Below are positions 1 through 63,707 of a DNA stretch of 63,707 nucleotides, piece after piece; the first letter of the stretch is position 1, and each line of letters opens with the position of its first letter. The stretch comes from Bacillota bacterium. GTDB taxonomy: Bacteria > Bacillota > Clostridia > Christensenellales > DTU072. Position numbers and translations under genes: made by a program. The notes under the pieces are model-generated. The model was not told the origin of the DNA. It was given only the letters and a program-made list of their open reading frames with translations, and did no database searches. The DNA is taken from the NCBI GenBank assembly GCA_009781445.1, contig WQYD01000005.1, positions 1 through 63,707 of the forward strand, read 5' to 3'.

Positions 1-11
1 AAAATTTGCAT

Positions 12-335
12 TCACTTGCCCCACGGGGCAAATATCACTGCTTGCCAACGGCAAGCAATCTCACTCTGAAAGAATTTCACTTTTCCGCAGGAAAAATTTC
101 ACTAAATAGGATAAATCCCCAAGAACCCCAAAGGGGTGAAATGTGCATAACTCCGTGCAAGCGCAAGCGTAGCGCGGGGTAAGGCGAAGAAACGCGGATA
201 GTAACAACAACACAAAGCCCCCCTTTCTGCCGTTGGCAGAAAGGGGGGCTTGTTTGTGCGGGCTTGCTTACTGTACTGTCGCTTTGCCGTGGGTTGCACC
301 CACGGTTATGCAAATCCTGCCCACTTCGGGGCAGT
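12..335. repeat. Cluster of REP-like short GC-rich hairpins
   Basis: Serial hairpins (TTGCCCC-AC-GGGGCAA, GCTTGCC-AAC-GGCAAGC, TTTTCC-GCA-GGAAAA) separated by (A/T)TCACT, plus CCGTGGGT-TGC-ACCCACGG. A related array lies at 41868-41972 in the opposite orientation. Confidence 0.6.
215..251 (-). terminator. 17-bp perfect hairpin, probable terminator of the glycogen genes (or a REP-type palindrome)
   Basis: AAGCCCCCCTTTCTGCC-GTT-GGCAGAAAGGGGGGCTT, followed on the minus strand by a T/G-rich tail, downstream of the GH13 gene. Confidence 0.5.
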
Positions 336-339
336 TACG

Positions 340-485
340 GATTCATAATTCGTACTTCGTACCTTGTACTTCGTACTTAAAATTCTAATCCCTAATCCCT
401 TTTCCCTAATCCCTCATTTTCGGGGCAGATGTAATTCTTGCTTAAATAAATAATTCCGCAATTCTGAATTCTGAATTCTGAATTC
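340..485. repeat. Heptamer tandem-repeat cassette (TTCGTAC, CCCTAAT, AATTCTG)
   Basis: Directly visible 7-nt tandem units. The same modules recur at 25894, 40391 and 42690. Confidence 0.85.
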
Positions 486-2273
486 TTAATTAGTTTTAAA
501 AACTATCGCTTGCTTTGGCTGTAAAATTGTAATTTTTTGATTCGTTAAAATATCACTCACTTCCCCGCACAAATCCACAGGGGCTTCGCTTGCGTTTACA
601 ATGGCGGTGAGGTTACCGATTTTTATTGCCACGGCAGAACCAAGCTGAGTAACTGAGAAGGGCTTTTTAAATTCTTCCCTATATTCTTTTCTTATTGCCC
701 CAAGCCTTGTGTAATGCGATAGCAGTTCCTTATCCGTGTTCCTCGGGAAGGGACGGCGGTTAATAGGATCTTCGTAGCCTTGCAAGCCCACTTCGTCACC
801 GTAATATACGGTGGGAATCCCTGGTAACATATATTGCAAAACGGACGCAAGTTTTAAAAGCGTTTTGCCTTTATTGTATTCGCTATCGGTTAGGCGGTAA
901 TTAAGCCTCTCTTTTTTAGTGGGCGGGGGGGTTTTCCCTGATAATTCGTTAATTATCCTCACCGTGTCGTGCGTGCCGATAATGTTCATGCACAAATCAA
1001 GAGATTCGCGCGGATAGTTTTCCGCAATACTCATTACCTCATTCACGAATTTTTTGGGGTTAACCTGCCTTATATAATCAAGGATAGAGGCCTTGAAAAC
1101 ATAATTCATAACGCCGTCAAGTTCTTCACCGAAAAAATATTCGCGTTCTTCTGAATAGCTATATTTCGTGCTGGCGTCTTCCCAAACTTCGCCGATTAAA
1201 GCAAGATCACCGAACGATTTTACTTTAGCACGAATCTTTTTCACAAAATCAGGGCTGATTTCGTCTACAACATCTAACCGCCAACCTTTTACGCCGAGGC
1301 GCGAAAACTTTTCAATAACGCCGTTATCCCCTGCAATAAAATTCTGATAGCTTATGGCGTCCCGCCTGATTTCAGGCACAACCGTGATTCCCCACCAACA
1401 TGAGTAAGTATCTGGATAGTTTTGAAAGGAATACCAATCGTAATAAGGGGAATGCTTTGATTGGCAAGCCCCCTCGCTATCATAGTGTTTAAACTTGTTA
1501 AAATAAAGGCTGTCTGCACCTGTGTGGTTAAACACACCGTCCATTATTATGCCTATTCCGTTGCTATGGCAACAATCTATGAGGTTTTTTAGTTCTTCTT
1601 CCGTTCCAAACAGTTCGTCTACTTTCATATAGTTTCCTATATCGTAGCGGTGGTTAGAGGTGGCTTCGTGAATAGGGCAGAAATAAATTGCGGTAACCCC
1701 TAAATCCTTTAAATAAGGTATTTTTTCTTTAACACCCTTAATATTTCCGCCAAAAAAGTCATTTGCCCTAAAAACGCCGTCCCCGTCCACAATTGTTACA
1801 TCGTCATGCCAATCCTTAAGATAACCGCGCGCAGGGCTTTTTGCGTCCGCAACTCTATTAAACCTATCGGGGAAAATTTGATAAATCACCCCGCCTTTAA
1901 GCCAATCGGGGGTTTGATAGCCAGTTTTGTACACAGTTAACTGCCATTCGCTTAAAAAATGCTTAAGCATTGCCTTGCCGTCACCGTTATGCCCCGCAAT
2001 TTGCATTCCGTTTTGAGTATGAAGTTCAAAGCGGTAAAAGTACGCACCTGAATCTTCCAAGCAAAACGAGGTTTTGAAGTAAACAAAATCTAAGTCGCGC
2101 TTATATTCATATAATTCAAGCCTAAATTCATGCTTTCCTCTAAAAAGCATAAAAACCTTTTCCGCGCCCACAATATGAGGCACAGGAAAATTGATCTTAA
2201 CCATGGTTGAAGTATCCGTTGCGCCGAACGGTGATTTAAAATTGATATTTCGTGAATCAAAGGGAAGCAACAT
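486..2273 (-). CDS. GH13 neopullulanase/amylopullulanase-type glycogen-degrading enzyme
   Basis: IYQIFPDRF, DGVFNHTG, GWRLDVVDE, IGEVWEDAS and THDT GH13 motifs; 595 aa. Confidence 0.9.
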   Translation of the reverse strand: MLLPFDSRNINFKSPFGATDTSTMVKINFPVPHIVGAEKVFMLFRGKHEFRLELYEYKRDLDFVYFKTSFCLEDSGAYFYRFELHTQNGMQIAGHNGDGKAMLKHFLSEWQLTVYKTGYQTPDWLKGGVIYQIFPDRFNRVADAKSPARGYLKDWHDDVTIVDGDGVFRANDFFGGNIKGVKEKIPYLKDLGVTAIYFCPIHEATSNHRYDIGNYMKVDELFGTEEELKNLIDCCHSNGIGIIMDGVFNHTGADSLYFNKFKHYDSEGACQSKHSPYYDWYSFQNYPDTYSCWWGITVVPEIRRDAISYQNFIAGDNGVIEKFSRLGVKGWRLDVVDEISPDFVKKIRAKVKSFGDLALIGEVWEDASTKYSYSEEREYFFGEELDGVMNYVFKASILDYIRQVNPKKFVNEVMSIAENYPRESLDLCMNIIGTHDTVRIINELSGKTPPPTKKERLNYRLTDSEYNKGKTLLKLASVLQYMLPGIPTVYYGDEVGLQGYEDPINRRPFPRNTDKELLSHYTRLGAIRKEYREEFKKPFSVTQLGSAVAIKIGNLTAIVNASEAPVDLCGEVSDILTNQKITILQPKQAIVFKTN

Positions 2274-2289
2274 TTATAAAACTAACCTA

Positions 2290-4701
2290 TTATTTGAGGG
2301 GTTTTAAAGCCCAAATCCTGTTAGCATATTCCGTAACGCTTCTATCCGCTGAGAAAAAGCCTGATTTCGCCGTGTTCACAAGGCACATTCTAAAGAACCT
2401 TTGCTTATCCTTATAGGCTTCGTCTACCCTTGCTTGCGCATCGCAGTAGCTACTGAAGTCTGCAAGGCAAAGATAAGGATCTGCCTTTCCTGCGGTAACA
2501 AGGTAGTTAGAAATCTCTGCAAAAGAAACTTCGGCAATTCCGCTTTTTAGCTTATCAATTACCGCCTTAATTCTGCGATCACCCGAATAGTAATCCGAAG
2601 GGGAATAAGTGGCGTAAAGCCTTTCAACTTCGTCTGCAAGCAATCCGAAGATAAAAATGTTTTCGTCACCCACGCGTTCGTGGATTTCCACATTAGCACC
2701 GTCCATTGTGCCAATGGTAACCGCACCGTTTATCATGAATTTCATGTTACCAGTACCGCTTGCCTCTGTGCCTGCCACGCTGATTTGCTGAGATATATCA
2801 CTTGCAGGCATAATCAATTCCGCCAAAGAAACCCTGTAATTTTCAAGGAAAACCACTTTAAGTTTGCCCTTTAAGGATTTATCGTTATTAACCATTTCGC
2901 CTATCATATATATAAGCCTGATAATCAGCTTAGCCATGTAATAGGAACTTGCCGCTTTTGCGCCGAAAATAAACACCCTCGGAACGATATCAAGATCAGG
3001 ATTTTCCTTTAAGCGGTTATATAAATCAATAATTTGAAGTGCGTTCAATAATTGGCGTTTATATTCATGCAACCTTTTAACCTGAACATCAAAGATAGCA
3101 TCGGGATCCACGGATATTCCGTTAGACTTTTGGATATATTCCGCAAGCCTCTCTTTATTTTTACGGCGGATTTTATATAATTTTTCAAGCACGGTTCTGT
3201 TACCTTGAAATTCCAAAAGTTTTTCAAGTTCGCCTGCGTCTTTCTTAAATCCGTTTCCTATAAGTTCAGAAATTAAATCCGTTAGCAGGGGATTAGCTTC
3301 GCAAAGCCATCTGCGGTGCGTGATTCCGTTAGTAACATTAGTGAACTTTTTGGGATTCGCGCGGTAGGCGTCTGCAAAAACGGTGCTTTTTAAAATGTCG
3401 CTGTGAAGCGCGCTTACGCCGTTAACCGTGTGCGATGCCACAAGGCAAAGATTTGCCATTTTCACCTGCCCGTCTGCAAGCACGGAATTTTCGGAAATCT
3501 TATTCCAATCCCCCGGATATAAATTCCACAAATCTGCACAATGACGGCGGTTAATTTCGTTAGTAATCTGGAATATTCTTGGAAGAAGCGTTTCAAAAAG
3601 GTTTTGAGGCCATTTTTCAAGGGCTTCTTGCATAACTGTGTGGTTAGTGTAGCTAACTGTTTCGGTTACGATTTTCCAAGCATCGTCCCAATTATAATTA
3701 TAATCGTCCAAAAGAACGCGCATCAATTCGGGAATGCAAAGCGCAGGGTGGGTATCGTTTATGTGAATTGCCACCTTTTTAGAAAGATTTTCCACACTTT
3801 TATATTTTTTAAGGTGACGGCTGATAATATTTTGAATGCTTGCCGACACAAAGAAATATTGTTGCTTAAGCCTAAGCATCTTGCCTTCGTAATGATTATC
3901 CGCAGGATATAAAACTTTGGATATTGATTCCGCAAGGGCTTTTGCTTCCATTGCCTTTAAATATTCCCCGCGGGAAAAGAGTGCCATATCAAGTTCCACA
4001 GGCGCAGTGGCAGACCACAGGCGCAAAAAGTTTACGGCAGGGGTATCGTAACCGCTGATATACATATCGTAAGGCACGGCAATTATAGAAGTGTAATCCT
4101 TAAGTTCTGCTTTAAGCCTGCCGTCCTGCCATGTTTCTTCCACGCGTCCGCCAATCTTAACTTCATAGCTAACTTCTCTGCCGTCTTGCCAAATCGCGCC
4201 GTCAAGAAGCCACTTATCGGGCATTTCCATTTGCCAACCGTCCACGATTCTTTGCTTAAAAATACCGTAGTCGTATCTTATGCTAAATCCGCTTGCAGGA
4301 TATCCGCAAGAAGTCAAGCTATCAAGATACGCCGCCGCAAGCCTGCCGAGTCCGCCGTTGCCAAGCCCTGCATCGGGTTCAATTTCCATAAGTTCTTCAA
4401 TGTTAAACCCAAGCTGTTTCACAGCTTCAGTTGCCACATCAAGAATGCCGAGGTTATAAAGGTGGTTTTTTAAAGAACGCCCCAAAAGGAATTCCATAGA
4501 CATATAATAAACCTGCTTAGCATTTTTTGCCTTAACATCGTTTGAGTAAGCAAGCCGTTTTTGTGCCAAAATATCATTTGTTGCACGGCATAAAGCCTTG
4601 TACATGATATTGGGCGAGGTTTCTTCTGCTTTTGTGCCGTATAGCTTAATTAGCTTTCTTTCAATTTCGGCCTTAAAAGCCGTAACATTAAATTTGTTCA
4701 T
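2290..4701 (-). CDS. glgP: Glycogen/maltodextrin phosphorylase
   Basis: GLGNGGLGRLAA, INDTHP, KRLHEYKRQ and EASGTGNMK (PLP lysine) motifs; 803 aa. Confidence 0.97.
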   Translation of the reverse strand: MNKFNVTAFKAEIERKLIKLYGTKAEETSPNIMYKALCRATNDILAQKRLAYSNDVKAKNAKQVYYMSMEFLLGRSLKNHLYNLGILDVATEAVKQLGFNIEELMEIEPDAGLGNGGLGRLAAAYLDSLTSCGYPASGFSIRYDYGIFKQRIVDGWQMEMPDKWLLDGAIWQDGREVSYEVKIGGRVEETWQDGRLKAELKDYTSIIAVPYDMYISGYDTPAVNFLRLWSATAPVELDMALFSRGEYLKAMEAKALAESISKVLYPADNHYEGKMLRLKQQYFFVSASIQNIISRHLKKYKSVENLSKKVAIHINDTHPALCIPELMRVLLDDYNYNWDDAWKIVTETVSYTNHTVMQEALEKWPQNLFETLLPRIFQITNEINRRHCADLWNLYPGDWNKISENSVLADGQVKMANLCLVASHTVNGVSALHSDILKSTVFADAYRANPKKFTNVTNGITHRRWLCEANPLLTDLISELIGNGFKKDAGELEKLLEFQGNRTVLEKLYKIRRKNKERLAEYIQKSNGISVDPDAIFDVQVKRLHEYKRQLLNALQIIDLYNRLKENPDLDIVPRVFIFGAKAASSYYMAKLIIRLIYMIGEMVNNDKSLKGKLKVVFLENYRVSLAELIMPASDISQQISVAGTEASGTGNMKFMINGAVTIGTMDGANVEIHERVGDENIFIFGLLADEVERLYATYSPSDYYSGDRRIKAVIDKLKSGIAEVSFAEISNYLVTAGKADPYLCLADFSSYCDAQARVDEAYKDKQRFFRMCLVNTAKSGFFSADRSVTEYANRIWALKPLK

Positions 4702-4813
4702 CTGATTGCCGTTATCCCCTGAGTGATATGATATGATTTTTTAGTAATCTTTGTTTCAATTCCTAAAGACTTCTCTTTATTATTCTTAAATTAGGCGGTA
4801 GCGAAACAAAGAA

Positions 4814-6232
4814 TTATAGCGATTTATATAATTTGATATACTCTTTTGCAGACTTTGCCCAAGAAGAATCCGTGGCAAGCGCGTTATTTTGCACTGCGTC
4901 CCATTCTGCCTTGTTTGCATAAGTGGCAAGTGCGCGGTTAATTGCGTCAAGCATATCGTACGCATCGTAAGTTTTAAAGGTGAAGCCGTTACCCGTTTTA
5001 TCCGTTGGGTTAAATGGAATAACTGTGTCCTTAAGTCCGCCTGTTTCCCTTACCACTGGGATACCGCCGTAGCGCATGGATATTAGCTGAGTTAATCCGC
5101 AAGGTTCAAACTTAGAAGGCACAAGGAATAAATCCGCCGCGCCGTAAATCTTTGAAGCAAGTGCGCCCGAAAAGCCTATAACCGTGGCAAGTTTTGTGGG
5201 ATAGCGAAGCGCGAGTTCTTTAAGTTCATTTTCATATTTCCAATCCCCTGTGCCAAGAACCACGAATTGCACATCGGCACTCATGATTTCATGAATCACT
5301 TTAAGAATCAAATCCACACCTTTTTGGGGCGTAAGCCTTGAAACTATGGCAAGAAGAGGTTTATCTTGAACAGGTAAATTTAAAAGTTCTTGAAGTTCTT
5401 TCTTATTAAGTTTCTTTTTCGCACTTGCGGTTTTCGCTGTGTAATTTTGGAAAAGCGAAGTATCGCTTGCTGGGTTATAAACATCGGTGTCAATTCCGTT
5501 CACGATTCCCGAAAGTTTAAATTTGCGTGCATTCAAAATATCCTCAAGCCCGCAAGCATAGAAAGGATCAAGAATTTCGCCTGCGTAAGTGGGTGAAACT
5601 GTAACCACCAAGTTAGAGGCTTCAATTCCGCCTTTAAGCATATTGGCATCCTTTTTATATTCGCAAACGCTTGCAAATTCGTCAGGAATGCCGAACACAT
5701 TGCCTATGCAATATGCGTCCATTCTTCCTTGGAATTCAATATTATGTATTGAAAGCACGGTTTTCATGGTTTTATAGCCGTCTATAAGCCTGTAAAATGC
5801 GTTAAGCATAACGGGCGCAAGTGCGGTTTGCCAATCGTTGCAGTGCAGAACATCGGGGAAATAATTCATGAGAGGCATAAGTTCAAGAACCGCTTTTGAG
5901 AAAAACGCAAATCTTTCGCCGTCATCAAAGAATCCGTAAATACCTTTTCTTTTGAAATAATATTCATTATCCACGAAGTAAAACATTACACCGCCGAGTG
6001 TAAGCGAAAAAAGCCCAGCGTACTGATTGCGCCAACCAAGCGGAACACTCGCCGAACCCACAGAAACCATTTTTTCCTTAAATTCCTTGGGAATATCGTC
6101 ATATAAAGGCAGAATAACGCGGATATCCGCTTTTAGCTTCACAAGTTCTTTGGGAAGCGCGCCAGACACATCGGCAAGCCCGCCACTTTTAATAAACGGA
6201 ACAGCTTCGGAAGTTGCATATAATATTTTCAT
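4814..6232 (-). CDS. glgA: Glycogen synthase
   Basis: KSGGLADV, HCNDWQT and PSKFEPCGLTQ motifs. Confidence 0.97.
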   Translation of the reverse strand: MKILYATSEAVPFIKSGGLADVSGALPKELVKLKADIRVILPLYDDIPKEFKEKMVSVGSASVPLGWRNQYAGLFSLTLGGVMFYFVDNEYYFKRKGIYGFFDDGERFAFFSKAVLELMPLMNYFPDVLHCNDWQTALAPVMLNAFYRLIDGYKTMKTVLSIHNIEFQGRMDAYCIGNVFGIPDEFASVCEYKKDANMLKGGIEASNLVVTVSPTYAGEILDPFYACGLEDILNARKFKLSGIVNGIDTDVYNPASDTSLFQNYTAKTASAKKKLNKKELQELLNLPVQDKPLLAIVSRLTPQKGVDLILKVIHEIMSADVQFVVLGTGDWKYENELKELALRYPTKLATVIGFSGALASKIYGAADLFLVPSKFEPCGLTQLISMRYGGIPVVRETGGLKDTVIPFNPTDKTGNGFTFKTYDAYDMLDAINRALATYANKAEWDAVQNNALATDSSWAKSAKEYIKLYKSL

Positions 6233-6295
6233 AAATTAAACCTCTTGTTTACTTAATTGATAGCATTATAACACATATTATTTAAATAAGCACTA

Positions 6296-6522
6296 AATAT
6301 AACGCATAACGCTTAACGCATAACGCACAATGAAGGATTAATTCAGAATTAAGAATTCAGAATGCAGAATTATGGAATATTTTTCAGCGCACAACGCACA
6401 GCGCACAGCGCACAGTGAAGGAATGATTTATTAAGATATTTAGATTCCAACCCTGTTGCCTAATCAATAATGATATTTAGAATCCACCATTGTGCGCTGT
6501 GCATTGTGCGCTGTGCGCTGAA
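6296..6522. repeat. Heptamer-repeat cassette (TAACGCA, AATTCAG, GCGCACA and inverted TGTGCGC) with two GATATTTAGA(A/T)TCC cores
   Basis: Directly visible; the GCGCACA arms are inverted around the core motifs at 6435-6448 and 6466-6485. Confidence 0.85.
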
Positions 6523-6529
6523 AATCCCC

Positions 6530-6558
6530 TTGACACACTTGCGCTAACGAGTTATAAT
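6530..6558 (+). promoter_or_regulatory. Consensus sigma-A promoter of dinB
   Basis: TTGACA (6530-6535), 17-nt spacer, TATAAT (6553-6558). Confidence 0.85.
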
Positions 6559-6563
6559 AATAA

Positions 6564-6575
6564 AAACAAATGTTC
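6564..6575. promoter_or_regulatory. LexA (Firmicutes SOS/Cheo box)-like operator
   Basis: AAAC-AAAT-GTTC has one mismatch to GAAC-N4-GTTC and overlaps the predicted transcription start of a Y-family polymerase gene. Confidence 0.7.
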
Positions 6576-6577
6576 TC

Positions 6578-7822
6578 ATGGATAAAGTAATTCTTCATTC
6601 GGATTTAAATAATTTTTATGCAAGCGTTGAGTGCGCTTTGAATCCTGATTTAAGCGGGAAGCCTATTGCCGTGTGCGGGGATAAGGAACTTAGGCACGGA
6701 ATTGTGCTTGCAAAGAATCAGCTTGCAAAAAACTATGGGGTTAAGACGGGTGAAGTCATTTGGCAGGCAAAGCAAAAATGCGGTGATTTGGTAATTCTTA
6801 GTGCCAATTTTCCGCTTTATCTCAAATATTCAAGGCTTGTGAGGGGCATTTATGAAAGGTTTACGGATAAGGTGGAAAGTTTCGGGATAGACGAATGTTG
6901 GCTTGACACCACCGAAAGCACGCTTCTTTTCGGAAGCGGTGAGGAAATCGCGGATAAAATCCGCCAAGCGGTTAAAAGCGAATTAAACCTAACGGTTAGC
7001 GTGGGCGTGAGTTGGAACAAGGTGTTTGCCAAACTTGCAAGCGATATGAAAAAGCCCGATGCCACCACGGTTATATCAAGGGATAACTATAAAAGCACCG
7101 TTTTCAAGCTACCTGCGGAAAGCCTGCTTTTTGTGGGAAAGGCTACGAAAGAAAAACTTTATAGGTGCGGGCTTAGAACCGTGGGGGATATCGCAAATGC
7201 CGATATTCAATTTTTAAAAGAGATTTTGGGCAAGTGGGGGGAATATTTGAGCGATTTTGCTAACGGAAACGATATGTCCCCCGTAATGAAAAACGATCAA
7301 AGAAGTATAGTAAAATCCGTGGGAAACAGCACCACCCCCGCAAGAGATTTAAAAAATCTTGCCGATATTAAAATGATTGTTACCGTTTTATCCGAAAGCG
7401 TTTCCGCAAGGCTGAGAGAACAGGGGCTTAAAGGGCAGGTGGTTTCGGTGAGTGTTACTGATAATAATTTTTGCGACTGGGGCAAGCAAATCAAAATTTC
7501 CGAACCCACATTTAACTCAAAAGATATTTTGGCAGAGGCAATGGCACTAATCAAAAACCATTATCAAATTCTTCGCCCCGTAAGGCGCGTGGGGGTGGCG
7601 GTTTCAGATTTAACCCCTGCAAGCGAATCGTACCAAACTAACATTTTCTTAAGCGGTGAAACGCGCCAAAAGGCAGAAAATTTAGAACACGCGATAGATA
7701 ATCTAAAGCACAAATACGGCAACAAAACCCTAAATCGCGCCACCGTTATGGTTGATCCCGTCTTAACGGACTTAAACCCCAAAGACGAGAATACTATACA
7801 CCCCAACCCTTTCTTGAAGTGA
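6578..7822 (+). CDS. dinB: DNA polymerase IV (Y family)
   Basis: HSDLNNFYASVE, SFGIDECWLD, AKLASDMKKPD motifs and a little-finger domain. Confidence 0.93.
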   Translation: MDKVILHSDLNNFYASVECALNPDLSGKPIAVCGDKELRHGIVLAKNQLAKNYGVKTGEVIWQAKQKCGDLVILSANFPLYLKYSRLVRGIYERFTDKVESFGIDECWLDTTESTLLFGSGEEIADKIRQAVKSELNLTVSVGVSWNKVFAKLASDMKKPDATTVISRDNYKSTVFKLPAESLLFVGKATKEKLYRCGLRTVGDIANADIQFLKEILGKWGEYLSDFANGNDMSPVMKNDQRSIVKSVGNSTTPARDLKNLADIKMIVTVLSESVSARLREQGLKGQVVSVSVTDNNFCDWGKQIKISEPTFNSKDILAEAMALIKNHYQILRPVRRVGVAVSDLTPASESYQTNIFLSGETRQKAENLEHAIDNLKHKYGNKTLNRATVMVDPVLTDLNPKDENTIHPNPFLK

Positions 7823-7827
7823 AAACA

Positions 7828-7951
7828 GGCTGTTGATAAAGCCCGTGATAGGCATAAAAAGCGGAACTTTACGCTTAGTCATGTACGCCTAAGTACATTC
7901 CTGCGCCTAAAAACCACGCTTTTTTGCCTCTGACAGGCTTTCTGAACAGCC
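7828..7951. repeat. Long imperfect palindrome, MITE-like
   Basis: GGCTGTT...AACAGCC ends, internal pairing, apical ATGTAC-N6-GTACAT. Confidence 0.55.
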
Positions 7952-8044
7952 CGTCAGTGCGTTTTTCGGCAATGAGGCTTAGGCAGTATAAATCCGTGCA
8001 AGATTTAAATTATTATGATAAAATAATTGTAGGAGAAATTGATT

Positions 8045-8593
8045 ATGAAAATTGTTATCGCATCGGATTTGCATGGTTCATTGTATTATGCAAATATGCT
8101 TTTTGAAAGGTTTTTTGCAGAGGGGGCAGAGGAAATTATTTTGCTTGGGGATTTATATTACCACGGGCCGAGGAATCCGCTTGAAAAGGAATATGACTGC
8201 ATGGCTGTTGCAAATCTTTTAAATTCCCACAAGGATAAACTTACCGTAATCAAGGGAAACTGTGACGCAGAGATAGACGAAATGATTTCAGAATTTCCGC
8301 TTTTAGGTGCTAAAACAGTGCGTTTTGGTAACCTAAAGCTAACATTATCTCACGGGCATATTTATAACAAAGATAACCTTCCTAAAGAAGTGGGCGACAT
8401 ATTTTTATTCGGGCATTTCCACACAGGCTTCATAGAAAAGCATGAAAACCTAATTATCGCCAACCCCGGTTCAACCACCCTTCCGCGCGGTGGCACACCA
8501 AGAAGCTACCTTGTGCTAACGGATAATGAGTTGACGCTTAAGAATCTTGAAACAGGGGAAATTATTTGTTCGCAATGCCTTGCGAACAAATAG
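8045..8593 (+). CDS. yfcE: YfcE/MJ0936-family metallophosphoesterase
   Basis: SDLHG, LGDLYYHGPRN, GNCD, HGH, GHFH and NPGS motifs. AGGAG RBS upstream; start is 8039 or 8045. Confidence 0.88.
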   Translation: MKIVIASDLHGSLYYANMLFERFFAEGAEEIILLGDLYYHGPRNPLEKEYDCMAVANLLNSHKDKLTVIKGNCDAEIDEMISEFPLLGAKTVRFGNLKLTLSHGHIYNKDNLPKEVGDIFLFGHFHTGFIEKHENLIIANPGSTTLPRGGTPRSYLVLTDNELTLKNLETGEIICSQCLANK

Positions 8594-8720
8594 CGCACAG
8601 CGCACAGCGCACAATGATAGATTCTAAATATCATTATTAGTTAATTAATCCACAATTCGTACTTCGTACCTAAATTATTAATTCCACCATTGTGCGCTGT
8701 GCATTGTGCGCTGTGCGCTA
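8592..8720. repeat. Heptamer-repeat cassette with reverse core motif at 8620-8640
   Basis: GCGCACA x3 ... GATTCTAAATATCATTATTAG ... TTCGTAC x2 ... TGTGCGC inverted arm. Confidence 0.85.
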
Positions 8721-8737
8721 TTCGATAATGCCCCGCA

Positions 8738-8959
8738 TTACCAAATCCTATTCTTCCACCTAAACTTATGCGAAGTACAGCACATTGGAATGTGTTCGGG
8801 AAAGGGCGGAGGAAAGGGAGGGGGGAAAGGCGGAGGAAAGCCACAGCAACCAATGCCACAGCGTTTTCCAAGTTCTTTGCCGAACCCCTCAAAAAAGCAC
8901 TCAACACCCCTTCGCACTGCGTGGTGGCAATGCGGTGGCGGGCAAGGAATCTTTTCCAT
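8738..8959 (-). CDS. Small Cys/Pro-rich protein (FPPP repeats), possibly spore coat-like
   Basis: 73 aa, GGGGGTG RBS upstream, directly downstream of the 8979-9110 ORF. Confidence 0.65.
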   Translation of the reverse strand: MEKIPCPPPHCHHAVRRGVECFFEGFGKELGKRCGIGCCGFPPPFPPPFPPPFPEHIPMCCTSHKFRWKNRIW

Positions 8960-8978
8960 ATCGCACCCCCTAACTTAG

Positions 8979-9110
8979 CTAAATAGAACCACAGCGTCCG
9001 CAGAACCTATCTTCGCAACAGCGTTTTTTCTCACAGCATCTTTTTTCGCAACCGCACTTTCTTGAACCGCAACCGCAAAAACCCAAACCAAGCAAAAACA
9101 ATAAAAACAT
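8979..9110 (-). CDS. 43-aa Cys-rich peptide MFLLFLLGLGFCGCGSRKCGCEKRCCEKKRCCEDRFCGRCGSI (not in ORF track)
   Basis: Translated by hand. Strong GAGGTG RBS just upstream, 10 Cys, hydrophobic N-terminus. Confidence 0.7.
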   Translation of the reverse strand: MFLLFLLGLGFCGCGSRKCGCEKRCCEKKRCCEDRFCGRCGSI

Positions 9111-9313
9111 AATTCACCTCTTTCGTCTTATTCGTGTGTTTACCACACACTCAATCATATTCGTTTTTTCTCATTTTTGTGAACTTGGATAATTTTCCCA
9201 AATATAGCTTGCTTTACCTGCGCGCGTGGTATATACTTGTGTTAAAAGCACACGCTATATATACGCTTGCGTGAAGTCTTGGAAGATTACCCAGCCGTTT
9301 ATTTAGGAAAAGA

Positions 9314-10456
9314 ATGAAAAGGATTTACTTGTCGCCCCCGCATATGTGCGGTGAAGAAATGAAATTTATTCAGCAGGCGTTTGATACGAACTGGATTGCC
9401 CCTTTAGGGGCTAATGTTGACGCTTTTGAGACGGAACTTGCACCAATAGCAGGGCGCAAATTCGGAGCCGCTTTATCGGCAGGAACGCACGCAATTCATT
9501 TAAGTTTAAAACTTCTTAATGTTGGCGCAGGCGATTTTGTGTTTTGTTCGTCACTAACATTTTCGGGAAGTTGCAACGCAATAGTTTACGAAAAAGCAAT
9601 ACCTGTGTTTATTGATTCTGACGAAAGTTGGAATATGTCACCATACGCACTCAAGAAAGCGTTTAAGCATTTTGCCGAACGCAAAACATTGCCGAAAGCG
9701 GTGATTATTGTGGATTTATATGGGCAAAGTGCGGATTATGACGCACTTTTGGCAATTTGCGCGGAATACAATGTGCCAGTGATTGAAGATGCCGCTGAGG
9801 CACTTGGCGCGAACTATAAGGGTAAACCCTGCGGTTCTTTCGGCGAACTTGCAATTCTTTCATTCAACGGTAATAAGATTATCACCACATCGGGTGGCGG
9901 AATGTTGCTTTCAAATAACGAAGAACAAATTCAAAAAGCAAAATTTTGGGCAACGCAAGCGCGAGATTCCGCACCGTATTATCAGCATTCCGAGATAGGA
10001 TATAATTATAGGCTAAGTAACATTTCGGCAGGCATCGGGCGCGGACAGCTTTTGTGCTTAAAGGAAAGAGTGGCGCAAAAGAAAGCCATTTTCAATAACT
10101 ATTGCAAGGGTTTTAGCGATATTAACGCCATAAAAATGATGTATTCGCCACAACACTGCGATTCAACTTATTGGTTAAGCGTTATGACGGTATGCGAAAA
10201 ATCCAGCGTGAAGCCAAGCGATATTATTGATAAGTTAGGAAAAATGAACATTGAGGCGCGCCACATTTGGAAGCCCATGCATTTACAACCTGTGTTTAAA
10301 GATGCAATGTTTTTCAGTTCTTTTGACGGCAAAACCAAAGAAAGTTTTGCCGAATCCTTCTTTAATAACGGCGTTTGCTTGCCGAGTGCCACAACCATGA
10401 CAAGCAGTGAACAGCAACTGATAATAGACGCTGTTAAGGATATGTTTTATGTATAA
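9314..10456 (+). CDS. DegT/DnrJ/EryC1/StrS (PglE/EpsN-like) sugar aminotransferase
   Basis: IYLSPPHM, IEDAAEALG, SFNGNKIITTSGGG and GYNYRLSN motifs. Confidence 0.93.
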   Translation: MKRIYLSPPHMCGEEMKFIQQAFDTNWIAPLGANVDAFETELAPIAGRKFGAALSAGTHAIHLSLKLLNVGAGDFVFCSSLTFSGSCNAIVYEKAIPVFIDSDESWNMSPYALKKAFKHFAERKTLPKAVIIVDLYGQSADYDALLAICAEYNVPVIEDAAEALGANYKGKPCGSFGELAILSFNGNKIITTSGGGMLLSNNEEQIQKAKFWATQARDSAPYYQHSEIGYNYRLSNISAGIGRGQLLCLKERVAQKKAIFNNYCKGFSDINAIKMMYSPQHCDSTYWLSVMTVCEKSSVKPSDIIDKLGKMNIEARHIWKPMHLQPVFKDAMFFSSFDGKTKESFAESFFNNGVCLPSATTMTSSEQQLIIDAVKDMFYV

Positions 10457-11138
10457 GCACTTCTTTAAGCGGTTTTTTGATATTTTGCTATCCGCAACCG
10501 CGCTTGCGCTTTTGTTTCCTGTGTTTCTTGCCGTAGCCTTTATGGTTAAGATTAAGCTGGGTTCACCTGTTATCTTTAAGCAACTAAGGCCGGGCAAAAA
10601 TGCCAAAGTTTTCAAAATGTACAAGTTCAGAACAATGACTAACGAAAAGGACGAAAACGGTAACTTACTGCCAGACGAACAGCGTTTAACAAAGTTCGGC
10701 AAATTTTTAAGATCCACATCTCTTGACGAACTGCCAGAGATTTGGAACATACTAAAGGGCAATATGAGTATAGTCGGCCCGCGCCCTCAGCTTGTTAGGG
10801 ATATGGTATTTTTTAGCCCCGAAGTAATGGCGCGCCAAAGCGTCCGCCCCGGTTTAACAGGGCTTGCCCAAGTGAATGGCAGAAACCGCATAAATTGGGA
10901 AGAACGCTTTGAGTGGGACTTAAAATATATTAAAAAAATCACCCTGTTTTCGGACATTGCAGTTTTCTTTAAAACAATCGGCAAAATGCTAAAACGCTCA
11001 GATATTTCTGCCGAAAACAGCGCAACGGATACCGATTACGGTGATTGGCTTTTAGAATCGGGAAGAATAACAAACGAAGAGTACCTCAACAAAATGGAAG
11101 AGTACAAGTCAATAATAAATTCCCTTGGCGGAAAATAG
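10449..11138 (+). CDS. Initiating sugar phosphotransferase (PglC/EpsL-like)
   Basis: KRFFDI, FKMYKFRTM, SLDELPE, MSIVGPRP and PGLTGLAQVNGR motifs. Confidence 0.93.
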   Translation: MYKHFFKRFFDILLSATALALLFPVFLAVAFMVKIKLGSPVIFKQLRPGKNAKVFKMYKFRTMTNEKDENGNLLPDEQRLTKFGKFLRSTSLDELPEIWNILKGNMSIVGPRPQLVRDMVFFSPEVMARQSVRPGLTGLAQVNGRNRINWEERFEWDLKYIKKITLFSDIAVFFKTIGKMLKRSDISAENSATDTDYGDWLLESGRITNEEYLNKMEEYKSIINSLGGK

Positions 11139-11148
11139 GAAACTTAAA

Positions 11149-11979
11149 ATGGATAAATTCAGCGTCTTAATGGCAGTATATAAAAACGACAAAACGGAAT
11201 TCTTTACAGAAGCCTTTGATAGTGTTATAAATCAAACGGCGAAACCTCATGAAATCGTTATTGTTAGGGACGGCATTGTTCCCGCGGAATTAGAGCAAAA
11301 GCTAATAGATTACGAAAAAGAACATGAAATCGTTAAGATTGTGCGCCTTGAAGAAAATGTGGGGCTTGGCAACGCTTTGAAAGAGGGAACGAATCACTGT
11401 TCTCACGAATTGATTGCAAGAATGGATAGTGACGATATTTGTTTGCCCGATAGGTTTGAAAAGCAGTTAAAAGCATTTGAGGAAGATAGAGATTTAAGCA
11501 TTATCGGCGGAAATATTGAAGAATTTATTGAAAGCAAAGATAAAATCGTTAGCGCAAGGATTGTGCCAAGAACGCATGAGGAAGTGTCGCAGTTTATTAA
11601 AAAGCGTTGCCCCATGAATCATATGGCGGTTATGTTCAGAAAATCTGAGGTGCTTAAGGCGGGCGGATACATCCACCAGCTTTATAATGAGGATTATTTT
11701 TTGTGGATTAGAATGTTTCTTGCAGGTTGCAAATTTAAAAACCTTGCGGAAACTTTGGTATATGTGCGCATAGGGCGCGATATGTTCAAGCGCAGAGGCG
11801 GGGTTAAGTATTTCCGTTCAGAAAAGCAAATGTTTAAATTCATGCGTAAAAACCGCATGATTGGGCTGTTCTCATATTTGAAATCGGTGTTTATAAGGCT
11901 TGCGGTGCAGGTATTGATGCCAAGAAAGTTGCGTGGGTGGCTGTACCTAAAGGCACTAAGAGGGCGAGAAGCAAAATGA
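11149..11979 (+). CDS. GT2 glycosyltransferase (AmsE-like)
   Basis: FSVLMAVYKND, ARMDSDDI and EDYFLW motifs. Start moved to ATG 11149 (AGGA RBS). Confidence 0.9.
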   Translation: MDKFSVLMAVYKNDKTEFFTEAFDSVINQTAKPHEIVIVRDGIVPAELEQKLIDYEKEHEIVKIVRLEENVGLGNALKEGTNHCSHELIARMDSDDICLPDRFEKQLKAFEEDRDLSIIGGNIEEFIESKDKIVSARIVPRTHEEVSQFIKKRCPMNHMAVMFRKSEVLKAGGYIHQLYNEDYFLWIRMFLAGCKFKNLAETLVYVRIGRDMFKRRGGVKYFRSEKQMFKFMRKNRMIGLFSYLKSVFIRLAVQVLMPRKLRGWLYLKALRGREAK

Positions 11980-13052
11980 TTTTCTATTTTGCTAACATTT
12001 TAATAAACTTAATTGCGGGGGCATACTTCCTCAAGGAAGGGCGTTTTCGTAACGGAAAGAAAATATATTTATTTGTTACGGGTGTGCAGTTAACATTGAT
12101 TGCAGGACTGCGCAGTACAAGCGTAGGCATTGACACAAAGAGTTACGAAAGAATATTTGAAGAGGTTCGCAAGTACGACATAAGGGAACTTAATTCTTAT
12201 CCGCACGCGGAATTTTTGTATGTTTTGATTTGCAAAGTAATTCAGCTTTGCGGTGGCAATTACCAATGGGCATTGGTGATTACGGGTGCAATTATTGGCT
12301 TTGGATTAGTAAAATTCATTTACGATTATTCCGAAAATCCCATGCTAAGCGTATATTTGCTCATTAGCTTAGGCGTGTACTATTTTTCCTTTAACGGCAC
12401 GAGATCTGCCCTTGCAATGGTGTTTATAATAAATTCGCTAAAATATGCCATGAACAAAAAGTTTATCAAATACACTCTTTGTTTCATTGTAGCGTTTTTC
12501 TTCCACAAAAGCTCAATATTCTACTTCCCGCTTTATTTAGTGGGCTACCTTAAAAGCGGTAAAAAAGCCACACAGTTTATTCTTATAAGCTTATTTTTGG
12601 CACTTGCGCTTTTTAACACAGCTCTCAATATCGCCATAATGCTTCTTCCCCAATACGGCATTTACAGGTCAACCCAATACCTGCAACCCAATGTCGGGTG
12701 GCAACAGCTAATAACTTACACCGCTTTTGCGCTTTGGGCTTGCATGGTGTTTTTCTCTAAAAAAAACAAAGCCAAACGCGCGTCCAAAATACATGTTACA
12801 CACCTTGCTTTTATTATGCTTACATTTGCCATGTTTGCAATGTCGTTCAGAATGGAAATCGTGTCGCGCTTGGCTGTGCCGTTTATGGCTTTTGCCACAG
12901 TTAGTTTGCCAAGCATTCTGAATTTAGAACTTTCGCAAACGAGGAAAATGTGGTACACAATGGGAATTATTGCTTACGCAACTATCTTCCACATTGTAAT
13001 AATCAACGCAAATTGGAACGAAATTGTGCCTTATGCAGGGTTTTGGCAATAA
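11976..13052 (+). CDS. EpsG-family polysaccharide polymerase (Wzy-like)
   Basis: Multi-TM protein with GLRSTSVGIDT..Y, R..LA and FHKS EpsG motifs. ATGA overlap with the upstream gene. Confidence 0.85.
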   Translation: MIFYFANILINLIAGAYFLKEGRFRNGKKIYLFVTGVQLTLIAGLRSTSVGIDTKSYERIFEEVRKYDIRELNSYPHAEFLYVLICKVIQLCGGNYQWALVITGAIIGFGLVKFIYDYSENPMLSVYLLISLGVYYFSFNGTRSALAMVFIINSLKYAMNKKFIKYTLCFIVAFFFHKSSIFYFPLYLVGYLKSGKKATQFILISLFLALALFNTALNIAIMLLPQYGIYRSTQYLQPNVGWQQLITYTAFALWACMVFFSKKNKAKRASKIHVTHLAFIMLTFAMFAMSFRMEIVSRLAVPFMAFATVSLPSILNLELSQTRKMWYTMGIIAYATIFHIVIINANWNEIVPYAGFWQ

Positions 13053-13087
13053 CGAATCACATATAAGCAACAAAAGGAAAAAAGAAA

Positions 13088-13783
13088 ATGATACCAAAAA
13101 AAATTCACTATATATGGCTTGGGGGCAATCCGCTTTCCCCGCTAATGGAAATGTGCATTGAAAGCTGGAAAAAGTTTTGCCCCGATTATGAGATAATTAA
13201 ATGGGACGAAACTAACTTAGATTTTAGCAATTGCGCGTACGCGGTTCAGGCTTACGAGGCAAAAAAATGGGCATTCGTTTCGGACTATTGCCGTTTCCTC
13301 GTTCTGCACGGACACGGGGGCATTTATCTTGATATTGATGTGGAATTGCTCAAACCGTTAGATAGCTTTTTAGATGCCCCGTTCACAGGTTTTGAACAAA
13401 AAGACAGCGTAAACCCCGGGTTAATTTTTGCCTGTGAGGCAGGAAATGCTTTCTGCAAAAGCATGATTGATTCTTACCTAAGCGACACATTTTGCCCAAA
13501 TAACCTTATCACTGTGTGCAGGCGCGCAACCGATATTTTACTAAAGCACGGGTTGCAACTTAATGATACAAAGCAGGAAGTTTTAGGCATGGTTATTTAT
13601 CCCACAGAGTATTTTTGCCCGATAAGTTACGAAACGGGTAAAAAGCGCATCACGGAAAACACGGCGTCTATCCACCATTATGCGGCATCTTGGGTTCCGC
13701 TAAGACGAAAATTTTTGAACAGGATAGGGCGCATTATCGGCCCTAAGAACAAAAAGAGATTGAAAAAACTATTTGGAAAATAA
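13088..13783 (+). CDS. GT32 (OCH1-like DXD) glycosyltransferase
   Basis: MIPKKIHYIWLGG, SDYCRF and GGIYLDIDVE motifs. Confidence 0.92.
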   Translation: MIPKKIHYIWLGGNPLSPLMEMCIESWKKFCPDYEIIKWDETNLDFSNCAYAVQAYEAKKWAFVSDYCRFLVLHGHGGIYLDIDVELLKPLDSFLDAPFTGFEQKDSVNPGLIFACEAGNAFCKSMIDSYLSDTFCPNNLITVCRRATDILLKHGLQLNDTKQEVLGMVIYPTEYFCPISYETGKKRITENTASIHHYAASWVPLRRKFLNRIGRIIGPKNKKRLKKLFGK

Positions 13784-14832
13784 TGAGCAAAATCAGCGTA
13801 ATAATACCCATGTATAATGCCGAAAAGTACATTGAAAAGTGCTTGTTAAGCGTTGCTTCGCAAACCTATGGGAATCTTGAAATAGTGGTTGTTAATGACG
13901 GCAGTACGGATAATTCACTTGCCGTTGTTTCTGAATTTGCAAAAGCAGATAATAGAATCGTTGTTATTAACAAAGAAAACGGCGGTGTTGCCTCTGCGCG
14001 CAATGCGGGCTTAGATGTTGCAATCGGGGATTATATCGCGTTTGTTGATTCTGATGATTATATTGATTCCAAAATGTACGAAAAACTTTTTGAGGCGATT
14101 CAAAACAACTCTGCCGATACCGCATTTTGCGGTTTTGTTAGGGTGATTGGTGATAGATTTGTTCGGCGTCATGAGGCAAATATCGGCAGGCTTGCCGAAA
14201 ACCCTCAAAATATAGCAAGTTTTTTTGAAATTAAGGGACTTAAAAGCACTTCGCCCGATTCTGAATTCACAGAAAACACAATGGGTTCTACATGCAGAGT
14301 CTTGTTCAACCGTAAGCTCATAGAATCCTCTAAACTTCGTTTTCCTCAAGATATATTTATCGCTGAAGATTTAGTGTTTTTACTGAATTACTTACTCTTG
14401 TGTAAAAAAGTTTCCGTTGTTAACGAAAACTTGTATTATTACCTTTGCAATCCCGTATCGGCAACATCTAAGCGTTATAAAAAGAATTATCTTGAAAATG
14501 AAAAGGCACTTTACGGCTACATTACCGCGGTGCTTGCAAAAAATTCATTTCTAACGGCACAGCAAAAATCCACACTGCTTTCAAAATTTAAATTATTATC
14601 TTGCAGTACAATTGTTAGAAACGAACTTGGATATAACGAGGCAGGTATTGCCCGCATGAGGAAATTGGCAAAATGCGATAAATATTTTAGGGGCTTATTG
14701 CCGTTTCCGTCCTTGTTTTTGGCACAGCGCGAGCAAGGTTTCAAAAAAGCAGTGTTCTTCTTGCTAATTAAGTTTAGGTGTTGGGGAACTGTAAAATCTT
14801 TTTTATTAAGGTGGGAAAAAAAGAATGCATGA
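13783..14832 (+). CDS. GT2 glycosyltransferase
   Basis: ISVIIPMYN, VNDGSTD, ARNAGL and FVDSDD motifs. Confidence 0.92.
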   Translation: MSKISVIIPMYNAEKYIEKCLLSVASQTYGNLEIVVVNDGSTDNSLAVVSEFAKADNRIVVINKENGGVASARNAGLDVAIGDYIAFVDSDDYIDSKMYEKLFEAIQNNSADTAFCGFVRVIGDRFVRRHEANIGRLAENPQNIASFFEIKGLKSTSPDSEFTENTMGSTCRVLFNRKLIESSKLRFPQDIFIAEDLVFLLNYLLLCKKVSVVNENLYYYLCNPVSATSKRYKKNYLENEKALYGYITAVLAKNSFLTAQQKSTLLSKFKLLSCSTIVRNELGYNEAGIARMRKLAKCDKYFRGLLPFPSLFLAQREQGFKKAVFFLLIKFRCWGTVKSFLLRWEKKNA

Positions 14833-15907
14833 TAGTAAAGCAGGAATAATCACATTTCATTTTGCGCAAAATTACGGCGCAGTGCTACAGTGCTATGCAC
14901 TGCAAGAATTCCTTTCAAATCGGCAGTGTAATGCATTCGTAATTAATCACAAGGATTATGCGCAAGAGCGTGATCTTAAGCTGATTCAATTTAGAAGTCC
15001 CAAAAGGTTTGTAAAATCAATTTTGCTTTTTGTTAGAAATGTTGCTAAAAGGTTACGCTTTAACCGCTTTAGAAGTAAACATTTGAATCTCATTAGTGCA
15101 GAGTTTGCCGATACGCTTGATTTAATTGTTTTAGGAAGTGATCAAGTTTGGAATTTTGATTTTGCTAACACCAAAGCATATTTTGCAGAGTTTCCCAAAA
15201 AGCAAAATGCCAAGGTGGTTTCTTACGCTGCAAGCATCGGCAAGGATAGCGTTAGCAGTGCTGAATTGGATAAGTACAAAGAAAAACTTAAGGGTGTGGA
15301 TATGATTTCCGTGCGTGAAAGCGTGGCAAAAGACGCGCTTCAACCTTTAACAGAAAAGCACATTGATGTTATGATTGATCCAACCCTTTTGCTTAGTAGA
15401 GAACAATGGCAAACTGCAATCGGAAAATCGCTTTCGGGCAGAATTAAGAAGTATGTGTTAATTTATAGCTTAAATCAGTACCCCGAAACTTTTAAAATAG
15501 CACAGAAAGTTGCCAAGGAATTGGGGCTAAAAACGATTGAGGTTCGTTCGCACGGAATCAAAGTGAGGCACAGTGTTAACAAAACCGTTACATTTGCAGG
15601 CCCGGCAGAATTCTTAAGGCTATTTCAAGATGCTGAATTTGTTGTTACGGATTCATTTCACGGCACAGTGTTTTCAATGATATTCAACAAGCCGTTTTAC
15701 ACAATTCCGCACAAAAAAATGAACTCACGCATGAGTGGCTTGCTAAGGCTTGTGGGGCTTGGAAGCAGGCTGATAAGTTCGGAAAACTCTGTCGCCTTGG
15801 GCGAAGAAATAGACTATGAGGCAGTAGAGGATATTTTGGTGGCGGAAAGATTGCGCGCAACCGCCTTTATTGATAAAGCATTGGCGGACGCAAATGGACA
15901 GGACTAA
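14825..15907 (+). CDS. Polysaccharide pyruvyl transferase family protein
   Basis: NYGAVLQCYAL, GSDQVWN, SYAASIG, SVRE, DPTLLL and TDSFHG motifs. Confidence 0.88.
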   Translation: MHDSKAGIITFHFAQNYGAVLQCYALQEFLSNRQCNAFVINHKDYAQERDLKLIQFRSPKRFVKSILLFVRNVAKRLRFNRFRSKHLNLISAEFADTLDLIVLGSDQVWNFDFANTKAYFAEFPKKQNAKVVSYAASIGKDSVSSAELDKYKEKLKGVDMISVRESVAKDALQPLTEKHIDVMIDPTLLLSREQWQTAIGKSLSGRIKKYVLIYSLNQYPETFKIAQKVAKELGLKTIEVRSHGIKVRHSVNKTVTFAGPAEFLRLFQDAEFVVTDSFHGTVFSMIFNKPFYTIPHKKMNSRMSGLLRLVGLGSRLISSENSVALGEEIDYEAVEDILVAERLRATAFIDKALADANGQD

Positions 15908-18392
15908 GAGATTTTTTTACAACACAGTAGCAACAGGGCTACTGCAAATAACGATACTTATTTCGGGATTCATTATTCCAAGTTTAATGCTACGCAATTA
16001 CGGCTCGGAAACAAACGGAATTGTGGCATCAATCAGCCAATTTGTTTCCTACTTCCGCCTTGTGGAAGCTGGTTTGGCAAGTGCCGCCGTGTACGCACTT
16101 TACAAGCCGTTAGCAGAGAATAATCAGCTTGCAATTAATTCTATTATATCTGCCACCAAGAAGTATTATATCAAGACGGGGTTGTTCTTTTCTGTTGCCA
16201 TTGTTGCGTTTTCATTCCTGTATTCCTTAGTGGTTAAAACAAACGCTTTGCCACCGCTATATGTAGCGATTCTTGTTATGGTTTTGGGGGCGGCGGTTGC
16301 GCTTGAGTTTTTTACGCTTGCCAAATACAGCGTGTTACTTATTGCAGATCAGCGCGTTTATGTAATTTCGCTTTCAAGCATGCTATCAATCGCAATTAAT
16401 TTGGCGGTAGTGGCGGTACTTGCATCGTTTCAAATTAATGTGGTTATAGTAAAAGCTGTGGCTGTTCTCAGCGTGTTTGTGCGCTCGGCTTTATTAATGT
16501 TTTTTACAAAAAGAAAGTACAAATCTTTAGATTATAATGTGGCAAATCCTGACACCAAGAGCCTTAATAAGCGTTGGGACGCGCTTTATCTGCAAATTCT
16601 TGGCGCAGTTCAAACGGGTATGCCGATAGTTGCCGCCACCTTATTGTTAAGCCTCAGGCAAGTAAGCGTGCTTGCAATTTACAGCATGGTTGCCGTGGGA
16701 ATCGGCAGTGTTCTAAGCATTTTTATTAGCGGATTATCCTCATCGTTTGGTGACATTATAGCAAGAAATGACAAAAGCGGGTTGCAAAAAACTTACACTC
16801 AATTTGAATTTGTGTACTACAAAATTATTGCCTTTTTTTACGCGTGTACCGCAATACTAATAACCCCGTTCATTTCGGTTTACACAAGAGGCATAAGCGA
16901 TGTGAACTATTTTCTTCCGCTATTCGGCATACTTATCGTGCTGAACGGATTGTTATTTAATCTTAAAACACCGCAGGCAATGATGTTTATTTCGGCAGGA
17001 ATGTTTAAAGAAACAAGATGGCAAACCACAATTCAAGGGATTTTAGCTTTCCTTGGATGCTTTCTGTTCGGATACTTTTGGGGCTTAGAGGGGCTAATGC
17101 TCGGCATGATTGTTTCAAACCTGTACAGGTGCATTGATTTATTGTTCTTTACGCCCAAAAGAATCACAGGCACTAAAATTTCCGCCACACTCAGGCAGTG
17201 GGGAATATTGGCAATAAATATTGCACTTATCTATTTGCCGTTCATTTTTATAAAAATAAACGCGGGCGGTTATTTTGAGTGGTTGCTGTGGGCAATTGCT
17301 GTGGGTGCGTACGCTTTTGCCGTTACCGCTGTGGTTTCGGCACTTACTGATTGGAAGCTTTTTAAGCAAATCATTTTGCGCGTTAAAGCCATTTTCATTA
17401 AGGCATCTTCCGCTCACGCACAGCTTCCGCCGATTCCCGAAGCGGTTAATGGCAGAAAATGTTACGCATTAACAGTTAATGACGCTGATTTGCATTTTGC
17501 AAGCACTTCAGGGGGGGCATTTTCCGCGATAATGAATGCTTTCTGTGATAGTGGCGCAATTATTGTGGGCGCGGAAATGTGCGGCGACTTGGTTGTTCGC
17601 CATACTGTTGCTAATTCGGTTGCCGAAGCTACAAAATTCCGCAAATCTAAATATGTGAGAAGCGATACCCACGGCATTTATCGGGCAGTGCTTGAGGCAT
17701 TAGAGTGCGAGAAAAAAGTTTTGTTTACCGGCACAGGGTGTCAAGTTGCAGGGCTTAAAAGTTTCCTTGGCAAGGGCTACGATAATTTGCTTACGGTTGA
17801 CTTCGTTTGCCACGGGACGCCCTCACCCGAACATTTTAGCCGATATATCAAGGAACTTGAAACTAAACACGGAAAGAAAATTTCGCAATATGATTTCCGT
17901 TCAAAGGAAAACGGCGAACTTTTGGACGAAAAAATTGTTTTTCAAAACGGTGAATCCAAGTTTAACCGCGGAAGGCAAAATTTATGGTTAATGGCTTTTT
18001 TGTGCAATATTATGCTAATGCCGTCCTGCTATAAATGTAATTATGCTAAACCCGAACGGGAAAGTGATTTAACGATTGCCGACTTTTGGGGTTTAGAACA
18101 CTACACTTCTGATTTTGAAACAAAAAAAGGCGTTTCACTTGTTCTCGTTAACACCGAAAAGGGGCAAAGTGTTTTTGACGCTCTTAGTAATGTGAAAATT
18201 GCCGAAATGAGCCTTGATAAGGCGGTTAAGCACAATTTAAGCCTGCTCACCCCTGTGTCAAAGCACCCTAAGTACGAAGAATTTAACGCGCTTGCGAAAA
18301 CAGATTTCATTAAAGCGGTAAAGAAATATTGTTACCCTTCAACCGTTAGGCGCGTAATCGGCAGGCTATTGCCTAAAAACCTTTTTCGCTAA
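15894..18392 (+). CDS. Wzx-type polysaccharide flippase fused to a C-terminal FrhB/FdhB-like (F420 hydrogenase beta) domain
   Basis: About 500 aa of multi-TM MATE/Wzx-like sequence, then STSGGAF, SKYVRS, VLFTGTGCQVAGL, DFVCHGTPS, CYKC and DLTIADFWG in the same frame. Confidence 0.85.
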   Translation: MDRTKRFFYNTVATGLLQITILISGFIIPSLMLRNYGSETNGIVASISQFVSYFRLVEAGLASAAVYALYKPLAENNQLAINSIISATKKYYIKTGLFFSVAIVAFSFLYSLVVKTNALPPLYVAILVMVLGAAVALEFFTLAKYSVLLIADQRVYVISLSSMLSIAINLAVVAVLASFQINVVIVKAVAVLSVFVRSALLMFFTKRKYKSLDYNVANPDTKSLNKRWDALYLQILGAVQTGMPIVAATLLLSLRQVSVLAIYSMVAVGIGSVLSIFISGLSSSFGDIIARNDKSGLQKTYTQFEFVYYKIIAFFYACTAILITPFISVYTRGISDVNYFLPLFGILIVLNGLLFNLKTPQAMMFISAGMFKETRWQTTIQGILAFLGCFLFGYFWGLEGLMLGMIVSNLYRCIDLLFFTPKRITGTKISATLRQWGILAINIALIYLPFIFIKINAGGYFEWLLWAIAVGAYAFAVTAVVSALTDWKLFKQIILRVKAIFIKASSAHAQLPPIPEAVNGRKCYALTVNDADLHFASTSGGAFSAIMNAFCDSGAIIVGAEMCGDLVVRHTVANSVAEATKFRKSKYVRSDTHGIYRAVLEALECEKKVLFTGTGCQVAGLKSFLGKGYDNLLTVDFVCHGTPSPEHFSRYIKELETKHGKKISQYDFRSKENGELLDEKIVFQNGESKFNRGRQNLWLMAFLCNIMLMPSCYKCNYAKPERESDLTIADFWGLEHYTSDFETKKGVSLVLVNTEKGQSVFDALSNVKIAEMSLDKAVKHNLSLLTPVSKHPKYEEFNALAKTDFIKAVKKYCYPSTVRRVIGRLLPKNLFR

Positions 18393-21139
18393 ACTTTTCC
18401 GCTTAGTTTCTTTTTAAGTTCCGCAATGGCTTTAATTGCATGAAGGAATTCGTATTCTTCTATGTGGTGGGCGAGGGGTTCTGCGCCGTCTATTGATTTA
18501 AGTTCGTCAAGGTAATTTAGGGCTTCTATGTCGCTGTCCTCTACGAGGGGGGCAAGTTTTTCTAAAAGTGCGAGGATTTGCCCTGAGTCCTTAATTTTTT
18601 GCCCTGCCGTTTTGTGCGAAGCGGTGGATTCTTCATTAAGCATAGGTTCAAGTTTTTTGAAAACTGCCTTTAATTCGGTTTCCACTTCGCTTAGTTGCTT
18701 TTCGCTTGCAAGGTTTTTGCCTTCTTTTAATGCGCTTTCAAGCGTGAGTGCCACACCGTGCAGGCGCGTTTCGCCTATTTGCCCTGCGTTACTCTTTAAT
18801 GTGTGGGCAAGCCTGTGTGCGGTTTTTATATCGCCTTTCACAAGGCTTTCTTGAATTTGGGCATAAGTTTCTGTGTTGCTTTTTAAAAAGTTTAGCTTTA
18901 GGCGTTTTTTAAGTTCGTCTTCCCTTGCTAAGGAAGTTTCCTCGCTTTCCAAGGAATAATCCACAATCGGCAAGTATTTGGCCAAGCACCGCCAAAGTTC
19001 TTGCGCTGTAAACGGTTTTCCAAGGCAAGCCACCATTCCGTTGATTTGGTAAGATTCTATGTCCGCAGTCATAACATTGGCGGTTAATGCCACAATAGGG
19101 GCTTTTGAACCAAGCCAAAGGATTTTTGCGGACGCTTCCAAGCCGTCCATTACGGGCATATGAATGTCCATAAAAATCAAATCAAAGGGCTTAACACCGC
19201 TCTTCACGCGCTTTGCCACAATGTCCACACCCTCTTTGCCGTTTGTTGCCACCACGGTTTTAAGCCCCACCCTTGAAAGGTGATCGCAAATAACTTGGCG
19301 GTTGAGTTCATTATCCTCACAGATAAGCACTTCGCCTGCAAAGTTCGGTTTTTTGAGATCGTCATGAGGGCTTTTGGCTGTGATTGCGATAATATCCGCA
19401 GAATCTGCCAAATCAAATGTGATTGTGAAGTGAAACCGCGTGCCTCTGCCGATTTCGCTTTCCACCTTAAGCTCACCGCCCATAAGTTCAATGATATTTT
19501 TTGCAATCGGAAGCCCTAAGCCCGTACCGCCGTACTTCCTTGTTACGCTTTCGTCTGCCTGTGCAAACGGCTCAAATATTTTTGCAATTTGCTCTTTTGT
19601 CATGCCGATACCAGTATCTTTAACCTCAAAATCAATGGTTGCGCTTGTGGCGTCCGCCCGCTTAATTGACGCAAGGAATTTAACCGTGCCTTCGTTATCC
19701 GTAAATTTAACCGCGTTGTGCAAAAGGTTCATAAGGGCTTGGCGCAAGCGGATAGGATCGCCCACCAATTTTTTATTCTGAGGTGGCTCTGCGTAACAAT
19801 AAAGAGTTATGTCCTTATCTTCCGCGCGGGGCAGAGCAAGTGATTTGCAGTGGGCGAAAACATCGGATAAATCAAAAGGAATTTGATCAAGAGTGGTTTT
19901 GCCAGTTTCAATTTTAGCAATGTCCAAAATATCGTTAATTATTCTTAAAAGATAATTCGCACTGCCACGGATACTGCTTAGATATTCAGCAGTTTGGGGC
20001 GGAAGTTCGCCAAGAGAGGCAAGCTCTGCAAACCCCACAATACTGTTCATAGGCGTGCGAACCTCATGGCTCATATTCGCAAGGAAGGCGGTTTTTGCGG
20101 TGTTCGCATTTTGCGCTTCCACAAGCGCACCGCGCAGGCTTTTTTCAATTTTATGCTTTTGAAGGGCAATACTCACAAGGAATGCACTCAGCACCACCGC
20201 AAGGCACGCGCCAAGGATTGAAAGGAAAACGGTAATCAGGCGGATACTGCCTGTGTAGCTTGCCACGGGGGTGGAAATGCCGAGATACCAGCCGTTACTC
20301 ATTTTGCTTACGGCGAAATATCTATCTTCGCCTTTGTGGTTGTTTGCACGAAGAATGGCGTCTGTTTTCTTGCCGTTCTTAATCAGCGATGCCATTTCTT
20401 TTAAGCCACCGTTAACGCTATCCATTTGCGAACCTATAAGACTGCCGTCATAATGCGCCATGATTGTGCGGTTTGAATCAAAAAGCATATAATCTTTGAA
20501 AACCTGCCCTGTGTACGAATCAGACGCGCCGTACAAAGACGCCACATTTATATCAATGCAAACAATCCCCATGCGCCTGCCGTTTTCGTGATAAATGTTC
20601 CGCGTGGCAGTTATAATGAACGCGTCCGCGCGCGCGCCTATATAAGGTGAGGTAAAGATTACTTCGCTGTTTTTTTCTTCGCTATCCAAAGAATACCAAG
20701 GTTGGGTGAAAGGGTTGAAATCATTTTCCGCGCTAAAAGAAAGTTCATATTTGCTTTCTACTGCGTTATCGCCAAGCCAAAACATTCCGAACACGGCTTG
20801 AAACCCTGAGGTAAAATCCGTTTCGCGCCCGAAATCCGAAATCGTGTTAATATAAGTTGCCACCTTTTCAAAAGCCTGATTATCCTCAATTAGCATTACC
20901 GCGGTTTCGGATACGGTTTTAAGCGTTGCCGAAGTTGCGTTCAATTCGGAATTAAGGTGAGATTCCACATGTTTAAGGGTTGCTTCCGCTTCGCGATCCA
21001 AATTCGCGGATTCAATATCTACCGCCAAAAAATAGGCAGGTATAACCATAAGTACAAACGCTATAAATACGGCAATAATCTGCGCGTAAGGCAAGCGTGG
21101 CTTAATTGAGTTTTTTGGCAGTGCGCCGACTTTTAACAT
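18389..21139 (-). CDS. Hybrid sensor histidine kinase (Cache-like sensor, HisKA, HATPase, REC, Hpt)
   Basis: Two TMs, FLANMSHEVRTPM, NAVKFT, GGTGLGL, FMDIHMPVMDG and AHTLKSNAG motifs. Confidence 0.93.
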   Translation of the reverse strand: MLKVGALPKNSIKPRLPYAQIIAVFIAFVLMVIPAYFLAVDIESANLDREAEATLKHVESHLNSELNATSATLKTVSETAVMLIEDNQAFEKVATYINTISDFGRETDFTSGFQAVFGMFWLGDNAVESKYELSFSAENDFNPFTQPWYSLDSEEKNSEVIFTSPYIGARADAFIITATRNIYHENGRRMGIVCIDINVASLYGASDSYTGQVFKDYMLFDSNRTIMAHYDGSLIGSQMDSVNGGLKEMASLIKNGKKTDAILRANNHKGEDRYFAVSKMSNGWYLGISTPVASYTGSIRLITVFLSILGACLAVVLSAFLVSIALQKHKIEKSLRGALVEAQNANTAKTAFLANMSHEVRTPMNSIVGFAELASLGELPPQTAEYLSSIRGSANYLLRIINDILDIAKIETGKTTLDQIPFDLSDVFAHCKSLALPRAEDKDITLYCYAEPPQNKKLVGDPIRLRQALMNLLHNAVKFTDNEGTVKFLASIKRADATSATIDFEVKDTGIGMTKEQIAKIFEPFAQADESVTRKYGGTGLGLPIAKNIIELMGGELKVESEIGRGTRFHFTITFDLADSADIIAITAKSPHDDLKKPNFAGEVLICEDNELNRQVICDHLSRVGLKTVVATNGKEGVDIVAKRVKSGVKPFDLIFMDIHMPVMDGLEASAKILWLGSKAPIVALTANVMTADIESYQINGMVACLGKPFTAQELWRCLAKYLPIVDYSLESEETSLAREDELKKRLKLNFLKSNTETYAQIQESLVKGDIKTAHRLAHTLKSNAGQIGETRLHGVALTLESALKEGKNLASEKQLSEVETELKAVFKKLEPMLNEESTASHKTAGQKIKDSGQILALLEKLAPLVEDSDIEALNYLDELKSIDGAEPLAHHIEEYEFLHAIKAIAELKKKLSGKV

Positions 21140-21371
21140 AGTTAAGAATTTTTGCGGTTGGTTAAAGCCCTATGCTTAAACCCCGCTAAATACACTGTAA
21201 CACTTTTCTTATTTAAATGCAAGAGGATATTTGAGAAGTGATTTTATACCAAAATCCATGTGTGCTTGCAAACAATAAGGCTTTTCGTGCAAATTGTTAC
21301 GATTTGTTTTAATCTTTTTAAGATTTCTGTGCTATACTTACCATATCTTCATATTGTATTTGGGGTTTTTA

Positions 21372-22631
21372 ATGAAAAAAGAAAAACAATCAACCAAAAA
21401 AGGCGCGAAAATAGTAGTTTGGACTTTTGGCGCACTTTCCGCACTTTTGTGCATTTTCGTGGTGCTATATTCAATTATGGCAATAGGGCATAGGCGGAAC
21501 GGATATAACGATATTTTCGGATATTCATGGATAAATGTTGAAACAGACAGATTTGCCCAAGGCAGTGGCGATAAGTTTAATGAGGGCGATCGCGGAATCT
21601 TTAAGCTTTCAAAAACTGCGTCCGCACGCGAAAATATTAGCAAAGAAACGCTTGTTTTGTATAAATTTAACGATAGCGTGTACTACGGCAGGGTGTATAC
21701 CACGGCTGAGGGCGGAAAAAGCTACACAATCACAAACCAATTCAGCCAAAACAGCACCGTTAGTGCGGAACATATACTTGGTGTTTATTCCTCAAAGGTT
21801 GAGGGTGGCGGTAGCTTAATTGCGTTTATGTTCGGCAATAAGGGCTATGTGGTTTTTGTGTTATTGCCCTTAATTGCGATACTTGCTTACCTAATAACCA
21901 TTTTTGTGGCAAGCTATGTGCAATATAGCAGGCAAGACGAAGCAACCCTAAAAGCCGTACCGCTAACTCATGCAGGCGCAGAGGGCGAAGCGCTAATTGG
22001 CACGGAAAGCGATTCTTATGAAGAATTTGTTTCTGAGGAAACTGCCGAAATTTATGAAACCGCAGAAATAAACGAGGATATAATTCCGCCCGAACTTCTT
22101 ATTCCCGAACCGCATACCACCAATAAATTTGTGGTTATTGCCCCCGAAGCAACCGAAACAGCCCAAATAACGGAAGAAACGGCAGAAGAAACAATAAAAG
22201 AAGAAAAGGCACAAATTTTAGATTTAGAACCGAATGCAGACACTCAACCTCTTTCAGCCCCGACAGCCACAAAGCAAGCAAAGCCGAAAGCCACTGCGAA
22301 ATCGGCAACCGCAAAACCTGCAACGGCTAAGCCCGCAACAGCAAAGTCAACAACCGCTAAGCCCTCAACGGCAAAAGTCACTGCGGAAAAACCCACAGCA
22401 ACGAAATCGGCAACCACAAAATCTGCAACGGTGAAGTCAACAACCGCTAAACCTGCAACATCAAAAACCCCTACAGTAAAAGCGACTGCGGAAAAACCTG
22501 CAACGGCTAAGCCCGCAACCCCAAAAACCGCCGTTGCTAAATCCCCAACCACAAAACCAAAAGCCCCCAAGCCCCCCGCACCTCAGAAAGTTGAAGAAAA
22601 TGAGGGCGAATGGGAAAAGATTGATACTTGA
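21372..22631 (+). CDS. Membrane protein: degenerate SipW/signal peptidase I-like domain, acidic linker and (P/S)ATAK-repeat tail
   Basis: TM, FGYS..V.TD, GD..IFK, second TM, Glu-rich segment, then ~20 Lys/Ala/Thr/Pro pentapeptides. Confidence 0.6.
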   Translation: MKKEKQSTKKGAKIVVWTFGALSALLCIFVVLYSIMAIGHRRNGYNDIFGYSWINVETDRFAQGSGDKFNEGDRGIFKLSKTASARENISKETLVLYKFNDSVYYGRVYTTAEGGKSYTITNQFSQNSTVSAEHILGVYSSKVEGGGSLIAFMFGNKGYVVFVLLPLIAILAYLITIFVASYVQYSRQDEATLKAVPLTHAGAEGEALIGTESDSYEEFVSEETAEIYETAEINEDIIPPELLIPEPHTTNKFVVIAPEATETAQITEETAEETIKEEKAQILDLEPNADTQPLSAPTATKQAKPKATAKSATAKPATAKPATAKSTTAKPSTAKVTAEKPTATKSATTKSATVKSTTAKPATSKTPTVKATAEKPATAKPATPKTAVAKSPTTKPKAPKPPAPQKVEENEGEWEKIDT

Positions 22632-22812
22632 GGAATCACTGAATAAATACCTTCGCTTTGCGACTGCCCGACACTTATGGTATCTTTTGGAACAAATCCG
22701 TCAATTTCCGCCCCTTAAGCGTAGCCCAGCTACGCCCTTGGGTTAAAAATTGCCAAATTTGTATATCCAAAATCTACTCATAATCGTTCGCGCTATTTAT
22801 TCATTGCTTCCT
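22631..22812. repeat. Long imperfect palindrome, MITE-like
   Basis: AGGAATCACTGAATAAATA...TATTTATTCATTGCTTCCT ends; apical GCGTAGC-CCA-GCTACGC (22719-22735). The left end is partly repeated at ~22822 and ~22865. Confidence 0.6.
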
Positions 22813-22907
22813 TAAAGATTTAAGGAATCACCGAAATCTATTTAGTGGTAAAAGATTGAAACTTAAGAAATCACCGAAATTTGATTTAATTTGATTTATT
22901 TATTTGC

Positions 22908-22937
22908 TTGACAAGGTATTTTTTGATATGGTACTAT
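22908..22937 (+). promoter_or_regulatory. Sigma-A promoter of the his operon
   Basis: TTGACA, 18-nt spacer, extended -10 TGgTACTAT. Confidence 0.7.
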
Positions 22938-22945
22938 TTAATTAC

Positions 22946-22963
22946 GCTTTAGCGCGCTAAAGC
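22946..22963. promoter_or_regulatory. HisR (YerC/TrpR-like) operator
   Basis: Perfect palindrome GCTTTAGCGCGCTAAAGC, matching the CTTTA-N6-TAAAG Firmicutes HisR motif, just downstream of the -10 box. Confidence 0.75.
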
Positions 22964-22987
22964 AAAACGAAGTGAGAGTATCGCAAA

Positions 22988-24625
22988 ATGGATATTGATA
23001 AGAACAGAATTACCCCCGGTGGCACTAAGGATTATATTTATGAAGAGTGCGCCAAAAGAAGAGAGTGCGAAGATTTGGTTCGTGCGATTTTAACCAGCTT
23101 TAATTATAGAGAGGTTTATACGCCCACGCTTGAGTATCTTGATGTGTTTTCAAGCGGTGTGGGCAAGATAAACGCGGATACCGTGTACACACTATCGGGG
23201 AATGACGGCAAGTTGCTTGCGTTAAGGCCCGATTCCACGAAACCCATTTCACGGCTTTATTCCTCGCGTTTGAGGGGCGAAAAATTGCCTTTAAGGCTGT
23301 TTTACAACCAATCTGTTTTTAAAAGGAATCTTGATTATTATAAAAAAGCGAACGAAATCCGCCAAATAGGCGCGGAACTTTTAGGGCAGGACGGTGAAAG
23401 CGCGGATATGGAAATGCTTACCGTTGCCCTCAAATCCATGAAAGCACTTTTCGGCAATAACTTTGCGCTTGAAATAGGGCATATGGGTTTTATGCGTTCT
23501 ATACTCAACGGGCTTAGCGGTGAATATAAGGAAAGGGCTAAAATCGCGATTTCCGCAAAAAATTATCCCGAAATCTTAAGGCTTGCAGACGAACTTTCTT
23601 TGCTTAAAGGCGGAAAGCAGGAAGCGTTGGTTGATTTGTTAAGGAAACTGCCCAAACTTTTCGGGGATAGCGAAGTGCTTTCAAAGGCGGAAAGCCTAAA
23701 AGTGAGTGCGGAAGCCTCGGAAGCTATCAAAGAACTGAAGGATATTTATAAAAAACTTAAAAAAGAGGGGCTTTCGGATAATGTAATTATAGATTTAACT
23801 GTGGTTAACGATTATGATTATTACACGGGCGTGGTTATTAAAGGCTTTGTTACAGGTGAGGGCGCGGAAGTGCTTTCGGGTGGCAGGTATAACACGCTTT
23901 ACGGTGATTATAACCTAAATGTCCCTGCCACGGGCTTTGCGATTGATTTAAATGCGGTGGCAAGGATTCTTCTAAACACCAAAAAAAGCGATAGCAAAAA
24001 ACTTACCTTGGTGCTTACCAAAGGGCGCATTCAAAATGAAATTGCAAAACGCTTTAAGGCGATTGGCATAGATATGCCCACAAGCAAGGACGAAACGCGC
24101 AAATTGATTTTTGAATTTGATAACTTCAGGGTTGTGTACGCGAAATCTAACGATGTGGTTACCTTTGTGGAACACGGCGTGGCAGACGCAGGCATTGTGG
24201 GCAAAGATACCCTTCTTGAATCAGAGATTGAAAGAGGGGTTTATGAGATTCTTGATTTAGGGCTTGCAAATTGCAGATTCGCGCTTGCGGGGCTTAAGGG
24301 CGCAGATGTTCTTTCGGGCTGTGATATTAAAACGATAGCCACCAAATACCCTGTGGTTACCAAGCGGTATTTCGGCAAGAAAATGATGGATGTTGAGATA
24401 GTTAAGATTGAGGGTTCTGTGGAACTTGCGCCGATTTTAGGGCTTGCGGACGCCATTGTGGATTTAGTGGAATCGGGCAGGACGCTTGAAGAAAACGGGC
24501 TTGAGGTTAAAGAGGAAATTCACCAAATATCCGCAAGGTTAATTGTGAACCCAGTTAGCTTAAAGCTAAAAAAGAAAGAAATTGAAGAGTTAGTAAGGAG
24601 GCTTAGCAATGATAAGAATAATTAA
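22988..24625 (+). CDS. hisZ-hisG: Fused ATP phosphoribosyltransferase regulatory subunit (HisZ) and short-form HisG
   Basis: N-terminal LRPDST, YYTGVV and GGRYNTL (HisZ). C-terminal LTKGRI, GIVGKDTLLE, IATKYP, GSVELAP and DLVESGRTL (HisG). Confidence 0.92.
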   Translation: MDIDKNRITPGGTKDYIYEECAKRRECEDLVRAILTSFNYREVYTPTLEYLDVFSSGVGKINADTVYTLSGNDGKLLALRPDSTKPISRLYSSRLRGEKLPLRLFYNQSVFKRNLDYYKKANEIRQIGAELLGQDGESADMEMLTVALKSMKALFGNNFALEIGHMGFMRSILNGLSGEYKERAKIAISAKNYPEILRLADELSLLKGGKQEALVDLLRKLPKLFGDSEVLSKAESLKVSAEASEAIKELKDIYKKLKKEGLSDNVIIDLTVVNDYDYYTGVVIKGFVTGEGAEVLSGGRYNTLYGDYNLNVPATGFAIDLNAVARILLNTKKSDSKKLTLVLTKGRIQNEIAKRFKAIGIDMPTSKDETRKLIFEFDNFRVVYAKSNDVVTFVEHGVADAGIVGKDTLLESEIERGVYEILDLGLANCRFALAGLKGADVLSGCDIKTIATKYPVVTKRYFGKKMMDVEIVKIEGSVELAPILGLADAIVDLVESGRTLEENGLEVKEEIHQISARLIVNPVSLKLKKKEIEELVRRLSNDKNN

Positions 24626-25895
24626 AGCAAACAAGAAAAGGGAATATGAATTTATTAAGGAAATCCGTTCCCGTGCAGAGGAAACGGATAAGCAAATTGA
24701 AGCTGAGGTGCGGGACATTTTAACAGCAGTTAAAACCTTTGGCGATATGGCGGTTCTTGAATTTTCAAAGCGGTTTGATAACGCACGCGAAATCAAAACC
24801 TTTACCAAGGAAGATTTTGCAAAAGCGTACGAACAGGTTCCCAAAAAGCTGAAATCGGCACTGCAAACTGCCACAAACATGATAACTGAGTTTCACAAAA
24901 AGCAGTTAACAAAGGGCTTTAAAATAGCTAAAAACGGCTATGAACTTGGGCAAACTGTAAGGGGACTTGAACGCGTGGTTGTGTACGCGCCTTGCGGAAC
25001 GGCAGGCTATTTTTCTTCCGTGCTAATGGCGGTTATTCCTGCAAAAATTGCAGGGGTTAAGGATATAGTAATAATGTCCCCCCCGCCTAAAAACGGCGAA
25101 GTTAACCAATATATTTTGGCTTCCGCGCACATTGCAGGGGCAGATTCTATGGTGCTTGTGGGCGGTGCGCACGGTATCGGCGCGTTCGCGTACGGCACAG
25201 AAAGCATACCGCGTGCGGATAAAATTGTGGGGCCGGGTAACGCTTATGTAGCCACGGCAAAAAAACTTGTGTACGGCGCGGTGGGCGTGGATATGATTGC
25301 AGGCCCAAGCGATATCACGATTATCGCAGACGAAAGCGCGAACCCCAAGTTCGTTGCCTCAGATTTGTTATCCCAAGCAGAACACGATAAATTGTCCTCA
25401 GCAATCCTCTTAACCACTTCGCAAACGCTTGCAGAAAAGGTAAAAGCGGAACTTGAGGCGCGCGCCTTAAATGAAAAGAGGCTTGAATATATTAAGCCCG
25501 CAATTGAAAATTACAGCGGAATAATCGTGTGCAAAAGTGAAAATCAATGCGTGGAACTCGCTAACCTTATCGCACCCGAACACCTTGAAATTTTAACTGT
25601 AAAACCCCGCGCAATCTTTAAAAAGATTAAAAACGCAGGTAGCGTATTCCTTGGCGAATATTCCACAGAACCCCTTGGCGATTATATCGCAGGGCTTAAC
25701 CACACACTGCCCACAAGCGGAACGGCACGGTTTTGTTCGGCATTATCCGTAGACGATTTTGTGAAAAAAATTCAATATATGGAATTTAACCGCGAAGCCT
25801 TTAACGAACTTGCCGAAAAAGCCTCATATATGGCGGAATGCGAAGGATTGTTTGCACACGCGGAAGCGATAAGAGTGAGAGGGGTTAGGGAATAA
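24609..25895 (+). CDS. hisD: Histidinol dehydrogenase
   Basis: DKIVGPGNAYV, DMIAGPS, SQAEHD, APEHLE and NHTLPT motifs. Confidence 0.97.
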   Translation: MIRIIKANKKREYEFIKEIRSRAEETDKQIEAEVRDILTAVKTFGDMAVLEFSKRFDNAREIKTFTKEDFAKAYEQVPKKLKSALQTATNMITEFHKKQLTKGFKIAKNGYELGQTVRGLERVVVYAPCGTAGYFSSVLMAVIPAKIAGVKDIVIMSPPPKNGEVNQYILASAHIAGADSMVLVGGAHGIGAFAYGTESIPRADKIVGPGNAYVATAKKLVYGAVGVDMIAGPSDITIIADESANPKFVASDLLSQAEHDKLSSAILLTTSQTLAEKVKAELEARALNEKRLEYIKPAIENYSGIIVCKSENQCVELANLIAPEHLEILTVKPRAIFKKIKNAGSVFLGEYSTEPLGDYIAGLNHTLPTSGTARFCSALSVDDFVKKIQYMEFNREAFNELAEKASYMAECEGLFAHAEAIRVRGVRE

Positions 25896-26025
25896 GTACG
25901 AAGTACAAGGTACGAATTGAGGTTAATTCAGAATTCAGAATTCAGAATGCAGAATTATGGATTAATTAACTAATAATGATATTTAGATTCCAACCCTGTA
26001 TCCTGCAACCTGCAACCTGCACCCT
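25894..26025. repeat. Heptamer-repeat cassette inside the his operon
   Basis: GTACGAA, AATTCAG x4, core CTAATAATGATATTTAGATTCC (25970-25991), ACCTGCA repeats. Confidence 0.85.
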
Positions 26026-26034
26026 AAAACAATT

Positions 26035-27060
26035 ATGTTTAAACTTGAACAAAGACTACAAAACTTCAAACCCTATGAACCCGATACGGCGGAATACCGA
26101 ATTCGTTTTGATGTAAACGAATCTTTTATAAAGCCCGATAAAGGGGCTTGCGAAAGGTTTGCCTCAAAACTTAGCGCGATAGATTTTAACCGATACCCCG
26201 ATCCTTATTGCTTTAAACTTACAAGGCTTTATGCGGATTATTTAGGTGTTAATGAAAATCAAGTGGTGGTGGGCAACGGTTCAGACGAACTTTTAAGCCT
26301 GATAGCCACTGCGTTTTTAAAGGATAACGGTAAAGTTTTAACACTTAAGCCTGATTTTCCTATGTATAAATTCTATTCCTCTTTAAGGCGGGCAGAGGTT
26401 TGCGAAGAAGAAAAGAAAGGAACTTTAGCTGAAATTGCAAAAAAAGTTAAGCCCGATATAATCTTTTTTTCCAATCCTTGCAACCCCACGGGTGCAGTGA
26501 TTAAAAAAGAAGAAGTGCTAAATCTTTTAAAGGAAACTTCCGCGCTTGTGGTGGCAGACGAAGCCTATATGGATTTTTGCGGTGAAAGTGTGGTTAGCTA
26601 TACTAAGGATTTTAATAACCTTATAGTAACAAGAACGCTTAGCAAAGCGGGGGGCATTGCAAGCGCAAGAGTGGGCTTTGCCGTGGCAAATGAGGAAACA
26701 ATCAGTGTGCTTAAAGCGGTTAAATCACCCTATAATGTGAACGCGCTTAGCCAAGCCTTTGCCGAAGCGGTGCTTGAGGATAAGGAACAATTTTTAAAAA
26801 ATATTGCTTTAATCAAAGCGTCAAAGGAAAGTTTGTTCAAAGGGCTTTCGGCAATCAAAACGGTGCTTAAAAGCCCCTTTACGCCTCAAGAATCAGGCGC
26901 AAACTTTATATATATCAAAACTGATAAAAGTGGCGAAATCAAGCAACTTTTGAAAGAAAAGGGCATGGCAGTGAGGGCTTTTGAGGGATTTTTAAGGATA
27001 AATGCAGGTAGCGAAAGCGAAAATAAAGAATTATTGGAGGTGCTGAATGAGAACAGCTGA
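26035..27060 (+). CDS. hisC: Histidinol-phosphate aminotransferase
   Basis: NRYPDP, GNGSDE, NPCNPTG, DEAY and RTLSKA motifs. Confidence 0.95.
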   Translation: MFKLEQRLQNFKPYEPDTAEYRIRFDVNESFIKPDKGACERFASKLSAIDFNRYPDPYCFKLTRLYADYLGVNENQVVVGNGSDELLSLIATAFLKDNGKVLTLKPDFPMYKFYSSLRRAEVCEEEKKGTLAEIAKKVKPDIIFFSNPCNPTGAVIKKEEVLNLLKETSALVVADEAYMDFCGESVVSYTKDFNNLIVTRTLSKAGGIASARVGFAVANEETISVLKAVKSPYNVNALSQAFAEAVLEDKEQFLKNIALIKASKESLFKGLSAIKTVLKSPFTPQESGANFIYIKTDKSGEIKQLLKEKGMAVRAFEGFLRINAGSESENKELLEVLNENS

Positions 27061-27625
27061 AATTAAAAGAGAAACTAAGGAAACCAAAATAAGCGTTATT
27101 TTGAATCTTGACGGAAGCGGTAAAGCAAATATTGCCACTGGCATAGGCTTTTTTGATCATATGTTAACCGCTTTTGCCACGCACAGCGGAATTGATTTAG
27201 AGGTGAAAGCGGTAGGCGATACCAATGTGGACACTCACCACACCGTTGAGGATACGGGCATTCTTATCGGCAAAGCCATAAAAACCGCGCTTGGCGATAA
27301 AAAAGGAATCGTGCGCTTTGCTGATTGCAATATCCCCATGGACGAAGCCTTGGGTTTTTGCGCCTTGGATATTTCGGGCAGAGGACACCTTGAATTTTTT
27401 GCACGGTTTAACCACAAGAATATCGGCGACTTTGAATCCGATTCCTGTGAAGAATTCTTCCGCGCGCTTGCCTTAAATGCGGAAATTACATTGCACTTGA
27501 GGGCAGTTTACGGAAATAACGATCACCATATTGCAGAGGCATTATTCAAGGCAACGGCAAGGTGCTTTCGGACAGCTTTAAAGGTTGAGGGAAAAAGCAT
27601 TCCTTCCACAAAGGGTTCATTATGA
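27047..27625 (+). CDS. hisB: Imidazoleglycerol-phosphate dehydratase
   Basis: RETKET, FFDHML, HHTVED and NDHHIAEA motifs. Confidence 0.97.
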   Translation: MRTAEIKRETKETKISVILNLDGSGKANIATGIGFFDHMLTAFATHSGIDLEVKAVGDTNVDTHHTVEDTGILIGKAIKTALGDKKGIVRFADCNIPMDEALGFCALDISGRGHLEFFARFNHKNIGDFESDSCEEFFRALALNAEITLHLRAVYGNNDHHIAEALFKATARCFRTALKVEGKSIPSTKGSL

Positions 27626-28338
27626 TAATATATCCTGCTATTGATTTGCTTGACGGCAAATGCGTGCGCCTTTACAAGGGCGATTATGAAAAGGTTGAAC
27701 AGGTGGCGGATTGCCCCTTTGCCACTGCTGAAAAATTTACTCTGGCAGGCGCAACGCATTTGCATGTGGTGGATTTAAACGCTTCCAAAAACGGCGAACG
27801 CGTTAATCACGAGATTATCAAAAAACTTGCTAAGTCGGGCTTAAAGGTGCAAACAGGCGGTGGAATCAGGAATCGTGATTCAATTCTTGCCTCACTTGAC
27901 GCAGGCGTATCACGCGTGATTATCGGTTCAAAAGCAGTTGAGGACAGGGAATTTTTAATAAATTCCTTAAAGGAATTCGGGGATAAAATTATCGTGGGGG
28001 TTGACGCTGAGAACGGAATTGTGAAAACCGCAGGTTGGCTTAAAAGTAGCGGAATCAATTATCTTGGTTTTATTAAGGAAATTGACTCTCTTGGCGTTAG
28101 AACCGTGGTGTTTACCGATATATCAAAAGACGGCACTTTGGGCGGTGTTTCCCTTGAAAGTTACAAAATATTGAAAAAAGAAACAAAATTGAATGTTATA
28201 GCAAGTGGCGGGGTTAAGGATTTAAGCGACATTGAGGCTTTAAAGCAAATAGGGGTTTATGGCGCAATTTGCGGAAAAAGCCTTTACGCTGGAACGCTTA
28301 ACCTTGCTAAAGCTGTGGCAGTTGCGGGGCAAAAATGA
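27622..28338 (+). CDS. hisA: ProFAR isomerase
   Basis: IYPAIDLLDGKCVRL, GGGIR and TDISKDGTL motifs. Confidence 0.96.
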   Translation: MIIYPAIDLLDGKCVRLYKGDYEKVEQVADCPFATAEKFTLAGATHLHVVDLNASKNGERVNHEIIKKLAKSGLKVQTGGGIRNRDSILASLDAGVSRVIIGSKAVEDREFLINSLKEFGDKIIVGVDAENGIVKTAGWLKSSGINYLGFIKEIDSLGVRTVVFTDISKDGTLGGVSLESYKILKKETKLNVIASGGVKDLSDIEALKQIGVYGAICGKSLYAGTLNLAKAVAVAGQK

Positions 28339-29078
28339 AAAAAATTATACCGTGCCTTGATATTAAAAACGGCAGAGTGGTTAAAGGCGTACAATTTGAA
28401 TCACTTAAGGACGCAGGCGATCCTGCTTCCTGCGCCAAGGCTTATGCGTTGCAAGGGGCAGACGAAATTGTGCTTTTGGATATATCCGCAACCACTGAAA
28501 ACAGGAAATCCGTGCTTACCGAAACAATTAAAAGCGTGCGCCAAGAAGTAAGCGTGCCTATCACCGTGGGTGGCGGAATTTCAACGCTAAAAGATATTGA
28601 AGCCATTTTGAATGCAGGTGCAACCAAGGTGGGCATAAATTCGGCGTCAGTTAAAAATCCCAATCTCATAAATGAAGCCTCAAAAGCATTCGGCAGTTCT
28701 AAAATTGTGATTGCAATTGATTGTAAAAAGGTTAATGAGGTGTATAATGTACTTATTAACGGTGGCTTCACGGATACTGGCTTAAATGCTGTTGATTGGG
28801 CTAAAGAGGTTGAAAGGCGGGGCGCAGGGGAAATTTTACTTACCTCTTTTGATAAAGACGGCACTAAAGGCGGTTACGACATTGCTATCACTAAGCAGGT
28901 GGCAAGCGCGGTTTCAATTCCTGTGATTGCTTCGGGCGGTGTGGGGAAAATTGAGGATTTTCTTGAAGTTTTTACCAAAACCAATGCTAAGTCCGCACTT
29001 GGGGCAAGCGTGTTTCACTTCGGTGAGTTAACTGTTAATCAAATCAAAAATTACTTAAGCGAGAACGGTGTTCAGTGA
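28335..29078 (+). CDS. hisF: Imidazole glycerol phosphate synthase cyclase subunit
   Basis: [29 protein letters not shown] and ASVFHFG motifs. Confidence 0.97.
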
Positions 29079-29097
29079 TAACTGCTATAATAGTATT

Positions 29098-29421
29098 ATG
29101 GATAATAGGAATCTTTTTCAAAAAGAAAAACAAGGGTTAATCCCTGCTATTGTGCAGGATTATGAAACGAGGGAAGTGCTAATGCTTGCCTATATGAACG
29201 AGGAAAGTTTTAATTTAACGCTTGAAACTGGCTTTACTCATTTTTTCAGCCGTTCGCGGAATTGCCTTTGGAAAAAGGGCGAAACCACGGGGCATGTGCA
29301 ACTTGTGAAAGAAATCATAACCGATTGTGATAATGACACTTTGCTAATCCTTGTGAACCAAACAGGGGTTGCCTGCCACACGGGTAGCAGGACTTGCTTC
29401 TTTAACAGCATTAAAAAATAA
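29098..29421 (+). CDS. hisI: Phosphoribosyl-AMP cyclohydrolase
   Basis: LMLAYMN, SRSR..LW.KGETTG, DCDNDTL and ACHTG..TCF motifs. Start placed at ATG 29098. Confidence 0.95.
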
Positions 29422-29442
29422 TCAAAAAACAAACTTACAATT

Positions 29443-29766
29443 ATGGAAAATGTACTAAACGAACTTTATAATATTATAGCCAAAAGAAAGGCGGAATTCA
29501 ATAGCGGTGCGGAAGTGGAAAAATCCCACACAATCCGTTGCTTTCAAGAAGGGCTTGATTATATTCTTAAAAAATGCGGTGAAGAATGCGCCGAAACCAT
29601 AATTTCCGCCAAAAACGGCGATAAGCAAGAAATCATTTCCGAAACGGCAGATCTCTTTTATCACCTCATGGTTATGCTTGCTTATAAAGATATTCCGCTT
29701 TCAGATCTTTTTGCCGAACTAAACAAACGCGCCCAAAAACAAGGAAACATAAAAGAAAGGCGATAA
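29443..29766 (+). CDS. hisE: Phosphoribosyl-ATP pyrophosphatase
   Basis: ILKKCGEECAE and ETADLFYH motifs. Confidence 0.95.
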   Translation: MENVLNELYNIIAKRKAEFNSGAEVEKSHTIRCFQEGLDYILKKCGEECAETIISAKNGDKQEIISETADLFYHLMVMLAYKDIPLSDLFAELNKRAQKQGNIKERR

Positions 29767-30008
29767 GCTACGCTCAGAGTGCAATAAATCCCCTTGGTAT
29801 TTCTTGCACTCTGCTGAGGGGGCAAAAGTTCGTAATTACTCACCGCCTGCCCCCTCTATTGCCGATAAATCGGCAACATTCACCCCTCAGCGCGGATTTA
29901 TTCACGCGCTACGCGCTAAAATCCGTAAGGGGTGTCGGCAAAAAGTGCGATTTTTACCGCCACGCTTGCTACCGCAAGCACCCGTAGTTTACTCTGTTAG
30001 CAGTCTAA
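29741..30008. repeat. Structured ~265-bp repeat, copy 1
   Basis: Direct repeat of 30083-30343 with a nearly identical ~125-bp core and multiple stems. Confidence 0.9.
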
Positions 30009-30082
30009 GAAGGAAGTTATTGGCTTCATGAAATACCTATCCCCCAACCAAAAAGACGCGATATTAAATTTGTACAAGAAGT

Positions 30083-30343
30083 AAGGAAACATAAAAAGGC
30101 GGTAAGCTACAGAGTGATAACAAATCCCTGCGGGCTTTCTTATCACTCTGCTGAGGGGGCAATCGTTCGTAATTACTCACCGCCTGCCCCCTCTATTGCC
30201 GATAAATCGGCAACATTCACCCCTCAGCGCGGATTTATTCACGCGCTACGCGCTAAAATCCGTAAGGTGAAAAACAAAAAAGTGCGATTTTTTGTTTTTC
30301 CTTTGCTACCGCAAGTACCATAATTTTCGTTGCAACAGTCTAA
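30083..30343. repeat. Structured ~265-bp repeat, copy 2
   Basis: Direct repeat of 29741-30008. Confidence 0.9.
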
Positions 30344-30355
30344 AAGCGGTACGGC

Positions 30356-31642
30356 TTAAATCCAACCGCGTTTTTTCATGCTTTCCACAACTCTTGTTAC
30401 TGAAATTGCGTAAGCGGCGTCCCTTAAGGTTAAGGATTTATCTTTGGCGAAAGCGTACATGGATTCAAATGCTTTAGTCATAATATACTCAAGTTTTTCA
30501 AACACTTCTTCTTTGCCCCAATAGTAATTCGTATTGTTTTGCACTTGTTCAAAGTAACTGCAAGTTACACCGCCTGCACTGCACAAAATATCTGGCACGG
30601 CTTTAATTCCGCGTGCGTTGTAAACTGCGTCTGCTTCGGCGGTGGTGGGGCCGTTTGCGCCCTCAAGGATATATTTAACTTTTTTAGAAATCCCTTCCAC
30701 ATTGGCAGAAGTAATTTGGTTTTCAAGCGCGGCGGGTATTAAAATTGTTACCTCTTGGGTTAGCCATTCCGCACCGTCAAGAACTTCGTAGCCAAGCCCT
30801 TTTGCCTTTGTTTTATCAATACTGCCGAATGCGTCAGATATGCTGGCAAGTTCACTTGGCAAGCAACCCGCCGTTTTGCGGAATGTGTAAGCCTTTTTAT
30901 CTGTGTTGTCCCAGCAGGAAACTGCTATAATCTTGCCACCCAAATCGTGGTACATACGCGCGGCGTATTCGGCAACCTTGCCAAAGCCTTGAATGCTTGC
31001 GGTTGTTTTTTTAATATCCACGCCCTCGGCTTTCAAAAGTGCCTTAAGTGTGTAAATAACGCCGTAGCCCGTGGCTTCGGTGCGCCCGAGTGAACCGCCG
31101 AACCCCGCAGGCTTTCCTGTGATAACACCTGGGTAGCGTGCGCCTGTAATGGTTTCATATTCGTCAAGCATCCACATCATGTGTTGCCCGTTCGTCATAA
31201 CATCGGGCGCGGGGATATCAATCTCATGTCCTATTTCCTTATAAACGGCACGAATATATCCACGGCAAAGCCTTTCTTGTTCGGATAAACTCATAATGCG
31301 CGGATCGCACACCACACCGCCTTTGCCACCGCCGAGGGGGATATCCACCACGGCGCACTTCCATGTCATGCCCATGCTTAAAGCGCGAACGGTGTCTGCC
31401 GTTTCGTCTGGCGCGAACCTTATTCCGCCTTTTCCGGGGCCTCTGGAATCATTGTGCCTCATTCTGAAACCCTTAAAAACTTGGGTTGTGCCGTTATCCA
31501 TTTTCACGGGAATGTTGAAATGAAGTTCTTTCATGGGGGTGCGCAATAAATCCTTTGTACCCTCATTTAGCTTTAAGAAATCCGCAACCTTATCAAATTG
31601 CGCTTGTGCGTTTTTTAAAAAATCTGCCCCTGTTTTACCCAT
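30356..31642 (-). CDS. gdhA: Glu/Leu/Phe/Val dehydrogenase (glutamate dehydrogenase-like)
   Basis: GPGKGGIRF, GGGKGG, DIPAPDV, EATGYG, IQGFGKV and EGANGP motifs. Start placed at MGKTG (AAGGA RBS). Confidence 0.9.
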   Translation of the reverse strand: MGKTGADFLKNAQAQFDKVADFLKLNEGTKDLLRTPMKELHFNIPVKMDNGTTQVFKGFRMRHNDSRGPGKGGIRFAPDETADTVRALSMGMTWKCAVVDIPLGGGKGGVVCDPRIMSLSEQERLCRGYIRAVYKEIGHEIDIPAPDVMTNGQHMMWMLDEYETITGARYPGVITGKPAGFGGSLGRTEATGYGVIYTLKALLKAEGVDIKKTTASIQGFGKVAEYAARMYHDLGGKIIAVSCWDNTDKKAYTFRKTAGCLPSELASISDAFGSIDKTKAKGLGYEVLDGAEWLTQEVTILIPAALENQITSANVEGISKKVKYILEGANGPTTAEADAVYNARGIKAVPDILCSAGGVTCSYFEQVQNNTNYYWGKEEVFEKLEYIMTKAFESMYAFAKDKSLTLRDAAYAISVTRVVESMKKRGWI

Positions 31643-31838
31643 GTTTTTAAATTCCTTTTTGTTTTTCTGTAATGAACAAATTATACTTTTTTTTACGCCT
31701 AAATGCAATTACATTAAAAAAGATTTTTAAAATATTCCGCTTGGGAATTTGGTTAAGAGAGGGCAGAGGGCATTCACCCCAAAATTATATAAAGCATATA
31801 TAGTAGAGAAACGAAATCGTGGCTTTATTTATGAGGAT

Positions 31839-32390
31839 ATGTTGCTTAAGATTATTTTAATTGCGCTTGGGTTAAGCGCGGATTCATTTGCCGTGGCGGT
31901 TTGCCTTGGGCTAAAGATAAAAAATTCCTCAGGCAAGGAAGCATTTTTCGTGGGGCTTTATTTCGGGGTTTTTCAAGCGGTTATGCTTCTTTTGGGGTTT
32001 TATACCGCTTCGGTTTTTCGTAGCAACCTTCAAACTATCGGGCAATGGCTTGCAGTTGCCGTGCTTGTGATTCTTGGGTTAAAAACTGCCTTGGGCGCAT
32101 TTAAAAAGGAAAAGGGCGGAAGCGAAAAAGAATTTAGCTTAAGCCCCCTTAAAATGATACCGCTTTCGCTTGCCACAAGCACAGACGCGCTTGCCGTGGG
32201 TGCATCTTTGGTGTTTTTAAATATCAGCATTGCACCTGCCACGGTTTTAATAGGCACAGTCGCATTCGTTTTTTCGGCTATCGGGGTTAAACTTGGCAAC
32301 CTTTCCACCAAAAAAATCAAGCGTGTGGCGGAACTTTTGGGCGGAATAATCTTAATTATAATGGGAATTTTGATTCCTTTAAACTTCTGA
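31839..32390 (+). CDS. mntP: Manganese efflux pump MntP family
   Basis: LSADSFAVAV, FGVFQAVM and ATSTDALAVG repeats; 6 TMs. Confidence 0.85.
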   Translation: MLLKIILIALGLSADSFAVAVCLGLKIKNSSGKEAFFVGLYFGVFQAVMLLLGFYTASVFRSNLQTIGQWLAVAVLVILGLKTALGAFKKEKGGSEKEFSLSPLKMIPLSLATSTDALAVGASLVFLNISIAPATVLIGTVAFVFSAIGVKLGNLSTKKIKRVAELLGGIILIIMGILIPLNF

Positions 32391-33065
32391 TTTTATATTC
32401 GGAATTTGCCAATCAATAGGGACTACCCCGAGTTCTTTTAAAATTTTATTAGTTTTAGAAAAATGTGAAGAACCGAAAAATCCGCTGTAAGCCGAAAGGG
32501 GCGAAGGGTGCGGTGCTTCAAGAATAAAGTGGTTGGGGTTAGTGATAAGGGGCTTTTTTGCGCGTGCGTTTGCCCCCCACAAAAGAAACACAATGGGCGA
32601 TTTCCTTTCGTTAAGGCGGGATATAATGGAATCGGTAAGTGTTTCCCAACCTTGGTTTCTGTGTGAAAGAGGTTGATTTTTCCTAACGGTTAAAATAGTG
32701 TTTAATAAAAGCACACCTTGATTTGCCCAGCTTTGCAAGAATCCGTTATTAGGCATAAAGCACCCTAAATCGCTTTGCAATTCCTTAAAAATATTTAAAA
32801 GTGAGGGTGGAATGGCAATTCCTTCCTTAACCGAAAAGCACATACCGTGCGCTTCGTTCGGGTTGTGGTAAGGATCTTGCCCGATTATAACCGCCTTCAC
32901 GCTTTCGTAAGGCGTGGCTTTTAAGGCATTAAAAATGTCGTGCTTGTTAGGAAAAACCGTAAATCCGTTATATTCGCTGATTAAAAAACTTCTTAACCGC
33001 TTATAATATTCTGATTCAAATTCACCCTTTAGAATTAAATCCCAATCGTTGCCAAGATTAACCAT
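32379..33065 (-). CDS. ung: Uracil-DNA glycosylase
   Basis: GQDPYH, GVLLLN and HPSPLS motifs. Confidence 0.97.
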   Translation of the reverse strand: MVNLGNDWDLILKGEFESEYYKRLRSFLISEYNGFTVFPNKHDIFNALKATPYESVKAVIIGQDPYHNPNEAHGMCFSVKEGIAIPPSLLNIFKELQSDLGCFMPNNGFLQSWANQGVLLLNTILTVRKNQPLSHRNQGWETLTDSIISRLNERKSPIVFLLWGANARAKKPLITNPNHFILEAPHPSPLSAYSGFFGSSHFSKTNKILKELGVVPIDWQIPNIKSEV

Positions 33066-33085
33066 AGCTTATAATTCTTCTTGTG

Positions 33086-34819
33086 TTATCTTCTTAAAAG
33101 CGCGCAATTCCTTATTTTAATTTGATTGCGCGTGTGAACGCCGTTACCGCCGATATTCGCAGTTTCGTTTGCACTATTTGCTGATTCTATTGTGGAACGC
33201 GACATTTTGTCGTACTCACTTACGGACGAACCGATTCCCATAAATGTAAACACTTTAGGCACATTTAGGTGAATATGGTGGGTTGTGTCATAATTTGCGC
33301 GGGCAATTTCAAACGAATAAAAACCGCCTGCGTCCGTTTTGGTGTTAATTGTTCTTTCAATTCCGTCTGATTGCGTAAAGGTTATAATAATGTCAATGTT
33401 GCTTAACCTTGCGGAATAATCATAATTTATAAACACAGTTTCGTCCTTAGCTTCAAATAAATATCCGCCCACGAACACGGTTTCAAGATCGGATACTTGG
33501 AAACTTTCACTCATAAACCGCTTTAGCGTGAAATCCGTTTCTTCATAGGTGGGTTCTGAACCTGAGCTTGTAAGTTTAACTTCCGTCATAGAAAACTTTA
33601 CACCGCGTTGGGCGCGTGCGTACGGGGTGGGCGTCCATGCGGAAAGTGCGTAATGCGGTGAACTGTGGCTTATGCGCGCGCGATCGTCTACCATTGGGCG
33701 GGTGGAACTTGGGCCGTTAGCATTTCCTGTGGCACTGCCTGAGTTAAAATCGTCTGAACCAACTATGGAATAAAGATACCAATCACGCGTAACTCTGTTC
33801 AAGGCAGAATATTTTTCTGTGTATTCCGCGGAAAAGGATTCTCTTAAAAATAGATACGCACTCATATTTAAAATTGCCTCATAAGCATTTCTGCGAACTT
33901 CGCCCAAAAGCACCCTTTCTTTGTTCTCAACAACCTCAAACACACAGCCTGCACTGCCAAGAACGGTTACAAGGTTTGCATTATATTCCACATTATCGTT
34001 ATTAAATTCAGGGCTTAAAAGCGACACGCGGTTAGGGACGAAAAGCCCCTTTACATTTGTAAAGCCTGCTTTATGCAGTGTAAACAGCCTGTTTGACGCG
34101 CTTAATGCAAGGTTTGCCCCTGCGCCCGAACCAATAAACCTCACTTCCATATTAGGATTTGGGAAAACTGTGCCGTTGATAGGCTTATCGCGCATTAGCT
34201 TTAGCCACTCATTCACAAAGGCGTCAGTTAAATTATATCCGCCGTTAAATGTTTTATTTAAACCGCTGTTATCTCTATAGGTTAAGGCTTGCGGATTTCT
34301 AACATTATCTAAAAGCACGCTTTCGTCCTCAAAGTCCGCAAAACTTTCGTAATGAAAAATACCAATATTGAAACTCATTAGTTGATTCCAATATCTGCTT
34401 AAAGGCGCAAGCAAGCGTTTGCCGTCCGCATTTGTTTGGTTGTTATTGTAATTCCTGTTTGCATTGTCATGCAAAATTCCTGTTAAAACTTCGTCATTCG
34501 GATTTGGTTCTGTGGCTTCCCAATAATAAATATCTTCGGGAAGAATAAAGGAATCTTTTTCGTTATGATAGCTTCTTCCGTGGAAAACAATGGCTACGGG
34601 GCGGAAAGGGTTAAAAGCCGTTTCGTTTCCGTTCGCATCATAAAATTTTAAACTTAGCTGATAATCGGGAATATCAACAGGGCGCGCGTAATTCTTTACG
34701 CTAAATTCACCCAAACTCAATTCACCGTTGCAAGAGGCAAGAACAAATAAAGAACATGAAAACAAAACCACCGCAATAACAGCGATAATAACCTTTTTAA
34801 ATGTGCGCGCGTTAAACAT
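33086..34819 (-). CDS. Lipoprotein with degenerate alpha/beta-hydrolase-like domain and C-terminal prealbumin/CnaB-like beta domain
   Basis: Lipobox LASC; AIVFHG and RFIGSGAGANLA segments; C-terminal TKTDAGGFYSF. Confidence 0.6.
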   Translation of the reverse strand: MFNARTFKKVIIAVIAVVLFSCSLFVLASCNGELSLGEFSVKNYARPVDIPDYQLSLKFYDANGNETAFNPFRPVAIVFHGRSYHNEKDSFILPEDIYYWEATEPNPNDEVLTGILHDNANRNYNNNQTNADGKRLLAPLSRYWNQLMSFNIGIFHYESFADFEDESVLLDNVRNPQALTYRDNSGLNKTFNGGYNLTDAFVNEWLKLMRDKPINGTVFPNPNMEVRFIGSGAGANLALSASNRLFTLHKAGFTNVKGLFVPNRVSLLSPEFNNDNVEYNANLVTVLGSAGCVFEVVENKERVLLGEVRRNAYEAILNMSAYLFLRESFSAEYTEKYSALNRVTRDWYLYSIVGSDDFNSGSATGNANGPSSTRPMVDDRARISHSSPHYALSAWTPTPYARAQRGVKFSMTEVKLTSSGSEPTYEETDFTLKRFMSESFQVSDLETVFVGGYLFEAKDETVFINYDYSARLSNIDIIITFTQSDGIERTINTKTDAGGFYSFEIARANYDTTHHIHLNVPKVFTFMGIGSSVSEYDKMSRSTIESANSANETANIGGNGVHTRNQIKIRNCALLRR

Positions 34820-34874
34820 GGCATTAGTATATATAAACCTTCAAAAAAAGTCAAGAACAAAAATTGAACTAAAT

Positions 34875-35045
34875 ACTATATTTGTTGTCTAATTTGAGAT
34901 TTCTTCTTGTGTCTTTTCCGCCTAAAGCCACATTATTTTGCCGTTTAAGTGTACCCCAAGTACACCCCTACGCCAAAATACTGCGCCTTAAGACAAAAAA
35001 ATCACAAAGAAATAAATTCCAAATCAGGCGACAAAATAGTATAGT
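34875..35045. repeat. Long imperfect palindrome, MITE-like
   Basis: ACTATATTTGTTGTCT...AGGCGACAAAATAGT ends; apical GTGTAC-CCCAA-GTACAC (34949-34965). Confidence 0.6.
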
Positions 35046-35063
35046 GTGAACAAAAGCGTGAAT

Positions 35064-35654
35064 TTACACGCACACGGCTATTTTATAGCCGTCTATCAAA
35101 TCAAAATGCCTAACCCCGCTTAAATCCGAAATCCTTAACGCCTCAATAAGCGGAATACCGCGTGCCTTAGAAATTGCTTCTTTGGCAGTCCACGATTCAA
35201 AAAAGCAAGGCTTTTTTGAGGGCATAGGGATTTGGGCTACGGGCATAGGTGAGGGCATAGGGCATAGGGCATAGGGCATAGGGGTGGAATTATTTACAAT
35301 ATTACCTTCTCTCGTCTCTCGTCTCTCGTCTCTCGTCTCTAATCCTTTTCCACCATTGTGCGCTGTGCGCTGTGCGCTGTGCGCTGTTCCAAAAAATCTT
35401 TTTTCAATCGCCCCGCAATCCATTTCCCTCACCCTCTCAATATCAATCCCCACAGCAGTTCTTGCCACGGCTACGGCGGTAACGCCGTGAGAGTGGGAAA
35501 GGCTTACGAAAACAAGGTTGTTTTTTATAAAGGGTTTGCCGTTTTCCCTTAGGATTTCAATGCGCGAAGGGGCGCGCGAACCAAGAAACTTCTTAACCGC
35601 GTATTCAATAAACAGGTTACTTTCTATTGGTGTTTGGGATACCAAAATCAGCAT
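35064..35654 (-). CDS. 4'-phosphopantetheinyl transferase (Sfp-like) with in-frame repeat insertion
   Basis: GKP, SLSHS, VGIDIE and WTAKEA motifs. A heptamer-derived insert of ~56 aa lies between KRFF and FFESWTAKEA. Confidence 0.8.
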   Translation of the reverse strand: MLILVSQTPIESNLFIEYAVKKFLGSRAPSRIEILRENGKPFIKNNLVFVSLSHSHGVTAVAVARTAVGIDIERVREMDCGAIEKRFFGTAHSAQRTAHNGGKGLETRDERRETREGNIVNNSTPMPYALCPMPSPMPVAQIPMPSKKPCFFESWTAKEAISKARGIPLIEALRISDLSGVRHFDLIDGYKIAVCV

Positions 35655-37070
35655 TTACCTGTTTGTTCTGCCGTACTTACGGTTTAGGTTTAAAATGAAA
35701 TTATTGTTAACTTCGTAAAATGAAGCGGAAGTGGCACGGTATTCCCAATTGCCAAGCGGTACCCCTGGGGTGTTTGTGCGCGTGTCTGCACCGTAGCCCG
35801 CTAAATCCTGCATAGGGATTATCGCAAGGCGCGCAGAAGAGGCAATTATTTGCTTAATTGCCGAACGCACGGCAGGGGAATCCCCACCGCCCACAGCCCA
35901 GCCACCGCTTATATCAAGGAAGTTCAGCACCCCGTCCCTTGTGCCTGCGTCCATTTCCGTTAGCCAACCGAGAGTGGTGTTATTATCGTGCGTGCCTGTG
36001 TAAGCCACGGTATTCGTGTCATAATTAAACGGCAAGTGCGGATTTGTGGTTTTATTGTCAAAAGCAAAATGAAGAACCCTCATGCACGGAAAGCCCGATT
36101 CTTTTACAAATTTTGCCACATTGTCGTCTATTATGCCCAAATCTTCCGCAATAAGAGGGGGATTTTTGATAACTTTTTCAAGTGCCTTAAAAATCTTTGC
36201 CCCAAAGCCTTTAACCCATTCGCCTTCTTTGGCGGTTTTTGCGGTTGCGGGAACTGCCCAATAGCTGTAAAAACCGCGGAAATGATCCAGCCTCAAATAG
36301 TCATAAATCTTCAAATTATGCGTAAGCCTTGAAACGAACCACTTGTAATTGTCCTTTTCCATTTCCTTATAATTATAAAGAGGGTTGCCCCAAAGTTGCC
36401 CGTCCTCGGCAAAATAATCAGGCGGAACACCTGCCACACGGGTGGGCTTTCCTTTCGCGTCCAATTCAAATAAGGTTGGATTTGAAGCCACATCCACGCT
36501 GTCAAGGGACACATATATCGGCATATCCCCAAAAATACTCACCCCGCGCGCATTCGCATATTCCTTTAATTTAAACCATTGTTCAAAAAATATGTACTGT
36601 TCGTAGTAGTAAAAATCCTTAGGATTCTTTTCCCTTTTTGCCATAAATGAGGCATAATCGTTTAACCAATCCGCATTTTCTTTTTTAAAAGCGGATACTA
36701 AAGCCTTTGTTTCGCTGTCTATTCTGCTAAAAGCGGTAAGCAAAACTTTGCGCTTAAATTCGCGCGCGTGATCGTAGCAAACTCTGAATGCGGAATCATA
36801 ATGCTTGGCTTCATTCTTTTCTTCCTGAGTTGCAAGCGATTCAGGCAAGGAATCTATATCAATAAGCAGGTAATTCCCTGCAAACGCGCTTATGCCCGAA
36901 TAGGGCGAATTGCCTGCGCCTATTGTGGTTATAGGCAAAACCTGCCAAACCGAAAACCCCATTTCCGCAATAAAATCCACGAAAGCATAGGCAGATTTGC
37001 CAAAATCACCAATGCCGTATTCGCTTATATTAGCGGAAACGGGCATTAAAACACCCGCTTTCCTATCCAT
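35655..37070 (-). CDS. malQ: 4-alpha-glucanotransferase (amylomaltase, GH77)
   Basis: GDMPIYV, AGVPPDYF, GQLWGNP, RLDHFRG, IAEDLG and YTGTHDN motifs. Confidence 0.95.
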   Translation of the reverse strand: MDRKAGVLMPVSANISEYGIGDFGKSAYAFVDFIAEMGFSVWQVLPITTIGAGNSPYSGISAFAGNYLLIDIDSLPESLATQEEKNEAKHYDSAFRVCYDHAREFKRKVLLTAFSRIDSETKALVSAFKKENADWLNDYASFMAKREKNPKDFYYYEQYIFFEQWFKLKEYANARGVSIFGDMPIYVSLDSVDVASNPTLFELDAKGKPTRVAGVPPDYFAEDGQLWGNPLYNYKEMEKDNYKWFVSRLTHNLKIYDYLRLDHFRGFYSYWAVPATAKTAKEGEWVKGFGAKIFKALEKVIKNPPLIAEDLGIIDDNVAKFVKESGFPCMRVLHFAFDNKTTNPHLPFNYDTNTVAYTGTHDNNTTLGWLTEMDAGTRDGVLNFLDISGGWAVGGGDSPAVRSAIKQIIASSARLAIIPMQDLAGYGADTRTNTPGVPLGNWEYRATSASFYEVNNNFILNLNRKYGRTNR

Positions 37071-37100
37071 AAGTTACTTCCTTTTTCTCTCAGTATTGAG

Positions 37101-37355
37101 TTATTTTCTTAGGTTTTTTAAAAAGGATTTGGATTTGGGCTTGGCAAGTGCCTCACCCAAAACCATAAGTTTACCTGTTTGCAGTGAAACACCGCTAAGA
37201 TTATCCGCAATATCGTAAGGATTATCCTTTGCGGGTTCGTCTTTTATAACTCTATGCACATCTTCGTCAATCTCGTCAAGAGGTTCATCGTCATACTCAT
37301 GATCAACGATTTCACCCTCTTCCATTTCACGCGTGCTATATTTCTTGAATATCAT
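37101..37355 (-). CDS. Small acidic hypothetical protein downstream of floA
   Basis: 84 aa, starts 3 nt after the floA stop codon; C-terminal LMVLGEALAKPKSK resembles YqfB-type tails (inference). Confidence 0.6.
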   Translation of the reverse strand: MIFKKYSTREMEEGEIVDHEYDDEPLDEIDEDVHRVIKDEPAKDNPYDIADNLSGVSLQTGKLMVLGEALAKPKSKSFLKNLRK

Positions 37356-37358
37356 AAA

Positions 37359-38330
37359 CTATTTTTTAGGTTTAGAATCCGTTCCGCCGATTGCGTTTCT
37401 CATTGCCGTATCCGCTTGCAGATTTTGCATATTGTAATAATCAAGAACACCAAGCCTGCCCGAACGGAACGCGTCTGCAAGTGCCTTAGGAACTTCGGCT
37501 TCCGCCGCCACCACAAGGGCTTTCATTTCCTGCGTTTTAGCTTTCATTTCTTGTTCGTTAGCAACCGCAAGCGCGCGCCTTTCTTCCGCCTTTGCCTGCG
37601 CTATGCGCTTATCTGCCTCGGCTTGATCCATTTGAAGTTGCGAACCGATATTCTTGCCCACATCCACATCGGCAATATCAATTGAAAGAATTTCAAACGC
37701 TGTGCCAGAGTCTAAACCTTTTTGCAACACGGTTTTTGAAATCGTGTCTGGATTTTCAAGAACATCTTTATGCGAACGCGCAGAACCTATTGTGGTAACA
37801 ATGCCTTCGCCTACACGCGCAATAATCGTTTCTTCGCCTGCACCGCCGATAAGCCTTGAAATGTTTGCCCTAACGGTAATCATGGCTTTGCTTTTTAATT
37901 CAATACCGTCCTTAGCTACTGCCGAAATCATAGGGGTAACGATAACTTTGGGGTTAACCGAAACTTTAACCGCGTTCAGCACATCGCGCCCCGCAAGATC
38001 AATTGCCATTGCGGTTTGGATATCAAGCTGAATTTTTGCGCTGTGCGCACTGATTAACGCATTCACAACTTTAACCACATCGCCTTTAGCCATGTAGTGG
38101 GTTTCAAGCGTTTCAACCCTTATATTAAGCCCTGCTTTTTTGCCTGTGATATACGCGTCTATAATCATTGCAACCTTAATTTTTCTAAGGCGCATTCCAA
38201 CAAGGCGCGGTATGGATACAGGCGCGCCCGAAACAAGCGCACGGAACCAAATATTGAAAGGTATTACCCAAATCAAAAGTAGCGCGGTTACCACGCCGAT
38301 AATAATTAAAACTATTCCCCATGCTGGCAT
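37359..38330 (-). CDS. floA: Flotillin-like protein FloA (YqfA, UPF0365)
   Basis: [41 protein letters not shown] and KAEERRA motifs. Confidence 0.95.
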
Positions 38331-38403
38331 AATAGTTACCCCCTTTGTTTAGCGCATTTGCGCAAAGTAGTATTTATCAAAAATTGCGCCAAACGGCGCA
38401 ATG

Positions 38404-38940
38404 TTATGATTTAATGTTTGAGTTTCCCGAAACGATTATTTGGTTACCCTCAACGCGGATTACATTCACGGATTCACCCTGCGCTATAAAGAATCCTTCG
38501 GTTACCACATCGTAAGTTTCACTCTCAATTTCCGCTTTTCCCGCAGGGCGAAGAGGGGTAATTGATATTCCTGATTTGCCTATAAGTTTAATGTGAATAT
38601 CGGTGTCTTTAAAATTTTCAGGCACAGCCGTGTCTGCCACGATAAGCGCGGTTCTGTTAAACCAACCTTTCTTGGTGGCAACCGCCATTAAAATAACCGC
38701 AATGCCTATTAATATAATTTGGAAGAAAAGAATCAGCATGATTTGGGAAACGGCGTTGCCGTCTTTCACAAGCACTCTTAAAATTATGCCTGTAACGGAT
38801 AATAAACCGCCCACGATTCCGAATACACCGAACCCCGGTTCAAAGATTTCAATAAAAATGAACACAAGCCCCACCGCAAGGCAGATTACCACCGCGGGTG
38901 TCATTCCTGTGAATAATGTGGCTATTTCTTTAAATAACAT
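38404..38940 (-). CDS. Short NfeD-family membrane protein
   Basis: EIF.PGFGVFGI TMs and C-terminal OB fold (TPLRPAGKA...DVVTEG.FI); adjacent to floA. Confidence 0.88.
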   Translation of the reverse strand: MLFKEIATLFTGMTPAVVICLAVGLVFIFIEIFEPGFGVFGIVGGLLSVTGIILRVLVKDGNAVSQIMLILFFQIILIGIAVILMAVATKKGWFNRTALIVADTAVPENFKDTDIHIKLIGKSGISITPLRPAGKAEIESETYDVVTEGFFIAQGESVNVIRVEGNQIIVSGNSNIKS

Positions 38941-38965
38941 TTAACCTTTCGCCTTTAAGAATTTA

Positions 38966-39505
38966 TTAGCTGTTAGCAAATCCGAGTTCAAGTGCTTTTA
39001 GATTTGCGGTTACTAATTTAGGTTTGTCCGAAAACCGTTGTTTTATAACACTCTCTGCCTGTTCTCTTGTAATTGCGTCCGTATTCTTAAGATACGCACC
39101 GAGTGCCACGATATTCGCGGTTTTAATGTCCCCCGCCTCTTCCGCAAGTTCGTTAGCTTTTAGATAAATAACTTTTATATCGCTTCGGTTTGCCTTTTCT
39201 TCCACGAGAGAGGAATTGATTATAATAACACCGCCTGCTTTCACGCGCGGTAAAAATTTATTAACGCTTGGCTTGTTCATTGCAATCACCACATCGGGTG
39301 CGGTAATAATAGGGCTTGCAATCATAGTGTCCGAAACCACAACGCTACAGTTGCTTGTGCCACCGCGCATTTCGGGGCCGTAGCTTGGAAGCCATGTAAC
39401 TTCTTTTCCGCCCGATATCGCCGCCAAGCCTATAAATTGCCCAAGGCTTAACACGCCTTGTCCGCCGAAGCCTGCTATAATCATTTTTTCTTGTTTGTTT
39501 TTCAT
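38966..39505 (-). CDS. 2-oxoacid:ferredoxin oxidoreductase gamma subunit
   Basis: AGFGGQGV and PSYGPEMRGGTSNC motifs. Confidence 0.93.
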   Translation of the reverse strand: MKNKQEKMIIAGFGGQGVLSLGQFIGLAAISGGKEVTWLPSYGPEMRGGTSNCSVVVSDTMIASPIITAPDVVIAMNKPSVNKFLPRVKAGGVIIINSSLVEEKANRSDIKVIYLKANELAEEAGDIKTANIVALGAYLKNTDAITREQAESVIKQRFSDKPKLVTANLKALELGFANS

Positions 39506-39553
39506 ATCTACCTCAAAGTTCTGTTTTAAGAATTATCTAATATCTGTCAGGAA

Positions 39554-40288
39554 TTATTTAATATCCTTAAAAACGCCGAGCGGATAATGGTTTGTAAGTT
39601 CTTTCTTCACAAAGGCGCAAGCCTCAATAGGATTCATTTTCCAATTGGTGGGGCAGGACGACAAAAGTTCAACCATGGTAAAGCCTTTGCCTGCCTTTTG
39701 ATATTCAAAAGCCTTTTTAACAGCTTTCTTAGCTTTTAGCACACTGCCTGCGTCTGCCAAGGAAACGCGTTCAATATATGCCGTGCCTTTAAGTTGCGCA
39801 AGCATTTCGGATACATTTATAGGATTTCCGTGCGATTGATTTCTGCCGAGGGGGGTTGTGGTTGAGCGTTGCCCCGGAAGGGTGGTGGGTGCCATTTGCC
39901 CGCCCGTCATTCCGTAAATTGCGTTATTGATAAAGATAACGGTTATATTTTCACCCCTCGCCGCCGCATGCACGATTTCCGCCGCGCCTATGCTTGCAAG
40001 ATCGCCGTCCCCTTGATAGGTAAAAACTATCGTATCGGGATTGCATCTCTTAATGCCTGTGGCAACTGCAGGCGCTCTGCCGTGCGCCGCCTGTTGCATA
40101 TCGCAGTTAAAGAACTTGTAAGCAAAAACAGCACAGCCCACGGGTGCAACCCCGCACGCGTTGCCCTCTGCGCCAATTTCCTCAAGTGCTTCTGCCACAA
40201 GCCTATGTGCAATACCGTGTGTGCAACCTGCACAAAAGGTAAGCGGTGTGTCTGTTAACATTTTTGATTTTTGAAATACTACTGCCAT
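39554..40288 (-). CDS. 2-oxoacid:ferredoxin oxidoreductase beta (TPP-binding) subunit
   Basis: FCAGCTHG, HGRAPA, YQGDGDLASIG, NNAIYGMTGGQ and CPTNW motifs. Confidence 0.93.
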   Translation of the reverse strand: MAVVFQKSKMLTDTPLTFCAGCTHGIAHRLVAEALEEIGAEGNACGVAPVGCAVFAYKFFNCDMQQAAHGRAPAVATGIKRCNPDTIVFTYQGDGDLASIGAAEIVHAAARGENITVIFINNAIYGMTGGQMAPTTLPGQRSTTTPLGRNQSHGNPINVSEMLAQLKGTAYIERVSLADAGSVLKAKKAVKKAFEYQKAGKGFTMVELLSSCPTNWKMNPIEACAFVKKELTNHYPLGVFKDIK

Positions 40289-40390
40289 TTTTCTCTTTTT
40301 GTTAGTGATTGGTGGTTATTTGCCTACGGCGCGTAACGCGCGTTATAATAAGTATATAACTTGTTACGATAAAGCGCAAACGATTGGGGC

Positions 40391-40541
40391 TAATTCAGAA
40401 TTCAGAATTCAGAATGCAGAATTATGGATTATCTAATAATGATATTTAGAATCCACCATTCGTAAATCGTAAATCGTAAGTCGTCATTACTCTTGATGAG
40501 ATTTAGAATCCTTCATGTTTCTCGTTTATCGTTTCTCGTTT
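40391..40541. repeat. Heptamer-repeat cassette with two core motifs
   Basis: AATTCAG x4, core at 40433-40454, TCGTAAA x3, second core at 40495-40511, TTTCTCG units overlapping the ttcA 3' end. Confidence 0.85.
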
Positions 40542-41274
40542 CACTTTTCCCTTTCTCAGGCAAAAGGCTATTCCTCTCAGGGTGGTAAAGTGCGGAAAGC
40601 ATTCTTAGTTTTGCAATCGGGATATCTTCGTTGAGTTTGTTAACCAAATTCTTCATATATTCGCGTTGGCTTACATGGTTTTTGGGGCAAGGGTTAAAAA
40701 CCACAGGCAAAGCGTGCTTTTTGGCAAAGCATTTAACTTCGTCCTCTGATATGTAAATCATGGGGCGGATAAGCGTCATATCCGTTCTGTCCATGTAAGA
40801 AACGGGCTTAAAGGTGGAAAGCCTGCCCTCATAAATAAAAGATAAAAGGAAAGTTTCAAGCAAATCTTCCGCGTGATGCCCAAGCGCAAGTTTATTTGCG
40901 CCTATTTTAATCGCAGAGGTATTAAGCGCACCGCGCCTCATTTTTGAACACAAAGAACAAGGATTTTTTTCCTTTCTTTCAGTAAAAATAATTTCGGCAA
41001 TTTCGCTTGGTTCAATAATATATTCCACACCAAGGTTTTTGCAATATTCTTTTAATGCTTCAACTTCTTTGGGGTTAGTATCTTTAAATCCCAAATCAAT
41101 GGTTATCGCTGTAAGTTTAAATATTTCAGGGGAAAATTTTTGATAAGCCTTTAAAAGGGTTAAAAGAAGCAAGCTGTCCTTCCCGCCCGAAAGCCCCACG
41201 GCGACATGATCGCCCATGTTTATCATATTATAATCCGTAAGCGCGCGCCTTAGCGAACTCAAAAGTTTTTGCAT
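40513..41274 (-). CDS. ttcA: tRNA 2-thiocytidine biosynthesis protein TtcA family
   Basis: SGGKDS PP-loop, CSLCSKMRRG, GHHAED and IRPM motifs. Confidence 0.9.
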   Translation of the reverse strand: MQKLLSSLRRALTDYNMINMGDHVAVGLSGGKDSLLLLTLLKAYQKFSPEIFKLTAITIDLGFKDTNPKEVEALKEYCKNLGVEYIIEPSEIAEIIFTERKEKNPCSLCSKMRRGALNTSAIKIGANKLALGHHAEDLLETFLLSFIYEGRLSTFKPVSYMDRTDMTLIRPMIYISEDEVKCFAKKHALPVVFNPCPKNHVSQREYMKNLVNKLNEDIPIAKLRMLSALYHPERNSLLPEKGKSETRNDKRET

Positions 41275-41390
41275 AGTTTAATTTTATAATTAAACCCTGC
41301 CAAATAGCAACCTCTTGCAAATTGTTTGTTATTTTTCGCTTTTTATTGTATACTGAAACCATAAAAAATGATTTAAAGAGGTGTTTTATC

Positions 41391-41597
41391 ATGGCAATAA
41401 CCAAGGATATGCTAATTATAGACGCATTAAAGCAAGGCAATGTGGAAGCAATGGCAGAAGTGCTTTACGGCTTCGGTATGCACTGCTTGGGTTGCAAGCT
41501 TGCAAGTGGCGAAACTCTTGAACAAGCCGCAGCCGTCCACGGCGTGGATATTGATTTAATGCTTGAAGCCTTAAACGAAGCAGCGAATTCTGTTTAG
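41391..41597 (+). CDS. DUF1858 small redox-disulfide domain protein
   Basis: ITKDM.I, GMHCLGC and ETLEQAAAVHG motifs; GAGGTG RBS. Confidence 0.88.
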   Translation: MAITKDMLIIDALKQGNVEAMAEVLYGFGMHCLGCKLASGETLEQAAAVHGVDIDLMLEALNEAANSV

Positions 41598-41767
41598 CAA
41601 AAGTTAGCCCTTTTCAAGACAAAACGAAACCACGAAATCGGTAGCTGCTAAAGAGTGTACGGCGCGATTCTGTTGCTATAGCTACAAAATTATGCACAAT
41701 ACACAGCGCACAGTGCGCGTCAGAGCAATTCCGCACAGAAAACACCAAATGTCAACCGCCAATCACC

Positions 41768-41797
41768 AAAAAACCCGCACTTCTGTGCGGTTTTTTT
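41768..41797 (+). terminator. Rho-independent terminator (bidirectional-looking)
   Basis: AAAAAAC-CCGCAC-TTCT-GTGCGG-TTTTTTT. Confidence 0.8.
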
Positions 41798-41867
41798 GTG
41801 AGGTATGAAAATATTTTTGGCACTTGTTAAAGAGTTTATGCTGTAATTTTGTTGCTATAGCAACGGA

Positions 41868-41972
41868 ATATCGCAAAGCGAGGCTTTGCGGTGATATTTT
41901 CCCTGCGGAAAAATGATATTGCTATGCAATGATATTCGCTACGCAAATGATATTTGCCTTATGGCAAGTGTA
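41868..41972. repeat. REP-like hairpin array separated by TGATATT
   Basis: Five short hairpins, each separated by TGATATT; mirrors the array at 12-103 (e.g. TTTTCCCTGCGGAAAA vs TTTTCCGCAGGAAAA). Confidence 0.65.
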
Positions 41973-41974
41973 TG

Positions 41975-42830
41975 ATAAATTTAGAATGCAGAATTAAGGA
42001 CGAAATTATAAAATATTAAATATGAAATATGAAATATAAGAACCTGCCTGTGGCAGAACCTTGGTGTCGCCTTGCAGGCTTAACTAAAAATATAAATTGA
42101 GGATTCTAAATCTCATTAAGAGTAATGACGACTTACAACTTACGATTTACGAATTATGGATTTAGTTATCATAACTCTAATCCCAAACAACTAATCATCA
42201 ATCTCAAACAATAATTCCATAATTTATATTTCATATTTCATATTTCATATTTCCACATTTCCATTTTTCACTCTTCTTTCCCCGTTTACTGCCCAGTTTG
42301 GCAAAAAATTTGTAGTAAATAAAAAGTCTTTTGTTGTTTTTGGTTAATGTATTGACGGATTTTTAAATTCATGTCAACATTGGTGTTTATTTGGTGTTGC
42401 TGGTATGTTAGCATGTTAGGTTAGCGTGCAGAGAGAGGGTTATTTTCAGTTTACTGCCTATTTTTGGCAGAAAATGTGCAGTAAACAAAAAAAGTTTTAA
42501 AACATTCAAAAAAGTATTTACAGCCGTGCGAAAAAGTGCGACAATTGAAGCGTGGGGTTATGCGCGCTACGCTTTCGCGTACGCGTAATAAAATAGTTGC
42601 GCATGGCGCATATAAAGGCGAGGGGCGAGAAAAATATAAAATATGAAATATAAAATATAAATTTCGGAATCTAAATATCATTATTGAGTAATCCGCAATT
42701 CTGAATTCTGAATTCTTAATTCTGAATTAATCCACAATTCGTACTTCGTACTTTGTACTTTGTACCTCGTACTTCAAAACGAAACACCAACCACCAATCA
42801 CCAAACACCAACAACTAACCACCTTATTAA
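41975..42830. repeat. Heptamer-repeat-rich region upstream of the giant gene
   Basis: AAATATG/ATTTCAT, TTACGA(C/T), AATTCTG, TTCGTAC and ACCA(A)C arrays; core motifs at 42101-42120 and 42666-42685. Confidence 0.8.
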
Positions 42831-42846
42831 AAAAGAGGAAACAGAC

Positions 42847-45800
42847 ATGAGAAGATTTTTAGCTATGAACAAGAACGCCATTACAAAAGTTGCGATTATT
42901 GCGCTAATTTTAGCGGTTATCACAACCATAGTGCTTGTTAGCGTGCCGTTAGGCGGAAGGGGTAGCGATTCCCGCTTGCCTTCGGATCACGGCAATGTGA
43001 TTTTAAGCCCGCCGATTGATAACCCTCTCGGCAAGTCTTACGAATACACAATCCGTAAGCAGGGTTCAACTTACATAGCGGAAAGCTATTATGTTAGCAC
43101 GGGCGCGTACACAGTTGCGCAAGGCTTGGTGCTGAACAACATAATGGGCGCAATCCGTGAGGACGCAGACGGCGCGGACAGCGAAGTGCTTTTCGGGCAA
43201 GGGCAAACCCTCAATGTGGGCGATGATGCTTTAAGGTTCTTCAATAACGATTTCATGATTCCTTGGGGAACTGTTACCGTAAGCGGAACTATCACAGGCA
43301 CGGGCGGTAACACCGCAGTGGTTGTGGTGGAAGTTCCTAACATTATCTTTAACGCGAACGCGACTGCCACGGGCGCAGGCGAAGCAATCCGCTTTGCAAG
43401 CGAAGGTGATTTAACGATTCAAAGCGCGACTATCGCAAACAGCGGTAGCGGTACTGCAATCCGCAATATGGGTGAAGGTAGCTTGTACGCAATTGCCTCA
43501 ACGCTCACAAGCAACGGCTCGGCGGTAGTGGTTAACCAACTCGGCACAGCGGTTTTAGATAATTCCACCGTTACTAACACAGGTTCGGCAGGCTTTGCGC
43601 TAAATAACAGCGATATAGCCGTTATCACCGAAGGAAGCACGGTTACTTCAAGAGGAACTGTTGCCACGGTTTATAGCCAATACAGCGCAAAGCTAACAGT
43701 GGGCGCAAAAAGCGCGGTTATAGCTTCTGGCATTGCAAAAGTGGAAAACACAGGGCTTGGCTCTGCAATCCAAACGCTTTCCACAGATTCAGCCACTCAA
43801 ATTTTGGCAAGTGCGCAAATTTTAAATAACAGTTCTTTTGCCACAATTCAATATTCAGGCACAGCCACCCTTTTAATTACAGGCGCGAAAGTGGCAAACG
43901 CTGGCGGTGGTGCGTCCATTAACAGCACGGTTGAGGGCGGAAATATTACGCTTGGCGGTTTGGTTCAAATCACTGGCGAAATCCGCATTTTCCCAAGCCA
44001 ACTCGGGGTAGATGTTTCAAGCACACCTTCAAGGTTTAACCCCGGTTCGGCGGTTTTCAATGTGTGCGTGAACGGCACTTCCCCCCAAGATTTCGGCGTG
44101 GGAAGCAAATTCGTGCTTAACGGTTCGGTTTTCAGCAACAATTTCACACTTACGAACACTGGCTTTATTGCAGGAAAAGGGCTTGGCGCGGATAGCGTTC
44201 ACCTTGTGATGCTTGTGGCAAATGTGGAAACCTCGGATTATTATATCGTTACAAAAGCTAACGATTTATACACAGTTTCTGGTGAATATACCCCTGGGGG
44301 TAACAGATATTCTTTGGCTAACGGAATTACCTCAGCCAAGGCTTCGGCAGAATTGATTAAATCTTCCGCAGGCGGAAGAGATGTTAGCATTTTCTTTGGC
44401 TGGGCAAACCTTGCCACGGCTTTCGGCAGAGATATTTTTGAAATCAGCGGTTCGGGCTGGGGCGAAGTTACGCTACTCGGAAACCTTGCGGGCATGGTTC
44501 AAATCGGCGAAGCAAAAGATTATAACAGGGATACTTGGTTCAGCACAGTGGGCGTGAATGTTATTAGCTACGCTAACATTGCTTATTCAAGTTCAGATTC
44601 CCCCGCTATCCGCTTATGCGTTAATTCAACCTTAACCATTCTTGGCGGTGCGGTTATTTCTTCGCAAGGCTATGCGGTAGGCATGGACAGCGGAATAGAT
44701 TGGGACACAGGCTATAATTTATCTGAAGCCTCATTCTTGCATATTAACGGCGCAAGTGCAGTGGTAGACGGCGTGGACGGCGGAACGGTTCTTCTTGAAA
44801 AAGGCACAATCCGCTACCAAGTGTACTACACTTATTTTACAATGACTGGCGGAACGCTAACCAATATAGAATACACTTACTTGCTTGAAGGTTCGCACAT
44901 TTCGGGCGGTGAAATTACTTCGGCTACTAACGGCAATTCTTATGTTTTGTTTGACGGCAGTTACACAATATCAGGCGGTAAAATAACTTCACATTCTGAT
45001 TATGCGTTTAGAACAGGCTGGGACGCTTACGGTGGGGATTTAACTGCGGTAATTGATAACACAGGCGGAAACCTTGTGCTTGATATAAAGGGCAAACTTT
45101 TATGCTACGGCTATTATGAAATATTCAATATAGATACAGTTGTGGGTGACGGTATTGGTGGTGCGCGCGATATTACCTTGATTAACAGCAAGATTGTGGC
45201 AAACAACGGTGATGGGCTTAGAGGCGATGGCGGTGGCTTTTTAAGGGCTGAAATCATTAACAGCCATATTGAGGCATTGTACGCTGGCTTATATATTGAT
45301 TCACTTGTTGGCGAATCAATCATATCGGATAGCACGATAATATCGCACTCGTATTACGCTCTTGCTGGGTTCTATTCTTACGGCAATGACGCTTTCCTTA
45401 CGATAACAAACAGCACAATAACTTCCTATGATTCTATAGCGGTAACTTTAGCTATTCCGTTCTTAATTGAGGACGGCACGATTAGTGCGCCAAGCAGTGG
45501 CATTGCATTTCAAATTAACGATGCACCTGCTACGGTAAAAAACAGCACAATCACGGGCGATATACAAATTTGGAACGAAACTTCATTCTTTACACTCGGT
45601 GGCGAAATAATACTAAACGGTTCAATAGTATTAGTTCCGCAGGATGTTGGGGGCGCTGGGCTTGCTTTGGACGATTGCTTTGTTCCTATGCAAACTTACC
45701 AACTGCATTTGGCAGGTTCGTACGGTGTGGAATATGAACCGGGGGCATTGGTGGTTGCTAACGGCGGAACACATATTTCTTACTTTGAGGCAAGTTCTAT

Positions 45801-48800
45801 AGATCCGCCCTCACGCGTTGAGTTGGCTTTAAGCATGCGCCCTGGATTTGAAAATGATATCGTGGTAGAAGGCGCAGACGATAGCAGAGGATTTGATTAT
45901 ATAATCCGTGCAGACGGCGTGTTCTGCGCAGATACCAATTTCAGAATATCTGCTAACAATCTTCAAGAGGGCTTAAATGCAATCCGCAGAGATGCAAGAG
46001 GGCAAAGCGTTAACATTACAATTGAGGGTACGGCAGGAATTAACAGCTGGAATCCAAGCCCCTCGGCAACAAACACCCGCCGTTTTGAAAATGACGGTTC
46101 AAGCAGGTGGGGTACAATACACCTTTATGCTGATAGCTATCATTTCACCATTAACACCACTAATAACTATTTGAATACTCTATTTGTGGTAGGCACAGGC
46201 GTTCATGTGGTTAGCTACATTAACGCTTCACGAATCCACGGCGATCAATACGAAACACAAACAAACAATGACGATTTGATTTTTGATGTGCTTGAAGGCG
46301 GTAGGCTAACAATAGCGGAAGGGCTTTTGATTAACAAATATGCAGATAGGCACACAAATGTTATCAGGCTTGCTGAAAACAGCACGCTTAAAGCCGAAGC
46401 AATAATTAACGGCGGTGATATTTTTGGCGGATTTATTATCGGTGGCGGTACGCTAACCATGAACGCTGGGGATGTTTCCATATTCTACTCGTTCTCTTCA
46501 AGCAGTTCCCCTCAGTATGCAATTAACAATGTGCATACCGCAATTTCTATCGGAAGTGGCGGAACTTTGAACATTAGAGGCGGTTACATAAACATTAACC
46601 AAATGACAGGTTACTCAGTGAACCTTCTTGCAATCGGAAGCGGTGATAGCCTTGCAAGCACCGATGACGATATTACCATTTCAATCACAGGCGGTACAAT
46701 AGACATAAGGCAACAATCCACATTCGCGCGCCTTACTGCTATAGACGCGGGTCGCGCGGGCGCGAACATATTAATAAGGAATGCAGAGTTGAATATTACT
46801 CAGCTTTGCACAAGCAGTGGCACGGCTACCGCTTTAATTACAAGGACGGAAGCCACAATCACATTTGATAACGCTACCATTGATATTAACCAAAACGGCG
46901 CATCTGCTTCCTCTGTGGGAATTGCAAGCGGTACTAACGGTATCTTTAACATTACGGATAGCACGGTGGAAATGACGGATAGCACCCCAAGGCTTATCAA
47001 TGTACAAACTAACACACTTCTCACAATCACAGGCAGTGAAGTGCTTACAGTAAGCACATATCAACAGGTTTCCACCTCTTATTATGTTATCCAAGCCTCA
47101 AATGAAAGCATAGTAACGGTTATAGACAGCTTAATCAGAAGTTTCAGCGGAAATGCGATTATCGCACAAGGCGGAAGCACAATCAGGCTAATCAGCGGAA
47201 CTGTGCAATCAGGCACAAGTGCTTCGGCAAGATCCATTACGGATACTTCTTCTGCCTCAGCCACAAACCAAGCCACAATTGAATTTAACCCTAAAGCCCT
47301 TGAAATTAAGGGTATTATGAAAATCAATTCCGAAAAACTTTTCGTGATTGAGGTTGAAGGCCCTGATATGGGGCAAATGTTCTTATTCCACATTGAAATT
47401 AACGGCGAAAGTTTTGTGGATTTCTCTTTGGGTTCAATAGCGGTTATGGAAGGCGAACAATACGCACTCAGATTCCGCTCAAGCCAAGGCTTCTCAATGG
47501 CAATTTGCCCATTTAGTTCGGCGGAATTCCCCGGATACGGAAACTTGATTCTTGGTATCAGCTTGCCCGAAATTGAACTATTTTACATAATCAGGCATAA
47601 CACAACTTCAGGTGATTACCGCTACGATGTGTTTAAAACAGACGAAGAGGGCAATGAAGAACAAATAGTGGAAAACAAAGCCATGGAATACGCCCTTGCA
47701 GACACACGCGTGGATGCAAACGGTGCTGTGGCAGAACTTTACTTTGAAAATGTTAACACAAATATAAGGATTGATTTATATAACTTCTATGACGAAGCAT
47801 GGGGCCCCATTGTTCTTCGCGGACAAGTTTACAGCACTTTAAGCACTGATTACACATTCAAAATATCTGAAAATATGCAGGTATATATGGATATGGACTT
47901 AACAAGTTCACAAAGTGCAGGCGGTGCGGTGCAAGTGGCAGGCACAACCGCGCTTAGAAGTACCTTATATATAATAGACGGCACGATTTCTTACGCAAGT
48001 AGCGGAACAATTATCCATGCAAGAACATCCAATGTGTTCATTATCGGCGGTAGGGTTGAAAGGCTTGCAAACGGAAGCAACACAGCAAGCGGTTCGGTGG
48101 TTGATATAAGTGATAACACTTCGCAATTTTACATTGAGGGTGAAGATACGCGTATCATAAACCACCAAAATGCAGGAAGCGCGGAAAACACGCTTGCCAC
48201 ATTGCGCCTCGGAAGCACTGCTAACGCGGTGTTCATGGGTGGCAGAATTCTATCCACCGGAACAGTTAACACAATTTACGCGCAAGGCGCAACGATATCA
48301 CTTCGCGGTGGTCAAATTATTAACACAGCGGAAGGAATTGCTATTTACAATGCCTCGGCTTCGGTAAATATTTCAGGCGGTACGATTTCTGCGCTTGGCG
48401 GTTATGCTTACTGGGGTGCAACAAGTATTTCTTACCATAACTCATTGTCAGGACAGCTTTCAATGAGTGGCGCACCCAAATTCATTGGTGATTTCTCTGT
48501 AAATTCCAACCTTCTTTCCGCAAGCACAACCTTAAACCTTGGCAATGATATTATTAAGGTTTATTTAAGGGGCAACTTGGCAGACGATTGGACGCTCGGC
48601 ACAATCGTAATGCGTGGCGGTGTTGCGCACATGGCGAACTTTAACTTTATCTTCGTGAACCCAGCTTCCGATGCAGGTTCAGCCTACTTCTTTGGTGCAG
48701 GGCTTGGCTCAAGTGCTAACCATGTGGTGGTAAGCCATGCCAAAATGGGTACGCAAACTTACGAATACTACTATTTGCAAGTTACAGGCGGAAGAAGCAT

Positions 48801-51800
48801 GGTTAGAGGATACTTTGCAGACGGTACATGGTACACGATTATGGACACGGCAACCGTTTCAAGCGGTGCTTTAAGCAGAACATTCCAATTCGCAATACCT
48901 CAAGATGCCATTGCCTCGCCTACAGTTGATTTGATTTTCGGCTTCAACGGCGATCCTTTCAACCTTGGCACTCAAACTATGAGTTTAACTTCCACATGGA
49001 CGCTTTCGGGCAAAATAGTTTCATTCACAGGAAACATTATCGGTAACTTAAATTCCACATATAGTTCCTTAGTTAGCTTAAATGCCGAACTTTCGGGAAG
49101 CTATCCAAGGGAAATTCTATTTGACGCACAAATTCACAACTTCGGAACAGCCCCCGCATTATCAGTGGGCAGAGAGGGTGCTACTCAAGCAGGCGTTAGC
49201 TTCCTTGGCGGTATTGTTAAAAACACCGGTGGCGGTTCGGCACTTCAAATTTCAGGTGTGTACAGATCAAATAACGGCTACCTCACGGCTATTTCGGATT
49301 CTACCGAACCCACGGTAACATTCTCAACCCACCGCCGTAGCTATGAAGTTCACGGCTTGCACGCCACAAACCTCGGCAGTGGCCCTGCCCTCGGTATCAC
49401 AGGCGTAATCGGTGAAAGGGGATTGGGCAACACCTCAGTTCATTACACCATTAGCGGTGAAAACACTGTTCTTCGTTCGGAAGGCGGTGCAGGCATTTTC
49501 TTTAGTGCTTTCCATGACGAAACGGCGGCGGTTGAAACCTCTTTCACAATGCTTGGCGGTACTGTTTCAGGGCTAACCGCAGGAATTCACATTACAGGAC
49601 ACACAAGTGTTCACCGTCCGCTTGAAGTTAACATTAACGGCGGAACAGTGTTCTCTAACAACGGAAACGCGGTGGTTATAGGGCAGTACGCAACACTAAC
49701 ATTTGCAGTGGAAAGAACGGATAAAGCAACTTCTGCGCCTGTTCTTTATTCAATAAGTGGCTACGCGCTTCACTTCACTAATTATTTAAGAGATATCTAT
49801 ATTGGCGAAGAAGCAACTGTTTACTCAATAAACAGCTATGCAATTATTACACAAGGGCATTTATACATTAATTCGTCAAACAGCGCGGAAATCCCCACCA
49901 AAATATATTCCGTGAACGGTGTAGCAATTGCGATTGATGGTTATAGCCTTTGGGGTTCTACAGTACATTTTGTAGATAACGGCGGTGAAATAGTTATTTT
50001 CTCTGAAGGGGGTTACGCAATAGCAGTTTCTGGTTCGGGCAATGTTAGAGGCTATGGAACTTCCACCCAAGTAACCATTTATTCAATCCCAAGCCATGCA
50101 ATTTATGTGTATGGTTTTGGCGGTATTCATTTGGATTCCATGAGGGCTTCTGTTTATATTTATTCAGAACTTGATATTCCAGTGTATTTACAAAGCACAT
50201 GGACTAACAGCCAATCTCATTTCCATGTAGCTAACCGCATTGTTAACTTTGCTGAGGATATGCCCTCTATTTATACCGCACAAAGTATTAACCTTGCGCA
50301 CGGTAGTGGCAACACTTCCCCTGTGGGTATTGAGGGGCATATTCTTCTTGATTATAGTGCCACAATTCAGCTAAGCAACTCTTCTGCGCCAAAAGGTGCT
50401 AACGAAACAGGCGAAGTTTCCGTGAGGCTTGCAGGCGAACCTAATGTTGATTGGGTTACGGGTGCAATTGTTGCAACAAATAGCGGACACGCTTCACAGC
50501 TTGCACTCTTTACTCATTACACTCTTGACGGTGAGGGTGATATTCAATTGCGCCGTGTTTCAAATAATATTGTGATTTACTTCGCAGGCGTTCCTGCTGA
50601 ACCGGGGTATAACGACTATATTATTTATAACAACACAAGCGGTGGCTTCACTCTTCTTGAGGGTGCCACAAATTGGCAGTTCTCAAACCATGATATGGAA
50701 AATATTATTTCCGCATTAGACTTCAGAACTCAGCATTTTGCCCAACAAACTGGCAATTATATGTTCACGCTTAGGTTCGGAAGGACGGATAGTGAATGGC
50801 TTAATATCGGCGATCAAACCGTGTTCTTTATAAACGGTATGTTGGGTTTCTACATGCTTGGCAATATCAGAGGCAGTTCAAGCGAAGGCGTGGTGGTATT
50901 TCACGGACATCTCTGGGGCTACAGTGGCGTGATAATAAGCTGTAACATAACAAGTGAAGGTAGTGGCTTAGCACTTGCTTCTAACGGTGCATGGCTTCAT
51001 TTTGCACGCGGTACAATTCAAAACACAGGCACAGGCGGTGCATACTCTGATAAATCGGGGCATTGGGACGGTATGTGGTGGGGTGGTTGGGAATATGCCC
51101 CCTATACCCATGTGGGTAGCAACTTGCCCGTATCCTTCCTATCAAATTCTGCCACAGTGCCTACCGTGTATATAAGTGGTTTGTTATACCTTTACGGCAA
51201 AAATGTAACAATTAAAAACACAGCTTTAGGCGGAACGGCACTTCATATGCAAGGCGGGGCGGACATTTCACTTGATTATTATAATAATCGCTATTACGGG
51301 AACGGAAGTTACGAAGATCAAATGTCAAGATTGTACAGTAACGGAATTTCCCCTTATATGTTCGCGATAATTGATAACGCAGTATCGGCAGAACTGCCCC
51401 ACGGTTTAATCCTTATTGAGGGTTGCACAGGAATTTTAATTCCTATTGGCGGGGATGTGCGCGTAATGGTTGGCGATCCAAGAAGGGTTTCGGGTTCAAT
51501 CACAATCAGAAGCAACGGCATTGGTTCAGCAGTTGAAAACCACGGCGTGTTCTTATTAAAAGATCCGAATGTGGTACCCCCTTCCATGGGCCCAAGAAAC
51601 TGGGGCGGTGGCGGTGAATACCAAGTGACGGACTTTAACCCTAATGTGCAAGTTCTTGTAACCTCTTCAGGGGATTACACGATATTTAGCACAGGGTATA
51701 TGCTAATTCCCGCATACTCTAATGTGCAGATTGTAAATTCAGGCACAGGCTATGCTATTTACGGCTGGGAACCCGATCCCGACTTTTATGACTACCATGG

Positions 51801-54800
51801 TAATTGGTATTGGTGGGGGAATTTGTATTATGAAGCCGGCATGATTGATATTTTTGCAGAATCAGTGGCATATACTCTCGGCTATGAAAACGATTACGGT
51901 GAATGGACAATTCTTTACTTAATTCAAGAGGTTACTTTAGGGCAAAACATTACGGGCAAAATTTCGGTATACGCGGAACATTTCCGTGCGCAACTATCAG
52001 ACGGCTGGGGCGGACATAGGGACGAACACGGCAATTGGACAAATCTTTACGCCCCTGCGCACTTCCCAAGTTCATTCCCTATCACTTTAAGCGGTGAATT
52101 CGGAATTGATTGGCATGAAGGTAGCAGAGTAATGTGGTGGGGTGCGCCTTACGCTAACGAAGTGTTGCTTACTAACAGAGGCTTTATTGCTTCCCCCGGG
52201 CGCAGTTATGAAGACATGGACGATCTTGTGGCAACAAGCTACATTCCTCTTGGTATTTACACAATAACCCAAAGCGGTAACTACTTTATGGTAATGGGCG
52301 AACGCTTGGGCGGTGCGCCTTACCTTGTGGCTTATGACGGTGATTTGAATTTTGCATTCGGCGAAATCCAATATGACGCAAGAAATCTAACTGAAATCAC
52401 AATTAACTTCGGCTTACTGGGTAGCCCCCTAAATATCGGCGCACGCGGTAATATCACCCTAAGCGGTGCATGGCCTAAAACTAACTTTGCAGGCACGCTT
52501 GACGCTTCCTTTAACGGATATTTATTTAGCTACGGTAGCGGTGTTAACATTGCAACCACTGCAAATATTGCTAACGCAAGCGGTGGCGTATTTAACCAAA
52601 CAGGCGGTAGCCTTTCCATAGAAGGCGGTAACATTACCGCAGTGGGCAGGGCAGTTAATGCCACAGGCGGAATGGTTTACATGAGTGGCAACCCTCAAAT
52701 CCAAGGCAGAATCAATGCAGGGATAGCAGGAATTGACGCTTCGGGATTAGTACCTACCACAACCCGCCTTTATGTGGTGGAATCCGAAAATGCAGTCCCC
52801 GGCAATGTTATGATAATTAACGGCGCGCAGTGGGCAAGAAACTTTGCTTTCGCAAGCAATGGTTACTTCTTTGCAGTTGGCACAGGCATACACGAAAACC
52901 ACCTTGTGGTATCCGATATTGCCACCAAACTTTATGCTTATGAAATCACTAAGAGTGGTAACACATATATCGCCACAGGCTACCGTTCAGACGGTGCAAG
53001 ATATGTGGTGGATAACGGCGTTGCGGATAGCGTGCAATCAGCGGTAGATGCCATTAAGGTAGACGCTGAGGGCAATAATCTATCAATCACATTTGTGGAT
53101 TTCAGCGAAGTGCTTGATATTAACACAAATCTCGTAACCTTAAATAACGCAATCGGCACATGGGGTACAATCACCCTTGCAGGCGCAATTATTAGCAATG
53201 TTAACGGCGGAAGTGATTCAGCGGTTATTATCATTGAAGACGGCGTAAGCGTTCAAAGTTTCCTTGATATCACTAACAGCGGTAACGCCTATGCCTTTAG
53301 AAATAACGGCGCAGGCACGCTAACAATCACAACCGGTAGCGTGCTTAACACAGGCACTGGAAGCGTTATCGGAAACTACGGCGGTGGCACGCTTGCTATC
53401 GGTGGCGGTACGGTTAATTCTTCCACAAAAGAGGCAATTATATCCACTGGCGGTATTGTGGATATCTTCGGCACAACTTCGCAAGTTGTCGGCAAAGGCG
53501 AAGCGGTACTTCTTGTGTCAAATACGGCTTTAAAACTTAACGGTGGCTTGGTTACCAATGCAAGCGGTGCAAATGATTATGCGGTTAAGTTAACTGATAA
53601 TCAGTCCTCTTTAACAATCGGCGGTAGCCCCAAATTGGTTGGCAATCTTGGTGCTTATCCCGAACAAATCACAGTTATAAATACCTTTAATCCCACTTCC
53701 GTTTATAGCGTTGTTCCTCAAGGTTCGTATCAAACGGATTGGAATGTTGGGGATATTTATGTGTTCGGCGGTGCTAACTTCTTGCTTAACTTCATGCTTG
53801 AAAACGAAGAAGGCTTAAGCCTTAATAAGCAAGGCAATAACCTTATCGTTTCCACAGAATCACCTGCTATTTACCGTTATAGAATTGTTAACGGTGTTTA
53901 TCCTCTTTACGAAGTTTATGGCTTCTATGCCAATAATCAAGAGTTCTTAATGAGTAATAGCCTTCCGGGTATTCCTGAGGCTTTAAACCTAATCAATTCA
54001 GACGCTAACGGTGCAAATGTGGAAATCATTTTCGGCAAAGGCGGTTCTGATATTCTTGATATGCGTGCGCCAAGCATTCAGTCACCTTTCAATGTGGCTT
54101 TCAATAACGATAACGGCGTTTGGGGCAACATTACACTTCTTGGTTCTGCATTTAAATATGCACGCCCTATAATTCTTGACGGTGTAACAGTGGTAAGCAG
54201 GGCAAACATTTCAAAGCATGAATATGACATGGGCGTGTTTGAATTGTTTGACGATGTTACCTTTACTATTGAAAGCGGTTTGTTAGAATCTTGGGCTGAT
54301 ATAGTGTATTTCTCAGGTTCAAGATCAACGCTTAATGTAACGGGCGGTGAATTAATATGCTATTCCGGTACTAACGGTTATGCTATCAATATGTCGTCCG
54401 TAGAATCGCACAACATTGTTAACATTTATGGCGAAAACACAAAAATTATCGGTGCAAGCGCAATTAGCATAAGTGGCGAAGGTTCAACCGTAAATGTTTA
54501 TGGCGGGGAACTAATCAGCAGAAGATTCTCTGTTATTGATCAAGGTTGCTATACTACCCTAAATGTTTATGACGGCAGTATTTTAGCTGAACACGGTTGG
54601 AACGGCGTACTTTGGGGCTGTTGCTATTCGGTAATAAACATTTACGGCGGACTACTTGAAAACCTAAACCCTGTTGATGACGATTATAATTACAACCCCA
54701 TTGTGGACGATATTCACTCAAGCATTTGGATGCAAGGTGCAGAGTTTAATATTTACGGCGGTACAATTAACGCGCTTGTTTATGCTAAGTATTGCCATTT

Positions 54801-57800
54801 TGGTTGGTGTTGTGACAGTGTGGACGCAATAGTAACCTTAGGCGGTACGCCCGAAGTTAACAGGACTATTATTCTTGTTAGCGGATCTGTGGCAAATGTG
54901 GTAACAAGCGGTGCTAACGCATTTAACCCCCAAGGCAATATTTACACATTAGAAGTTCGTGGCGGAAGAGCGGGCGATATCGTGGTTCTTAACGGTGCAA
55001 ACTTCTTAAGCCGTTTTAACCTTATTAAGAGTTCATTTACCCTTGAAGTTATCGGCAATAACATTGTTCTTTCAAATAGCGCACCCAAAACTTATGAGTA
55101 CACAATCGTGGAAGAAAATAGGGGCGGAAATATCGGCTTTGCAGTTTACGGCGAAAGGGTAAACGGTGCTATTTATGAAGTTATCTTCACAAGCGTTATT
55201 GCAGATGCTATTAACGCAATCCGTTCAGACGCCTCAGGCTTTGATTGCAATATCACCTTTGGCAAAGACGGCGAAACCTTGGATATTGGTTCGGCTTCGG
55301 CTGTATTCAGCAATGCGGGCATTAGCACATGGGGAACAATTTACCTCTTTGGTAGCTTATCCGCAGGCGTAACCTCTGCTAACTCTGCCACACTTCGCAT
55401 TGAAACAGACGCAGTTGTACTTTCTTGGGCAACCGTTGAATCTTACGCGGTGGGCAATGCAGTTCAGCATATGGGCGCGGATATTCTTTATATTCGCGGA
55501 ACTGTTATAAACAGCGCAGGCGGTAGATCAGCTGTAAATATGTCCTCAGGCACATTAGAGTTTGAAGAAGCGGTTGTTACCTCAAACGGTTCGTCTGCCA
55601 CTGTGGCAAACTTGGGTTCGGGCAGGCTTGTTATTGAAAACGGTAACCTAATTGAAAACACTGGCACAGGTTCAGCAGTCCAAGGTTCAGACACAGGCTT
55701 AATCTTCATGGATCGTATATCCACAATCCACGGTAACATTTCCGTGTTTGTTAACACGCTTCATGTTCGCGTATTCAACCCTGCTGTTAACGATAAATTC
55801 TATATTGATTTAAGAGGAAATCTTGGTGAAGATTTTGTAACTGGTGATAGCGTGGTTATCGGCGGTGCAAACTACTTTGATAACTTCTATTCCGCAAACC
55901 AAAGCAACTATTGGTTCGCACTTGGCGAAGGCGCAAAGATTAATGATATTGTTGTGGGCGGATATAAAACTTACGAATATATCATTTCTAATGTTGGCGC
56001 AGGTTCATATAAGGTTGAAAGCGCGCTTTCTAACGGTTCAAGATTCCAAATTGCTTTCGGGCTTTGCATTCAAGAATCTTTAATGACAATCCGCCACGAT
56101 GCCGAAAGCTACGATGTTAAAATAACATTTGAAAATGTGGATTTAGGCAATAGTTCCGTAACGATAAGTGATTATGATTTCATGGGCTACACTGGCACAT
56201 GGGGCGTGATTTCAATTTACGGTGATATCACTTCTGAGGGTTCAACCGCCACGGTTATCACGGAAGACGAAGTTATCGTTAAGAGTTTTGCAAACATTTC
56301 TAACACAAGTGATAACGGCAAAGCGGTTCTTCACGGCAGTGCGCAAATGCTTGCGATTGCAGGTGGTGAGATTAACGGCAGTGTTTCTGCTTTAATCACT
56401 GCGGGCATTCTTGCACTAACCAATACCCCTGTAATTAACGGCGATATTGCTGTGTTCAGTTCTCAGCTTGATGTTTCGGCTGTGGGCGCGTTTGTACCTC
56501 AATCAAATCAGTACACCGTTCACCTTCTTGGCAATTTCAGCACAGGAAGCGTGGCAGTTGCTGGCGCAGGAAACTTCTTAAGCAATTTCGTGCTTTCAGA
56601 TAGCTTAGCCGAAACTTATAGGATAGTAAGAGGCACAGGCACAAATAGTAACCACCTTGTTCTTGCAGGCTTTATTAGTGAAATCCATATCACTAATGTG
56701 GTAGCCCCTGTGGGCGGGCAAACGCCTAATTTCACTTCTGCATTACCCGCGCATTCTTCTTATAGCGTGGTAGAAACTTCTTGGGCGCCTGTGGCAGGTT
56801 CGTTTGGTTACGGCACTGTGTACACAGTCCGCGTAACGGTATCTGCAAGTGCTAACTATAGCTTTGCGGATATAATAGGCTTCGCCACAATTAACGGAAG
56901 CGTTGCCGAAGTTACATATAACTTAAACGGCACTATAACCTTAGCACTATCCTTTGCAAAAACCGCCTGCGCGCCTTGCGATTGCTGTGGTTTCCACTTC
57001 GGCGAACTTTGCGGTGAGGAAGATTGCGAATTTACCAAGGCTTGCAACTGCCGTTTCTGCGATTGTTGCGGTAAGTGCCAAAGGCATGCTGATCCTGAAG
57101 AGTGCTGTTGCGATAGGTGCTATTGCTATTTCTGCGCTTGCGGTGTTTGCTTAGAGTGCGATTGGTGCGAACATTCTTGCACGCATTGTGCAGACGAAGG
57201 CTGTTGCTGGTGCGATTGGGAAAATTGCGGTGTTTGCTATTGCTATCTTTACGGCGAAGAAGGCAACATTCGTTGCTGGGGTTGCACTGTTCATGATATA
57301 TTCTGCGAAAATTGTTGCGAGGCTTGCGAATGCACAACTTGTGATAATTGCAACGCATGGTGCTTATGCCCCTGCGGTGGTTGTTCAAAATGCGGTGATT
57401 GCACCTGCGATTGTGAGCATTGCGGTGATCAAGGCTGTTGCTGGTGCGAATGGGATATCTGCTATGGCTGTTATTGTTGCAGTATCTGCTTAATTCATGA
57501 ATCCTGCGATTGCGAGGTTTGTGGCTATTGCTGGCAGTGCGGTTGGTGCGGTTACGAATGTGATTGCCCCTGCAAACTTTGCGGATATGAGGGTTGTTGC
57601 GTATGCGATAGCGAAAATTGTAAAAGATTCCCCTGCCCCTGCCCTGATTGCGATCATTGCGGATTCCATGTGGATTGCTGTGGCTATTCAAGTTGCAGTT
57701 GCAGAGATTGCGGTTGCGAATTCTGCGGTTGCGGTGCTTGCTATCTGCATGACGAACCTTGCGATTGCGAATGTTGGAACTGCGGTGATATAGGCTGTTG

Positions 57801-60800
57801 CTATTGCGAGGATACTTGCTATGGCTGTTGGTGTTCTATTTGGGGCGAGGGCTTCCCTTGCAGTAATTGTTGCGTGCCACACGGGCTTTGCGATTGCGTT
57901 GCTTGTGGCGAATGTGGCGTGTGCCTTTGCGCTTGCGGTGCTTGCCCAAATTGTGACGGTTGCGAACATAATTGCCAATTCTGTGAAGACGAAGGCTGTT
58001 GCTGGTGCGAATATTGGTTATGCTATGGTTGCTGGTGCTGTGGCAATTGTGAAACGCACAAACCTTGCAAGTGCTATTGGTGCGGTTGCAACAACTGTAC
58101 TCAATGCCAAGAACACCACTTCTGTATTTGCGTGGTTTGCGGTTGCGGTATGTGTTCCTTCCATGACGGCGGTTGCGATTGCGAATGCAAGAACTGCGGT
58201 GATATATTCGGCGGTTGTTGCGTATGCGATCCCGATAATTGCTTCATTTATAGTTGCCCCTGCCCTGAGTGCCATTATTGCGTAGCACATAAGTCGGTAT
58301 GCCCCCCTGGGTATTGTAGCGGTGGCTGGTGCGAATGGTGCTGTGTTTACGGCGTGGGTAAACAAACCTGCGATTGCTGGTGGTGCAACACTTGCGGTGA
58401 ATGCGGTATACACGGTGATTGCCAAAGCTATAGGTGTGAGGACTGTTTCTGTCCTTCGGGTTGGATTTGTTCAAAAACGGGCAGTTGCTTCTGCGGATAT
58501 TGTGACGATTGCGAATGGTGTCTTTGCAGTTGCGAACACAGCGAATGCTATATAAATGAGTGCAGAGGTTGCTGTAAATGCGAATGGTGGAATTGTGGAC
58601 ATTGCTATTGCGGTACTTGCGGTTGTGCTAACCACACAAATGCAAAATGCGTTTGCACATATTGCCCTTGTTCACAGTGCGGGCGTTGCGAGGTTCACGA
58701 ATACTGCCGTTGCGTAGCTTGCTATTGCGGTAACTGCTTATTCCATGACGGTGACGATTGCGGTTGCGGTTGCAAACACTGTGCAGACGAAGGCTGTTGC
58801 GTATGCGAATCTGATTACTGCAAAATATATAAGGATTGCCCCTGCGGTTGCAATTACTGCTTTGTTCACCCGCCTTACTGCGGTTGTTGGGATTCCCCTC
58901 ATTGCAGTTGCAATAAAATTATAAACGGTTGCTGGTGCTGGTACTGCGCTTGCGGTGCTTGCATGGAATGTGATCCTTGCGAACACTGGTGCGATAATTG
59001 CGCAGATATAGGTTGCTGTTATTGCGAATCGTGGAACTGTATTTACTGCGATTATTATTACGATAATGAAAATTGCGTATGCTGTCCATGTGTTCACAAC
59101 GGGCATAATAATCAATGTGACGGCGAAAACAGGTGTTCCTTCCACTTCCCGCCTTGCGATTGTGAATTGTGTACTTTATGCGGTTTCTGCATTTGCGTAG
59201 TTTGTGGCGAATGTATGGATTGCGGTGATTGTTGCGGTGTCGGCTGTGTTCATTGCGAAGATAACGGCTGTTGCTTGTGCAGTGAGTGCAGTACATGGTG
59301 TTGGTGTTGCTATATTTGCGAAGCGCACCTTGGCGGTTGCATTTGCTATTACTGCGATTGTTGCGGTGTTTGCCTAAATTGCTTTGCGTGCAAGTGCGAA
59401 GTTTGCCGTTGCGGTTTGTGTGCATATCATGACGGCGGTTGTGATTGCGAATGCAAGAACTGCGGTCATTGGTACTTAGGCTGTTGCGTTTGCAAGCCTG
59501 AAACCTGCAAGAAAAAGACTGATTGCCCCTGCCCCGATTGCGATTGGTGCTATACTCACTTCCACCGTTATTGGTGCGGTTGCAACCCCAAGGATTGTCC
59601 TCACTACTGTTGCCCAGGGTGCGCTGAAGAACAAAATGTAATTTACGAATGTGAATGCTGGTTCTGCTTAGCCTGCGGTGCTTGTTGGGAACATGGCGGT
59701 TGCGAACACACTTGCCCTTATTGTGGCGATCAAGACGGTGGCTGTTGCCATTGTGATTGGGATAATTGCGATTGGTGTCCCTGTAGCTTCTGCTGGAATT
59801 GCACGGAACATGATAATCCGTGTGATTGCTGTTTCCCCTGCAAATGCACTATCTGCACAGATTGCTATAATGGTTGCTTATGCGCCTGCGGTGCTTGCCC
59901 CCATTGTGAGGGTTGCGAGGATTGTGACTGCGGGTACTGCGGTGACGAGGGCTGTTGCTTCTGCGACTATTTGAGGTGGGAATGCTATTACTGCGATTGC
60001 TGTAGCGTTTGCAGAGTTCACTCTAATATGCCTTGGAATCCCTGCAATTGCACTATCTGTGACGAATGCGATTACTGCACAGTTCACAGCTTCTGCCGTT
60101 GCTTCTGCGAACTCTGTGATAGCCAAGGCTGTTGCGAATGCCGTGATAGAGATTGCGATTGGTGCTGGTGCGAAAGGTGCGAAAAGTGCTATGTGCATGA
60201 CATCTCGTGCGTGTGCTGGTTCTGCTATAATTGCGGATATTGCATGGTTCATTTCCCGTGGTTCTGCTTCTGCGAATGCAATTTCTGTGACGGCAGTGGC
60301 TGTTGCGCATGCGATAGCGGAAATTGCCAAATCTATGATTGCGTCTGCGAAGATTGCAACCATTGCTTAACCCACGCTTGTTGCTGTTATAGCGAATATT
60401 GCGAATGTTGGTTCTGCGAACAATGCGGTGAATGCTTTATCCATGACGATTGCGGGCATTGCCAATATTGCGAAGGCGAGGGCTGTTGCTTATGCGAAAG
60501 CGAAAAATGCTTCCACTGCGCTTGCTATAATTCCTATCAATATAATGGCTGTGAAGCCTGTTCGTTCCACCAAATATGCTATTGCGAAACCTGCACGCTT
60601 TGTGATTTCTGCCTCTGCGAATGCGGTGCTTGCCTCAAATGCGGTGATTGCGAACATCGTTGCCCGAGGTGTCTTGATTTAGGCTGTTGCTTCTGTGATT
60701 TCTGGGCATGTAACCGTTGTTCTTGCTGTGACGGCTGTTTGAACCATGGTAGACCTCACCCCCACCCCTGCAACTGCGATTCCTGCGATTGCTGTGGCGG

Positions 60801-63707
60801 TTGCGTAAAGCACAAACAATGCACTTGCGAAGTCTGCCCTTGTTGCGATTCTTGCAAGCCCCATGTTTATTGGTGCAACTGCGATATTTGCGATAATTGT
60901 TCAACCTGCAATTACTGCGATTGGTGCGATTGCTGTAATCTCTGCGCTAATGAAGGTTGCTGTGAATGCGAACGCTGGCGGTGCAGGTGGACTTGCGATT
61001 GTTGCTGGTACTGCGCAAGGCACGATAAAGAACCCTGCGGTTGCGTCATGTGTTACGGTTGCTGGAATTGCCAATTGTGTGACGGCGCGTGTGATTGCCC
61101 CTGCAAAGGTTGTGGGGACGGTAGCGGTTGTTGCCTATGCGAATCAAAATATTGCTATTTCATTGATTGCCCCTGCCCAGAGTGCCACGCTTGCTTCTGG
61201 CATCATAATGGGTATAATGAGTATAACTTCGGCTGTTGGTGCTGGTTCTGCGTATCCTGCGGTGGTTGTGCGATAAGATCTCACATACTTGACTGCAATT
61301 GTGCCTGTGATCACTGCGAAGGCGAGGGCTGTTGCCACTGCGATCAATCTAACTGCAAACCCTGCAGTTGCGATTGGTGCAATGGCTGTAGAAATCACAA
61401 AGATTACTTCCCTGATTTTTATTACAAGGAATGCAAATGCGTTATCTGTGACGAATGCGATAATTGCGTTTGCCCTGCTTGCGGAGAGTGCTATAACGCG
61501 GGATTCTGCGATAGTTCCGCTTGTGAATGCGAATATTCTTGCAGACTTTGTAAGGACGAAGGTTGTTGCAAATGCAGTTGGTGGGATTGCGTTAAATGCC
61601 GTTGCAATCAAAGCCATTACACAAGCTACTGCAGGCACTGCATAACCCACAATGCTAACCCCTGCGATTGCGATAATAACATTTGCGATTGTTGCGGTGT
61701 TTGCACCATTCACATGATTTGCCCCTGCGAAGCGTGCGCGGATTGTGATTCCGAGTGCTTTAGGCATGACGGCTGTAAGTATTGCCCGTGTTGCGACACT
61801 TGCGCAAATGTGGGCTGTGCTTGCGAAATCTGCCCGTGTTGCACCGTTTGTCAAGTTGATAGTTCCTGCGATTGTAGCATTTGCAGGTGCGGTGCTTGCC
61901 TTACATGTTACGAATGCGAATGCTGTGAATATTGTGGTGGTGACGGTTGCTGTTGGTGCGATTGGGATAATTGCGATTATTGCAGGCGTTGCTGTTGGAA
62001 CTGTTCTACCCACGAAATGCCTGATTGCGGTTGCGTAGTGTGCGGTTGCTGGAATTGCGAACTTCATGACGGCGGTTGCGATTGCGAATGCAAAAATTGC
62101 GGTGATTATTGGAGAGGCTGTTGCGTATGCGATCCTGATAACTGTAGCATTTACATTTGCGCTTGCCCTGATTGCAATTGGTGTCACACCCACGATTGGA
62201 ATAGCTGTTATTGCTGGTACTGCGCTTGCGGTGCTTGCACAAGTTGCGACCCCTGCGAACATTGGTGCAGTTGCGGTGATATAGGCTGTTGCCACTGCGA
62301 AGGTGGCTGTTCGTACTGCCAATGCGGTTGGTGTTGGAGTTGTTCAAAGCACATGGGCGCTTGTGGCTGTTGCTTACCTTGCAATTGCGATATTTGCGAA
62401 GTTTGTGATTGGTGCTTATGCCCCTGCGGAGGTTGCCCAGGTTGCGGTACTTGCCCCCAAGATCATAAATGCTTTAACTGCGCAGACGATCCTAACGGCT
62501 GTTGCGCTTGCGATTGGGATAACTGCGATAGGTGCGCTTGCGATAAGTGCGAAAAATGCTTCTGCAAAGGTTGTCAGTTTAGGTGCAAGACTCATAGTGG
62601 CGAATGTTCTTGCGTTATATGCTACTGCGGTGTTTGCCAAACGCATGAAAGAGAATGCGTATGCAAATGTAAATTATGCGGAGATTGGGGCTGTTGCGTA
62701 TGCGAACCCCTTGAGTGCTTAGTATTCAATTGCCCCTGCGAGGAATGCCGTTACTGCAGACATCACCCCGATAACACACAGGGTTACTATGAAAGGTGCC
62801 GTTGCGAATTCTGCTGGATCTGCGGAGAATGTGCTTGGCACAACGGTTGCGAACACAAGGAAACTTGTATTTATTGCGGTGGCGAGGGCTGTTGTATTTC
62901 AGGTGTAAGGTGCGATTCCAGACCCTGCCGTTACTGCCCACCGGGTTGCCACAAATCGTGGGGGTACTACAATTGCAGAACTCACAATCCTAATATTAAT
63001 AGTTGCGATACTTGCGATTGGTGTCTTTGCACCGTTTGTGGCGGTTGCCAAAACTGCGGTACTTGTAACCACGAGTGCAAACACTGCGAAGACGAAGGCT
63101 GTTGCTTTTGCGCCGATTGGTGGGAATGCGATTATTGCCCATGCGTTGGGTGCAATGTTTGCCGTGCGCATGCTATAGATTACCATTATGTATTCTATGG
63201 CTACAAGATTGAATGCGAATGCACTTATTGCGCCTGTTGCTTAGCGCGTTGCGACTTCTGCGATAGCACGAGATATCGTTGTAGCACTCACTTCACCTGC
63301 GCTTGTATCACTTGCGCTTGCGGTGCTTGCACAGTTCACAATCCTTGCGAATGTCCGTGCAATGAATGCGGGGAAATCGGCTGTTGCGTTTGTGAAAGCG
63401 GTAACTGCGTAATCTGCAAATGCGATAACTGCACAACCCACAAATCCTGCGAATGCACCTGTGATTGCGAGGACGAAGAAACCTGTTGCGACTGCGATAG
63501 CGGAAACTGCGTAATCTGCGAATGCGATAACTGCACAACCCACGAATCCTGCGAATGCGGTTGCGATTGTGACGGTGACGAAACCTGTTGCGAATGTGAC
63601 GAAGTTAACTGCAAAGAATGCGTATGCTGTGAAGCCTGCGTAACTCACGAACCTTGTGATTGCCACTTCTGCGCTTGTGAAGCCTGCTTAGAGTGCGACG
63701 CTTGCGA
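42847..63707 (+). CDS. Giant (>=6953 aa, 3'-truncated) secreted/surface protein: ~11 beta-helix-like modules, an Ig-like domain and a >=2240-aa Cys-rich region
   Basis: AAGAGG RBS then ATG 42847 MRRFLAMNKNAITKVAIIALILAVITTIVLVSVPL. The frame is open wherever I translated it and ends CHFCACEACLECDAC at the window edge. The ORF track lists no ORF in this frame, as expected for a frame lacking a stop. Confidence 0.93.
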   Translation, partial: MRRFLAMNKNAITKVAIIALILAVITTIVLVSVPLGGRGSDSRLPSDHGNVILSPPIDNPLGKSYEYTIRKQGSTYIAESYYVSTGAYTVAQGLVLNNIMGAIREDADGADSEVLFGQGQTLNVGDDALRFFNNDFMIPWGTVTVSGTITGTGGNTAVVVVEVPNIIFNANATATGAGEAIRFASEGDLTIQSATIANSGSGTAIRNMGEGSLYAIASTLTSNGSAVVVNQLGTAVLDNSTVTNTGSAGFALNNSDIAVITEGSTVTSRGTVATVYSQYSAKLTVGAKSAVIASGIAKVENTGLGSAIQTLSTDSATQILASAQILNNSSFATIQYSGTATLLITGAKVANAGGGASINSTVEGGNITLGGLVQITGEIRIFPSQLGVDVSSTPSRFNPGSAVFNVCVNGTSPQDFGVGSKFVLNGSVFSNNFTLTNTGFIAGKGLGADSVHLVMLVANVETSDYYIVTKANDLYTVSGEYTPGGNRYSLANGITSAKASAELIKSSAGGRDVSIFFGWANLATAFGRDIFEISGSGWGEVTLLGNLAGMVQIGEAKDYNRDTWFSTVGVNVISYANIAYSSSDSPAIRLCVNSTLTILGGAVISSQGYAVGMDSGIDWDTGYNLSEASFLHINGASAVVDGVDGGTVLLEKGTIRYQVYYTYFTMTGGTLTNIEYTYLLEGSHISGGEITSATNGNSYVLFDGSYTISGGKITSHSDYAFRTGWDAYGGDLTAVIDNTGGNLVLDIKGKLLCYGYYEIFNIDTVVGDGIGGARDITLINSKIVANNGDGLRGDGGGFLRAEIINSHIEALYAGLYIDSLVGESIISDSTIISHSYYALAGFYSYGNDAFLTITNSTITSYDSIAVTLAIPFLIEDGTISAPSSGIAFQINDAPATVKNSTITGDIQIWNETSFFTLGGEIILNGSIVLVPQDVGGAGLALDDCFVPMQTYQLHLAGSYGVEYEPGALVVANGGTHISYFEASSIDPPSRVELALSMRPGFENDIVVEGADDSRGFDYIIRADGVFCADTNFRISANNLQEGLNAIRRDARGQSVNITIEGTAGINSWNPSPSATNTRRFENDGSSRWGTIHLYADSYHFTINTTNNYLNTLFVVGTGVHVVSYINASRIHGDQYETQTNNDDLIFDVLEGGRLTIAEGLLINKYADRHTNVIRLAENSTLKAEAIINGGDIFGGFIIGGGTLTMNAGDVSIFYSFSSSSSPQYAINNVHTAISIGSGGTLNIRGGYININQMTGYSVNLLAIGSGDSLASTDDDITISITGGTIDIRQQSTFARLTAIDAGRAGANILIRNAELNITQLCTSSGTATALITRTEATITFDNATIDINQNGASASSVGIASGTNGIFNITDSTVEMTDSTPRLINVQTNTLLTITGSEVLTVSTYQQVSTSYYVIQASNESIVTVIDSLIRSFSGNAIIAQGGSTIRLISGTVQSGTSASARSITDTSSASATNQATIEFNPKALEIKGIMKINSEKLFVIEVEGPDMGQMFLFHIEINGESFVDFSLGSIAVMEGEQYALRFRSSQGFSMAICPFSSAEFPGYGNLILGISLPEIELFYIIRHNTTSGDYRYDVFKTDEEGNEEQIVENKAMEYALADTRVDANGAVAELYFENVNTNIRIDLYNFYDEAWGPIVLRGQVYSTLSTDYTFKISENMQVYMDMDLTSSQSAGGAVQVAGTTALRSTLYIIDGTISYASSGTIIHARTSNVFIIGGRVERLANGSNTASGSVVDISDNTSQFYIEGEDTRIINHQNAGSAENTLATLRLGSTANAVFMGGRILSTGTVNTIYAQGATISLRGGQIINTAEGIAIYNASASVNISGGTISALGGYAYWGATSISYHNSLSGQLSMSGAPKFIGDFSVNSNLLSASTTLNLGNDIIKVYLRGNLADDWTLGTIVMRGGVAHMANFNFIFVNPASDAGSAYFFGAGLGSSANHVVVSHAKMGTQTYEYYYLQVTGGRSMVRGYFADGTWYTIMDTATVSSGALSRTFQFAIPQDAIASPTVDLIFGFNGDPFNLGTQTMSLTSTWTLSGKIVSFTGNIIGNLNSTYSSLVSLNAELSGSYPREILFDAQIHNFGTAPALSVGREGATQAGVSFLGGIVKNTGGGSALQISGVYRSNNGYLTAISDSTEPTVTFSTHRRSYEVHGLHATNLGSGPALGITGVIGERGLGNTSVHYTISGENTVLRSEGGAGIFFSAFHDETAAVETSFTMLGGTVSGLTAGIHITGHTSVHRPLEVNINGGTVFSNNGNAVVIGQYATLTFAVERTDKATSAPVLYSISGYALHFTNYLRDIYIGEEATVYSINSYAIITQGHLYINSSNSAEIPTKIYSVNGVAIAIDGYSLWGSTVHFVDNGGEIVIFSEGGYAIAVSGSGNVRGYGTSTQVTIYSIPSHAIYVYGFGGIHLDSMRASVYIYSELDIPVYLQSTWTNSQSHFHVANRIVNFAEDMPSIYTAQSINLAHGSGNTSPVGIEGHILLDYSATIQLSNSSAPKGANETGEVSVRLAGEPNVDWVTGAIVATNSGHASQLALFTHYTLDGEGDIQLRRVSNNIVIYFAGVPAEPGYNDYIIYNNTSGGFTLLEGATNWQFSNHDMENIISALDFRTQHFAQQTGNYMFTLRFGRTDSEWLNIGDQTVFFINGMLGFYMLGNIRGSSSEGVVVFHGHLWGYSGVIISCNITSEGSGLALASNGAWLHFARGTIQNTGTGGAYSDKSGHWDGMWWGGWEYAPYTHVGSNLPVSFLSNSATVPTVYISGLLYLYGKNVTIKNTALGGTALHMQGGADISLDYYNNRYYGNGSYEDQMSRLYSNGISPYMFAIIDNAVSAELPHGLILIEGCTGILIPIGGDVRVMVGDPRRVSGSITIRSNGIGSAVENHGVFLLKDPNVVPPSMGPRNWGGGGEYQVTDFNPNVQVLVTSSGDYTIFSTGYMLIPAYSNVQIVNSGTGYAIYGWEPDPDFYDYHGNWYWWGNLYYEAGMIDIFAESVAYTLGYENDYGEWTILYLIQEVTLGQNITGKISVYAEHFRAQLSDGWGGHRDEHGNWTNLYAPAHFPSSFPITLSGEFGIDWHEGSRVMWWGAPYANEVLLTNRGFIASPGRSYEDMDDLVATSYIPLGIYTITQSGNYFMVMGERLGGAPYLVAYDGDLNFAFGEIQYDARNLTEITINFGLLGSPLNIGARGNITLSGAWPKTNFAGTLDASFNGYLFSYGSGVNIATTANIANASGGVFNQTGGSLSIEGGNITAVGRAVNATGGMVYMSGNPQIQGRINAGIAGIDASGLVPTTTRLYVVESENAVPGNVMIINGAQWARNFAFASNGYFFAVGTGIHENHLVVSDIATKLYAYEITKSGNTYIATGYRSDGARYVVDNGVADSVQSAVDAIKVDAEGNNLSITFVDFSEVLDINTNLVTLNNAIGTWGTITLAGAIISNVNGGSDSAVIIIEDGVSVQSFLDITNSGNAYAFRNNGAGTLTITTGSVLNTGTGSVIGNYGGGTLAIGGGTVNSSTKEAIISTGGIVDIFGTTSQVVGKGEAVLLVSNTALKLNGGLVTNASGANDYAVKLTDNQSSLTIGGSPKLVGNLGAYPEQITVINTFNPTSVYSVVPQGSYQTDWNVGDIYVFGGANFLLNFMLENEEGLSLNKQGNNLIVSTESPAIYRYRIVNGVYPLYEVYGFYANNQEFLMSNSLPGIPEALNLINSDANGANVEIIFGKGGSDILDMRAPSIQSPFNVAFNNDNGVWGNITLLGSAFKYARPIILDGVTVVSRANISKHEYDMGVFELFDDVTFTIESGLLESWADIVYFSGSRSTLNVTGGELICYSGTNGYAINMSSVESHNIVNIYGENTKIIGASAISISGEGSTVNVYGGELISRRFSVIDQGCYTTLNVYDGSILAEHGWNGVLWGCCYSVINIYGGLLENLNPVDDDYNYNPIVDDIHSSIWMQGAEFNIYGGTINALVYAKYCHFGWCCDSVDAIVTLGGTPEVNRTIILVSGSVANVVTSGANAFNPQGNIYTLEVRGGRAGDIVVLNGANFLSRFNLIKSSFTLEVIGNNIVLSNSAPKTYEYTIVEENRGGNIGFAVYGERVNGAIYEVIFTSVIADAINAIRSDASGFDCNITFGKDGETLDIGSASAVFSNAGISTWGTIYLFGSLSAGVTSANSATLRIETDAVVLSWATVESYAVGNAVQHMGADILYIRGTVINSAGGRSAVNMSSGTLEFEEAVVTSNGSSATVANLGSGRLVIENGNLIENTGTGSAVQGSDTGLIFMDRISTIHGNISVFVNTLHVRVFNPAVNDKFYIDLRGNLGEDFVTGDSVVIGGANYFDNFYSANQSNYWFALGEGAKINDIVVGGYKTYEYIISNVGAGSYKVESALSNGSRFQIAFGLCIQESLMTIRHDAESYDVKITFENVDLGNSSVTISDYDFMGYTGTWGVISIYGDITSEGSTATVITEDEVIVKSFANISNTSDNGKAVLHGSAQMLAIAGGEINGSVSALITAGILALTNTPVINGDIAVFSSQLDVSAVGAFVPQSNQYTVHLLGNFSTGSVAVAGAGNFLSNFVLSDSLAETYRIVRGTGTNSNHLVLAGFISEIHITNVVAPVGGQTPNFTSALPAHSSYSVVETSWAPVAGSFGYGTVYTVRVTVSASANYSFADIIGFATINGSVAEVTYNLNGTITLALSFAKTACAPCDCCGFHFGELCGEEDCEFTKACNCRFCDCCGKCQRHADPEECCCDRCYCYFCACGVCLECDWCEHSCTHCADEGCCWCDWENCGVCYCYLYGEEGNIRCWGCTVHDIFCENCCEACECTTCDNCNAWCLCPCGGCSKCGDCTCDCEHCGDQGCCWCEWDICYGCYCCSICLIHESCDCEVCGYCWQCGWCGYECDCPCKLCGYEGCCVCDSENCKRFPCPCPDCDHCGFHVDCCGYSSCSCRDCGCEFCGCGACYLHDEPCDCECWNCGDIGCCYCEDTCYGCWCSIWGEGFPCSNCCVPHGLCDCVACGECGVCLCACGACPNCDGCEHNCQFCEDEGCCWCEYWLCYGCWCCGNCETHKPCKCYWCGCNNCTQCQEHHFCICVVCGCGMCSFHDGGCDCECKNCGDIFGGCCVCDPDNCFIYSCPCPECHYCVAHKSVCPPGYCSGGWCEWCCVYGVGKQTCDCWWCNTCGECGIHGDCQSYRCEDCFCPSGWICSKTGSCFCGYCDDCEWCLCSCEHSECYINECRGCCKCEWWNCGHCYCGTCGCANHTNAKCVCTYCPCSQCGRCEVHEYCRCVACYCGNCLFHDGDDCGCGCKHCADEGCCVCESDYCKIYKDCPCGCNYCFVHPPYCGCWDSPHCSCNKIINGCWCWYCACGACMECDPCEHWCDNCADIGCCYCESWNCIYCDYYYDNENCVCCPCVHNGHNNQCDGENRCSFHFPPCDCELCTLCGFCICVVCGECMDCGDCCGVGCVHCEDNGCCLCSECSTWCWCCYICEAHLGGCICYYCDCCGVCLNCFACKCEVCRCGLCAYHDGGCDCECKNCGHWYLGCCVCKPETCKKKTDCPCPDCDWCYTHFHRYWCGCNPKDCPHYCCPGCAEEQNVIYECECWFCLACGACWEHGGCEHTCPYCGDQDGGCCHCDWDNCDWCPCSFCWNCTEHDNPCDCCFPCKCTICTDCYNGCLCACGACPHCEGCEDCDCGYCGDEGCCFCDYLRWECYYCDCCSVCRVHSNMPWNPCNCTICDECDYCTVHSFCRCFCELCDSQGCCECRDRDCDWCWCERCEKCYVHDISCVCWFCYNCGYCMVHFPWFCFCECNFCDGSGCCACDSGNCQIYDCVCEDCNHCLTHACCCYSEYCECWFCEQCGECFIHDDCGHCQYCEGEGCCLCESEKCFHCACYNSYQYNGCEACSFHQICYCETCTLCDFCLCECGACLKCGDCEHRCPRCLDLGCCFCDFWACNRCSCCDGCLNHGRPHPHPCNCDSCDCCGGCVKHKQCTCEVCPCCDSCKPHVYWCNCDICDNCSTCNYCDWCDCCNLCANEGCCECERWRCRWTCDCCWYCARHDKEPCGCVMCYGCWNCQLCDGACDCPCKGCGDGSGCCLCESKYCYFIDCPCPECHACFWHHNGYNEYNFGCWCWFCVSCGGCAIRSHILDCNCACDHCEGEGCCHCDQSNCKPCSCDWCNGCRNHKDYFPDFYYKECKCVICDECDNCVCPACGECYNAGFCDSSACECEYSCRLCKDEGCCKCSWWDCVKCRCNQSHYTSYCRHCITHNANPCDCDNNICDCCGVCTIHMICPCEACADCDSECFRHDGCKYCPCCDTCANVGCACEICPCCTVCQVDSSCDCSICRCGACLTCYECECCEYCGGDGCCWCDWDNCDYCRRCCWNCSTHEMPDCGCVVCGCWNCELHDGGCDCECKNCGDYWRGCCVCDPDNCSIYICACPDCNWCHTHDWNSCYCWYCACGACTSCDPCEHWCSCGDIGCCHCEGGCSYCQCGWCWSCSKHMGACGCCLPCNCDICEVCDWCLCPCGGCPGCGTCPQDHKCFNCADDPNGCCACDWDNCDRCACDKCEKCFCKGCQFRCKTHSGECSCVICYCGVCQTHERECVCKCKLCGDWGCCVCEPLECLVFNCPCEECRYCRHHPDNTQGYYERCRCEFCWICGECAWHNGCEHKETCIYCGGEGCCISGVRCDSRPCRYCPPGCHKSWGYYNCRTHNPNINSCDTCDWCLCTVCGGCQNCGTCNHECKHCEDEGCCFCADWWECDYCPCVGCNVCRAHAIDYHYVFYGYKIECECTYCACCLARCDFCDSTRYRCSTHFTCACITCACGACTVHNPCECPCNECGEIGCCVCESGNCVICKCDNCTTHKSCECTCDCEDEETCCDCDSGNCVICECDNCTTHESCECGCDCDGDETCCECDEVNCKECVCCEACVTHEPCDCHFCACEACLECDAC
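56968..63707 (+). repeat. Degenerate Cys-rich coding repeat array within the giant ORF
   Basis: GGC/GGT-TGT-TGC (GCC) anchor recurs about every 170-280 nt; TGC/TGT-rich periodic sequence. Confidence 0.9.

Follow-up and report, generated by a model that had tools for sequence, protein, structure and literature searches.

Metallothioneins, as defined in PMC10612145, are small proteins made of one or a few domains. Cysteine-rich surface proteins are found in Giardia, whose variant-specific surface proteins (VSPs) carry the motif CxxCxxxCxxC and have been documented to bind Zn (PMC2996952). Cysteine is reported to be excluded from the proteins that aerobic Firmicutes export (PMC2823432). Here we describe a giant open reading frame (ORF) in a stretch of 63,707 nucleotides, analyzed as a whole and hereafter named the window, from an uncultured Christensenellales-like Clostridia bacterium of the termite gut with a 1.9-Mb genome. 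The distal part of this ORF encodes an array of Cys-rich repeats.

Like metallothioneins, the array contains about 30% Cys with CxC, CxxC and CC spacing dominant, and its units have no hydrophobic core, with 18% identity outside the ligand columns. As in bacterial metallothioneins of the SmtA/BmtA type (PMC10612145), His is among the conserved ligand positions. Unlike metallothioneins, the array extends over at least 2,246 aa within an exported protein whose length is 6,953 aa or more, contains 11% W/Y/F and matches no model of Pfam or NCBIfam. With Giardia VSPs and high-cysteine membrane proteins it shares the context of a Cys-rich surface coat in a gut anaerobe, a signal peptide, tandem repeats, frequent CXXC (and CXC, as in the high-cysteine membrane proteins) and a C-terminal anchor, seen here in paralogues. 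The VSP motif CxxCxxxCxxC (PMC2996952) also resembles the CxxCxxxCxxH of a 12-mer repeat found in the genome described here. VSPs are eukaryotic and end in a conserved CRGKA tail, whereas the array serves as tail or linker in a bacterial protein of modular build, and no Pfam VSP match was found in it. The Cys density of Giardia VSPs is about 11-12%, far below that of the array.

The Cys arrays of this genome can also be compared with Gram-positive linkers and stalks such as Pro/Thr-rich scaffoldin linkers, X2 modules and adhesin repeats. Like these, they adjoin lipid or transmembrane anchors and cohesin-like modules (contigs C13, C19, C36, C37 and C38), and the Cys units of the paralogue on contig C1 precede a dockerin; unlike these, the chemistry of the array is based on Cys and His. 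Among other known motifs, the CxC-rich Zn3Cys9-type CXC/pre-SET domains form multinuclear Zn clusters, and the disulfide-bonded antifreeze beta-helix is built of 12-residue Cys-containing coils. With both, the array has a likeness of motif only, with no Pfam match and no PDB sequence match.

A giant ORF with a cysteine-rich distal part

The ORF extends from 42760 to 63705 on the + strand, comprising 6,982 stop-free codons with its 3' end open at the contig edge. Its true start is likely the ATG at 42847, from which at least 6,953 residues are encoded in a 20.9-kb frame without break; the public protein record P0002 begins at this same ATG and is identical to the ORF product over 6953/6953 residues. 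The hydropathy of the N-terminal segment reaches 2.14 at ORF residues 55-73 (Kyte-Doolittle, 19-residue window), and hydropathy and sequence revealed no further true transmembrane segment between it and the Cys array. Coordinates of the features are given in Table 1.

Table 1. Features of the giant ORF, with their positions in the window.
Feature	Positions	Strand	Basis
Shine-Dalgarno-like AGAGGA and ATG start (42847)	42834..42849	+	Read off the sequence; AGAGGA 7 nt upstream of ATG
N-terminal hydrophobic segment behind a basic n-region, putative Sec signal or signal anchor	42874..42930	+	Kyte-Doolittle
Cys-poor passenger, ~4,580 aa, ~ten divergent modules rich in G/S/T/N/I	42931..56673	+	Composition
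Domain directly before the Cys region	56674..56964	+	BLASTP, 39% identity over 104 aligned residues, E 9e-8
Cys-rich array, 2,246 aa, 672 Cys, 98 His, ~30 units, truncated by contig end	56968..63705	+	Translation, counts, HMM
26 aligned units	57106..63441	+	Alignment A3
Unit starts, first half	57106, 57337, 57493, 57700, 57901, 58111, 58693, 58924, 59377, 59638, 59872, 60034, 60196	+	Alignment A3
Unit starts, second half	60388, 60580, 60871, 61027, 61222, 61855, 62017, 62200, 62392, 62593, 62791, 63001, 63286	+	Alignment A3
'HDGGCDCECKNCG...GCCVCDPDNC' unit subtype, example	58111..58293	+	Alignments A1, A4
Other members of the 'HDGGCDCECKNCG...GCCVCDPDNC' subtype, starts	57493, 58693, 59377, 60196, 61027, 62017, 62593	+	Alignments A1, A4
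Younger 102-nt (34-aa) tandem units	63381..63593	+	Tandem Repeats Finder: period 102, 2.1 copies, 85% matches
Collapsed repeat at contig end	63573..63707	+	Contig word depth 137-165 vs 8.6-10.5 upstream

Judged by sequence, the modules of the passenger look beta-solenoid-like. They gave no match above E 0.09 in Pfam and none in the PDB, and a search among proteins of 3,824-12,168 aa returned only the passenger itself. The BLASTP partner of the domain directly before the array is a repeat at residues 706-807 of the C1 ORF, a paralogue with weak Ig-like matches. These Ig-like/ZirU matches in C1 (residues 790-905 and 819-904) are at or below curated cut-offs and overlap the partner repeat at 790-807 only, and the 223 residues of the window protein searched for comparison have no Pfam match. 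The collapsed repeat at the contig end has a joint that goes back 135 and an in-frame loose end with more Cys codons, which implies that the gene runs on past the window. The depth ratio suggests some 13-16 further copies of the 34-aa repeat. No copy of this repeat with at least 95% identity was found elsewhere in the assembly, and no other contig of the metagenome-assembled genome (MAG) carries a 3' continuation of the gene.

Two sequencing runs contain this DNA, both labelled termite gut, and no RNA runs are listed among them. Ferredoxin-oxidoreductase genes are present in the window, and to judge from these the host would be an anaerobe. An Rfam scan of the window gave nothing.

The initial annotation had reported a region of at least 2,240 residues of which about one third is Cys. 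This region is real: 672 of 2,246 residues are Cys (29.9%), against a genome-wide mean of 1.55% (ORFs of at least 150 aa) and only 19 Cys among the 4,752 residues preceding the array. There are 0-3 Cys in each 100-residue bin before residue 4701 and 25-35 in each bin from residue 4801 (nt 57160) on. The hand counts of the initial annotation (51 Cys in 160 codons at 57001-57480 and 27 in 80 at 61681-61920) proved exact; the total of about 700 Cys extrapolated from them gives way to the 672 counted over 56968-63705. Besides Cys, the array is composed of G (8.5%), D (7.7%), E (7.0%), Y (4.6%), N (4.6%), H (4.4%) and W (3.5%). W, Y and F make up 11% (243 aromatic residues), W and Y together 8%, and acidic residues outnumber basic ones (330 D+E vs 110 K+R). 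Successive Cys are separated by 0-2 residues in 496 of 671 gaps (74%), corresponding to 63 CC, 185 CxC and 248 CxxC. In total, CxxC occurs 300 times in the 2,246 aa, CxxCxxH 46 times and CxxCH 3 times.

Repeat units and conservation of ligand columns

The seven motif positions and the four CxxCxxH strings (CWGCTVH, CGECGIH, CGRCEVH and CGNCLFH) cited by the initial annotation were all recovered. The strict motif is present seven times in the array, and a looser form, CxxC-x(2-6)-CC-x-C, 25-26 times. An HMM built from the GCC-anchored units gave 44 envelopes, of which 30 count as units (i-E<1e-5), a number that is partly circular because 25 of these units were its seeds; an independent scan gave 28 matches in the giant ORF. 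The estimate of about 30 units stood, although their length is mostly 50-65 aa rather than the 55-90 aa first proposed, the larger spacings holding degenerate units. The 'HDGGCDCECKNCG...GCCVCDPDNC' subtype recurs at intervals of 190-330 aa, and each of the 34-aa tandem units near the contig end contains 11 Cys and 1 His (hand count from the translation).

Alignment A3 defines 19 ligand columns: 16 of Cys, two mixed Cys/His and one of His. Mean pairwise identity among its 26 units is 55% at the nucleotide level and 44% at the amino-acid level, and falls to 18% outside the 19 ligand columns. TGT and TGC both occur in every one of 12 fully conserved Cys columns examined. In the aligned sequences, selection is shown to act on the Cys/His columns alone. 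The mixed columns have Cys:His ratios of 17:12 and 16:14, and the remaining ligand column carries His in 26 of the 30 units. Exactly one His is found across the two mixed columns in 20 of 29 units (Fisher p=0.06), which is suggestive only, the units being related. The number of Cys is odd in 19 of 30 units.

The array as a native bacterial gene

Such a region could in principle be an artefact, arising as a chimera during assembly, by contamination from a eukaryote, or from a repeat that is non-coding and open by chance. In favor of an artefact, the contig terminates inside the array, within the collapsed repeat, relative synonymous codon usage (RSCU) correlates with that of housekeeping genes at 0.46 only, and the two runs containing this DNA may themselves be the sources of the assembly. 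Against it, the array is continuous with the N-terminal part in the unbroken 20.9-kb frame, while the five remaining frames of the array region contain 28-181 stops each. A Logan contig of 16,763 nt, produced by an independent assembler, matches 54000-59466 without differences and crosses the array junction. The paralogue on C1, a complete bacterial ORF, carries units of the same type, and amino-acid selection coexists with synonymous TGT/TGC variation. Choice of Cys, Asp and Glu codons is that of the housekeeping genes of the window. Eukaryotic contamination joined by assembly, named in the initial annotation as a possible refutation, is contradicted by the unbroken frame, the junction-spanning contig and the C1 paralogue; based on these three lines of evidence the array is evidently bacterial and native, and not a chimera. 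An artefactual origin is largely refuted, and we consider its probability close to nil.

A paralogue and sister Cys arrays in the same genome

Contig C1 carries a complete ORF of 2,147 codons with six array-type units (E 1e-26 among 19,025 six-frame ORFs). These units are flanked by a cohesin-like module on one side and by Dockerin_1 (35.9 bits vs a cut-off of 22.9) followed by a C-terminal hydrophobic tail on the other. The cohesin-like modules score 17-21 bits against a cut-off of 24.1, with four of five matching at E<=0.1, and their sole PDB profile match is a cohesin (4ums, E 0.027). Neither a dockerin nor a cohesin domain was detected by Pfam in the window protein itself.

Other proteins carry sister arrays made of 12-mers, C-x2-C-x3-C-x2-H-x, with 20 perfect copies in succession. 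All 16 of 16 ligand columns are invariant across five rows, giving three Cys and one His per repeat. Profiles of the 57-mer array unit and of the 12-mer showed no relation (hhalign, probability 0.3%). Cys arrays begin at the lipobox Cys in C13, C19 and C38. In C37 about 90 aa separate the end of the array from a transmembrane segment at the C-terminus, an interval that has a sub-threshold CBM_X2 match, and in C36 three Cys arrays alternate with cohesin-like modules. The C-termini of C1 and C37 consist of a hydrophobic segment and a basic tail, without CRGKA. Besides the format of the window protein, the genome carries several Cys-repeat formats in linker positions.

Search for relatives

The 2,246-aa region matched no family of Pfam (E<=1) or NCBIfam (E<=0.1); a match to a described Pfam repeat is what the initial annotation had named as a refutation of its proposal. 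Against the PDB, the unit profile gave nothing significant. The matches, to FYVE, PHD and defensin-like proteins (E 0.37-4.6), mix zinc fingers with disulfide-bonded proteins, the best being at E 0.37, and were counted neither for nor against any reading. Among 1.84 billion representative proteins, the profile matched the window's own protein alone. This search missed the C1 paralogue, although this is in the parent collection, as members behind 50%-identity cluster representatives can escape; "no relatives" is therefore to be read as none found, not as none existing. Neither repeat type, 57-mer or 12-mer, was detected in the sampled genomes of relatives. Single-sequence searches with a 930-aa piece of the array (211 candidates of 511-1,628 aa, none at E<=0.001) and with the 12-mer protein of C13 (2,051 candidates) gave no match. 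Composition-bias filters may hide matches in both, and the blank for C13 says little, its exact sequence not being in the collection. The whole array as protein query retrieved one stretch in genome contigs and three in metagenome contigs, with no relative among them. Scanning with the back-translated motif gave no stretch in viral contigs and seven in metagenome contigs, none of which matched the unit HMM (0/7, best E 0.93); they represent either chance matches or short Cys-rich ORFs without relation to the array. In a literature search conducted mainly at record level, neither such a protein nor the 12-mer motif was found described.

Several known protein types were considered and rejected. 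A multihaem c-type cytochrome does not fit the 3 CxxCH vs 46 CxxCxxH in 2,246 aa, and there is no cytochrome family match. A ferredoxin-like Fe-S polyprotein is at odds with the lack of Fer4-type Pfam matches, and TatC and TatA were not found in the 93%-complete genome. Known disulfide-rich repeats (EGF, granulin, furin-like and the Myxococcus Cys-rich repeat) gave no Pfam match, and the disulfide-forming families PF01323, PF13462, PF02600 and PF07884 were not found in the genome.

Metal-held units as a proposed explanation

The array would be the distal, still incomplete portion of one Sec-exported giant surface protein. Its extracytoplasmic context is shown by the N-terminal basic and hydrophobic segment, the absence of a later transmembrane segment before the array and the dockerin and cohesin-like partners in the paralogues, all of which place the array outside the cell as a predicted surface structure. 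We propose tentatively, as the best explanation although at somewhat less than even odds, that the array consists of Sec-exported mini-domains without a core, held by metal ions and strung as a stiff linker or stalk. The units, about 57 aa long, would be devoid of a hydrophobic core, their fold being fixed by metal picked up outside the cell, most likely Zn2+, with Fe2+, Ni2+ or Co2+ as other candidates. With 16-18 Cys and 1-3 His as ligands, perhaps joined by a single conserved acidic residue, a unit could hold roughly five metal sites. The 30 units assembled, with more in the collapsed repeat, would then form a stiff, strongly anionic and protease-resistant rod. This rod may keep the passenger of about 4,600 aa off the wall or anchor, as Pro/Thr-rich linkers and stalk repeats do in Gram-positive surface proteins. 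Taken separately, binding of metal by the units is rather probable, and a role of the array as spacer seems about evenly balanced. The spacer role is suggested by the positions of the arrays in C1, C13, C19, C36, C37 and C38, and the stalk part of the metal-module polymer proposed by the initial annotation gains support from these same-genome proteins. The array of the window protein may be the far end rather than the wall-proximal end, its C-terminus being missing.

An alternative is that the exported Cys oxidise to ladders within or between units, possibly also between molecules, giving a tough crosslinked stalk or coat for which granulins and the insect antifreeze beta-helix are disulfide-ladder models. 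The very high Cys content with its CC doublets would suit such knotted repeats, as would the 18% identity outside the Cys columns, which is also expected of disulfide-rich mini-domains, and the weak PDB profile matches include defensin-like proteins (E 0.65-4.5, not significant). The source runs are labelled termite gut; the periphery of this gut is micro-oxic, and disulfides can form there without enzymes. The evidence nevertheless leans to metal ligation over a purely disulfide fold, on account of the interchange of Cys and His at two columns, the conserved His column, the odd Cys counts and the absence of DsbA, DsbB, VKOR and Thioredoxin_4 (PF01323, PF13462, PF02600, PF07884). These families, like TatA and TatC, were not found in the 93%-complete MAG, to which both absences are limited; there is thus no known route for catalysed disulfide formation or for export of pre-loaded cofactors. 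Spacing of 0-2 residues in 74% of the Cys gaps is metallothionein-like and awkward for structural disulfides, and the three Cys and one invariant His of the 12-mers count for metal as well. Against metal, the 19 ligand columns are no multiple of four; a fifth site would call for bridging thiolates or for a ligand that is acidic, a matter of arithmetic rather than evidence. Moreover, a thiolate-metal form with this excess of D and E would be extremely anionic, and no metal-handling genes were found near the giant gene. The initial annotation had pointed to extra tRNA-Cys, cysteine synthesis and Dsb-like genes as possible companions. Only one of 39 tRNAs is a tRNA-Cys, cysK and cysE (both over family cut-offs) are single, and Dsb-like genes are missing, as noted above. 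Overall, a disulfide-knotted array is unlikely.

Other readings keep the ligands and change the function. The array might be an extracellular giant metallothionein that sequesters or buffers Zn, Cd, Cu, Fe, Ni or sulfide at the surface, with any spacer function incidental. Its Cys density and CxC/CxxC/CC spacing, as well as some 190 potential sites per molecule, would agree with this, and bacterial metallothioneins use His and have more hydrophobic residues than animal ones (PMC10612145). Yet the array sits in a modular adhesin- or scaffoldin-like protein, its sister arrays are placed as linkers, neither a metal-responsive regulator nor a transporter was found next to the gene, and the 243 aromatic residues and the lack of a Pfam metallothionein match fit poorly, making this reading improbable. 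Still less probable is a redox surface, in which the thiols would scavenge O2, H2O2 or lignin-derived quinones, or electrons would cross the envelope along a chain of Fe/Ni-thiolate centres interspersed with Trp and Tyr. The dense ligands with 8% W+Y and the presumed anaerobic host could accommodate it, and rubredoxin-type Fe(Cys)4 sites can self-assemble from Fe2+, but the array has no Fe-S or cytochrome family match, CxxCH is found only three times and no respiratory partner genes are nearby. A related and bolder proposal would make the array a functionally active, continuous chain, self-assembled outside a Gram-positive anaerobe, in which 150-250 or more metal-thiolate/imidazole centres follow one another closely along a polypeptide scaffold, with one for roughly every 11-12 residues. 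It would act as a redox wire or as an oxygen, quinone or metal buffer across and beyond the wall, invented in this lineage in 57-mer, 34-mer, 12-mer and other formats; we give it the same low probability as the redox surface. Heavy post-translational chemistry, either radical-SAM thioether crosslinks as in ranthipeptides or S-glycosylation, is highly improbable. Cys flanked by D/E/N/T does resemble some thioether precursor peptides, but no radical-SAM or other maturase family was matched in the 30 window ORFs scanned, a scale of more than 670 Cys is implausible, and the conservation of His would be left unexplained.

Biological significance

An exported protein with at least 672 Cys is very unusual for this bacterial group. 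If the units are metal-held beads, they would represent a new way of building long, stiff and protease-resistant stalks or scaffoldin linkers in the anaerobic, protease-rich gut, and the array, with its estimated 190 or so sites, would be to our knowledge the largest metal-thiolate polypeptide. Being short (about 57 aa, 12 aa in the sister arrays), without a core and defined nearly by their ligands alone, the units lend themselves to an easy expression test, and the array unit might serve as a modular building block for metal binding or for nanomaterials. More generally, lineage-specific giant surface proteins of uncultured gut Clostridia lie far outside current family databases.

A giant gene carries a cysteine-rich array

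The contig (C5), which makes up the whole window and is one of 98 in a 1.89-Mb metagenome-assembled genome (MAG; completeness 93%, contamination 0.35%), ends inside a giant gene. The public record of its product (P0002) begins at the ATG taken here as the likely start and is identical to the giant protein over 6,953 residues. At the N-terminus, a 19-residue hydrophobic segment follows a basic n-region; the next ~4,600 residues are nearly Cys-free (19 Cys within the first 4,752 residues) and matched no Pfam family, no PDB sequence and no other giant protein. The composition shifts at position 56968, from which 672 of 2,246 residues are Cys (29.9%); starting at residue 4801, every 100-residue bin contains 25-35 Cys, and the residues next in abundance are G, D, E, Y, N, H and W. 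Across the long ORFs of the genome Cys averages 1.55%, and the giant ORF alone accounts for 691 of the 9,112 cysteines in these ORFs. The hand counts of the initial annotation (51 Cys in 160 codons, 27 in 80) were exact on recount, and its motif coordinates and example strings were all verified in the sequence.

The whole assembly contains 22 stop-to-stop ORFs of at least 1,500 aa, up to 6,998 and 6,742 aa, which sum to 66,733 codons (~10.6% of the assembly).

Features of the giant gene, its surroundings and other cysteine-rich loci (C5, contig of the giant gene; other C numbers, contigs of the same MAG; L101, unrelated metagenome locus)
Feature	Sequence	Position	Strand	Remarks
Giant ORF	C5	42760-63705	+	6,982 codons, stop-free, open at contig end
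Likely start ATG	C5	42847	+	AGAGGA just upstream
Cys-rich array	C5	56968-63705	+	~57-aa Cys/His units
Younger 34-aa units	C5			Near end of assembled array; 102-nt period, 85% identity
Upstream region	C5	41275-42846		1.5 kb without any ORF ≥100 aa; terminator-like hairpins 11 vs 1.7 expected; promoter-like sites 13 vs 5.9 expected
Small ORF	C5	41322-41597	+	91 aa, one CxxC; between PP-loop ATPase gene and giant gene
Short direct repeats	C5	~42740-42775		GTACTT-type; ahead of giant-gene start codon
CA-rich leader	C5	~42780-42825		Ahead of giant-gene start codon
Head of histidine operon	C5	22988-24625	+	Single ORF: histidyl-tRNA-synthetase-like (HisZ-type) domain + HisG
12-mer array	C13	26956-28770
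12-mer array	C19	9345-10382
12-mer arrays	C36	3-4250	-
12-mer array	C37	16915-18249	-
Other Cys repeats	C38	15163-17064		~17-aa N-terminal repeat after lipobox; ~24-aa C-terminal CGEL-W-DC repeat without His
Other Cys repeat	C7	2-7090		C-terminal CxxCG-type block
Other Cys repeat	C69	2-802		Short Cys patch
Cys-rich small ORF	L101	204-497	+	98 aa; N-terminal hydrophobic segment, tail almost purely Cys + Glu

The array is built of old, divergent Cys/His units

An HMM built from GCC-motif anchors (cut-off i-E<1e-5) detected 30 units in the array, and an independent run gave 28 matches in the giant ORF and six in a second gene of the genome, the C1 paralogue. The unit consensus is xxxxCxCxxCxCGxCxx[C/H]xxxCx[C/H]xCxxCxDxGCCxC[D/E]xxNCxxCxCxxCxxCxxH. 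Among the 19 ligand columns of the 30 aligned units, 16 are Cys (most of them in 30/30), one is His in 26/30, and two are mixed Cys/His (17:12 and 16:14); all 19 positions are occupied in 18 units. Over the two mixed columns the pairs are (C,H) in 11 units, (H,C) in 9, (C,C) in 6 and (H,H) in 3, with exactly one His in 20/29 (Fisher p 0.06); because the units are kin, this pattern is only suggestive. The Cys count is odd in 19/30 units, successive Cys-Cys gaps in the array measure 0-2 residues in 74% of cases, and an acidic residue after CCxC is conserved in 28/30 units.

Pairwise identity among 26 units of the window is 55% for DNA, 44% for protein and 18% outside the ligand columns, and 12 of 12 tested fully conserved Cys columns use both TGT and TGC. 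It follows that the units duplicated long ago and that the Cys and His residues themselves are what selection maintains. A unit subtype, HDGGCDCECKNCG...GCCVCDPDNC...CPCPxC, returns every 190-330 residues and thus forms a loose super-repeat. The CC doublet is invariant; its first Cys is encoded by TGT in 23/26 units and its second by TGC in 22/26, although TGC prevails elsewhere (497 vs 175). Such a bias might arise from avoidance of TGCTGC or from a constraint on translation or slippage.

The array is bacterial and its gene extends beyond the contig

A contig from a different assembler spans 54000-59466 with zero differences, so the junction at 56968 is no join of the MAG's assembler. For Cys, Asp and Glu, the array makes the same codon choices as housekeeping genes of the window; over all codons, its RSCU correlation with them is only 0.46, given the odd composition. 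The rest of the contig carries ordinary bacterial genes: glycogen metabolism, an exopolysaccharide cluster, a histidine operon, a hybrid sensor kinase, glutamate dehydrogenase, FloA and NfeD, and 2-oxoacid:ferredoxin oxidoreductase subunits. The closest relatives of FloA (76-84% identical) belong to gut (animal) and digester MAGs whose titles read Clostridia or Christensenella. Two public runs hold the stretch, both labelled termite gut metagenome, and both may be sources of the MAG assembly. The initial annotation had considered a eukaryotic segment joined by assembly; such contamination or chimera is contradicted by the junction-spanning contig, the codon choice and above all the C1 paralogue, and is excluded for practical purposes.

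At 63573-63707, word depth in independent contigs rises from about 9-10 to 137-165, and a joint "goes back 135"; a single-copy loose end also stays in frame with more Cys codons. No other copy of this segment at ≥95% identity was found elsewhere in the assembly, and a 3' continuation of the gene was not found on any further MAG contig. The complete array probably exceeds its assembled part by several hundred residues.

The unit has no relative outside its own genome in the collections searched

The initial annotation had allowed that the units might be a described Pfam repeat, which was not borne out: the array gave no match in Pfam (E≤1) or NCBIfam (E≤0.1). When the unit profile was searched against 1,835,955,588 representative proteins, the only match was the giant protein itself, the sole member of its 90% cluster. 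This search missed the C1 paralogue although it is present in the parent collection, so members behind cluster representatives can escape it. The unit was present in 1/81 family genomes and a 600-aa piece of the array in 1/41 relatives, in both cases its own genome, and no relative emerged when genome, metagenome and viral contigs were scanned for the pattern. In the literature searched, neither a bacterial protein of this kind nor the 12-mer motif (see below) was found described. By all sequence tests applied, the unit domain family is new. The small ORF of L101 was a chance find of a motif scan, and the unit HMM did not match it.

Cysteine-repeat arrays occupy linker sites in other surface proteins

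The C1 paralogue is a complete ORF of 2,147 codons, whose six array-type units follow a clean 54-aa period; a cohesin-like module lies on one side of them, and on the other are a Dockerin_1 domain scoring over the Pfam cut-off and a hydrophobic tail at the C-terminus. A separate sister repeat, the 12-mer C-x2-C-x3-C-x2-H-x, forms 20 perfect copies in succession in C13, where 16/16 ligand columns are invariant over five 48-aa blocks, and is also present in C19, C36 and C37. It was not detected in the other 80 family, 300 order, 399 scored class and 400 phylum genomes sampled. In C13, C19 and C38, the array starts at the lipobox cysteine. The C37 array stops ~90 residues ahead of a transmembrane segment at the C-terminus, and a CBM_X2 match below threshold lies between the two. 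In C36, three arrays alternate with modules matching Cohesin sub-threshold (E≤0.1 in 4/5 modules), and the only PDB match of the module profile was the cohesin of an anchoring scaffoldin (E 0.027). C36 and C37 each run off contig ends within the 12-mer repeat; they are probably one gene. These positions indicate that the arrays occupy linker or stalk sites of Gram-positive surface proteins. Beyond the unit and the 12-mer, at least three further Cys-repeat formats were found (C38, C7 and C69).

A metal-held stalk is the favoured reading

The array is very probably a genuine extracytoplasmic part of the protein. Since Tat components were not found in the genome, the chain would be exported unfolded through Sec, and whatever holds its fold would be acquired outside the cell. 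An all-disulfide fold is less favoured than stapling by metal ligation, because Cys and His interchange at two columns and a further His column is conserved, Cys counts are often odd, the sister 12-mer is strictly Cys3His, the short Cys-Cys gaps are metallothionein-like, and DsbA, DsbB, VKOR and Thioredoxin_4 were not found in the genome. Against the metal reading stand the 19 ligand columns, which are not a multiple of four, and the extreme charge (D+E 330 vs K+R 110); no metal-handling genes lie near the giant gene, and PDB profile matches of the unit were weak, non-significant and of both kinds, zinc-finger and disulfide-bonded defensin-like. If the acidic residue after CCxC were a ligand, 20 ligands would make five sites per unit and ~190 in the assembled array, which is arithmetic, not data. 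On this sequence evidence, we lean towards a metal-ligated array. Zn2+ would be the default guess, being a redox-inert ion that loads spontaneously; Fe2+, Ni2+ or Co2+ could take its place.

The metal-ligation evidence and the position of the sister arrays suggest a core-less, metal-stapled, anionic rod acting as a spacer. A primary role as spacer or stalk has roughly an even chance, and the complete picture of the rod is proposed more tentatively still. The initial interpretation, which offered metal-thiolate modules acting as a stalk, metal sink or redox buffer, or else a disulfide-crosslinked coat, is thus upheld in part: metal ligation is favoured over the all-disulfide fold, and the sister-array positions speak for the stalk. 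The array may be wall-proximal or at the distal tip of the giant protein, whose C-terminus lies beyond the contig.

In composition and motif spacing the array is most like metallothioneins, but it differs in size and matches no family model (Pfam, NCBIfam), metal binding being predicted here. By biology, it comes closest to the surface coat of Giardia, which is Cys-rich but eukaryotic and unrelated in sequence. That coat comprises CXXC-rich variant-specific surface proteins (motif CxxCxxxCxxC), for which sub-stoichiometric Zn binding is documented, together with high-cysteine membrane proteins bearing CXC motifs (PMC2996952). In position, the array resembles scaffoldin and adhesin linkers. It runs counter to the report that aerobic Firmicutes exclude cysteine from the proteins they export (PMC2823432).

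The array is best read as a modular surface-protein stalk or linker, Cys-rich and probably metal-stabilised, with unusually extreme properties; the chance that it is something categorically new is small. Cys-rich segments seem to be in general use among the surface proteins of this lineage.
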